41,248 nt of DNA from assembly GCA_031417495.1 (NCBI GenBank), contig JANOVQ010000057.1:1-41248 (forward strand). Reading direction: 5' to 3'. The DNA comes from Pseudomonadota bacterium (GTDB taxonomy: Bacteria; Pseudomonadota; Gammaproteobacteria; Ga0077536). Of this stretch, positions 1 through 41,248 are shown piece after piece (within the stretch, counting starts at the first letter, position 1; each line of letters starts with the position of its first letter). The notes beneath the pieces were generated by a model. It searched no databases, was not told the DNA's origin, and saw nothing but the letters and a program-made list of their open reading frames with translations. A program made the position numbers and the translations under genes.

Positions 1-98
1 ATGAAGCGCAGCCAACCGCGCGCTCGCTCATCGAGCCGAGGAAAGGAATTGGATTGCATGGACGGGCTCCGTTAGCTGATCAGGCCAAAACCTTGCAC

Positions 99-686
99 TC
101 ACCACATCGGGACGGATTCACCAGCCGAGCCACGGATCATCGTCATTTTTGCGCGTTGCCGATGAGCCATGTGCCAGTTGGGGTCGAGTTCAGTGGCCGG
201 CGGCTCTCGGATGATTCGAGCAGAGACCTTGCCGTGAGGTCCTGGTGCGACATAAGCCTCCGGCAGCGGCACCGGCAGCGGTCGCGTGCGACCGATCGGC
301 AAGACAAAACGCGTCAAGCCATAGAACCACAGGACGAGTACCGCATTTCCGGTGTACTGCGCCTGGCCCGCAAGCAGCGCGTGCACAATCCTGCCAATTG
401 CATGCGGCGAAACCAACGCAAGCCAGCCCTCGCGGGCGTTATCGAAGCATAGATTCAAGGTTGGCGCGGTCGCCGCGCCGGCCCGGGAACTGACGGCGCG
501 TGGCGCGAATACGTAATGGTGAAAAACGCCCTCGACGCTCCCGATCTGGACTGTCAGCTCGCGTGTCACCTGGCGGCGAAAGGATGCGCTCAGGCGGCAC
601 GCGAGCGTCATCCCGATGCCTAAGGCCCAGAGCGTCAGCCTGAACAGGCTCCTGTCCAGCCAACCACGTGGATTATGCGAATGCAT
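99..686 (-). CDS. hypothetical protein with N-terminal hydrophobic anchor; central region only loosely SCP2-like
   Basis: Longest ORF at this locus (195 aa). Hydrophobic stretch LFRLTLWALGIGMTLA near the N-terminus. Third codon positions are GC-rich. No diagnostic motif recognised. Confidence 0.4.
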   Translation of the reverse strand: MHSHNPRGWLDRSLFRLTLWALGIGMTLACRLSASFRRQVTRELTVQIGSVEGVFHHYVFAPRAVSSRAGAATAPTLNLCFDNAREGWLALVSPHAIGRIVHALLAGQAQYTGNAVLVLWFYGLTRFVLPIGRTRPLPVPLPEAYVAPGPHGKVSARIIREPPATELDPNWHMAHRQRAKMTMIRGSAGESVPMW

Positions 687-1201
687 TTTTTCCCCTGCTG
701 GTAACCAAGCATTTTCTGGTTGCTGTTGAATACCTGGCTTAAACCCTCAGCCAAGGTCGGAAGCACACAACGCGTGATGACTTCGTTTTGATGTCGGTGG
801 GCTTGTGGTCGACGATCGCCAAGGCGACCGGCGGATGCGCCAAGCCCAGCTGGCTAAATGTCGTCGCTGCTTCTGAGTATGACATGCGTGTTATTGCGCT
901 TTTTTTCTCGCGAGCGTAACGGGGATCTACCGGTGATAGCGAAGTCCTACCCTACAACGACAATTCAGGCGTCTCTAATTCTATCCCTGCCCGTGTGGTG
1001 AAGGATCAACGGCCGCTGCGCCGATCAGGGGTAGGAATCGGGGCTTGCCCTTGGCATTGCGATACTGCCGTGCTATGCAGCGACCTCGGCACCCGAACTG
1101 CAGCGCCTGACGCGACTGGTGCCATTGCGCGAGCCATGGCTGGTCGCAGAACGTAATACGCGAGCGCATGCTCTTTCTAAATTGATCTCTAGGGGGTTCT
1201 G

Positions 1202-2227
1202 ATGTTCTTGCGAAACCGGTGGTATGTGGCGGGCTGGACAGATCAGTTCAGTCGCGAACTGACCACGCGCACGATTCTGAATGAGCCCATCGTGTTTTAT
1301 CGCACGATCCAAGGCGAAGTGACTGCGCTCGCTGATCGTTGTCCGCACCGGCTGACGCCGTTGTCGCGCGGCCGGCTCATCGGCAACGCCCTGCAATGCG
1401 GCTATCACGGTCTGGTGTTGAATGCCGATGGCAAGTGCACACGCATGCCGACTTCCGCCACGGTGCCGGAGTGGGCCCACGTGAAGCGCTATCCGGTCGC
1501 CGAATTGGACGGCTATCTTTGGATTTGGATGGGCCGCGCCGAGCACGCGGACGTCAGTCTGATCACGCGCTTTCCGTGCAACACCGATCCGCGATATGCC
1601 CTGGCACGGAGTGAGATTCGCATTCATGCGCACTACCAATTGATCATCGATAACCTGCTCGATCTAAGCCACGCCCAGTATTTGCACGCCTACTCGCTCG
1701 GCAATCAGGATTTTCATCGCGCCAAGAGCGTGGTCACGGTCGAAGGCACCACGGTATATGACCGTCGTACCTGTCATAACACCACCGCACCCGCGGCCTT
1801 CGAACATATCCTTGGCGCTGGTAAGCAGATCGACTTTTGGATGGATGCGCGGGTGACGCCACCCGGTGAGTATTACCTTGAGGTGGGCACCACACCGGTC
1901 GGACAGTCGCGCGCGGCGGGCGGCGGAATATTGTCCCCCCAGATTTTGACGCCAGAAACCGCCACGTCAACGATGTACCACTGGACGGTCTGCCGCGACT
2001 ATGACCTGGAGAACGTCGCGCTCACCACTTTATGACGTGAGGCCGTGATCGCCGCGTTAGTGAACGATCAGACGATGATTGAGGCGCAGCAACAGGCGGT
2101 GGGCAGTCATGACATTATCGGTCACGGCGATCATGTGGTGGTGGCGGACGAGTCGGGTGCCGCCGCCTGTCGCATCGTTGAGCAATTACTGTTGGCCGAG
2201 CGCGAACTGACTGCGGCCGCCGCTTAA
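1202..2227 (+). pseudogene. Rieske [2Fe-2S] VanA-like (class IA) aromatic oxygenase alpha subunit, interrupted by an in-frame TGA at 2033-2035
   Basis: Rieske motif CPHRLTPLSRG...CGYHG. N-terminus MFLRNRWYVAGW is typical of the vanillate-demethylase oxygenase family. ORFs 1202-2035 and 2045-2227 are in the same frame. The second ORF carries the expected C-terminal ...DQTMIEAQQQAV... segment. Together they give about 341 codons, the normal family length. Confidence 0.7.
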
Positions 2228-2265
2228 ACGGTGGTCTGAAATCTCCTACCAAGGTGCGGAAAACC

Positions 2266-2819
2266 ATGATTTCGCTGGACGAACTTCGAGCCGAGGACCT
2301 TTCTTGCTCAAAGACGCGCCAGCAGGGCACGTGCTGGATTAGAAAACGGCGGCACTCATCGGCAATGCGCTGCGCATTTCGGTGACCACTCTCGATGGCG
2401 CTGAGGCCGAGATTTATGCCAATCGCGCGCTCGATGCCGGCGCCACCGGACCGCAGCTGCATGAGGCGCGCCAAATAAAGAAAATTATGGACGCGGTCCG
2501 TGGGCAGCGACCGCTATTGGGATGCCATGGAAAACGAAGTACCGGGGTTCTCGACGCGCTGCCTGGACTGTCGCCGGAAGCGTTTGAAGCCTTCTTCGTT
2601 TACTGCGCGGTGCCCTGGAAAACGAGCGCGCTCGCGGCCTTGACCAAGGAACTCATTTCCATGGCACTCGATGCTGCACCTACTCAACGTTACGCGCCGG
2701 GCATGCGCCTGCAGCTGGCCAATGCGCTGCGCCTGGGCGCGGGTAAGACGGCAATTCGACAGGCCCTGGACATCGCGGTGTTCGCTAGCAACGATGCGAA
2801 GTCGGGGTGGCGACGCTGA
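2266..2819 (+). pseudogene. carboxymuconolactone decarboxylase (AhpD-like) family, tandem-domain gene apparently degraded
   Basis: An ATG at 2266 opens MISLDELRAEDL..., which stops after about 39 codons. CMD-like sequence continues in another frame (..AGHVLD*KTAALIGNAL..DGAEAEIYANRALDAGATGPQLHEA) across an in-frame TAG at 2340-2342. A second CMD-like repeat follows (LSPEAFEAFF..ALAALTKELISMALDAA..). A possible extra frameshift lies near 2548. The distal repeat (ATG 2487 to 2819) could still be a stand-alone ORF. Confidence 0.45.
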
Positions 2820-2855
2820 CTTTGGCGCAGGTGCGCCGTGGCGCGGAATTCCTGT

Positions 2856-5645
2856 TCACCCCGTATTGCGCAACCCCGCCGCCAACCCATTAATCGAAAT
2901 CAGGATCCCGCGCTGCAGACGCTCGATGCCAGGATCGCCGGCACGCCGGTCGCGGTAACGGCGCATTAATTCGACCTGCAGATGGTTAAGCGGATCAAGG
3001 TAGGGAAAGCGGTGTGCGATGGAGCGCGCGAGCGCGGGATTGGACTGCAATCTTTGCGCTTCGCCGGTGACCAGCGCTAGTGCTCCTTGCGTGCATTGCC
3101 ATTCGGTTTGGATCAGACCAAAGATCTTTTTGCCGAGGCGCTTGTCGGTCACGAGTTCGACATAGCGTGCCGCGATGCCGAGATCGCTCTTGGCCAGTAC
3201 CATGTCGAGATTGGACAGCAGGGTTCGGAAAAATGGCCACTGCTTATGCATCTTTCGCAGCAAGGCGAGGTGCGCTTTGCGCTTTTTTGCATCCCCGCTG
3301 AGAAAACTCTCGAGCGCAGAACCAAAGCCATACCAACCGGGCAAGGCCACGCGACACTGACCCCAACTGAAGCCCCACGGAATCGCGCGCAGATCTGCAA
3401 TTTCGCGCGAGGCCTTGCGCGCGGCTGGCCGTGAACCAATGTTGAGTTCGGCAATTTCCCCGATGGGAGTCGCGCTAAAGAAATACTCGGTAAAGCCCGG
3501 CGTTTCATACACGAGCTTGCGATAAGCGGCCATGCTGAATTCGCTTAACTGATCGGCTGCCGCTAAGAAGGCGGGCGGCGCGCTCTGCGTGGGACTCAGC
3601 AGCGTCGCTTCGAGGGTGGCCGCGACCAGGGTCTCCAGATTGCGCAGGCCGATTTCGGGATGCGCATACTTCGAGGCGATTACCTCGCCCTGTTCGGTCA
3701 ATCGGATCTGGCCATTCACGGTGCCGGGCGGTTGGGCCAGGATGGCCTGGTAACTGGGGCCACCACCGCGGCCCACGGTGCCGCCGCGGCCGTGGAACAG
3801 GCGCAACGTGATGCCGTGGGTATGACCGAGTTCAGCGAACAATTCGACGAGCGCAATTTCGGTTCGATACAACGCCCAATTGCTGGTGAACATGCCGCCA
3901 TCTTTATTGCTATCGCTGTAGCCGAGCATGATGTCCTGCTCACCACCCGAGGCCTGCATCATCTCGGTTATCCCGGGCAATGCATAAAATGCGCACATGA
4001 TCGGCGCAGCCTGGCGGAGATCCGCAATCGTCTCAAACAGCGGCACTACAATCAGATCGGTCACCGCCAAATCACCAAGAGCGCCGCGCATCAAGCCGGC
4101 TTCTTTCAACAACACCAACACTTCCAGCAAATCACTCACCTCCTCGGTGTGCGAGATGATGTAGTGGCGCAACGCCTCGCGACCGAAACGGTCATGCAAG
4201 ATGGCCGCCGCGTCAAAGATCGCGAGCTCGGCGAGCGCGTGAGCGCTATAGCGTGCCGTGCGCACGCGCAAGGGTCGTGCTTCGTCCAATAAACGAAGCA
4301 GCAGCGCTCGCCGTGCCTCCTCGCCAAGCGCAGCGTAATCCGCTTCGATCTTCGCGACCTTCAGCAATTCGACGATAACCAACTCGTGTTGATCGGAGCT
4401 CTGGCGCAGATCGACGGTGGCGAGGTGAAAACCGAACACCTGCACCGCCCGCATCAACGGGGCCAGGCGTGGCGCGACCAGGGCATCGGCGTGATGGGTG
4501 CGCAGGGAAGTCTCGATGAGCTGCAGATCGGCAAGAAATTCGCTGGCTGCGACGTAGGGATTCTGTGGCGCCACGGCGTGGCGCAGTGCCTCGGTGCCGG
4601 TCAACGCCTGCAGAGTCGCGGCGAGGCGCGCATAAACCCCGATTAATGCACGACGATAGGGCTCATCTTCACGGTGCACATTCTTATCCGGCGAACGTGC
4701 GGCAAGCGCCTGCATCTCAGCCGTCACTGCACACAGAGTGGCGGACATCGACAGCTCAGCACCCAATTGATGGATTTCGGCCAGATAAAAGCGCAGCGCC
4801 GTTTCGCTCTGACGCGCCAGCGCCATGTGTAAGGTTTCCGCTGAGACGTTTGGATTGCCATCGCGATCGCCGCCAATCCAGTTCCCCATGCGAAAGAAGG
4901 TCGCGATCGCGTGACCGGGCAAGGCTGTTTCAATCTCGCGATACAAGCGCGGGATCTGGCGCAGGAAGGTGGTTTGATAATAAGACAGCGCGTTCTCGAT
5001 TTCGTCCGCCACCGCAAGCTTGGCGGTGCGCAGCATGCGGGTTTGCCAGAGCTGCGTCACTCGCGCGCGCAGCAAAGCTTCGTTCTCGGCAAGTTCACGC
5101 ACGGTGCGCAGTTCGTCGCGCGCACCAATCAATTGGGCAATGGCGTGCGCGGCGTCGAGGATGCTCTTACGCTGCACCTCGGTCGGGTGCGCAGTGAGCA
5201 CTGGCGCGATGTAGGCGTGCTGCAAAGTGCGTGCGATATCGACGGCACGAATATCCGCCCGCGCGAGGCGCTTGAAACAAAAAGCCAACGAGCCTTCTTG
5301 TCGATGCGCCTGGCGTTCGTGATGCGCACGGCGCCGCACGTGGTGGCGATCTTCTGCAATGTTCGCGAGATGCGAGAAATAACTGAAGGCGCGGATCACA
5401 CTGACGGTTTGATCACCGCTCAGATTCTTCAGCAAGCGATTCAGCGCACGTCCGGCCTGAGTGTCACGCCTGAGCCGATACGCGACTGAGAGCTGGCGCA
5501 CGCGCTCGATCAGCTCGAACGCGTCCTTCCCCTCTTGCTCCCGGATCACTTCACCGAGGATCCGCCCGAGCAGGCGGATATCTTCAATCAGCGGCAGATC
5601 CTTCCCGGCAGTAGTGGCCGACCGGGGCGCCGGGGCGCGGGGCAT
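2856..5645 (-). CDS. ppc: phosphoenolpyruvate carboxylase
   Basis: 929-aa ORF with PEPC signatures [13 protein letters not shown] and [10 protein letters not shown], and the C-terminal ...GLRNTG. Confidence 0.97.
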
Positions 5646-5663
5646 GCGTTGCTCGCGAAGCCC

Positions 5664-5990
5664 TTAAGGGTGCGGTCCCCAGGGCGCTGCCGTCAGCAGT
5701 TTGACTTCTTGCGACACCAGCAATGGCCGAAACTTGGGCGCGAAGCCTTCCATGAAATCGGGGTTGGCGTACAACGCCGCCCAATGCGCCCGGCGCTCCG
5801 CGTCGTCATTGAACCTCCAGAGATGAATGAGTTGATTGATGGTGCCTGTGTCCGCTTGGAAATAACCCACCAGCTTTTTATCCAGACCGCTTTTCTGCAG
5901 CACTGGATAACCGATTTCGGTATAGAGCTTGACGGCTTCCGCCATCTTGCCGACCTGCAGGGTGTAAGTGCGCATTTCGTAGAGTGTCAT
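5664..5990 (-). CDS. NIPSNAP family protein
   Basis: MTLYEMRTYTLQVGK... start and the length (108 aa from ATG 5990) fit the NIPSNAP domain. The ORF track extends to a TTG at 6005. Confidence 0.75.
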   Translation of the reverse strand: MTLYEMRTYTLQVGKMAEAVKLYTEIGYPVLQKSGLDKKLVGYFQADTGTINQLIHLWRFNDDAERRAHWAALYANPDFMEGFAPKFRPLLVSQEVKLLTAAPWGPHP

Positions 5991-6042
5991 TGATGAATCT
6001 TTCAAGGTTGGGAGAGTTTCGTTTTATCACGAAGCGATAACT

Positions 6043-6131
6043 CAGGGACAGTTTACCAATTACATCTTTCGTCTCGCTGGCTTCGCGCCCGCGGGCGAGG
6101 GTCTGTCTTGAAAATCCGTAAACTGTCCCTG
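6043..6131. repeat. 89-bp nested palindromic element (14-bp perfect terminal inverted repeat)
   Basis: CAGGGACAGTTTAC (6043-6056) pairs with GTAAACTGTCCCTG (6118-6131). The inner sequence contains the perfect palindrome CGCCCGCGGGCG. It lies between the arfB stop and the NIPSNAP start. Confidence 0.5.
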
Positions 6132-6146
6132 GTTTCCTGGTTTCCA

Positions 6147-6560
6147 CTACTCCGACGCCGGCCCGCGCCAAGCCTTGATCTGCGCACGCTTCGATTTGTC
6201 TTCCAGGCGCCGTTCCTTGGAGCCCTTGGTCGGCCGCGTTGGCTTGCGCTTCTTGGGTAACACGGCGATCGACAGGATAAGCGCCACTAACCGTGCACGC
6301 GCGTCCTCATGATTCTGCTCCAAACTGCGGAAGCGTTGCGCTTTGATGATGACCACGCCGTCGCCGGTGATCCGGCGATCGCGCAGCGCGAGCAGGCGGG
6401 TCTTGAATTCGTCCGGCAACGACGATGCCTTGATATCGAAGCGCAGATGTACGGCAGTTGAGACTTTATTGACGTTCTGACCGCCGGCACCCTGCGCACG
6501 CACCGCTTGGGTACTCAGTTCATTGTCGGGAATGGCCACTCGCGCGGAGATACGCAGCAC
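6147..6560 (-). CDS. arfB: alternative ribosome-rescue factor ArfB (peptidyl-tRNA hydrolase, YaeJ family)
   Basis: GGQ motif in [22 protein letters not shown]. Basic C-terminal tail [23 protein letters not shown]. Colinear with E. coli ArfB as I recall it. GTG start. Confidence 0.9.
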
Positions 6561-6745
6561 GAAAAGCTAATTCCCTATTACCACGACTTGGCGGGTGAGG
6601 GCGCCACGTGCCGCTTCTCGTGATAGGGCGGCAACTAACATAATGGACCGCTCCAATTGGAAGCTGGCGAATCGCCTTGCGCGCGCTTCACTTGCACACC
6701 CATCGATACGCATTAAAAGCGGGATGCCTTGAGGCCCGTGGCAGA

Positions 6746-7120
6746 CTACTGCCCACCCCAGGGGTGATCCACGACATAGCGCCAGCGACCGTCCGTGTGG
6801 CGGCGCACCACTTCAGCGGTGCGACCGCTTAATTCGAGCGCCTTACCGTCGGCGTCAAAGCCTTGCAGGCGCCATTCGTTGCTGAGCAGCGCGAGGTCCC
6901 CATTGCGCGCAGCGTAGCGCGTCTTGAGTTCTAGATTGCGGCCCACCGCAAGGAACCCGCCGAGCGCCGCACGAATGGCGGCCTGGCCAGCGTGTGTAGT
7001 GCCATCGGCGAGGACCATCGTGGCGTCGCTTTCGTACAGGGCGACGAGTCCCTCCAGATCGCCGGCGCGAAAACAACGCAGAAAATTGTCGTGCGCGGAT
7101 TCCGGTTTGAATTCGTCCAT
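6746..7120 (-). CDS. SnoaL-like / DUF4440 (NTF2-fold) protein
   Basis: ATG at 7120 has AAGGAG 7 nt upstream. FLRCFRAGDLEGLVALYESDA ... GRWRYVVDH pattern is typical of the NTF2-like family. The ORF track's TTG at 7150 is less likely. Confidence 0.65.
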   Translation of the reverse strand: MDEFKPESAHDNFLRCFRAGDLEGLVALYESDATMVLADGTTHAGQAAIRAALGGFLAVGRNLELKTRYAARNGDLALLSNEWRLQGFDADGKALELSGRTAEVVRRHTDGRWRYVVDHPWGGQ

Positions 7121-7142
7121 CGTGGCTCTCCTTTCTTTGCGC

Positions 7143-7541
7143 TCACTCAATCGCGGCGATCACTTCGATCTCGATCAACAGCTCGGGGGTCACCAGAGAG
7201 GTCACACCGACCATGGTGCTGGCGGGGAACGGCCCGTCGCCGAGATACTTGCGACGCACCTCGCGCACCTCGGCAGCTTTCTCCGGGGTAAGGTTAACCA
7301 CATAGGTGACGAGCTTGAACACGTCGCTTAACTTCGCGCCGGCAGCGGCCAGTCCGGCACTCAGGTTGGCGTACACCTGCTCGGCTTGGCGGCCAAGGGA
7401 GCCCTTGCCGACCAGTTCCCCGGCGGCATTGAAAGCCACCTGACCTGCAAGATAAATTTGGCGCCCGCCACTGACCACTGCGACATGCGAATACCCAGTG
7501 GGCTTTGCAAGCGTGGGCGGACTGATGAATTCTTTGTTCAT
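7143..7541 (-). CDS. RidA (YjgF/YER057c/UK114) family reactive-intermediate deaminase
   Basis: ...PTGYSHVAVVSGGRQIYLAGQVAFNAAGELVG...VTYVVNL...IEIEVIAA pattern. GGAGA lies 6 nt before the ATG at 7541. An alternative ATG is at 7547. Confidence 0.9.
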   Translation of the reverse strand: MNKEFISPPTLAKPTGYSHVAVVSGGRQIYLAGQVAFNAAGELVGKGSLGRQAEQVYANLSAGLAAAGAKLSDVFKLVTYVVNLTPEKAAEVREVRRKYLGDGPFPASTMVGVTSLVTPELLIEIEVIAAIE

Positions 7542-7713
7542 GGACATTCTCCATTGTGCGGCAGGAACGTGGAGTGTACGCGCGCGACTACCGCTGCGTC
7601 AGCGGTAGGCGTTGGTGACCTCCAAGCATTTAATTGCGAAGCTCTCGACGTGCGACCAGGCGGCGACGGAGTCCCGCTTCGTTGTGGGGGCTGCGGGTTA
7701 ATCGAGCCGGAAG

Positions 7714-8535
7714 CTACGGCAACCGTCCGGCGCTGACCATGCGTCCGTTCAAAATCGTTGGTGCCAGCCAAACGACGAGATCGTCGTACTCGCAGAGCGG
7801 CGTGGCTTCGGTCGCGTTGTCCGCACAGCCATTGGTGCCGCGTGAGTAGGTGCGGGACATGAAGACGGCGTCACCGTCGGTGTTCTCTAATTCATCGGCG
7901 CCGGCGGGCGCCTGTAGGACTGCCCCATTGGTCGTGTGCGCACCGAAACCATTGCGGCCGTGGGAGAGGACCACGGCGGGTAGGCCGGTCGCGTAAGCCG
8001 CGAGTTCAAATTTGCCTTCGTGGGCGCCGTTAGTGGCCGGATTATCGCCTCGACTATGAACTTCTAAAGATCCCTTTGAACAAAGATCGAAATGTTTTGG
8101 CGACACCGAGTCTCCGTTACAAAGACCGTCCGGGTCGGGGCTCGTGAAGGCTGGGCTAGAGACGGCGTAGGTAAAGCGATTACCCCAGGCATCACCCGCG
8201 GCGACACCGAGTTCGCTTGCCGGCAGAAATCCAACCGCCACCGATCCGCCTGCGACATTGCACTTGGCGCTGGTTAGATCGAGTGGATTGAAGGGGGGAT
8301 CAGAAAGACCGTCGCCTGTCGTGTCTGGACACGGCAGGCGACGATTAGTCAACGCGTAGCCATAGAGCGCGTCTACGATCTGCTGCAGCGTTTCTTGTGT
8401 TTGTCGTCGATCACGCGCCTCAAGCTGGGTTTCAAGCGGACCAAACAAACCCGCGATCATCAGACCCAAAATGAACAGCACCACGGTGATTTCCAGCAAC
8501 GTGAAACCACGGCTGCGAGATTTATTTATCGTCAT
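7714..8535 (-). CDS. prepilin-type (class III signal peptide) pilin/pseudopilin, 273 aa
   Basis: MTINKSRSRG|FTLLEITVVLFILGLMIAG has the canonical G-FTLLE cleavage/methylation motif with Glu5. There are 6 Cys. The ATG at 8535 overlaps the upstream gene's stop by 14 nt. The ORF-track start at 8691 lies inside the upstream gene. Confidence 0.85.
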   Translation of the reverse strand: MTINKSRSRGFTLLEITVVLFILGLMIAGLFGPLETQLEARDRRQTQETLQQIVDALYGYALTNRRLPCPDTTGDGLSDPPFNPLDLTSAKCNVAGGSVAVGFLPASELGVAAGDAWGNRFTYAVSSPAFTSPDPDGLCNGDSVSPKHFDLCSKGSLEVHSRGDNPATNGAHEGKFELAAYATGLPAVVLSHGRNGFGAHTTNGAVLQAPAGADELENTDGDAVFMSRTYSRGTNGCADNATEATPLCEYDDLVVWLAPTILNGRMVSAGRLP

Positions 8536-10354
8536 CGACGTCGAGTATCCGGACACGATCATTGAACTCCGTGGACGCATCTGTTTGTTCGAAGACGTCA
8601 TCGCCGTTCGCGTTGTCGGCCTCAAAATAGTCGCCGAGGGTGGTGCCCGGTCGAACCTGCGGTACGGGTTGCTTGAGTGCCGTGCCGGCACTCAAGATCA
8701 CCGCACCGACGTAGCGCGGTACTGGTTCGGTACCGGCGCGTGACCTGTTAACGGTCAGGCAAGCAGGGTTTGCGTCGGTACATTCGCCAGCGGGTTCACT
8801 AGCCGGTGCAAAGCCAGAACCAAACGCCACGTACAGCAGACGATGCCAGTCATTCGCGACTAACCACTGCGGCAGCTCTCCCGGTGATGGATGACTGACC
8901 TCATCGATTTTGGCGTCGTCGTCGATTTCCAGATCGAAGGGCACGCCGCTAAGCTCGAAGGAATCGACAGTCATGCCGGTGACGAGCTTCAGAACGCTGG
9001 TGCTCGCCGAATTCTCCACGCCCGGCTGCTCGTCCTTTAATTGAATCTCAGCTGCCATGCCTGGCCCCAGGTTGCCAGCGTTGAGTGAGAATTTCTGGCG
9101 GCGCGTGACATCGGCGGTTGGTGGTTCGATGGTATAGGGCCAATTCGTCAACACGACAGTGTAAGTCCGACGCCAAAGCGTCCCCGCTGGGTCCGGCGCT
9201 TCACGCACGGCGCGACAGCTCAATTGGTGTCCAGCCAGTGCTTTGCACAGACCAGTCGCGGTCCATTCTCCGCCCTTGGTACCGAGCACCGCCCCGTCTG
9301 TCGGGGCGGGTATTTTGCATTCAACCAGGGTGTCGCGCAGACAGTCATCCGGCGCCGGCGCAGCGCCGGTATTGGTCACGCTACCGCTGCCAGGAATAGA
9401 CCAACGCAAACTGAAATTGGCTTCGAAGGCAAAGGAGTTGGCGTCCAAAGTATACGGATTACCAGGGTTCGTTGCGGTGCCCAATTCAATTTGACGCAAG
9501 GGCAGTAGACCTTGGCGCTGGCCGGGCTGTCCGTGAAACGCGTTGTTGGTTGGATTGGAAAACGGACTAAGCCAGGGATACCTGGTGTGCGCGTCCACAT
9601 ATCGCGCTAACGCGTTGCGCACATCGTCCAACACTCGCTTCTCGACCAGGGCCATCAACTGCTGGCGGGTGATCGCGAGAACTTGATCGTTATGCGAACC
9701 ATCGCTTTGGGTACTGAAGCATTCATCACCGGCACTCGCATTCTGTCCCTCAAGATAATCATCGATAAAGTCCGCAGTCGGATAAGGAAGCTCGGATCTT
9801 TTTTGGTCTGCGAGGGCCGCCCCCGGCGCAATCACAAGCGCCACAATGTCATCTCCCCCGGGCGCGCAGCGGTCAAGACCAAGGGTGCCGGGAACGTCAC
9901 TATTAACGGATTTTTTGGGGTTGTTGCGGTAGTTGTTCGAGACCGCGTACCACAGCCGCGCGCCACTTCCGTCGCGGGCCTCGGGGACGTCCAAGGTGTG
10001 CCAAGGAAACATTCCTGTCTCGGTTTTGCTCGATTTTGCGCACGGCGGATCTGCCTGGCCGGGATTAGTATCTGCTTGCAAATCTGGACAGGGGAGAAGA
10101 CCGGGGCCTGCTGCAAGATCGTGGATCTCTGGATTATCTGGATAGCGCACCGCATATCCCAACAAGGCCTCGCGTGCCGCGTTCAACGCGAGCTGTGTGG
10201 TGAGTTCGGCGCTTGCAGGGCCCGAGGATGCCTGGTTCAACGCGCGGAGCAGGAAATACGCACCCGCACTTAACAAGATGAGCAGGAACAGGAGCGTGAC
10301 AATGCCCTGTTGCGCCCCGCAACCAGCGCGCCTAAGGGGTCTCGCGGGGCGCAA
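8522..10354 (-). CDS. large GspK/PilX-like minor-pilin-like protein (610 aa), non-canonical leader
   Basis: N-terminus RRAGCGAQQG-IVTLLFLLILLSAGAYFLL resembles GspK/PilX_N leaders (QxG followed by a hydrophobic helix, no Glu5). It shares the ALxGYA...LPCPD module with the adjacent pilin. There are 12 Cys. TTG start. The functional call is an inference. Confidence 0.55.
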   Translation of the reverse strand: MRPARPLRRAGCGAQQGIVTLLFLLILLSAGAYFLLRALNQASSGPASAELTTQLALNAAREALLGYAVRYPDNPEIHDLAAGPGLLPCPDLQADTNPGQADPPCAKSSKTETGMFPWHTLDVPEARDGSGARLWYAVSNNYRNNPKKSVNSDVPGTLGLDRCAPGGDDIVALVIAPGAALADQKRSELPYPTADFIDDYLEGQNASAGDECFSTQSDGSHNDQVLAITRQQLMALVEKRVLDDVRNALARYVDAHTRYPWLSPFSNPTNNAFHGQPGQRQGLLPLRQIELGTATNPGNPYTLDANSFAFEANFSLRWSIPGSGSVTNTGAAPAPDDCLRDTLVECKIPAPTDGAVLGTKGGEWTATGLCKALAGHQLSCRAVREAPDPAGTLWRRTYTVVLTNWPYTIEPPTADVTRRQKFSLNAGNLGPGMAAEIQLKDEQPGVENSASTSVLKLVTGMTVDSFELSGVPFDLEIDDDAKIDEVSHPSPGELPQWLVANDWHRLLYVAFGSGFAPASEPAGECTDANPACLTVNRSRAGTEPVPRYVGAVILSAGTALKQPVPQVRPGTTLGDYFEADNANGDDVFEQTDASTEFNDRVRILDVDDDK

Positions 10355-10808
10355 TTGCAGGGGCTTCGCGCACTTCAGCGCGTATGGGATCGAAGACCTG
10401 ACCCGCCTTTACCCGACGGCCCGGCTGCGTGGCATCGAGCGCGATGTCAATCGCGGCAGGGCCGAGCCGAATCCGCGATTGCGCGGCGCCGGGAATTTGT
10501 GGATGCCGCGCATCCTGTGGCTTGCCATTCATCCATACCGTGCCTGGTCCTCGCGAGCGCGTCACGATACCGTTGACGGTCAGTGCCGGGATTGGCGGTG
10601 GTGCGGACTCTGTTTCCGCCGCCGGCAATTGCGCGATCTCACGCGGTGAAAGTGCGACCGGCGGCGGCACCTTCGCGACCACGCGGGCCGCCTCCAGACT
10701 CGCGCGCTCTTGCGGGGTAAAGAAAAGCCTGCCGAGATCGTCGGCGCGCGTGACGCTGCCTGAACACAAGCCGAGCAGGAGCCCCGCACAGAGCAGTCGC
10801 GTGCTCAC
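10332..10808 (-). CDS. secreted/periplasmic protein, possible PilP/MshK/GspC-HR analogue
   Basis: GTG at 10808 overlaps the upstream TGA (GTGA). Signal peptide VSTRLLCAGLLLGLCSGSVTRA. Pro-rich linker, then LTVNGIVTRSRGPGTVWMNGKP beta-rich segment. No diagnostic motif. Confidence 0.5.
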   Translation of the reverse strand: MSTRLLCAGLLLGLCSGSVTRADDLGRLFFTPQERASLEAARVVAKVPPPVALSPREIAQLPAAETESAPPPIPALTVNGIVTRSRGPGTVWMNGKPQDARHPQIPGAAQSRIRLGPAAIDIALDATQPGRRVKAGQVFDPIRAEVREAPAIAPRETP

Positions 10809-11428
10809 AATTGCACCTTCAGATCGCCACTCCGATCCAGCGAGAACCAGCGCAAGAGGCACTCCGCGCGCAGCTGTGCCTCGCTGGTATCGAGTGTGCT
10901 TCTAAGGCCGCCTTCGCGCGTCACTTCGCAACGCTCCACGCTGAAAAGTCCGGCGCTGTCGCGCGCCAGGGCCGTGAGTAGGCGCGTGAGATCTCCTTCG
11001 TGGAGCAGACCTAAACTGAGCTGCATGTCACTGACATTCACCTCGAACGGGCCGCTCTCGAGCGCGATCTCTGGCTCGTAGCGCTTTTGCGTGTCGATCC
11101 GATAATCGATTTTCGGGACCTGTAGGGCCGTGCCCGCGGCGCGCAACGCCTCAACCCAGCTCAGGCGCCGTTCTTGTCCAATGACGCCGCGCGCATAGAG
11201 TTGTTTGAACGCGGGGTATTGTGCCTTGATCACGCGCTCCTCATCATCCACTGCCAAATAGTGGCGACTCGCCTCGCGAAAGCGCGCGAAATTTGTCTGG
11301 TAATCGCGGTTCATTTCACGCCAGAAAAAATTGCTGGCGGTGAGCATGCCAGCGGCGAATAGCGCGCAAATCAGGAGCACGCCCAGCACGCCGCGCAGCG
11401 CACGCCATTCAACCTGCCTGTTGCGCAC
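10805..11428 (-). CDS. bitopic PilO/GspM/MshJ-like assembly protein
   Basis: Short cytoplasmic N-terminus, one TM (LRGVLGVLLICALFAAGMLTA), then a helical region and an alpha/beta C-terminal domain. Its position follows the GspL-like gene. Start is uncertain: GTG 11428 is preferred, and GTG 11506 would overlap the upstream gene by 98 nt. Confidence 0.5.
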   Translation of the reverse strand: MRNRQVEWRALRGVLGVLLICALFAAGMLTASNFFWREMNRDYQTNFARFREASRHYLAVDDEERVIKAQYPAFKQLYARGVIGQERRLSWVEALRAAGTALQVPKIDYRIDTQKRYEPEIALESGPFEVNVSDMQLSLGLLHEGDLTRLLTALARDSAGLFSVERCEVTREGGLRSTLDTSEAQLRAECLLRWFSLDRSGDLKVQL

Positions 11429-12995
11429 GCGCGACCCCCAGAATGATGCGTAAAGTGAAGGCCGCCGTTTGGCCTGCCGAGTTAGCGTTGGCGGAACCGG
11501 CGACACTGGCCGTTGGACTCAAATCGAGTGGGTAGCGTTTCACTTCCACTGCCTGCACCTGCGCCGTGGCGCGCAGCCGCGCGGCGAGGGCATCGATCGT
11601 CGCCATCGCCAGGCGATAGTCGCCAGCAAAGTCCGCGAGATGCGCTTCCAGATCAGTAATTGCATAGAACGCGTAGGCGGAGGAGCGCTCGATTTGCGGC
11701 TTGCTGTCGGTTTCGCGCGGGTGCGCCGGATCGCGATTGGGATCGAAGGCGCGGTACCAGGACAATTTATCCACCGTCACTTGCGGCGTCTCGCTGAGCG
11801 CCGCGCCTAATATTTGCCAAGAAGGCACCGGCGAGGCTTTTAGCGTTTCTAACTGGGTCGCGGCGCTGACCGCAGCCTTGATCGCTGCTGCGTCGACTAC
11901 GGTGGGTGGCAGGCCACGTCGCGCGAGCGCAAAGCGCTCCTGATAAAACGTCGCTTTCTGGGCCGCGTCCTGACTCTGCTGCTGCAGACCCATGGCATCG
12001 ATGAAACGCAGTGCGCTCCAGCCGGCGCTGCCCACTAACAATAACAAGCTAGCGACAAGCAGCGCGATTTTCGCTTGATGCAGTTTAAAGAAACGCGTCT
12101 CGTGGCGCTGCGCGTAATGGGCGGACGGGGTGGCAGTCAACAGCAACTGCGCAAAAATCGCGTCGCTAAAGGGTGATGCCACAGTCGCCGGCAAACCGAG
12201 GCGCTGCGCCAGTTCGGCGTTATCCACCAGAAAGTACTGCTCGCCCTCCGTGTTATGACAGTGCTCGGCCAGTTCTTCCAGCAACGCACCGTGACTCAGA
12301 ATGTAGATCGCAAGCGGACTCTCGCGCGAGACCAGGGCCAGGCTGTTGAGATAGCGGCGAAGTTTGGCCAACTCGGCCAGGACGTACGTGGCATAGGGCA
12401 CCGAGCCGAGCCGCGGCATCTGGGCGAGACGGCTGATCTTCAACTGGCCATCGCGATAGAAGGTCTGACGCAAACCGCTGACCTGCTGCACGCTGATAAA
12501 CAGCACGTTGCTGGCCTGCGCTTTGATTTTAGGTAGCAGGCCCGCGCTCAGCACCGGCAGCGAATAGATGCCGATCAACGGGATCCCGTGTTTGACCAGC
12601 TCCTCGATCCAGGGCGAGAGGCTCTCCGGTTTAGTCAGCGCGGTCAGCAGTACGCGATCGTCGCGCCGACCCTCGCGTTCGCGGCCCTGATCAAGGGCTA
12701 GACAATAAGGCGTGCCGCGAAACATGCGCGCGTATTTGCGGCCAAGCACCGAGGCGCGATCCCTCCCGCGCACATGCGGAATAGTGTCTTGTCGATATTC
12801 CTCCTCCACCACATCAACCAGCACATAGAGTGGACTCGGCGGCGCACTCTCCAAATACGTCGCAAAGGCGGCCCAGCCACTTTCGCCAGCCGTGAACTCA
12901 TAGGCGTTTTGCAGGTGCCGTCCCGCGCCGAGAAAGAGCAACGCGCGATCCGCCGCAATCAGCAGGACTCTGGCCTCACCTTGCAGTGCCTTCAT
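11409..12995 (-). CDS. bitopic GspL/MshI (PilM-PilN fusion)-like assembly protein, 528 aa
   Basis: ATG 12995 has AGGAA 6 nt upstream. About 300 aa of cytoplasmic domain, a single TM (IALLVASLLLLVGSAGWSAL), a Gln-rich helix and a periplasmic domain of about 170 aa. Called from architecture and position only. Confidence 0.5.
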   Translation of the reverse strand: MKALQGEARVLLIAADRALLFLGAGRHLQNAYEFTAGESGWAAFATYLESAPPSPLYVLVDVVEEEYRQDTIPHVRGRDRASVLGRKYARMFRGTPYCLALDQGREREGRRDDRVLLTALTKPESLSPWIEELVKHGIPLIGIYSLPVLSAGLLPKIKAQASNVLFISVQQVSGLRQTFYRDGQLKISRLAQMPRLGSVPYATYVLAELAKLRRYLNSLALVSRESPLAIYILSHGALLEELAEHCHNTEGEQYFLVDNAELAQRLGLPATVASPFSDAIFAQLLLTATPSAHYAQRHETRFFKLHQAKIALLVASLLLLVGSAGWSALRFIDAMGLQQQSQDAAQKATFYQERFALARRGLPPTVVDAAAIKAAVSAATQLETLKASPVPSWQILGAALSETPQVTVDKLSWYRAFDPNRDPAHPRETDSKPQIERSSAYAFYAITDLEAHLADFAGDYRLAMATIDALAARLRATAQVQAVEVKRYPLDLSPTASVAGSANANSAGQTAAFTLRIILGVARAQQAG

Positions 12996-13046
12996 CTTGA
13001 TTCCTGTACGCTGACTAAACCCTGGCGGGCTTTCTTCTGCGTTTCG

Positions 13047-14252
13047 TTAAAACTTAATCTTCGTGAACAAGTCATAGATCGGCCCCAAAATCGACGACAT
13101 AATCCACAGCACAATCGCGCCCAGCAGGATGGTCACCAGCGGCAGAATCAAGGTCTGTAGTTTAGTGACCGATTCGCGCACGTCCCGCGTGAAGAAATAC
13201 GTGACGTTATTCAGTGCATCCTCCAGGGCGCCAGTGTTTTCGCCGACACGCAACATGCGTATTACCAAGGGCGGAAACAAGCCCGTCGCGGCAAAGCTCG
13301 CGCTGATCCCGCCGCCATCCGCGATCATTCGACCGGCGTCGCGCAGCGCCACGCGAATGGCGCGATTGTCGGCGACTTCTTCGCCGGTGCGAATACATTC
13401 AAGCACCGTAATGCCCGAGGTGTACATGATGGAGAACACGCTGCACACCCGGGTCACGACGATTTTCCGCAAAATAGGACCGACCAGGGGCAGGCGCAGC
13501 TTGAAGGCATCAAATTTCTGCGCAAACTCCGGATTAACGCGCAGCGCGACGAGCAGCACGCTCACCACCAACGGTGGCACGCTCACCACCACATACCAGT
13601 AATTCGCGAGCAGGCTTGAAGTTGCGATAAGCGCGCGGGTCTGTAGCGGCAGGACCTGCCCCATCGTATGCAGGAACGACACCAACTGAGGCACGACATA
13701 AATCATCAGGAAAATCAGCACACCGAAGATCACCACCGAGACAAGCGCGGGATACATCAGAAGTTTTTGCGTGTACGAGGTCTGCTCGTCCTGCCACTTG
13801 AGGTTGTCGATAATTTTTTGCATGACCTCCGATAAACGCCCGCTCTGCTCTCCGGCGCGAATCAGGCTGACGAATACCGAATCGAAAACCCCGGGGAAAT
13901 CGCTCATCGCGCCCGACAAATTCTTGCCTCCTTCAATCGCCTCGATCATGGCCGAGGTGACCTCCCGCAAGCGCCGGTTATCGAGGGTGTCGCGCAAATC
14001 TCCCAGCCCTTCGATGATGGGAACGCCGGCGCGCACCAGATGCTCAAGGTGAAAACAAAAAGTTATCAGATCGACTGTGCGCACACCGCCCCGGGTGACC
14101 GCGCGCGTGCGCGAACGCTGTACCGTGAAATTGAGGAGATCGAGCCCCATGCGGCTCAGGCGCACTTCCAGATCAGCCGGATTAAGTGCCTCGACCTTGC
14201 CCCGCGAGACGTGTCCCAACTGATCCATCGCCTTGTAGCGAAAGGCGTCCAT
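13047..14252 (-). CDS. type II secretion/type IV pilus platform protein (GspF/PilC/MshG family)
   Basis: 401 aa. Duplicated T2SSF-type cytoplasmic domains and three TM segments. N-terminus MDAFRYKAMDQLGHVSRGKVEA is typical of the family. Confidence 0.92.
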   Translation of the reverse strand: MDAFRYKAMDQLGHVSRGKVEALNPADLEVRLSRMGLDLLNFTVQRSRTRAVTRGGVRTVDLITFCFHLEHLVRAGVPIIEGLGDLRDTLDNRRLREVTSAMIEAIEGGKNLSGAMSDFPGVFDSVFVSLIRAGEQSGRLSEVMQKIIDNLKWQDEQTSYTQKLLMYPALVSVVIFGVLIFLMIYVVPQLVSFLHTMGQVLPLQTRALIATSSLLANYWYVVVSVPPLVVSVLLVALRVNPEFAQKFDAFKLRLPLVGPILRKIVVTRVCSVFSIMYTSGITVLECIRTGEEVADNRAIRVALRDAGRMIADGGGISASFAATGLFPPLVIRMLRVGENTGALEDALNNVTYFFTRDVRESVTKLQTLILPLVTILLGAIVLWIMSSILGPIYDLFTKIKF

Positions 14253-14259
14253 CAGCTTC

Positions 14260-15966
14260 TCAGTTCAGCCGGTCCGTGAGGTCGACCACGCGCGAGATCT
14301 CGTCGATGGTGGTCGTGCCGTCAAGGACGCGGCGCAGCGCGACATCAGCGAGGGCCACGAAGCCTTTGCCACGGGCCTGCTGGTGCAGCTCGCGGGCGGT
14401 GGCGCCGCGTGCGATCAATTCGTCCAGACCATGATCGAACTTCAACAGTTCCATCACTGCGGTACGACCTTCGTAGCCCTGATGTTCGGTATGCCGGAAC
14501 TCTTCCGCGACACGGAAGATCAGAGTGGTGGCGTCGTGGCTTAAGCCGAGGATGTGGCGTTCGATGGTGGACGGTGCATACGCTTCACGACAGGCATCGC
14601 GCAAGCGGCGCACCAGGCGCTGGGCCAGTATCCCAATCAGATTGCCGGCCATCACTTCCGGGCGCACGCCCATATCGATCAGGCGAGGAATCGAGCCGAG
14701 CGCCGAGTTGGCATGCAGGGTCGAAAAAACCTGGTGGCCGGTCATTGCGGCCCGAAAGGCCATCGCCGCGGTTTCGGAGTCGCGAATTTCTCCGACCAGG
14801 ATGATGTCGGGATCCTGGCGCAGCATGGAGCGGATCCCGCTCGCGAAATCGAGGCGCACGGCGTCGTTAAGCGAAGTCTGGCGAATCATCCCCATCGGAT
14901 ATTCCACCGGATCCTCCAAGGTCATGATGTTCACTGTCTCGGTGTTCAGATGATTGAGCAGACTGTAGAGCGTGGTGGTCTTGCCGCTCCCAGTCGGACC
15001 CGTGACCAGCAATAAGCCTTCCGGTCGGGCGACCATGAGTTTCAACAAATGCAGGTTTTCCACTTCGAGCCCGAGATCCTCGATCGGCACGATTCCTTTC
15101 TGACGATCAAGCACGCGCAGCACGATGTTCTCGCCGTGTACGGTGGGAATGGTGGACACGCGAAAATCGATCGGACGACCCGTCAGCGACAGGGTAATGC
15201 GGCCGTCCTGCGGCGCGCGGGTCTCGGCGATATCCATGCCAGACATGACTTTGAGCCGTACGGCCAGTGCCGACCAGTAGTTCTTATGCAGGCTGCGGAC
15301 CTGCCGCAACACGCCGTCAATGCGATATCTAAAGCGCAGAAAACCTTCTTCGGGCTCAAAATGAATATCCGAGGCGCCACGTTTTACGGCGTCCGCGAGT
15401 AATGCATTCACGAGCCGCACGACCGGCTGACTGTATTCCTGGCTATCTGCATCGAGGCTTTCGTAATCGATCTCGCCGGTTTCGATTTCCTGCAGGATGC
15501 CGTCCACCGACAGCTCGAAGCCATAGAACTGATCGATCGCCTTCTCGATCTCGGCTTCGCCCGCCATCAGCGGCACGATCTCGGTGTCGCCGCCGATCAA
15601 CGCAGTGATCTGATCGAGCGCGACGACATTGAAAGTATCAGCCATCGCCAAGGTCAGGCGCTTGCGATTGGCCTCAAAGGTGAGCGGCAGAATATGAAAA
15701 CGCCGCGCGAGGTCTTTGGGAATCATGCCGATCGCTTCCCCATCGACCACGACTTTGCTCAGGTCCGCCTTCTGTTGCCCGAGCGCGCCGCCCAGCACAT
15801 CAAGGATCACTGCTTCCGTCGCAAAACCGAGGCGGACCAGAATCTTGCCGAGATGATCGCGGTTGCGCTTCTGCTCGATCAGCGCAATTCGCACCTGATC
15901 CTGGCTGACCACGCCCTTCTGGACCAACAATTCGCCAATGCGAAGACTCTTCTTGAGCGTACTCAT
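14260..15966 (-). CDS. mshE: GspE/PilB-family assembly ATPase, MshE-like with N-terminal c-di-GMP-binding (MshEN) motifs
   Basis: Walker A GPTGSGKTTT, Asp box MTLEDPVEY, Walker B DPDIILVGEIRD, His box TGHQVFSTLHAN. N-terminal RIGELLVQKGVVSQDQVRIALIEQ-KRNRD-HLGKILVRLGFATEAVILDVLGGA. The ATG at 15966 lies 16 nt after the upstream stop. Confidence 0.93.
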   Translation of the reverse strand: MSTLKKSLRIGELLVQKGVVSQDQVRIALIEQKRNRDHLGKILVRLGFATEAVILDVLGGALGQQKADLSKVVVDGEAIGMIPKDLARRFHILPLTFEANRKRLTLAMADTFNVVALDQITALIGGDTEIVPLMAGEAEIEKAIDQFYGFELSVDGILQEIETGEIDYESLDADSQEYSQPVVRLVNALLADAVKRGASDIHFEPEEGFLRFRYRIDGVLRQVRSLHKNYWSALAVRLKVMSGMDIAETRAPQDGRITLSLTGRPIDFRVSTIPTVHGENIVLRVLDRQKGIVPIEDLGLEVENLHLLKLMVARPEGLLLVTGPTGSGKTTTLYSLLNHLNTETVNIMTLEDPVEYPMGMIRQTSLNDAVRLDFASGIRSMLRQDPDIILVGEIRDSETAAMAFRAAMTGHQVFSTLHANSALGSIPRLIDMGVRPEVMAGNLIGILAQRLVRRLRDACREAYAPSTIERHILGLSHDATTLIFRVAEEFRHTEHQGYEGRTAVMELLKFDHGLDELIARGATARELHQQARGKGFVALADVALRRVLDGTTTIDEISRVVDLTDRLN

Positions 15967-15982
15967 CGCTAAGCGTTTGCGC

Positions 15983-17344
15983 TCAGGGCGCCGCGAGCGC
16001 GGTGATCCGCGCGGCGACCACCGCGCCATCGAAGTTAGTCGTCGCGCCGTGTAAGGCGGCAGCCTGCCGGTAATAATCGAGCGCCGCCTTGCGCTGACCG
16101 AGTTGATCAAGGCTCACGGCCAGATTGAACACGTAGTCGGCATTGCGCGGTTGTCCACGGAAGGCTGCGAAGTAGGCCTGTTGGGCATCGCCCCAACGCT
16201 GTTCGCGGGCATACCAATTGCCGAGCGCGAAATGCAGGTAGGGCGCTTCGAGGCCACGGTCAAGCAGCAATTTCAGTTTGGATTCGGTGGCGTGCGCGCC
16301 ACGACCACCTTCAATCAGAAAGAGCGCGGCGGTGGCGATGGGGTGATCAGGCGCATCGCTCAACACCTCGGCATAGTAGCGATGCGCTTCACGCAAGCGA
16401 TTTTCGGCAAGCGCGATCGCGCCGAGCCCAAGGAGCGCGTCGCGTTGTTGTGGATGGGTCTTCAACACCGCCAGATACGCGCGCTTGGCGCGCACCAGGT
16501 CGCCATTCTCGAACGCGTGATACGCCAGCGTTAACTGGCGCTGTGCAGGGCCCACGCCGTGCGCGCTATGGGCAATGTGCAGGTCGCCGTTGCGCATTTC
16601 GAAATCTTGCGGCGGCGCCGTTGTGGCAACGTCGCGAGGAGTTGGCGCACTCGGCGCGGCCTCGAGCGCGGCGGCGACGGTCGCCATGTCAGCGGGCACA
16701 CTGGGGGCGACATCCGATTTTTCGGCCACCGCGGCCGCCGGCGCCGGTGGCGGTAAGACGACCACGGGCAGCGCCGGGGTGGGAATGGTCGGGACGGGTC
16801 CTGTAGCAATGCCGTGCTCAACCCCCAACGCCACCCGCGGCGACGGCACGACCAACGGTGGTGGGGTCTGCAGAAAGGCGTGATATCCCAGCCACCCGAG
16901 GCTGCCGCACGTAACCAGCAACGCGGCACTCAGGCCCAGCGCGAGTGGCTGCAACCGGCGGCGCTGGGTCGCCGCGAAGACGGTTCGCGCAGTGACCAGC
17001 TCGGGGCGACTTAAGCTGCCACCCGCGTGCACTTCGGGGCTGCTCGGGGGATGCACGAAAGCCACCTCATCGGCGATCGTCAGATCCGCGAGAGGCTGGA
17101 ACCGCCCGCTCGCGCTTAAGCGCTGGCTGATATTGCCGGACCCGGGCAGCGCGTCGCTGCGGCGTGCCGGACCCGCGCTTGGAGTGAGTTGTTCCACCAG
17201 CGGTTCGAGACGTAGTTGCTCGGCGGTGGTCGCGAACCCCCCCGATGTGAAGTCTTCGCTCGCGGCGGGCGCGCCGGGAGTGCGCGCCGCAGCCGCCTTT
17301 TTATCGGCTTCCGCTTTGCGCAAGGCATCCATCAGCAAGCTCAT
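15983..17344 (-). CDS. bitopic TPR protein, MshN-like with GspB-like N-terminus
   Basis: N-terminus MSLLMDALRKAEADKK, one TM (LALGLSAALLVTCGSLGWLGY), a Pro/Ala-rich linker and C-terminal TPR repeats (AYHAFENGDLVRAKRAYLAVL..., ALGNWYAREQRWGDAQQAY...). Confidence 0.7.
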   Translation of the reverse strand: MSLLMDALRKAEADKKAAAARTPGAPAASEDFTSGGFATTAEQLRLEPLVEQLTPSAGPARRSDALPGSGNISQRLSASGRFQPLADLTIADEVAFVHPPSSPEVHAGGSLSRPELVTARTVFAATQRRRLQPLALGLSAALLVTCGSLGWLGYHAFLQTPPPLVVPSPRVALGVEHGIATGPVPTIPTPALPVVVLPPPAPAAAVAEKSDVAPSVPADMATVAAALEAAPSAPTPRDVATTAPPQDFEMRNGDLHIAHSAHGVGPAQRQLTLAYHAFENGDLVRAKRAYLAVLKTHPQQRDALLGLGAIALAENRLREAHRYYAEVLSDAPDHPIATAALFLIEGGRGAHATESKLKLLLDRGLEAPYLHFALGNWYAREQRWGDAQQAYFAAFRGQPRNADYVFNLAVSLDQLGQRKAALDYYRQAAALHGATTNFDGAVVAARITALAAP

Positions 17345-17363
17345 GTCAGTGGGCCATGCTCAT

Positions 17364-17530
17364 CTAGCAGCCTGTCGGACTTAGGAAGAATCTGCTGCGG
17401 CGCTGGGACAGCGGTCCATATTCGCGCGCATGTTCGTTAAATAGAACCACTATTCGCCTCACATGCGCGCCAATCTGGCCTCGCTCTCCCAACGCCTCGC
17501 GACGATTCCCTAAGTCCGAAAGGCTGCTAG
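17364..17530. mobile_element. 167-bp MITE-like non-autonomous element
   Basis: 22-bp terminal inverted repeats: CTAGCAGCCTGTCGGACTTAGG (17364-17385) and CCTAAGTCCGAAAGGCTGCTAG (17509-17530), 21/22 complementary. Nested 10-bp inverted repeat GCGCGCATGT/ACATGCGCGC (17424-17433 / 17461-17470). No ORF. A second partial copy is at 25381-25444. Confidence 0.6.
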
Positions 17531-19179
17531 GGTGTCGCAACGTCTTTACTCAAATACTGTTCGTAATCTTTGAGATCGGTCTCGATATTGGGATCGCCCA
17601 CAATCACCGGGCGCAGAAATATCACGAGTTCCGTTTTTCGATTATTCGCTTCTTTCACCTTAAAAAAAGTGTCGCCGATAAACGGAATGCGCGAGAGGCC
17701 GGGCACTTCGCGATTGCCGTTGTTCACCTCATCCTGCATCAACCCTCCCAACACGCCGACCTGCCCGTTCACGAGTTTGAGCACGGATTCCATCTCGCGG
17801 GTGCGGATGATGGGCACTGTGTTGGTGATGTCGCCGCCATCGACGCCATTCAGCTGACTGGCGAGGCGCGGACCCGGATCGACCGCATCGCCAATCTTCT
17901 GCGAAATGGTCGGTCGTACGGTCAACGTAATTTCCTGGTTCGCCGAGATTTGTGGCGTGACCGCCATCACCAGGCCGACTGGCACCGAATGGATCTGGGT
18001 CTCGACAAACGAGCGGCCTTGCGCATTTAAGGTGGAATCACTGGTGGTCACGTGGAGCGTGAAATAGACCAGTTCCTCGACCACTTTGAGCAACGCGGTC
18101 TGGTTATTGATCACCATCAGGCGCGGACTCGACAGCACTTTGGTGTCGCCGAATTCGCGCAGCAGCCGCACGGTGGTTTCGACTAACTTGCCGCTGGCGT
18201 CGGGATCACGGTAGCCGAAAGTGAACGAGGAAACTGCGTTATCGATCACGCCATCAGTCACTGCACCGAGGAGCGACTGATTGAAACCAAAACCGGCTTT
18301 GTTCGCATCAATCAGAATTCGCCAATCAACCCCCGATTGATATTGATCATTCAGCGAGACCTCCACGATGGTCGCCTCGATCAGCACCTGGCGCCGCGCA
18401 TTGGTAAGTACCTGATCGACAAATTTCTGAATGAGTTCGTGTTGCTTGGTGTTGGCTTTCACAGAGATCACGCCGGCTTCCGCATTGACCAGTAGATTCT
18501 GCGATTGCAACTTGCCGTCGCGCGCGGGCGCGGCTTCGCCGAGGATGGTGAGAATGTTGGTGGTGAGGGTTTCCCAGAAACGATTGCTCGATTTCGAGTT
18601 CACATGGGTAGAAGAGCTGTTGGCGCCCGCGCTGCTCCCAGTTTTACCGCCGCTCTGATCCTGCGCGCCGCCTTCGCCAGTGGTGGCAACCTCGGTGGCC
18701 ACACTGACGGTAGTGTCGGTATCGCGCGCGAGATTGACGTAGCCCACTTCGTAGGTGCGGAAAAACGGCGCGTCGGGTTCAACCAGAATCGTGCTGCCTT
18801 CGAGCGTGTAACGCAGGTTCGCCTGGCGCGCGACGCGATCGAGAATCTGTGGCAGGGTCTGGTCGATGGCATTAAGCGTGACGGCGCCGGGAATATCGCC
18901 TGCGATGTCCACATTTATCCTGGCATCGCGCGCGAGCGCGAACAGCAACTCGCGCACCGGCACCTCATTTACCACCACCGTGTAGCGCTCGGCATCGGGA
19001 ATAGGCTGCGGCGGCGGCAGGTAAGTCGCCTGAGGCACCACCTTGGGAATTCCTGGATCGGCCTGCACCGTCGCCGCCTGGGTGAGATGCCCAGGGGACA
19101 CCGGTGGTGGGGCGGGTTTCATTCCTGCGCAACTGGTGAGCCCCAGCAGCGCCATTATGGAGAGCGTGATGCGCAGCAT
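17527..19179 (-). CDS. mshL: secretin, MshL-type lipoprotein
   Basis: ATG 19179 has AAGGA 7 nt upstream. Lipoprotein signal MLRITLSIMALLGLTSC. N-terminal secretin-N domains. C-terminal secretin domain (VLSSPRLMVINNQTA..., VPGLSRIPFIGDTFF...TELVIFLRP). Confidence 0.92.
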   Translation of the reverse strand: MLRITLSIMALLGLTSCAGMKPAPPPVSPGHLTQAATVQADPGIPKVVPQATYLPPPQPIPDAERYTVVVNEVPVRELLFALARDARINVDIAGDIPGAVTLNAIDQTLPQILDRVARQANLRYTLEGSTILVEPDAPFFRTYEVGYVNLARDTDTTVSVATEVATTGEGGAQDQSGGKTGSSAGANSSSTHVNSKSSNRFWETLTTNILTILGEAAPARDGKLQSQNLLVNAEAGVISVKANTKQHELIQKFVDQVLTNARRQVLIEATIVEVSLNDQYQSGVDWRILIDANKAGFGFNQSLLGAVTDGVIDNAVSSFTFGYRDPDASGKLVETTVRLLREFGDTKVLSSPRLMVINNQTALLKVVEELVYFTLHVTTSDSTLNAQGRSFVETQIHSVPVGLVMAVTPQISANQEITLTVRPTISQKIGDAVDPGPRLASQLNGVDGGDITNTVPIIRTREMESVLKLVNGQVGVLGGLMQDEVNNGNREVPGLSRIPFIGDTFFKVKEANNRKTELVIFLRPVIVGDPNIETDLKDYEQYLSKDVATP

Positions 19180-19189
19180 AAGCGTCCTT

Positions 19190-20353
19190 TCAGTCCACCC
19201 CAAACAGCAAGACCTCACCGGGCATGTCCGCGAGGCGCGCCAGGTGGTTGAACGCGTTCTGCAGATGCGAAGAATCCACCGCCTGATCGCCGGGCGCCAA
19301 CGGGTTGTCGAAGGTGGCTAGGGTCAGCGCCAGCGCCGTGAGATCGGTATAGCGCATGTTCGACACGGCTGCCCTTGCCGGGGCGTGCGCTGGGACGACC
19401 GTCGGTCGCGGGGCGTTGGCTTCAATCATGGCCAGCGCTACCGGCGCCGGCCGCGGCAGCGCGTAGTGCCAGCCAGCACCAGCCGCCAGCAGCAGACCTG
19501 TGAGCCACGCCAGGCGCCTCCAGCCAGCAGTGGCACGGGTCTCCAGTGCAAACTCGCTGTCCTGCGCGGCGAGTGTCACGTGCCGGGGTAACACCCGTGG
19601 CGCGCCACTCGAATAGGCCGCGAGGAGCGCCTTATCGGCGAGGACATTGATGCGCCGTAAAAGCCCTTGTGAGGAACGCGTCAGCACGCGGATCGCGCGC
19701 CGGGTGAACAACTCCGGTCCGCGATAGCCGCTGGCCTGCAGCCGGGCGTTGAGATAATCCCGAATCTCCCCGGCGACAAATGGCGCCAACTTAAAACGAT
19801 AAGTGATGCGTTCGTTCAGCTGGCGGATTTCGTGCTGGGCAAGTTTCGTATCGAGCTCGGGCTGTCCAAACAACACTATCTGCAGCAGTTTGTCCTGCGC
19901 AGTTTCGAGGTTACTGAGCAGCCGTAATTCTTCGAGCGTCGCGAGCGGCATGCCCTGCGCCTCTTCGACGAACATCACCACCCGTCGATTGTCCGCATGT
20001 TTTGCGAGCAGGTAGTCATGTAGCGCGTGCATCACCATGGGTTTGGTCGCGCCGGGCGGGAGCGCCAATTTCAGTTCGTAGGCGATCGCGGGCAGGATTT
20101 CGTCGGGCCCGAGATTGGGATTAGCCAAATAGATCATCTCGCAGTTGGCGGGGATCTCGCGGGCGAGCATGCGGCACAGCATGGTTTTGCCACTGCCAAC
20201 TTCGCCCACCACTTTCACAATGCCTTCGCCGCGACTAATCGCATAAATCAGCGCATCCAACACCGCGCCGCGATTGCCCCCTGGAAAGAAGAGTTCTGGA
20301 TCGGGGGTGATCTTGAAGGGCGATTTATGGAATCCAAAATGCTGACAGTACAT
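19190..20353 (-). CDS. ExeA/GspA/MshM-like AAA ATPase with C-terminal TM and periplasmic tail
   Basis: MYCQHFGFHKSPFKITPDPELFF N-terminus. Walker A GEVGSGKT. Walker B VVMFVEEAQ. TM LAWLTGLLLAAGAGW followed by about 100 aa. GGAAGGAAA SD. Confidence 0.88.
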   Translation of the reverse strand: MYCQHFGFHKSPFKITPDPELFFPGGNRGAVLDALIYAISRGEGIVKVVGEVGSGKTMLCRMLAREIPANCEMIYLANPNLGPDEILPAIAYELKLALPPGATKPMVMHALHDYLLAKHADNRRVVMFVEEAQGMPLATLEELRLLSNLETAQDKLLQIVLFGQPELDTKLAQHEIRQLNERITYRFKLAPFVAGEIRDYLNARLQASGYRGPELFTRRAIRVLTRSSQGLLRRINVLADKALLAAYSSGAPRVLPRHVTLAAQDSEFALETRATAGWRRLAWLTGLLLAAGAGWHYALPRPAPVALAMIEANAPRPTVVPAHAPARAAVSNMRYTDLTALALTLATFDNPLAPGDQAVDSSHLQNAFNHLARLADMPGEVLLFGVD

Positions 20354-20374
20354 CGGGTGTTTCCTTCCGAGTGA

Positions 20375-21808
20375 CTACGGCTCGACGGGCGGCTGCATGC
20401 CGAGTCGTGCAAGTTTGCTATAGAGCGTGGTGCGATTAACGCCGAGCAGGCGTGCCGCCCGGCTCAAATTGCCATGCGCCTGCGCCAGCGCAGCGCTGAT
20501 GAGATGGCGTTCGAACTCGGCGACTGCGGTTTCCAGGCGGAAGCCCGGCTGCGCCAGGCGTTGCGCGAAGGCAGTGGTCTCCGCTTGCGAGGTGGTGTCG
20601 TCGCGCGCGAGCGTCACGCTCGGCTCGAGTTCGAGCGCCAACTCATTCACTTCCACCAGCTGTCCGCCAAATTTGGTGCCCAGGCGCACCACAATATTGC
20701 GCAGTTCACGCACATTGCCCGGGAAGGTATACGTCGCGAGTAAGGCGGCCGCCGCCGGCGCGAGCTCGAAGGGGGTAATGGTGCCGGCGTAGAGCGTGAG
20801 GAAATGCGCCAGTAAGATTTGCCAGTCGTCCGCGCGCGCGCGCAAAGGCGGCACGCTGATCGTGAGTACGCTCAGGCGATGAAACAAATCGGCACGGAAG
20901 TGTCCGCCGCGCGTAGCCTCCCGCAAGTCGCGGTTGGTCGCGGCGATAATGCGCGCGGTGGCCTGCCGCGGCTGGGTTTCGCCGAGCCGGTAGTACTCGC
21001 CGTTCTCCAGTACCCGCAGTAATTTAGCTTGCAGCGCCAGCGGCATTTCACCGACCTCATCCAGAAACAAAGTCCCGTGGCCGACTTCTTCAAGCAGCCC
21101 CGGACGCAAGCGGTCGGCACCGGTGTAGGCCCCTTTGGCCGCGCCGAACAATTGCGATTCGAGCAGCTCTGGGCTGAACGCGGCACAGTTCAAAGACATC
21201 AATGGGTGAGGTGCGCGCTGGCCTTCACGATGCAAGCAAGCCGCGACGAGTTCCTTGCCAACCCCCGACTCACCCTCGATCAACACCGGGAACGGCGAAT
21301 TGGCGAAGGGTTTAACCAGCGCCCGTAAGGCCTGCATGCCGGCACTTTCGCCCAGTAATACTTCGGTGGTTTGCGCGCTTGGCGCGCGCCGTGCGGTTTC
21401 CGCTTCGAGGATCTGCAGCTGATGATGCAAACGGGCGCGTAAGACTTCCGCCGTGCAGGGCTTGGGCAGGAAATCGACCGCGCCTAAGGTGAGTGCGTGT
21501 TGAATATTGCGGCGGTCACTCTGCCCGGAAAGTACCAGCACGCGGGTGAGTTGACGGGTCGCGACCAATTCGGAAATCAGCGCATAGCCCTCGTCCGGAG
21601 TATGCGGAGTCGGCGGGAGGCCGAGATCGATCAGGGCCAGGGCGGGCGGATGCGGCAGACTGGCGAGCACCCGATGCGCCTGCTCGCGGGTACCGGCGGT
21701 GTGTACGTCGAATTCATCAGAGAGCGTGAATTTCAGGGCATCAACGATCAGCGGATCGTCATCCACCAGCATCACGCAAGCGCGCAGCGGATCAATTCTC
21801 GCGGACAT
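20375..21808 (-). CDS. sigma-54-dependent response regulator (NtrC family enhancer-binding protein)
   Basis: Receiver domain (VMLVDDDPL..., LIDLGLPP). AAA+ domain with GESGVGKE and a GAYTGA (GAFTGA-type) loop. C-terminal Fis-type HTH NLSRAARLLGVNRTTLYSKL. The ATG at 21808 overlaps the metF stop by 17 nt. Alternative starts are at 21772 and 21874. Confidence 0.9.
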   Translation of the reverse strand: MSARIDPLRACVMLVDDDPLIVDALKFTLSDEFDVHTAGTREQAHRVLASLPHPPALALIDLGLPPTPHTPDEGYALISELVATRQLTRVLVLSGQSDRRNIQHALTLGAVDFLPKPCTAEVLRARLHHQLQILEAETARRAPSAQTTEVLLGESAGMQALRALVKPFANSPFPVLIEGESGVGKELVAACLHREGQRAPHPLMSLNCAAFSPELLESQLFGAAKGAYTGADRLRPGLLEEVGHGTLFLDEVGEMPLALQAKLLRVLENGEYYRLGETQPRQATARIIAATNRDLREATRGGHFRADLFHRLSVLTISVPPLRARADDWQILLAHFLTLYAGTITPFELAPAAAALLATYTFPGNVRELRNIVVRLGTKFGGQLVEVNELALELEPSVTLARDDTTSQAETTAFAQRLAQPGFRLETAVAEFERHLISAALAQAHGNLSRAARLLGVNRTTLYSKLARLGMQPPVEP

Positions 21809-22667
21809 GGCCGGCGGTGCGGCGAGCGGAATCAGCCAATCCGAGCTGACGGCAGATGGCCTCCGTCGCCTCAAATTGATTCATGGTATAGAAGTGCAGT
21901 CCCGGTGCGCCTTGCTCAAGCAGGCGCGCGCACAACGCGGTCGTGACCTCGATCCCGAAGCGTCGGATCGCAGGGAGATCGTCGCCAAAATCGCGCAATC
22001 TTTTCATAATCCAGCGCGGGATTTCCGCGCCACACATCTCGGAGAAGCGCGCCAGCTGGGTGACATTGATGATGGGCATGATGCCCGGCACGATCGGAAT
22101 CTGGATGCCCGCTGCGCGACAAGCCTCGACGAAGCGGAAGTACGCATCGGGATTGAAGAAATACTGGGTGATTGCGCTATCTGCACCGGCCTCGACTTTA
22201 CGCTTGAAGTTCAGCAGGTCACTGGCAGCTGAAGTCGCCTGTGGGTGGAATTCTGGATAGGCCGCCACTTCAATGTGGAAGGCGGCGCCGGTTTCACGAC
22301 GCACAAATTCCACCAATTCATTGGCGAAGCGCAATTCGCCGAAACCCGTCATCCCCGAAGGCATGTCGCCGCGCAGCACCACCAGGCGGCGCACCCCAGC
22401 GCTACGGTATTGCTGCAGTACCTCGCTGAGCTCGCTACATGAGGTGCCGATACAGGACAGATGGGGTGCGACATCGATGCGGGTTGCGCTGCGAATGTCG
22501 AGTACCGTCTCGAGCGTCACTTCGCGAGTGCTGCCGCCAGCCCCGAAGGTCACTGAAAAGAAATTCGGGGCGAGTGCCGCCAGGCGGCTGCTTGAGTTAG
22601 CAAGTTTAGCTTTGGCTTCCGGCGAGCGCGGCGGGAAGAACTCGCAACTAATGGTTTGCGTCGTCAC
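21792..22667 (-). CDS. metF: 5,10-methylenetetrahydrofolate reductase
   Basis: SCEFFPPRSPE N-terminal motif, ...VTFGAGGSTRE..., C-terminal GAPGLHFYTMNQFEATEAI. 291 aa. GTG start. Confidence 0.93.
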   Translation of the reverse strand: MTTQTISCEFFPPRSPEAKAKLANSSSRLAALAPNFFSVTFGAGGSTREVTLETVLDIRSATRIDVAPHLSCIGTSCSELSEVLQQYRSAGVRRLVVLRGDMPSGMTGFGELRFANELVEFVRRETGAAFHIEVAAYPEFHPQATSAASDLLNFKRKVEAGADSAITQYFFNPDAYFRFVEACRAAGIQIPIVPGIMPIINVTQLARFSEMCGAEIPRWIMKRLRDFGDDLPAIRRFGIEVTTALCARLLEQGAPGLHFYTMNQFEATEAICRQLGLADSARRTAGHVREN

Positions 22668-22725
22668 TGAGAGTCACTGCCCGCGTTGCAAAATCTAAAC
22701 ATGTGTCGATCTCATTAAGAGGCAA

Positions 22726-22753
22726 AATATATCGCATATATAATAGTTTGCAA
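22726..22753 (-). promoter_or_regulatory. candidate sigma-70 promoter for metF (TTGCAA-N16-TATATT)
   Basis: On the minus strand, TTGCAA is at 22753-22748 and TATATT at 22731-22726, with a 16-nt spacer. It sits inside a patch of about 100 nt at about 29% G+C (my count, 22691-22790), about 60 nt upstream of the metF start. Confidence 0.3.
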
Positions 22754-23090
22754 TCATTTTCTTACTAGATACATTAGAAACTACGGACAATCTTGCGGCG
22801 CTTGCTGAGCAGGCCACCGAGGGGGCTTTTTAGCGCAGCTTAATGGCCTAAGGAAGCGCGCAACTGCCGGTCTTGGTGGCGCCTGGGTAGGGTCGGGACA
22901 GGCTCCTATCCTTGACTACGTGCTGAACCTGCAGGGTTCAGTAAGGCGGTGGGCCGCAGATTTACTTTACGCCGCTGCGGCCGCTAAGCCGGAACGCGGA
23001 ATCGCGCGCTTTGCGCACAAGATCTGGGCGGGTCACCGGCGCCAAACGTATGCTCGCGAGGAGCCGCAGGCGGCGTGGCAATCCAGTGAA

Positions 23091-23107
23091 AAATGCGCTG
23101 CGCATTT
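23091..23107. promoter_or_regulatory. 17-bp perfect palindrome AAATGCGC-T-GCGCATTT, candidate operator
   Basis: 8-1-8 perfect dyad 69 nt upstream of the GGDEF-EAL ORF start. Confidence 0.3.
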
Positions 23108-23175
23108 GTTTGCGCTGCCGGCGATCACGCCAGGCCTTAATTTCTCACCACACTCGTGACTGGAGCTGAACTGAA

Positions 23176-25368
23176 TTGCGATCCCCGGCACAGGACATTC
23201 CCGCTGACAGCGTAAAGCTTGCGCGGGAACAACGCGTCCAGGAACAGCTGGCGCAGCGCCATCGGCTCGACATCGCGCTCGCCAGTGGTCAACAGGGCTT
23301 CTGGGAGTGGGACGTCGCCAGCGGCAGATTGAGCAGGCTGGAAGCGGTGCAGACGAGTGCCGTGGATTATCTGATCCCGGTGTCCAGCAACGCACTATGG
23401 GCGCAGCTCGAAGCGGCGGACCGGCGACCCTTGCGGCGCGCACTGGTCGATTATCTAGGCGGCAGAACAGCCATTTTTGAAAAAGAAGTGCGCGTGCATC
23501 TATCCAATAAAGAAGTGCGCTGGGTGCTGTTGCGGGGTAAAACGGTGGCCCGCGATGCGCGCGGCAAAGCCAGCCGTCTGGTGGGTTCGCATACCGATGT
23601 CACCTCCCAGAAAACCACTGAAATGGCGCTCGAACAAGCGCGCCATTTCCTGAGCACCGTGATCGATACCATCCCGCAGGCGGTGTACTGGAAGGATCAG
23701 CATTCGCGCTACCTGGGCTGCAACAAAACCTTTGCTGCATTAGCGAATATAGGCGGTCCCGCTGAGATAGTAGGACTCACCGATTCAGATCTCCCTTGGC
23801 ACGAATTGGCTGGCCGTCTGCGTGGCGAAGATCAAGCCATCTTCGATGGGCACCAGACGCACATTACGACGGAGGATCGGCTGCACAACAGTCACGGAGA
23901 AGAGATCTGGGTCGAGAAACACAAGGTGCCGTTTCAGGGACCGGATGGTCGCATCATGGGGATCCTTGCCACGACGCATGACGTGACCGCGCGCAAACGC
24001 GCCGAGAATGAGATCCAGCAGCTCGCGTATTTCGATTCGTTGACGCAGCTGCCGAATCGGCGTTACTTCAAAGAGCGTCTCGATGCCGCGGTCGCGCTGG
24101 CCCAGCGCCGTGAAGCGGCAGGCGCGCTACTTTATCTTGATATAGACCATTTCAAAAAAATTAACGACATGCTCGGTCATTCAGTGGGCGATTTATTGCT
24201 GATCGAGGCGAGCGCACGCATCAAAGCGTTATTGCGACAAGAGGATGTAGTGGCACGTATCGGCGGCGATGAATTCGTCATCATGCTGGGCGATCTGTCG
24301 TTGGACACTCAGCATTGTGCGCAGCAGGCAAGCGCAGTCGCCTACAAGGTGCGGCACGAACTGTTGCGGCCTTTTGTCTTGGAAGGCGACGAACATTTTG
24401 TGACCTCCACGATCGGCATCGCAGTGTTCCCGGAGCATCACGACAGCGCGGAGCAATTGCTCAAGATGGCGGACGCCGCGATGTATCGCGGCAAAGCGGA
24501 CGGCCGCAACACGGTGTTCTTTTTCGATCCGCAATTGTTGGCGGAAGCCGAAGAGCGGCTGCGGCTCGAAACCCTCCTGCGTGGTGCCATCGACCGTCAC
24601 GAATTGAGCCTGCACTACCAGCCGCAGGTCGATGCCAAGGGAAAATTGGTCGGTGCGGAAGCGCTGATGCGGTGGTCCGCGGCCGGCATAGGCCCGGTGT
24701 CACCCACGCAATTCATCCCCATTGCCGAGGAATCCGGGCTGATCGATGAGCTCGGCCTGTGGGCGATTAAAGAGGCGCTGGCCGCGCTCGCACGCTGGCA
24801 CCAAGCCGGGATTGCAGTGGGGAACCATTTGGCAGTGAATGTAAGTCAGCGCCAGTTCAGTGCCCCGCGTTTCGTCCAGGACGTGATCGCGGCACTCGCC
24901 GAGGCCAATGTGCCACGCGGCGCGCTGACCCTCGAATTGACTGAAACCGCCGTGGCTGACCATGTAGAAGACATCATCGTCAAGATGGAACAATTGCGCG
25001 GCGCCGGGGTGTCGTTTTCGATGGACGACTTTGGTGTCGGTTACTCGTCTCTGTCTTATCTGGCGCAGCTACCGCTGCAGCAGCTTAAAATCGACCGTTC
25101 CTTCATCACCCATGTGGAACGTGACCGCACCAGGAGCGCCATCATCGCCACCTTACTCACCTTGGGTGAAAGCCTGGGCTTGACGGTGGTCGCCGAGGGC
25201 GTGGAAACCACTGCGCAGTGGGCGCTACTGGTCGAACGTGGTTGCCAGGTGTTTCAGGGCTACCTGTTCAGCCGACCCTTGACCGAGGCAGATTTCACCG
25301 CTTTTTGTGCAGCTTCCGCGCGCGAAATTGATCGACCGACGGCCAGATTTCTGCAGCACATCGCCTGA
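23176..25368 (+). CDS. PAS/PAC-PAS-GGDEF-EAL c-di-GMP turnover protein
   Basis: Two PAS/PAC regions. GGDEF domain with an intact GGDEF and an RxxD I-site 5 residues upstream (RQEDVVARIGGDEF). EAL domain with EALMRW, ELTE, DDFGVGYSS, KIDRSF, EGVET and QGYLFSRP. The TTG start is uncertain. Confidence 0.9.
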   Translation: MRSPAQDIPADSVKLAREQRVQEQLAQRHRLDIALASGQQGFWEWDVASGRLSRLEAVQTSAVDYLIPVSSNALWAQLEAADRRPLRRALVDYLGGRTAIFEKEVRVHLSNKEVRWVLLRGKTVARDARGKASRLVGSHTDVTSQKTTEMALEQARHFLSTVIDTIPQAVYWKDQHSRYLGCNKTFAALANIGGPAEIVGLTDSDLPWHELAGRLRGEDQAIFDGHQTHITTEDRLHNSHGEEIWVEKHKVPFQGPDGRIMGILATTHDVTARKRAENEIQQLAYFDSLTQLPNRRYFKERLDAAVALAQRREAAGALLYLDIDHFKKINDMLGHSVGDLLLIEASARIKALLRQEDVVARIGGDEFVIMLGDLSLDTQHCAQQASAVAYKVRHELLRPFVLEGDEHFVTSTIGIAVFPEHHDSAEQLLKMADAAMYRGKADGRNTVFFFDPQLLAEAEERLRLETLLRGAIDRHELSLHYQPQVDAKGKLVGAEALMRWSAAGIGPVSPTQFIPIAEESGLIDELGLWAIKEALAALARWHQAGIAVGNHLAVNVSQRQFSAPRFVQDVIAALAEANVPRGALTLELTETAVADHVEDIIVKMEQLRGAGVSFSMDDFGVGYSSLSYLAQLPLQQLKIDRSFITHVERDRTRSAIIATLLTLGESLGLTVVAEGVETTAQWALLVERGCQVFQGYLFSRPLTEADFTAFCAASAREIDRPTARFLQHIA

Positions 25369-25380
25369 CTTAATTGTATC

Positions 25381-25444
25381 GCGCGCAGATGGGCCGCTGT
25401 CCCAGCGCCGCAGCAGATTCTTCCTAAGTCCGACAGGCTGCTAG
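25381..25444. repeat. partial (single-end) copy of the 17364-17530 element, opposite orientation
   Basis: 25394-25444 is the exact reverse complement of 17364-17414 (51/51). Weaker similarity extends to about 25371. No second terminal repeat is present. Confidence 0.7.
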
Positions 25445-25510
25445 AATGCAGGCCCCGCCAATGCTGCTCGTGCGGGCGCCCTGCCACCCAACGACCAAAG
25501 CGATACCAGC

Positions 25511-27532
25511 ATGACCCATTCGGCCGCGCCCTCTCCTACTCGTCGTGAACTCGCCAACGCCATCCGGGCGCTCAGCATGGATGCCGTGCAAGCCGCGAAC
25601 TCCGGTCATCCCGGCGCCCCTATGGGCATGGCCGATATCATGGAAGTGCTGTGGCGCGAGGTCCTGCGGCACAATCCCGCGAATCCTGGGTGGCCGAATC
25701 GTGATCGCTTTGTGCTCTCGAACGGTCACGGCTCAATGTTGTTGTATTCGCTGTTGCACCTCACGGGTTATGCGCTCCCGCTCAACGAATTGCGGAATTT
25801 TCGTCAACTCCATTCGAAAACGCCCGGGCATCCCGAGTTTGGCCATACGCCGGGAGTCGAGACCACCACCGGTCCCTTAGCCCAGGGTCTCGCCAATGCG
25901 GTGGGGATGGCGCTCGCGGAACGTACCCTGGCCGCCCAATTCAATCGCGAGGGCTTCGCGCTCGTCGATCATCACACCTATGTCGCGCTCGGCGATGGTT
26001 GCCTGATGGAAGGTCTTTCGCACGAAGCGTGTTCGTTGGCCGGTACGCTGGGTCTCGGCAAGTTGATCGCACTGTATGACGACAACCAGATTTCGATTGA
26101 TGGCAATGTCGCCGGCTGGTTCACCGACGACACCGCCGCGCGCTTTCGCGCCTACGGCTGGCAGGTACTCGAAAAAGTGGATGGGCATGATGCCACTGCC
26201 GTCGCCGCCGCGTTGCGCATGGCGCGCGCAGAGCGTCAGCGGCCCACCTTGATCTGCTGTCGCACCGTGCTCGGTTTCGGCGCCCCTAACAAGCAGGGCA
26301 AGGCGAGCGCCCACGGCGCACCACTCGGTGCGGCCGAAGTGGCCTTGGCACGCGAACAACTCGGCTGGTCAGCGCCCGCCTTCGAAATTCCGCCGGCGAT
26401 CATGGCGGCCTGGGATTGTCGCGTCGCGGGCGCCGCGGTGGAGGCCGCGTGGCAGGCCCTTTATCAAAGATATCAGGCGGAGCATCGCGCGCTCGCCGCC
26501 GAATTCGCGCGGCGCACGGCAGGCACCTTGCCGGTGGCGTGGGCGATGACCAAGGCGGCCATGCTCGAAGAGTTCCAAGGGCTAACCGCCGCGAATGCCA
26601 CGCGCAAATCTTCACAACTGGCGCTGGAGCAAATTGGCCCACTGCTGCCGGAGTTCATCGGCGGCTCAGCGGATCTCAGTGAATCCAATCTCACCCATTG
26701 GAAGGGCTGTATCACACAGACTCGCGAGGCCCCGCACGGCAATTACGTGAACTACGGGGTGCGCGAGTTCGCGATGACTGCCATCATGAATGGGCTCGCG
26801 CTGCATGGCGGCTTTATTCCCTATGGTGGCACGTTCCTGGTGTTCTCCGATTACGCGCGCAATGCCATTCGCATGGCGTGCCTGATGGGGATCCGGACAA
26901 TTTATGTGCTAACTCACGATTCGATTGGCCTCGGTGAGGATGGCCCCACGCATCAACCAATTGAACACGCCGCGACCTTACGCGCGATCCCGAACTGCAC
27001 GGTATGGCGACCCGGTGATGCAGCGGAAACCGCGGTCGCGTGGGCCGCCGCAGTCGAAAACGCGCACGGACCGACCTGTCTGCTGCTCACTCGGCAAGGT
27101 CTGCCACCACAGCCGCGAACACTGGCGCAGGTTGCGCTGATCGCGCGCGGCGGTTATGTGCTGCTGGAACCTGCCAACGCGCCAGCAGCCATTTTGATCG
27201 CGACCGGTTCTGAACTTGAGCTCGCCACCGCCACCGCGCGCACACTGAACGAGCAAGGCGCCAACATCCGGGTGGTGTCGATGCCCTGCCCCACCTTATT
27301 CCTCGCCCAGGATGCCGCGTATCGCGCGAGCGTGCTGCCGGACACTTGTCGCCGGCGCGTCGCGATCGAGGCCGGCGTCACCGATTACTGGTATCGCTTC
27401 GTCGGCCTCGATGGCTTGGTGATTGGGCTCGACAGTTTCGGTGCCTCAGCCCCCGCGGCGGATTTGTTCAAGCATTTCGGCTTCACGGTCGCTCAACTGC
27501 AAACACGACTTAGCGCATATTTGCAGGGATGA
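25511..27532 (+). CDS. tkt: transketolase
   Basis: [26 protein letters not shown]-terminus, GDGCLMEG ThDP motif and [16 protein letters not shown]. 673 aa. Confidence 0.97.
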
Positions 27533-27596
27533 ACTCCCCTTCGGGTGAATCAGCCTGTCACGACTTTCAGATCAGATTAGGATTAGGAGAGAAACC

Positions 27597-28613
27597 ATGA
27601 CGATTCGGGTGGGTATCAATGGCTACGGCCGTATCGGGCGCAATGTATTGCGCGCGCTCTTCGAAACAGGCCGCACACAGGAAATCGAGATCGTTGCCCT
27701 GAATGATCTCGGCGACGCCGCCACCAACGCGCATCTGACCAAATACGATTCCGCACATGGTCCGTTCCCGGGCACCGTGGCGGTGGACGGCGACAGCATG
27801 GTGGTGAACGGCCAGCGCATCAAAGTGTTGGCTGAACGCGATCCCGCGAAATTGCCGTGGGCGGATTTGAAAGTGGATGTGGTCATGGAATGCACCGGGC
27901 TGTTCACCAAGCGCGAGAAGGCCGCTCTGCACCTCAAAGGTGGTGCGAAGAAAGTACTCATCTCGGCACCCGCGAGCGATCAGGTGGACGCCACCATCGT
28001 CTATGGCGTGAACCATCGCACGTTGAAAGCCAGCGACAGCGTGATTTCGAACGCCTCCTGCACCACCAATTGCCTGGCACCTTTGGTGAAACCCCTGCAC
28101 GAGAAAATCGGTGTGGAGTCGGGTCTCATGACCACCATTCACTCCTATACCAATGACCAGGTACTGACTGACGTGTATCACAGCGATCTGCGTCGCGCGC
28201 GCTCGGCCACTCAGTCCATGATTCCGACCAAGACGGGGGCGGCGGCAGCAGTCGGTCTGGTGCTGCCGGATCTCGCGGGCAAGCTCGACGGCCTCGCCGT
28301 GCGCGTGCCGACGATCAATGTCTCGTTGGTGGATCTCACGTTCATCGCCAACCGGGCGACCGATAAAAACGAAATCACTGCCATCATGCAAGAGGCGGCG
28401 GCGGGCGATCTCAAAGGGATTTTGATGGTGAACGAATTGCCGTTGGTCTCGATAGACTTCAATCACAATCCCTATTCGTCAATTTTCGAAGCCGCGGAAA
28501 CCAAAGTGATCGGCGGCAAGTTGGTGAAGGTGATGGCCTGGTACGACAACGAATGGGGCTTCTCCAATCGCATGCTCGATACCGCTATCGCGTTGATGCA
28601 CGCCAAGGGGTAG
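27597..28613 (+). CDS. gap: glyceraldehyde-3-phosphate dehydrogenase
   Basis: [17 protein letters not shown]-binding N-terminus, active site [12 protein letters not shown] and [20 protein letters not shown]. Confidence 0.97.
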
Positions 28614-28616
28614 CGC

Positions 28617-29789
28617 ATGTTGCGCATGGAAAGCCTTGCGCTGGCGGGACAACGGGTGCTGATCCGCGAGGATTTCAATGTACCGCTGAAACACGGCGAA
28701 ATCGCGGATGACACTCGTCTGCGCGCCGCTCTGCCGACCTTGCAGTTCGCGTTGGCGGCTAAGGCCCGAGTGCTGGTGATGTCGCACCTCGGGCGGCCGA
28801 AGGAAGGTGTGTGCGAGGCGGCGAGTTCCCTGGCGCCCGTCGCGACCGCACTTACCCGCATGCTCGGTCAACCGGTGCGGCTGATCACGGACTGGATCGA
28901 TGGCGTGGAATGCGCGCCCGGCGAGTGCGTGCTGCTTGAGAATGTGCGTTTTCAAGTCGGTGAAGAAAAGGATGACGATGCCCTCGCCCGCAAGATGGCG
29001 GCGCTGTGCGATATCTATGTGAACGATGCCTTCGCGACCGCGCACCGCGCCCAGGCGTCCACCCATGGCGTGGCCAAGTTCGCGAAGATCGCTTGTGCCG
29101 GCCCCCTGATGACGCGCGAGATCGACGCGCTCAAACAGGCGCTGCACGCCCCTCAAAGACCATTGGTCGCGGTAGTCGGCGGTTCCAAAGTCTCGACCAA
29201 GCTTGAATTGCTCGAGTCCCTGGTCAGCAAAGTCGATCAACTGATTGTCGGCGGCGGGATTGCGAACACCTTCATGAAGGCGGCGGGCCTGCCGATTGGC
29301 AAATCACTGTGCGAAGACGAGATGGTGGCAACCGCGGCGCGGATCATCGCGCTCGCCACAGCGCGCGGCGCGGCGGTGCCGATTCCGAGCGATGTGGTGT
29401 GCGGCAAGGAATTCAAAGACTCCACGCCAGCTGTCACCAAAGCCGCGAGCGCAGTGGCCGCCGATGACTTAATCATGGACGTCGGGCCCGTCACCGCGCA
29501 GCACTTCGCTGAGCTACTCAAGGCGGCCGGTACCATTGTGTGGAACGGGCCGCTGGGCGTGTTCGAATTTGATCAATTCGGCGGCGGTACCCAGATCTTG
29601 GCGGCCGCAATCGCCGCCTCAAGCGCGTTTTCAATTGCCGGTGGTGGCGATACTTTGGCGGCGATCGCGAAGTACGGCATCACCGGGCAGGTCTCGTACA
29701 TTTCGACTGCGGGTGGGGCGTTTCTTGAATATCTTGAGGGCAAGACCTTGCCGGCGGTCGCGATGTTGGAGACGCGGGCGAAGGGTTGA
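28617..29789 (+). CDS. pgk: phosphoglycerate kinase
   Basis: [13 protein letters not shown]-terminal signature, ...[10 protein letters not shown]..., ...[17 protein letters not shown]. The ATG lies 3 nt after the gap stop. Confidence 0.97.
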
Positions 29790-29828
29790 GGATGCGACAT
29801 TGCGAGCGTTAAGTCGCGTCTGTTCAAT

Positions 29829-29864
29829 CCCCGTCATCCCGGGTCTTCGCCCGGGACGACGGGG
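29829..29864. other. GC-rich hairpin (15-nt arms, 14 of 15 positions paired, 6-nt loop) downstream of pgk; REP-like or factor-dependent terminator
   Basis: CCCCGTCATCCCGGG-TCTTCG-CCCGGGACGACGGGG. No U-tract follows. Confidence 0.4.
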
Positions 29865-29969
29865 CGGGAGGTCGGCGTCAACCCCTAATTCGTTCATCCT
29901 TAAAATTTGTAGGCGAGTTCTCCGTGTTATCGGTGTTCTCCGTAGCAAAATTTCTTCACACTGGACCTT

Positions 29970-29985
29970 TCACTGCTCGCAGTGA
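29970..29985. promoter_or_regulatory. 16-bp dyad TCACTGC-TC-GCAGTGA, candidate operator upstream of the nicX-like gene
   Basis: Perfect 7-bp arms 47 nt upstream of ATG 30032. A GTTCTCCGT direct repeat lies at 29917-29925 and 29935-29943 further upstream. Confidence 0.3.
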
Positions 29986-30031
29986 TTGAATCCGCGGTGT
30001 CGCAACCAGCGGCCGTCTTGGAGATCACCTC

Positions 30032-31066
30032 ATGTTCAGCGACCGCCTAGAACCCCAGTGGCTCGACGCCTTCCAGCGCGTTTTTGAGCTGTGCAAAATC
30101 CAACCAGGCGACGCCGTCGCGCTGCTCACGGAAACGCAATCACGTGTGCTGAATGTGGAACTCGCGCGCCTCGCATTGGCGCGGTTGGGCGTCGCGGCCT
30201 GCCAGATCATGGTGCCAACGCCACGTCAAACCGCGCCAGTCCCCATCCGTTCCACTGGTGCGAGTCAGGCTCTGCAGGGGCAAGCCGCGGCGTTGGCGGC
30301 CTTGCAAGCATCGCAATTCGTCGTCGATCTCACCGTCGAAGGCTTGCTCCACGCGCCGCAGTTGCCGGAGATTTTGCGCAGTGGTGCACGGGTGTTGATG
30401 ATCTCGAACGAGCATCCCGAAGCGTTGGAACGTCTGGTCCCGCGGGCCGAGGATGAAGCCGGCGTAAAAGCCGCGATCAAGGCTTGTAAGGCGGCGAACA
30501 CCCTGCACGTTACCTCCGCGGCAGGCACCGATCTCAAGGTCGATCTGCGCGAAGCGCGGGTGGGTGGGGTGTGGGGTTGGTGCGCGAAGCCAGGCATGAT
30601 CGCCCACTGGCCCGGCGGCATCGTGGTGAATTTTCCGCGGCCAAATAGCGTGAATGGTCGGTTGGTGCTCGCTGTGGGCGATGTGAATCTCACCTTTAAG
30701 CGTTACCTCGAGTCGGCGGTGACGCTCACCATCGAAGAGGATTTTGTGACCGTGATCGAAGGCCATGGCACCGATGCCGAATTAATGCGGCGATATTTCG
30801 CGGCATGGGGTGATCGTGCGGCGTACGGCGTCAGCCATGTCGGTTGGGGGTTGAATCCCCGCGCACGTTATGAGGCGCTCGCGATGTACGACCAGCGCGA
30901 TTTCAACGGCACGGAGCTGCGCGCCTTCGCGGGCAATTTTCTCTATTCGACCGGCGCCAATGAATTTGCGCAGCGCTTCACCGAAGGCCATTTCGATCTG
31001 CCACTGCGCGGTTGCACGATTAAATTGGACGATCAAATCGTGGTGGACGCAGGGAATTTGCGATGA
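30032..31066 (+). CDS. NicX-like (2,5-dihydroxypyridine 5,6-dioxygenase / M29 aminopeptidase-T fold) protein
   Basis: 344 aa. C-terminal ...GVSHVGWGLNPRARY...RAFAGNFLYSTGAN...HFDLPLRGCTIKLDDQIVVDAGNL matches my recollection of the NicX family. Substrate unknown. Confidence 0.55.
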   Translation: MFSDRLEPQWLDAFQRVFELCKIQPGDAVALLTETQSRVLNVELARLALARLGVAACQIMVPTPRQTAPVPIRSTGASQALQGQAAALAALQASQFVVDLTVEGLLHAPQLPEILRSGARVLMISNEHPEALERLVPRAEDEAGVKAAIKACKAANTLHVTSAAGTDLKVDLREARVGGVWGWCAKPGMIAHWPGGIVVNFPRPNSVNGRLVLAVGDVNLTFKRYLESAVTLTIEEDFVTVIEGHGTDAELMRRYFAAWGDRAAYGVSHVGWGLNPRARYEALAMYDQRDFNGTELRAFAGNFLYSTGANEFAQRFTEGHFDLPLRGCTIKLDDQIVVDAGNLR

Positions 31067-32313
31067 CGCCAGACGCGCCGATATTCGATCCCAAGGCCTT
31101 TCGGCTTACCCCCCAGGAAATCGAACTCACCACGCGCGCGCGCGAACTAGCCGCCAGCAACTTCGCGCCACGCGCCGCGACCTTCGACCGCGAAGCACGC
31201 TTTCCCACGGAGAATTACCGCGATCTCCGCGCGGCCGGACTGCTTGGCATCTGTGTGCCCAGTGCCTATGGCGGGCTGGGCGCGAGCTATCGCGCATACT
31301 CGCTGAGTGCGGCGGAAATCGGTCGCTACTGTGGCGCCACCGCGCTCACCTTCAACATGCATGTGTGTTCCTGTCTGTGGTCAGGCGAACTCGCGGACGG
31401 CCTCGACATGCCGCCAGCGATGCGGGTCCTCCACCAACGTCGGCGGGGCGGTCACTACGCGCGCATCATTCAGGATGGCAAAATTTATTCGCAGCCCTTC
31501 TCCGAGGGCGGCGCAATTGCGGCCGCTTCCGGTGCCGTGCCGTTCGCGACCACCGCCAAACGCACTGCCGGTGGCTGGCTGGTGAACGGCAAAAAGATTT
31601 TCGCGTCGTTATCCGGTCACGCCGATTACTACGGCATCCTGTGCACGGAAACCGCGGAAGAAGAGACCCTGAATCGCCGCAATTCGCTGTATCTCGCGGT
31701 GGCGGCCACCGCGCCAGGCGTTTCAGTGGTGGGTGATTGGGATCCGCTGGGCATGCGCGGCACGGTATCGCGCACTGCGCTGTTTAAAGAAGTGTTCGTG
31801 ACGGAAGACGAAGCCATCATGCCGCCCGGCGTATATCACCAGGCCGCCGGCCGCTGGCCGCATATGTTTCTCACCTTGACACCCACCTATCTGGGACTCG
31901 CGCAGGCGGCCTATGATTTCACCGTGAAATATCTGCGCGGTGAATGGCCTGGGGTAACTGAGCAGCGGCGTGGCATGGCAGTCAAACAAAGCAATGTCGC
32001 GCGCATGCACATCATGCTTGAGCAGACCAAGGCGCTGTGGTTTCAGGTGATCAGCGAGGCTTGCATCGATCCCACGCGCGAACAACTGCAGCGTGCGTTG
32101 GCCGCGCAGTACACCGTGATGGAAAACGCCAATGAACTCGCGCAACTCGCGATCCGCACCTGCGGTGGCCAGTCAATGCTGCGCTCGCTGCCAATCGAGC
32201 GCCTGTATCGCGACAGCCGCTGTGGGGCGCTGATGCTGCCGTGGACGGCAGATCTCTGCATCGAGCGCCTCGGTCGTGAGGCGTTGTATCTGCCTGGTGA
32301 GCGCGATGGTTAA
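31063..32313 (+). CDS. acyl-CoA dehydrogenase family protein
   Basis: The ATGA start/stop overlap with the upstream gene suggests translational coupling. N-terminal ...TPQEIELTTRARELAASNFAPRAATFDREARFPTENYRDLRAAGLLGICVPSAYGGLG is the typical ACAD layout. 416 aa. Confidence 0.85.
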   Translation: MTPDAPIFDPKAFRLTPQEIELTTRARELAASNFAPRAATFDREARFPTENYRDLRAAGLLGICVPSAYGGLGASYRAYSLSAAEIGRYCGATALTFNMHVCSCLWSGELADGLDMPPAMRVLHQRRRGGHYARIIQDGKIYSQPFSEGGAIAAASGAVPFATTAKRTAGGWLVNGKKIFASLSGHADYYGILCTETAEEETLNRRNSLYLAVAATAPGVSVVGDWDPLGMRGTVSRTALFKEVFVTEDEAIMPPGVYHQAAGRWPHMFLTLTPTYLGLAQAAYDFTVKYLRGEWPGVTEQRRGMAVKQSNVARMHIMLEQTKALWFQVISEACIDPTREQLQRALAAQYTVMENANELAQLAIRTCGGQSMLRSLPIERLYRDSRCGALMLPWTADLCIERLGREALYLPGERDG

Positions 32314-32349
32314 AGCTTCTGGGGTGGCAGGGCAGCGCGCAACGACGGA

Positions 32350-33897
32350 ATGCGGACGCGTTCGCGCGCAATGACCAGTCGGGGTTCGTCGACGCTGGAC
32401 AGTCCGGTCGGCCAGTGGATCACGCAGCACGCAGCAAACGATCCCGCGCGCAGCGCGCTCCGCTTTGAGGAAGAGATCCTCACTTATCGCGAATTCGCGG
32501 TCTTGATCGATGGCTTTACAGATTTTTTGGCAAATGCACTGGCGCTGCCGCCCGGCGCCCGCGTCGCCTACCTCGGCGCAAATACGCCGGAGGAGCTCGC
32601 GTTGGTGTTCGCCTGTGCCGCGACGGGCTGTGTGTTAGTGCCCCTCAATTGGCGCTTGGCAGCGGCGGAACTCGACGCGGTACTTGCCGATTGCACACCA
32701 GCGGTCTTGGTGGTGGAAGATTCCTGCGCGCCCTTGGCAGCGGCGCTGACCTATGCGGTGCCGGGGAATCGGCGGTTTGGGGTCCGCAACCGCGATCCGC
32801 GCTGGCCGGAAGTCGCGACCCGGCGAAGCGCGTCGCCTGCGCGGGACGTGCCGCCAGACGCCCCGCTTCTGCTCTGCTATACCTCGGGCACCACTGGTCG
32901 CGCGAAGGGTGCCGTGTTGAGCGCACGCACCGTCACCTGCAACGCGCTGAATTCCATCCACATGCACGGGCTGACCGCGGCTGATCGAATCCTCACCGTG
33001 TTGCCGCTCTTTCACGTCGGCGGTCTGAATATTCAAACCTTGCCTGCGTTCAAGGTCGGCGCCGAAGTGATTCTACTGCCACGCTTTGAACCGACTGCGG
33101 CGCTCACGGCCATCACCACCCTGCGGCCGACCTTGACGGTGCAAGTACCGGCTACCCTGCAGGCGCTGCAGGCACTCGCGTCCTGGGCGCAGGCAGATCT
33201 TTCGGGTTTGCGCGCGGTGACCACGGGTTCCACCGATGTGCCGCTTAATCTCATTACCGCCTGGCATGCGCGCGGCGTGCCGGTGATTCAGGTGTATGGC
33301 GCAACCGAAACCGGGCCGGTGGCTATCTATCAACAAATCGCGGAGGCCTATGCGACAGCCGGTGCGCTCGGTCGTGCGGGTCTCCACACTGAGATCCGTC
33401 TCATGCGGGCGGATGGTGTGCCTTGTGCAAGCGACGAGCCCGGCGAGATCCAGGTGCGCGGAGCGCACGTGATTACGCATTATTGGAAGCAGACGAATCC
33501 GCACGCCTTTGTGGCGGATTGGTTCTGCACCGGCGACGTCGCAACGCGCGATGCGGCAGGACACTATTGGTTCAAGGATCGTCTGAAGAATGTGATCATT
33601 TCAGGCGGTGAAAACATTTATCCGGCAGAGCTTGAGCGGGTCCTGCGTGAGGTGCCGGGAGTGCAGGAAATCGCCGTGACCGGACGCCCCGATCCGGTGT
33701 GGGGTGCGGTGCCGGTAGCCGTGCTCGTCGCGACGCGGGCGGACCTTGATCTCGCTACCCTGCAGCGGGCCTTGGCCGGCCGCCTTGCGCGCTACAAATG
33801 GCCGAAGGACTTGCTGACCGTCGCGGCCTTGCCACGCACGGCGCTGGGCAAGGTCGATACCATCGCTTTGCGGGATTTGGTGAGGGAGGCGTCTTGA
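32350..33897 (+). CDS. AMP-dependent acyl-CoA synthetase/ligase (ANL superfamily)
   Basis: AMP-binding motif LCYTSGTTGRAKGA, YGATETG, GDVATRDAAGHYWFKDRLKNVIISGGENIYPAELE, and the C-terminal catalytic Lys context LGKVD. An alternative start is at 32371. Confidence 0.88.
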   Translation: MRTRSRAMTSRGSSTLDSPVGQWITQHAANDPARSALRFEEEILTYREFAVLIDGFTDFLANALALPPGARVAYLGANTPEELALVFACAATGCVLVPLNWRLAAAELDAVLADCTPAVLVVEDSCAPLAAALTYAVPGNRRFGVRNRDPRWPEVATRRSASPARDVPPDAPLLLCYTSGTTGRAKGAVLSARTVTCNALNSIHMHGLTAADRILTVLPLFHVGGLNIQTLPAFKVGAEVILLPRFEPTAALTAITTLRPTLTVQVPATLQALQALASWAQADLSGLRAVTTGSTDVPLNLITAWHARGVPVIQVYGATETGPVAIYQQIAEAYATAGALGRAGLHTEIRLMRADGVPCASDEPGEIQVRGAHVITHYWKQTNPHAFVADWFCTGDVATRDAAGHYWFKDRLKNVIISGGENIYPAELERVLREVPGVQEIAVTGRPDPVWGAVPVAVLVATRADLDLATLQRALAGRLARYKWPKDLLTVAALPRTALGKVDTIALRDLVREAS

Positions 33898-33907
33898 TAA
33901 TCTTCGG

Positions 33908-33937
33908 AGGTCGGATAAGCGCCGCGTAATCCGACCT
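33908..33937. repeat. REP-like imperfect palindrome AGGTCGGATAAGCGCCGCGTAATCCGACCT
   Basis: GGTCGGAT/ATCCGACC arms. A related copy at 41136-41165 matches 27/30 as its reverse complement. Confidence 0.55.
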
Positions 33938-33976
33938 GTAAAGGAGGATTATCGCGCCGCAAGGCGCTCCTACAGG
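33935..33976. terminator. hairpin between convergent genes (possible bidirectional terminator)
   Basis: CCTGTA(AA)GGAG...GCGCC-GCAA-GGCGC-TCCTACAGG. Outer 10 bp plus an inner 5-bp stem capped by a GNRA-type loop. It overlaps the stop codon of the kinase gene. No U-tract. Confidence 0.4.
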
Positions 33977-36900
33977 CACGCGGTCTCGACTGCGCGGTGC
34001 GTGGCGGCGTCTTCCGACCCTTCTAAAGCCTGCAGTAATGCCTCGATCAAGGTGCCACGCCGGGTCACCGGCTGTTGCAACGCGGCACTGAATTGCGAGC
34101 GATCAAGCGACCCGATGTCGCGTACTGTGCACAGCGGGATCAGGCGTGCGGCAGGCCAGGCGGCGCGGATCTCCGTCGCAAACGTGCGGCCGTCACCGTC
34201 CGGCCACGGATAATCGAACAACACGCACGGGCGTGCGTGAGTTTCCAAGGTCCGGCGCGCGGCAGCCAGCGAATCAGCCGCCCACACGTTGAGACCGAGG
34301 GCTTTCAATTCAGCGACGAGTGCCTCACGGCGCGGCGCATAGGCCGACAGCACCAAGGCGGCCCGCTTGGCCAACCCCAGAGGTGGAGTCTCTGTCACGT
34401 TGAGCTCCGTCCCCCGCGGCACCGTAAACCAGAAGGTCGAGCCCGTGCCGAGCGTGCTGGTCATGCCGATCTCGCCACCCAGGACCGCCGCAAGTTGCCG
34501 CGAGATGGCGAGACCCAGCCCGGTGCCGCCGAAATGGCGGGTGGTGGAGGTATCCGCCTGCGTGAATTTGCTGAAAATCGCGCTGTGATGTGCTGCCGCA
34601 ATGCCGATGCCAGTGTCCTGTACAGCGATTCGCAAGCCACCCGCCGGCGTCGCAGTCGCGGTCACGATAACCCCACCCTCAGCGGTAAACTTAACGGCAT
34701 TGGCGAGCAGATTGGTCAGAATCTGGCGCAGGCACGTGGCATCGGATTCAACCACGGGCGGCGCCCCCGAGTCCCACTGGAAGGTGAGTTCCAGACGTTT
34801 CTCGCAGGCTTGTGGCGCGAACAGTTCAATCACTTCGGCGCACAGTTCGCGGGGACCGATCAGCAGGCGCTCGAGCGCGCGGGCGCCCGCTTCGAGCTTT
34901 GAGAGATCCAGAATATCGTTGAGCAGGGTGAGCAGGGCTTTGCCGCGCTGCGCGACGGTTTCCGCCAGACTGTGCTGATCGGGGGTCAGGTCCGTGCTCA
35001 GGAGGATTTCAGTACAGCCCAGCACGCCGTTCAAAGGGGTGCGGATTTCATGGCTCATGGTGGCGAGGAAATCACTCTTCGCGCGGGTCGCGAGGTCCGC
35101 CTCATCGCGCGCGGCTATCAGCGCCTGTTCCGTTGCTTTGAATTGAGTGACATCCAGGTAAGTCCCCAGCACCCCGATAATCTCGCGCGCCGCATTGCGC
35201 AGCGGCATCAACGAAAAGGATATCCACTGGGCCTGACCAGCGCGGTGTTTAAACGACACAATCTGCTCGCGAATCCCGCTTTCCTCCGCAATGACCTGCC
35301 AATCCGCGGCTTCGTAACGCGCGAGTTCTTGTGCCGAATATCCCAATTCGCGCGCGGTTAAACCGGTGACGCTATATTTGTGGTGATCGTCGGCGAACGC
35401 CTTGTTGGAGCCGAGATAGCGACCATCGAGATCCTTCCAGAACACGCGTTGCGGCAGCAGATCGAGCACTGAACGAAGGAGCACCTGGGCATCGCGCAGG
35501 CGCTCTGAGGTGCGCTTGCGTTCGGTGATGTCGGTTTGGGTACCGGCGATCAGCAGGGGCTCGCCGGCGGTATCGCGCGTCACAATTTGGCCCCGCTCCT
35601 GCAACCAACCCCATTCATTATGCGCACGCCGGACGCGAAACTCCGCTTCGAAAAGCGGCATGTCGCCTTCCATATGTGCCGCCAACGCGCGTTCGACGCG
35701 CGCGGTATCGTCAGGGTGGACGGTGTGCCAGGTGTCCTCTACCGAGTAGATCTCGTGCACGGGTAAGGCATGCAATTCGCACCAGCGCGGATTTACCCGA
35801 ACCTGGCCAGTGCGGTAATCCCATTCCCAGGTTCCAAGGTCGCCGCCGCGCACCACCAGCTCAAGGCGATCGGCAGTCGCGCGAACCGCAAGTTCCGCGT
35901 TTTTGCGCGCCGTAATATCCACTAAGGTGCCGGTAAATTTCACCGAGTTATCCGCCAGCACGCGCGGTTGCGAACGTCCTTCGAGCCAGAGCACCCGTCC
36001 ATCGTTGAACCTGCAACGAAACTCATGGAGCCAGGGGCTGGCTTGCCGAGTGGCATGATCGATTGAAGCAAGCAATGCAGGGAGATCTTCAGCTGCCACG
36101 GTGCTCAGCAAGTTCTCTATTTTTTGGAAGCCCGCGGCCGCGTCAAGACCCAGGAGATCATGGAGCAGCGGACTGGTTGATTCGAAATAGCCCTGGCCAT
36201 CGGGCGCTTGGAGAAACTCGAAAATGATGCCCGGCGCATTGGCGATAATTTCCGCCATTTTGGTGTTGCCCGCCTGCATGGCGATGCGGATGGCGCGTTG
36301 TTCGGACATGTCGGTAAGCGAGCCGGCGACGCGAATCGCGCGGCCCTGGGGATTCCACAGCGCCTGACCGCGCGACATCACCCAACAGTATTCGCCGTTT
36401 GAACGCCGCAACCGGAACTCACAGTGATAAGGTGCGCGGTCACGCAGATGCGCAATCGCGACCTCTTTGAAACTCGCGAGATCGGCCGGGTGGATCAGCT
36501 CATCGAACTCCTGGATGAACTGCGGGATAGCGGCCAGTGGCAGATCGAGCAATTCGGCGAGGCGCGGAGAAAACGCGCTTCGTCCATTGCCAAGATCAAC
36601 ATCCCAAATGACTTCAGCCGCGCCACGCGTGGCCAAGTCGAAGCGCTCAAGTTGCGCTTTGAGCGCGTCCTCGCCCGCCTGGCGCGCCGCGATTGAGGCC
36701 GCCAGAGTTTCAGCCAGCACGCCAATTTCGCGCACAACGATGCCCGTGCTTTTTAGCGCCCTGCCCGCAAGATGCCCCGTCGTCGCGGCTTCTGCCAGTG
36801 CCGTGAGCGGGGCGACAACCAGGCGATGAACCACGACCAAGGTCAATTTTATCAGGACGCCAAGCAACGCAATGACAGCGAGAATCTGCTGGCCTATAGC

Positions 36901-37149
36901 AGCCTCTAACATCTGATCAACTCCGGTCGCCTGAAGCCCGGCATGGTTTGAAATTTGCTGCAGAAAATAATAGACCGCGCCAGTGATCAGCGTGGCTACC
37001 GCGAGCAACCACCACGTCAGGCGATTCAGCAAAGACGGCAAGACGGTCGCGGTTCGCGTGTTCACGCCGGCACCTGCAGAGTCGCAATCCAGGGTGTACG
37101 CGGGTGGAATTTCAAGGTCAGCGGCATGCAGGTCCCTGGACTGAAACAC
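33970..37149 (-). CDS. multi-PAS hybrid sensor histidine kinase with degenerate C-terminal receiver
   Basis: Two N-terminal TM segments, a HAMP-like linker and several PAS/PAC repeats. HisKA H-box FLATMSHEIRTPLNGV. HATPase GGTGLGLAISRQL. The receiver-like C-terminus keeps the putative acceptor Asp (VLFDYPWPDGDG) but lacks the N-terminal acidic pair (VLSAYAP). GTG start is uncertain. Confidence 0.9.
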   Translation of the reverse strand: MFQSRDLHAADLEIPPAYTLDCDSAGAGVNTRTATVLPSLLNRLTWWLLAVATLITGAVYYFLQQISNHAGLQATGVDQMLEAAIGQQILAVIALLGVLIKLTLVVVHRLVVAPLTALAEAATTGHLAGRALKSTGIVVREIGVLAETLAASIAARQAGEDALKAQLERFDLATRGAAEVIWDVDLGNGRSAFSPRLAELLDLPLAAIPQFIQEFDELIHPADLASFKEVAIAHLRDRAPYHCEFRLRRSNGEYCWVMSRGQALWNPQGRAIRVAGSLTDMSEQRAIRIAMQAGNTKMAEIIANAPGIIFEFLQAPDGQGYFESTSPLLHDLLGLDAAAGFQKIENLLSTVAAEDLPALLASIDHATRQASPWLHEFRCRFNDGRVLWLEGRSQPRVLADNSVKFTGTLVDITARKNAELAVRATADRLELVVRGGDLGTWEWDYRTGQVRVNPRWCELHALPVHEIYSVEDTWHTVHPDDTARVERALAAHMEGDMPLFEAEFRVRRAHNEWGWLQERGQIVTRDTAGEPLLIAGTQTDITERKRTSERLRDAQVLLRSVLDLLPQRVFWKDLDGRYLGSNKAFADDHHKYSVTGLTARELGYSAQELARYEAADWQVIAEESGIREQIVSFKHRAGQAQWISFSLMPLRNAAREIIGVLGTYLDVTQFKATEQALIAARDEADLATRAKSDFLATMSHEIRTPLNGVLGCTEILLSTDLTPDQHSLAETVAQRGKALLTLLNDILDLSKLEAGARALERLLIGPRELCAEVIELFAPQACEKRLELTFQWDSGAPPVVESDATCLRQILTNLLANAVKFTAEGGVIVTATATPAGGLRIAVQDTGIGIAAAHHSAIFSKFTQADTSTTRHFGGTGLGLAISRQLAAVLGGEIGMTSTLGTGSTFWFTVPRGTELNVTETPPLGLAKRAALVLSAYAPRREALVAELKALGLNVWAADSLAAARRTLETHARPCVLFDYPWPDGDGRTFATEIRAAWPAARLIPLCTVRDIGSLDRSQFSAALQQPVTRRGTLIEALLQALEGSEDAATHRAVETACL

Positions 37150-37315
37150 ATCAGCTCGTTAGCGGGTTGCCAACGGGAATGCTTGACCTTGGAAACAGCG
37201 CAAGCGCGGGGGGGACTGCGGCGATACCTGCGAATCCCCCTATGATGTGGGTCAGAACTGCTTTCGCAACGACGAGTAACAATTTGCGCCCAACTCCCTG
37301 CCAGCTGAATACACC

Positions 37316-38560
37316 GTGCAAAGTTTGACCACGCGCGGATCGGAATTCGTGCGCCTCGCCTGTCTCATCCTTGCCGGTGAGGCGATTTTCAGTCTGCCGT
37401 TTCACGTGCCGAGATTCTTCCGCCCGACGTTGCTCAGCGAATTCGCGCTGAGCAACACTGAACTCGGGGATATCTTTGCGATTTATGGCCTCACCGCGAT
37501 GCTGGCTTATTTCCCTGGCGGCACCTTGGCGGATCGTTATTCGACGCGCGCGTTGCTGGCCGTCTCGCTGTGGGCCACGGCGGCCGGTGGCCTTTATCTC
37601 GCGACTATTCCCGGGGTGCAGGGACTGTCGTTTTTGTATGGTTATTGGGGGATCACCACTATTCTGTTGTTTTGGGCAGCCCTGATTCGCGCCACCCGCG
37701 AGTGGGGCGGGGCGTTGGCGCAGGGTCGCGCTTTTGGCTTGCTCGATGGCGGACGCGGCTTAGTCGCCGCCGTCCTCGCAAGTGTGGCGGTGACGGTCCT
37801 GGCACGCACCATGGACAGTGCCATGGGCGCGGATCTCCGGGCGGTGATTTATTTTTATAGTGGTGTCACCTTCAGTGCGGGGCTGCTCTGCTGGTGGGTC
37901 ATTCCCCCTCGCGAAACCACTCGCGAGGGGACGCGCCTAAGTCTGGCACGGGTGCGCCAGGTGCTCGGCCAACCGGTGGTGTGGTGGCAGGCGTTGATCG
38001 TGGTCGCCGCCTATTGCGGCTATAAAGGCCTCGATTACTACGCGCTCTTTGCGCAACAGGCGTTGGGTATGCGCGAGCTCGCGGCGGCGCAATGGATGGC
38101 GGCCGCGGCGTATCTGCGGCCGCTCGCGGCAGTGGCCGCCGGTTTCTGTGCGGATCGCGTGGGCATCTCGCGTTTGGTGAGTGGGCTCTTCGCGCTCGGT
38201 TGCGCGGCATATCTCGCTGCCGGCGCCAGCAACGCGCTGCCAACCCTGTGGCTTGCCGCTAATCTGGTGCTGACGATCATCGCGGTGTATGCGCTGCGCG
38301 GCGTGTACTTTGCGCTGCTGGAAGAAACCCGCGTGGCGCCTGCCTTCACGGGTACGGCGGTCGGCTTAATTTCGGTAGTGGGCTATACGCCGGATGTTTT
38401 TTTCGCGCCGCTCGCCGGGCGTCTGCTTGATCGTGCGCCCGGGCTGCCGGGATTTCAGCAGGTGTTTCTGGTGTTAGCCGGGGTGTTCGCAGTGGGCGTG
38501 TGGGCAACGTTGCGCTTGCGTGGGGTGACGCTGCGTCAACGGAATTCGGAGGTCGGATGA
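37316..38560 (+). CDS. MFS transporter
   Basis: 414 aa with about 12 hydrophobic segments. The loop 2-3 motif GGTLADRYSTR resembles the MFS G-x-x-x-D-R-x-G-R-R signature. GTG start. Confidence 0.8.
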   Translation: MQSLTTRGSEFVRLACLILAGEAIFSLPFHVPRFFRPTLLSEFALSNTELGDIFAIYGLTAMLAYFPGGTLADRYSTRALLAVSLWATAAGGLYLATIPGVQGLSFLYGYWGITTILLFWAALIRATREWGGALAQGRAFGLLDGGRGLVAAVLASVAVTVLARTMDSAMGADLRAVIYFYSGVTFSAGLLCWWVIPPRETTREGTRLSLARVRQVLGQPVVWWQALIVVAAYCGYKGLDYYALFAQQALGMRELAAAQWMAAAAYLRPLAAVAAGFCADRVGISRLVSGLFALGCAAYLAAGASNALPTLWLAANLVLTIIAVYALRGVYFALLEETRVAPAFTGTAVGLISVVGYTPDVFFAPLAGRLLDRAPGLPGFQQVFLVLAGVFAVGVWATLRLRGVTLRQRNSEVG

Positions 38561-38568
38561 AAGACCTA

Positions 38569-39336
38569 TTAACACTCCACCACGCTGCTCCCCGGCACCG
38601 CCAATTGCCGCACTTCCGCCATACTCAAATGCCGCCACGCCCCTTTCGCGAGAAAGCCTAACCGCAAGTCCCCGATCGCAATGCGCAACAAGCGCAACAC
38701 TGGATGACCGACCGCCTCGAGCATTCGTCGCAGATGTCGGTTGCGACCTTCCAGCAACGCAAATTCAAGCCAGGCGTTGCGCTCGCCATGGCGCAGTAAG
38801 CTCGCGTACTGTACCCGCAGCAACTCACCATCGTGCGCGATCACGCCTTCATTCAAGCGCGCCAGGGTCACCGCCGCCGGAATCCCTTCCACCTGTACGT
38901 GATAAGTGCGAGGCACTTGATGGCCGGGGCTAAGCAGCGCGGCGGACCATTCCGAATTATTGGTAAACAGCAGCAGCCCTTCACTCGCTTGATCGAGGCG
39001 GCCGACTGGCGCCACCCATGGCAGCGCGCTGGCGGTGAAGCAGCGATACACGGTGTCGCGCCCGCGCTCATCGCTGGCAGTGGTGACCAGGCCGCGGGGT
39101 TTGTTGAGCATCACATACACCGGCGGCGCGTGTACAAGCGGTGCGCCATCCACTTCGATAAGGCTGTCGGTGCGCGTCGGCGCTTCGGGATCGCGCACGA
39201 TCACGCCATTCAACTGCACCCTGCCGGCGATGATTAATTCCGCGGCCGCGGAACGCGAGCAAATGCCGCGCTTGGACAGCGCGCGCGCCAACCCGATGTG
39301 GCGATCTTCGCGGGTTTTGGCGCGCAGGCTACGCAC
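38569..39336 (-). CDS. RsuA/RluB/RluE/RluF-family pseudouridine synthase with S4 domain
   Basis: S4-like LARALSKRGICSRSAAAELIIAGRVQLNG. Catalytic motif VGRLDQASEGLLLFTNN. The GTG at 39336 lies 7 nt after the upstream stop. The ORF-track ATG at 39414 would overlap by 71 nt. Confidence 0.85.
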   Translation of the reverse strand: MRSLRAKTREDRHIGLARALSKRGICSRSAAAELIIAGRVQLNGVIVRDPEAPTRTDSLIEVDGAPLVHAPPVYVMLNKPRGLVTTASDERGRDTVYRCFTASALPWVAPVGRLDQASEGLLLFTNNSEWSAALLSPGHQVPRTYHVQVEGIPAAVTLARLNEGVIAHDGELLRVQYASLLRHGERNAWLEFALLEGRNRHLRRMLEAVGHPVLRLLRIAIGDLRLGFLAKGAWRHLSMAEVRQLAVPGSSVVEC

Positions 39337-39343
39337 GGGTGAA

Positions 39344-40570
39344 CTAACCGCCGAACAACTGACGGCCGATTCGGTAGCCGCCGATGTAAGTCCCGAGTGA
39401 CGCGCCCAGGCCACTCAACAAAAACACCAGCAAGGTGCGTGCGACGCGGTTCTGCCACCAGCCGCGCCAGTTGGCAGTCTCGTTCCGCAGGCGCGCGAAA
39501 TCTCCCACGGTGGGGCGTCGGAGCGTGGCCTCGCTCAGGGCGGTAAACATTCCAATGCCGATCGCGGGATGCAGGGTGGTGAACGGGGCCCCCACCAAGG
39601 CGGTCACAATGGTGAGTGGATGTCCGCCCGCGAGCAGGGCGCCGAGGGCGGCGAGCCCACCCGTGAACACCACCCACTCGGCGACCATCCGCCAGCCAAT
39701 TTCGGGATTGCGGGCAAAACCGAGCGCGATCCCACCCACAATGAAGATTGCGAGCAGCCACGGCAGCGCACGCCACATCCGCGAGGGGGGTGGCAAGGTT
39801 TCCAGCGCGGCCAATGTGCGGTGCGGATCCGGCACGCGCGCTTCCAACGCCGCACTCAGGCCGCTGAGGTGCCCTGCCCCGACCACGGCCAGAATTCGCG
39901 CATGCCCGGCGGCGGCAAGCTGCGCCAGGCGGGCGGCCATGAATTGGTCGCGCTCGACAATCAACGGGGTGTAGATCTCGTCGGCATTGCTCGCGAACTC
40001 AGCAAACGTTGCTTCCAGCAAGTCGCGATCTTTCAGCCGTTCGATTTCTTCTTCGGCAATGGCCTCGGTGGTGAGTGCGCTGGCGAGCAGTCCGCTGAAA
40101 AGAGTGGTTCGGCGCCACCACGGCACCTTGCGATAAATGCGGCGCAGGGTGATGCCGATATCGCGATCAATCGTTGCCAGTGGCAGTGCGCGGTCGCGCG
40201 CGCCGTCGATCGCCGCGCGCATTTCCGCGCCGGGCTCAATGCCGAATTGGTGGCCGAGGCGTTGTTGAAACGCGCCGAGCGCCAACATGGCCGCGATTAG
40301 TGTCACCTTGCCATCGCGGATCACCTTCACCAGGTCCATTTTCGCCAATGCTTCGGGATCGCTCAGCGCGCGCGCCCGACTGGCGCATAACTCGACTGCG
40401 ATGCAGTCGTAGTCACCGCGGGCAATTTCGCGGGCCACGGCATCGCGACTCGCGCGCGACACATGGGCGGTGCCGAGCAGGCGGATCGAGGTAGTCCCAA
40501 GTTGGACTTCGCGAAAAGGCGGGGCCGCGATTTCTTCAGCGCGCAGCGCAGGGGGCGAATTGTTAAGCAT
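39344..40570 (-). CDS. TraB/GumN family protein with C-terminal membrane domain
   Basis: IRLLGTAHVSRASRDAV...YDCIAVELCASR matches the TraB-family signature. AVVGAGHLSGL follows, then about 4 TM segments. Confidence 0.8.
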   Translation of the reverse strand: MLNNSPPALRAEEIAAPPFREVQLGTTSIRLLGTAHVSRASRDAVAREIARGDYDCIAVELCASRARALSDPEALAKMDLVKVIRDGKVTLIAAMLALGAFQQRLGHQFGIEPGAEMRAAIDGARDRALPLATIDRDIGITLRRIYRKVPWWRRTTLFSGLLASALTTEAIAEEEIERLKDRDLLEATFAEFASNADEIYTPLIVERDQFMAARLAQLAAAGHARILAVVGAGHLSGLSAALEARVPDPHRTLAALETLPPPSRMWRALPWLLAIFIVGGIALGFARNPEIGWRMVAEWVVFTGGLAALGALLAGGHPLTIVTALVGAPFTTLHPAIGIGMFTALSEATLRRPTVGDFARLRNETANWRGWWQNRVARTLLVFLLSGLGASLGTYIGGYRIGRQLFGG

Positions 40571-40695
40571 GCGCAGAGTTTAACGGAGTGCACGCAATTC
40601 AGCCGAGATTAAGTGCGTGGTCGATAGTTCGAAGCTTGCCTCGTTCCCGCTGCCCGGCGCATGATTACGTGGCCCATAAGCGTTGAGGAATTCTC

Positions 40696-41100
40696 ATGTT
40701 GAGTCGCAAACTCTGGCCGGGTCTGGTCCTCTTTCTCGCCACGTTGAGCGGGTCCGGCGCGCTGGCGGATCAGCGCAGTTTCGGCGCGATGCGTTCGCGG
40801 GACTACGATGATCGCGGTGGTTATTATCCGCCGCGCCATCAGCAGCCGGTGTTACCCACGCGCCCGTTCTTCGTGCAGCCGTACCCACGTCGGCAATTGG
40901 AGCAAGAGGATAACCGCGCTTATCGACATGGTTATCAGGAAGGCTATGGCGATGGGTATTCGGAGCGCGATGGGCACCAGGGTCGGCGCCATGGCCACGA
41001 TGCGCGATATGGTGGGTCTTATCAGTCTCCTAACGACTACCAGCAGCCGAATTATTACGGGCCACGACCGGGCGCTTCAATCTACTACAACAACCGGTAA
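40696..41100 (+). CDS. secreted low-complexity Tyr/Gly/Arg/Gln/Asp/Pro-rich protein
   Basis: GAGGAA SD. Signal peptide MLSRKLWPGLVLFLATLSGSGALA. The mature part of about 110 aa has no hydrophobic core and many Tyr (YRHGYQEGYGDGY, YQQPNYYGPRP, IYYNNR). Confidence 0.6.
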   Translation: MLSRKLWPGLVLFLATLSGSGALADQRSFGAMRSRDYDDRGGYYPPRHQQPVLPTRPFFVQPYPRRQLEQEDNRAYRHGYQEGYGDGYSERDGHQGRRHGHDARYGGSYQSPNDYQQPNYYGPRPGASIYYNNR

Positions 41101-41135
41101 AGACGGGCTGCGACTTCGGGACTGTGCGCTTTTAT

Positions 41136-41165
41136 AGGTCGGCTTACGCTGCGCTTATTCGACCT
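41136..41165. repeat. REP-like imperfect palindrome, same family as 33908-33937
   Basis: AGGTCGGCTTACGCTGCGCTTATTCGACCT. Its reverse complement matches 33908-33937 at 27/30. It lies between convergent gene ends. Confidence 0.5.
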
Positions 41166-41184
41166 GTAACCTTATTCGGATTTT

Positions 41185-41248
41185 TCACCGCTGGCACCGC
41201 GCGCAGAAATAACTCATGCGCTGGCCGATCACCCGCTGCCGGATTTCG
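41185..41248 (-). CDS. mutM: formamidopyrimidine-DNA glycosylase, C-terminal zinc-finger end (partial, runs off the window)
   Basis: The minus-strand frame reads EIRQRVIGQRMSYFCARCQR*. This resembles the Fpg C-terminal ...R.T.(Y/F)C..CQ(R/K) zinc finger. Only 20 codons are visible. Confidence 0.55.
   Translation of the reverse strand, partial: EIRQRVIGQRMSYFCARCQR

Follow-up and report, generated by a model that had tools for sequence, protein, structure and literature searches.

A conserved, rearranged gene cluster in a gammaproteobacterium probably encodes the core of an MSHA-related type IV pilus machine

The window, meaning the whole stretch of DNA analyzed, comprises 41,248 nt of contig JANOVQ010000057.1 (assembly GCA_031417495.1) from a Pseudomonadota bacterium of the gammaproteobacterial lineage Ga0077536. 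It contains an intact cluster of ten genes and an eleventh conserved gene encoding a sigma-54 response regulator. All lie on the minus strand. The ten ORFs listed in an earlier sequence-only reading were all found, and a base-by-base check reproduced the junctions it quoted. At 10805-10808 the reverse complement reads GTGA, in which start and stop overlap. The stop of the 610-aa gene (8522) and the ATG of the pilin gene (8535) overlap by 14 nt, and the stop of the 158-aa gene (10332) and the TTG of the 610-aa gene (10354) by 23 nt. Between the AAA gene and the secretin ATG at 19179 lie 10 nt (19180-19189). The product lengths given for the secretin (550 aa), the ATPase (568 aa), the 158-aa protein and the prepilin (273 aa) also matched. 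The ATPase ORF starts with ATG at 15966 and the 158-aa gene with GTG at 10808. The PilO-like gene probably starts with GTG at 11428, in which case its product has 207 aa and the overlap is 20 nt. None of the eleven ORFs is disrupted, and they show translational coupling. A GGDEF-EAL gene is located nearby.

The description of the genes as packed with overlaps or very short gaps was accurate for these junctions but not for the secretin and TPR genes, which are 182 nt apart (17345-17526). This gap is occupied by a palindromic repeat of approximately 160 nt, not assigned to a strand, with a predicted RNA fold of -103 kcal/mol (z=-9.85). One arm recurs once more at 25380-25445 with 95% identity. 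In the closest relative (L001) only about 24 nt separate the two genes. The palindrome is an insertion and no part of the ancestral operon.

Five of the predicted proteins are homologous by sequence to MshM, MshL, MshN, MshE and MshG, and Pfam and NCBIfam searches bore out the parts originally assigned to them. The AAA ATPase (19190-20353, 387 aa; Pfam AAA_22, E=9.5e-27) is 44% identical to Aeromonas MshM. It scores 187 bits against TIGR03015, below the cut-off of 324.5, and has a C-terminal extension missing from Aeromonas MshM (295 aa). The lipoprotein secretin (17527-19179, 550 aa; Pfam Secretin and Secretin_N_2) is of the MshL type. It scores 243.0 bits against TIGR02519 MshL (cut-off 250.2), compared to 150 bits for GspD (cut-off 351) and 105 for PilQ (cut-off 284). 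Its lipobox is LTSC, and a lipobox was present in 26 of 29 family members scanned. The MshN-like protein (15983-17344, 453 aa; Pfam TPR_2, TPR_19 and TPR_16) has an N-terminal MSLLMDALRKAE motif, one membrane helix (131-149), a Pro/Ala-rich linker and periplasmic TPR repeats. The N-terminal motif is common to the Aeromonas and Legionella homologues, and the family HMM matches the Legionella homologue with E=8e-8. A mixture of T2SS GspA/GspB logic with MSH parts had been proposed for the AAA and TPR proteins. This was not upheld, as their family HMMs match Aeromonas MshM (309 bits) and MshN (E=2e-16); by homology both are assigned as native MSH components.

The assembly ATPase (14260-15966, 568 aa) matches Pfam T2SSE with 405 bits and has an N-terminal c-di-GMP-binding MshEN domain. 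It passes the c-di-GMP motif model NF053729 (55.8 bits, cut-off 38), and two tandem motifs, RIGELLVQKGVVSQDQVRIALIEQ and HLGKILVRLGFATEAVILDVL, can be made out in its sequence. The predicted c-di-GMP-binding MshEN motif is intact. The ATPase is below the cut-off for GspE (515, cut-off 630) and for the PilB equivalogs. The family branched apart from MshE, GspE and PilB, equidistant at 35 to 40% identity to each, in a small neighbor-joining tree whose deep nodes have 20-58% bootstrap support. The inner-membrane platform (13047-14252, 401 aa) is of the GspF/PilC/MshG type, matches Pfam T2SSF twice (E=2.6e-46) and is 27-28% identical to Aeromonas MshG. It scores 307 bits against TIGR02120, below the cut-off of 424.

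Four cluster proteins, the 528-aa and 610-aa proteins among them, had no Pfam or NCBIfam family match. The 528-aa protein (11409-12995) is a putative PilM-PilN fusion comprising a cytoplasmic actin-like domain, a membrane helix and a periplasmic alpha/beta domain. Its AlphaFold2 model (pLDDT 85.9) was matched by Foldseek to PilM (5eoy, E=1.7e-11) and to cyto-EpsL/GspL (1yf5, 4pht and 1w97, E 8e-8 to 2e-6), with target-normalized TM-scores of 0.63-0.67. The predicted PilM/GspL fold is thus well supported, in agreement with the GspL/MshI-like label first given to this protein. Its profile matched 2,788 representatives of 50%-identity clusters, 1,209 of them with E<=1e-30. The 207-aa bitopic membrane protein (10805-11428) is a putative PilO/GspM/MshJ-like component by position and topology. 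An N-terminal membrane helix and a helical stretch are followed by a conserved C-terminal domain with an invariant LHEGD and two Cys. No match was found in Pfam, a PDB profile search or hhalign. In the fetched loci its gene always follows the PilM-PilN gene. The 158-aa protein (10332-10808) is predicted to be secreted to the periplasm; a signal peptide and a conserved LGRLFxTPxER precede a small beta-rich domain, TVNGxVxRSxG..W.NG...LKxGQ. It has no detectable similarity to Aeromonas MshK or Pfam families. From position and topology we infer the roles of both proteins, with the 158-aa protein as a candidate link to the secretin in the manner of MshK, PilP or the GspC HR domain.

The prepilin (7714-8535, 273 aa) has a canonical class III signal, MTINKSRSRG/FTLLE, and six Cys. 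It matches Pfam N_methyl (E=7e-7) and TIGR02532. The family consensus keeps LPCPD, DaWgn and ShGrng, and the family HMM matches MSH pilins of Aeromonas and Legionella. The 610-aa protein (8522-10354) had been called GspK/PilX-like and does have an N-terminus of this type lacking Glu5, with a conserved QxG followed by a hydrophobic segment, a nearly invariant Gly17 and a helix over residues 14-70 in the AlphaFold2 model (pLDDT 87.5). The globular part of the model had no PDB fold match. Residues ~34-140 are 29% identical to the prepilin, including the ALxGYA...LPCPD motif, and by sequence the two proteins are judged to be paralogues. Relatives of the 610-aa protein range from 366 to 1,159 aa. 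It is 59% identical to its L001 counterpart while the ATPase is 94% identical; overall, identity to L001 is 59-67% for the pilin-like proteins and 92-94% for the motor. By these values the rate of evolution is much higher in the pilin-like proteins than in the motor. The 610-aa protein is a candidate tip subunit or adhesin.

The sigma-54-dependent response regulator (20375-21808) comprises a receiver, an AAA+ sigma-54 interaction domain and a Fis-type HTH (Pfam Response_reg, Sigma54_activat and HTH_8). It scores 334 bits for NtrC and 325 bits for PrsR in NCBIfam, neither reaching the cut-off. The gene and the metF stop overlap by 17 nt. The AAA gene follows 21 nt downstream in the same orientation, and therefore the upstream flank is more than the unrelated genes previously described; the same gene is also directly upstream in L004, L006, L008, L009, L047, L050, L060 and L061, and this conserved regulator is part of the cluster. 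About 27 related loci have, beside a sensor kinase, a second conserved pilin with a sigma-54 promoter. A -24/-12 motif lies at a fixed distance upstream of this pilin in 14 of the 27, compared to only 3 of 45 loci, at scattered positions, for the first pilin. A sigma-54 promoter search inside the window gave nothing convincing. The sensor kinase and second pilin module is absent from the present contig, and therefore the proposal of a minimal pilin set is only partly true. It describes this contig, but the 610-aa protein is also pilin-like and about 27 relatives have the second pilin.

Of 45 loci retrieved from other genomes, about 40 repeat the ten-gene order, which is also present in loci L047, L050, L060, L061 and L062, distant relatives among them. 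The full order, regulator-M-L-N-E-G-I-like-J-like-K-like-big pilin-pilin, occurs in approximately 40 species-level genomes, mostly MAGs. This arrangement is far beyond chance. Dozens of bacteria, most of them uncultured, share the layout, which is therefore a real uncharacterized variant and no one-off oddity. The system is abundant in Gallionellaceae, Nitrosomonadales and uncultured sediment and groundwater Gammaproteobacteria, and loci of Sideroxydans and Gallionella MAGs (L033, L040) have the present layout. The ATPase of the window's gammaproteobacterial lineage is about 60% identical to those of betaproteobacterial members. Emerson et al. (2013; PMC3770913) mentioned, without data, that the MSH homologues of Sideroxydans lithotrophicus ES-1 and Gallionella capsiferriformans ES-2 show "a significant gene rearrangement" relative to V. 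cholerae and P. tunicata, with function unknown. The ES-1 and ES-2 layout is likely identical to the present one. The novelty is therefore lower than had been implied.

The gene order is, as had been stated, unlike canonical MSHA. The loci of Aeromonas caviae and Legionella adelaidensis run I-J-K-L-M-N-E(-G-F), with the multi-pilin block after F in the former and before I in the latter. Here M-L-N-E-G precedes the I/J/K-like genes, with M and L swapped and the N-E-G block kept. MshM, L, N, E and G homologues are common to this cluster and MSHA (Vibrio, Aeromonas Bfp and Pseudoalteromonas; MSH class, Denise et al. 2019), as are a nearby GGDEF-EAL gene and a single locus without a prepilin peptidase (PMC6668835) or retraction ATPase. 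No prepilin peptidase, PilT or MshF homologue was found in the 41-kb window, as originally noted. Other features differ from MSHA. MshF is absent, and no sequence similarity to MSH proteins, including MshI, MshJ and MshK, was detected for the I/J/K-like proteins or the 610-aa protein. The PilM and PilN parts form one protein of 528 aa, an architecture also seen in GspL and MshI, whereas the Aeromonas locus that was examined has them as separate ORFs. The pilin-like proteins are two large ones of 273 and 610 aa instead of an MshBACD/OPQ set, identity of the ATPase to MshE is only 38% and its branch lies outside the Aeromonas-Legionella MshE pair, and the sigma-54 regulator is built into the locus. 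The cluster also resembles type IVa pili of the Pseudomonas aeruginosa PilS-PilR/sigma-54 type. The alignment protein has a predicted PilM-like fold, and in relatives a sensor kinase and sigma-54 regulator flank the machine genes and the second pilin has its -24/-12 promoter at a fixed distance. Unlike that system, the PilB and PilQ models score far under cut-off, separate PilM, N, O and P genes, PilT/PilU, PilC/PilY1 and a FimU-PilVWXE set are absent, and the kinase and second pilin are missing from the present contig.

The cluster is a variant of a known machine, the MSH-related pilus, and no categorically new system. It is probably the core operon of a type IV pilus machine of a distinct, uncharacterized MSHA-related lineage. 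A T2SS-like secretion machine, in which a short periplasmic pseudopilus of the 273-aa pilin capped by the GspK-like 610-aa protein pushes a substrate through the secretin, is unlikely. It would account for the GspL-type fusion with its matches to cyto-GspL structures, the GspM-sized bitopic protein that follows, the cap without Glu5, the missing retraction ATPase, the AAA extension beyond MshM (somewhat like GspA/ExeA) and the GspE and GspF equivalogs being top-scoring in NCBIfam, though both under cut-off; a motor and platform of the GspE/GspF type and a secretin are shared with T2SS as well. Such a machine would, however, lack GspC, the G-K pseudopilin set (G-J included) and an evident substrate, and no candidate substrate gene is conserved around short-form loci. 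The secretin reaches less than half of the GspD cut-off, the sub-threshold ATPase has an MshEN motif typical of MshE-type pilus motors, and the pilin-like proteins diverge fast, as expected of surface-exposed parts.

It is still less probable that the locus is an incomplete or silent remnant from which the kinase, the second pilin and the ABC module, all present in many relatives, have disappeared and which no longer builds a functional filament. The kinase, both 257-aa proteins, the second pilin and the ABC ATPase had no tblastn match in the 41-kb window, and the inserted palindrome parts the secretin gene from the TPR gene. Against this, the eleven coupled ORFs are all intact, and the short form without the kinase and second-pilin module recurs in the independent lineages L060 and L062, which argues for a viable configuration. 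The missing module could also sit elsewhere in the genome, because the window is a single contig, and in L004 the kinase-like genes do not come until ~9 kb downstream of the first pilin. A function beyond simple adhesion, such as DNA uptake, mineral contact or electron transfer in lithotrophs, is very improbable. The taxa in which the system is abundant and the unusually large, Cys-rich pilins would fit it, but the neighborhood of the cluster has no conserved competence genes, cytochromes or other genes specific to a function, and the sequences give no specific pointer to any of these functions.

The pilus reading is carried by the homology or fold of the parts and by the conserved gene order, and we infer its steps from MSHA, T4aP and T2SS. 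The separation of the ATPase from MshE in the tree, the missing sequence similarity of the I/J/K-like and 610-aa proteins to MSH proteins and the unconvincing promoter search in the window count against it. The two pilin-like proteins would enter the inner membrane and be cut after Gly by a prepilin peptidase whose gene, as is the case for all MSH loci, would be at another place in the genome. They would be polymerized by the MshG-like platform together with the hexameric ATPase of MshE type. Pilus assembly by MshE of Vibrio cholerae is dependent on c-di-GMP, and the N-terminal MshEN domain would impose the same dependence here. The PilM-PilN fusion and the 207-aa protein may form an inner-membrane alignment complex coupling the ATPase to the periplasm, with the 158-aa protein probably bridging to the secretin. 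The secretin would be the outer-membrane pore, its assembly helped by the MshM-like and MshN-like proteins. In the most likely case the 610-aa protein primes assembly and is placed at the tip of the pilus, where its large, fast-evolving domain would be exposed as an adhesin. The 273-aa pilin would form the fiber or part of it, and the second pilin of the relatives may be their main fiber subunit. Expression would be controlled by the adjacent regulator, analogous to PilR. The likely role of the machine is c-di-GMP-controlled attachment to a surface or particle.

Ten co-oriented open reading frames (ORFs) on the minus strand, spanning positions 7714-20353 of the window, make up the type IV filament cluster. 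Four gene junctions quoted in the sequence-only reading were verified base by base. These were a gap of 10 nt between the AAA ATPase and secretin genes (19180-19189), a GTGA start/stop overlap (10805-10808), a 23 nt overlap between the genes for the 158-aa and 610-aa proteins (10332-10354) and a 14 nt overlap between the genes for the 610-aa protein (8522-10354) and the prepilin (8522-8535). Inspection of start codons placed the start of the 550-aa secretin, which has the lipobox LTSC, at ATG 19179 and that of the 568-aa ATPase at ATG 15966. The 158-aa periplasmic protein starts with GTG at 10808 and the 273-aa prepilin (7714-8535) with ATG at 8535, its leader being MTINKSRSRG/FTLLE. GTG at 11428 is the most likely start of the PilO-like gene, giving a protein of 207 aa and an overlap of 20 nt. 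A sigma-54-dependent response regulator gene (20375-21808, minus strand) ends 21 nt before the AAA gene and is the eleventh gene of the cluster. It overlaps the metF stop by 17 nt (21792-21808). ridA is the next gene after the prepilin, referred to here as the first pilin. The ten-gene cluster was confirmed as an observation and its interpretation was upheld in part only. Close packing did not extend throughout, as 182 nt separate the secretin and TPR genes.

This spacer (17345-17526) is filled by a near-perfect palindrome of approximately 160 nt (RNA fold -103 kcal/mol, z=-9.85). A second copy of one 66 nt palindrome arm, with 95% identity, is located at 25380-25445 between a GGDEF-EAL gene and tkt. 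The same spot in the closest relative, locus L001, measures only about 24 nt. The palindrome looks like a REP/MITE-like repeat inserted within the operon, where it could influence polarity or the processing of transcripts. Three ORFs outside the cluster had no Pfam match: 99-686 (minus strand, 195 aa), 1073-1639 (minus strand, 188 aa) and 30032-31066 (plus strand, 344 aa). The 188-aa ORF lies opposite a Rieske oxygenase gene, which it overlaps, and may be a shadow ORF. tRNA and Rfam searches of the window gave no match. The GC content is even along the window (0.56-0.67). On the basis of this evenness, together with an identical metF-regulator overlap of 17 nt in relative L061 (1241-1257), a horizontally acquired genomic island was rejected.

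Five cluster proteins were recognised by Pfam/NCBIfam, as AAA_22, secretin, TPR, T2SSE with MshEN, and T2SSF. They were compared with two reference loci. The mannose-sensitive hemagglutinin (MSHA, Bfp) locus of Aeromonas caviae (L046) has the order H-I-I1-PilN-J-K-L-M-N-E-G-F-pilins, and the MSH locus on a Legionella adelaidensis replicon (L052) has the order pilins-I-PilN-J-K-MshL-AAA-N-E. The secretin contains Secretin_N_2 and scored best by far on the MshL model TIGR02519 (243.0 bits, just under the curated cut-off of 250.2), compared to 105 on the PilQ model TIGR02515 (cut-off 284). It shares 25% identity with Aeromonas MshL. The platform protein carries T2SSF twice and is 27-28% identical to Aeromonas MshG. 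The AAA ATPase is 44% identical to Aeromonas MshM across approximately 280 residues, and its family HMM scored 309 bits against this protein and 267 bits against its Legionella homologue. The family HMM of the TPR protein matched MshN (E=2e-16), and the TPR protein and both MshN references have the same N-terminal motif, MS(L/V)(L/I)-x-x-L, along with a single membrane helix and the same arrangement of TPRs. Because of these HMM matches and the shared motif and topology, the AAA/TPR pair is regarded as a native MshM/MshN pair and not as an imported GspA/GspB module. The ATPase passed the MshE-related c-di-GMP motif model NF053729 (55.8 bits, cut-off 38), and two 24-residue c-di-GMP motifs with a five-residue spacer can be read directly at its N-terminus.

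In a neighbour-joining tree of the ATPases (547 columns, 100 bootstraps, PilT-like YggR as outgroup), the cluster-family ATPases, 56-89% identical to the window ATPase, formed their own group. For the window ATPase, identity was 38% with MshE, 35-39% with GspE-type ATPases and 37% with PilB, and exceeded 40% with no reference. The Aeromonas and Legionella MshE proteins paired at 100% bootstrap without the cluster-family ATPases, which were also apart from GspE/XcpR/EtpE and from PilB/HofB, the deep nodes having bootstraps of only 20-58%. As the reference set was small, the tree shows that the family is not nested among the MshE proteins sampled and fixes no sister group. The gene order, checked against L046 and L052, does differ from canonical MSHA as claimed. 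Here it runs M-L-N-E-G-I-like-J-like-K-like-big pilin-pilin (the letters denoting Msh-like proteins), whereas canonical loci run mshIJKLMNEGF with mshBACD and mshOPQ. There are two pilin-like genes and no MshF in the window, in contrast to the multi-pilin operon of canonical MSH. The cluster also differs from the type IVa pilus, as its ATPase scored 500.7 on the PilB model TIGR02538 (cut-off 675.65), its PilM and PilN parts are fused, and no PilT was found in the window. No prepilin peptidase (Peptidase_A24) was matched among the window ORFs scanned against Pfam; MSH loci have been reported as single loci without this enzyme and as carrying the MshEN motif (PMC6668835). The cluster is placed nearest to MSH, as a divergent variant, by its M/L/N/E/G homologues, N-E-G order, MshL-type secretin and MshEN motif, and by being a single locus that lacks a peptidase gene.

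The 528-, 207-, 158- and 610-aa proteins had no Pfam or NCBIfam match. The AlphaFold2 model of the 528-aa protein (pLDDT 85.9) shows a cytoplasmic domain of actin-like fold, joined by a long membrane-spanning helix to an alpha/beta domain in the periplasm. Foldseek matched it to PilM 5eoy (E=1.7e-11) and to the cytoplasmic EpsL/GspL structures 1yf5, 4pht and 1w97 (E 8e-8 to 2e-6, target-normalised TM-scores 0.63-0.67). Based on this modelled architecture and these matches the protein is predicted to be a PilM-PilN fusion of the GspL/MshI kind. No significant match came from PDB profile searches with the 528-aa and 207-aa families, in which the GspL periplasmic domain 5hl8 ranked first (E=0.8). 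All hhalign comparisons of the family profiles with single Aeromonas or Legionella MshI, MshI1, PilN-domain, MshJ and MshK proteins, and with a Legionella 563-aa pilin, were non-significant. The 207-aa protein is bitopic with a conserved C-terminal domain, and its gene always comes after the 528-aa gene; this position and topology suggest a PilO/GspM/MshJ role. A signal peptide, the conserved motif LGRLFxTPxER and a small domain rich in beta structure were recognised in the 158-aa protein, which is a putative link to the secretin of the MshK/PilP type. When all members of the 207-aa and 158-aa families were scanned against Pfam at E<=1, no family recurred.

At the start of the 610-aa protein is a conserved QxG, after which comes a hydrophobic stretch that lacks Glu5. 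Its AlphaFold2 model (pLDDT 87.5) has a helix at 14-70, mainly Ile18-Tyr71 of the presumed mature protein. The alpha-1 helix of type IV pilins is approximately 53 residues long, and the modelled helix is close to this length. The 610-aa protein shares 29% identity with the prepilin over residues ~34-140, where an ALxGYA...LPCPD motif is common to both proteins. The pilin-type N-terminus, helix and prepilin similarity therefore identify the 610-aa protein as a pilin-like paralogue of the GspK/PilX type. No PDB fold match was found for its large globular part. Foldseek with the whole model gave no fold match (best E=3e-3, TM-score <0.1), and matches to lectin- or adhesin-like beta-sandwiches were weak and not significant. 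Compared to L001, the 610-aa protein and the prepilin are 59% and 67% identical while the ATPase, secretin and platform are 92-94% identical. This fast divergence relative to the motor parts supports surface exposure of the pilin-like proteins. Homologues of the 610-aa protein vary from 366 to 1,159 aa. In one subclade the homologue is nearly doubled, at 990-1,159 aa (L020, 9971-13450; L021, 6537-9785; L024, 9944-12916; L025, 9971-13327; L038, 9938-12922). These enlarged forms align with the window protein across the N-terminal ~270 residues only, as would fit a tip domain that is modular and exchangeable.

The single 610-aa protein, used as query in a genome scan, returned no confirmed relatives. 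When an alignment of its homologues was used as query against one genome per GTDB species, 45 loci were returned, nearly all from metagenome-assembled genomes (MAGs). The carriers were uncultured Gammaproteobacteria, Gallionella, Sideroxydans and Sulfuricella, Halieaceae and Cellvibrionales, and Magnetococcales. tblastn with the window proteins recovered the order M-L-N-E-G-528-207-158-610-pilin in approximately 40 of the 45 loci, and the sigma-54 regulator was directly upstream wherever the fetched locus extended far enough. The same eleven-gene order was present in a distant member, L060. The 610-aa family comprises only 67 clusters at 90% identity. The 528-aa family profile matched 2,788 representatives of 50%-identity clusters (1,209 at E<=1e-30, mostly full length), and the betaproteobacterial branch alone gave 1,241 matches. 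All names attached to family members were "hypothetical protein", and six of the eleven cluster proteins were unnamed or had a generic pilin tag only. The cluster is not a unique T2SS/MSH hybrid. It belongs to a lineage of MSH-related type IV pili that is re-ordered, widespread and uncharacterised. The MSH clusters of Sideroxydans ES-1 and Gallionella ES-2 have been remarked on as rearranged compared to those of V. cholerae and P. tunicata, with function unknown (Emerson et al., 2013; PMC3770913), and a 2023 study of Gallionellaceae MAGs labelled such genes simply as an MSHA pilin cluster (PMC10734482). The window layout is present in MAG loci of Sideroxydans and Gallionella (L033, L040), and therefore the 2013 remark very probably refers to the same variant. 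The literature search found no paper describing the accessory proteins, big pilin, regulator or second-pilin module.

Since metF overlaps the regulator gene in the window and in L061, this housekeeping folate gene may be co-transcribed with the pilus regulator. Three further loci, L010, L011 and L024, also have metF next to the cluster. The secretin gene directly follows metF in these three loci (L010, 673-3199; L011, 366-2892), and no MshM-like AAA gene or regulator was detected between the two. This subclade may do without the AAA protein or encode it at another place.

Approximately 27 loci carry a further module directly after the first pilin or within a few kb of it (12638-17576 in L047; 15320-20174 in L061). 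It consists of a membrane sensor kinase of ~560 aa on the opposite strand, two proteins of ~250 aa without any family match, one of them polytopic, a second pilin and an ABC ATPase. The second pilin is ~230 aa with a nearly invariant N-terminus, GFTLVEIAIVLVIIGLLLGG. A TGGCAC-N5-TTGCA-type (sigma-54 -24/-12) motif was found at a fixed distance from the Gly codon (-76 to -94 nt) in 14 of 27 second pilins, compared to only 3 of 45 first pilins, where positions were scattered. The module resembles a circuit of the PilS/PilR style in control of a probable major pilin. No part of it was found in the window, and the short form without it also occurs in L060 and L062. The description "minimal pilin set" therefore holds for this contig but not for the system, since relatives carry a second pilin. 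The sigma-54 promoter consensus matched 16 times in the window compared to 25 expected by chance. A site upstream of the pilin (8807-8822) was rejected as a sigma-54 promoter as it was not conserved in relatives.

A gene for a PAS-PAS-GGDEF-EAL protein (23176-25368, plus strand) is divergently oriented and lies upstream of metF, approximately 0.5 kb from it and 1.4 kb from the regulator gene. In canonical MSHA loci, as in the Aeromonas locus L046, the first gene is mshH, which encodes a GGDEF-EAL protein. Given the c-di-GMP-binding motif of the ATPase, the window gene may be functionally linked to the cluster. Sub-threshold XrtA/PEP-CTERM matches were obtained for the AAA protein (19190-20353), the TPR protein (15983-17344), the regulator and the L047 kinase (12638-14332). 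A PEP-CTERM accessory family was the top match for the AAA protein and for the kinase. Scores were 187 for TIGR03015 (cut-off 324.5), 325 for PrsR (502.6), 38.6 for PrsT (312) and 46 for PrsK on the kinase (300). Membership of a PEP-CTERM system was rejected as all scores were well below the curated cut-offs. The matches hint at shared ancestry of regulatory and accessory genes.

The best reading is that the cluster would encode a c-di-GMP-gated, sigma-54-regulated type IV pilus, in which the 610-aa Glu5-less pilin would prime assembly and form an adhesive tip. The main rival is a T2SS-like secretion role. In its favour are the fused GspL-like protein, a cap resembling GspK and the lack of a retraction ATPase. 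Against it, GspC is missing (no T2SSC match) and the secretin is not of the GspD type (149.8 on TIGR02517, cut-off 351.35). The G-J pseudopilins are also missing, with only two pilin-like proteins present and GspG at 37 bits compared to a cut-off of 88.85; the ATPase scored 515.5 on the GspE model TIGR02533 (cut-off 630.25), and no substrate gene is conserved near the cluster. A broader proposal, considered unlikely, is that the cluster represents a separate and widespread type IV filament class that belongs to neither MSH nor T2SS but is a sister of both. Such a class would have alignment-complex proteins of its own and a filament of unusually large pilins, with a pilin-adhesin of 600-1,100 aa as its cap, and would serve c-di-GMP-/sigma-54-controlled attachment to particles or minerals, or export of some substrate, in uncultured lithotrophic and sediment Proteobacteria.

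The re-ordered pilus lineage does not overturn current understanding, as its core machinery and likely regulation are of known kinds. Type IV filament classification rests mostly on a few model organisms, and defining the lineage would allow better annotation of environmental genomes, including those of iron oxidisers, wastewater bacteria and groundwater Gammaproteobacteria. It would also provide a natural test of the fewest pilins needed to start a filament, one Glu5-less tip pilin compared to a four-protein priming complex, and would yield a new family of large pilin-borne adhesin domains without a known fold.
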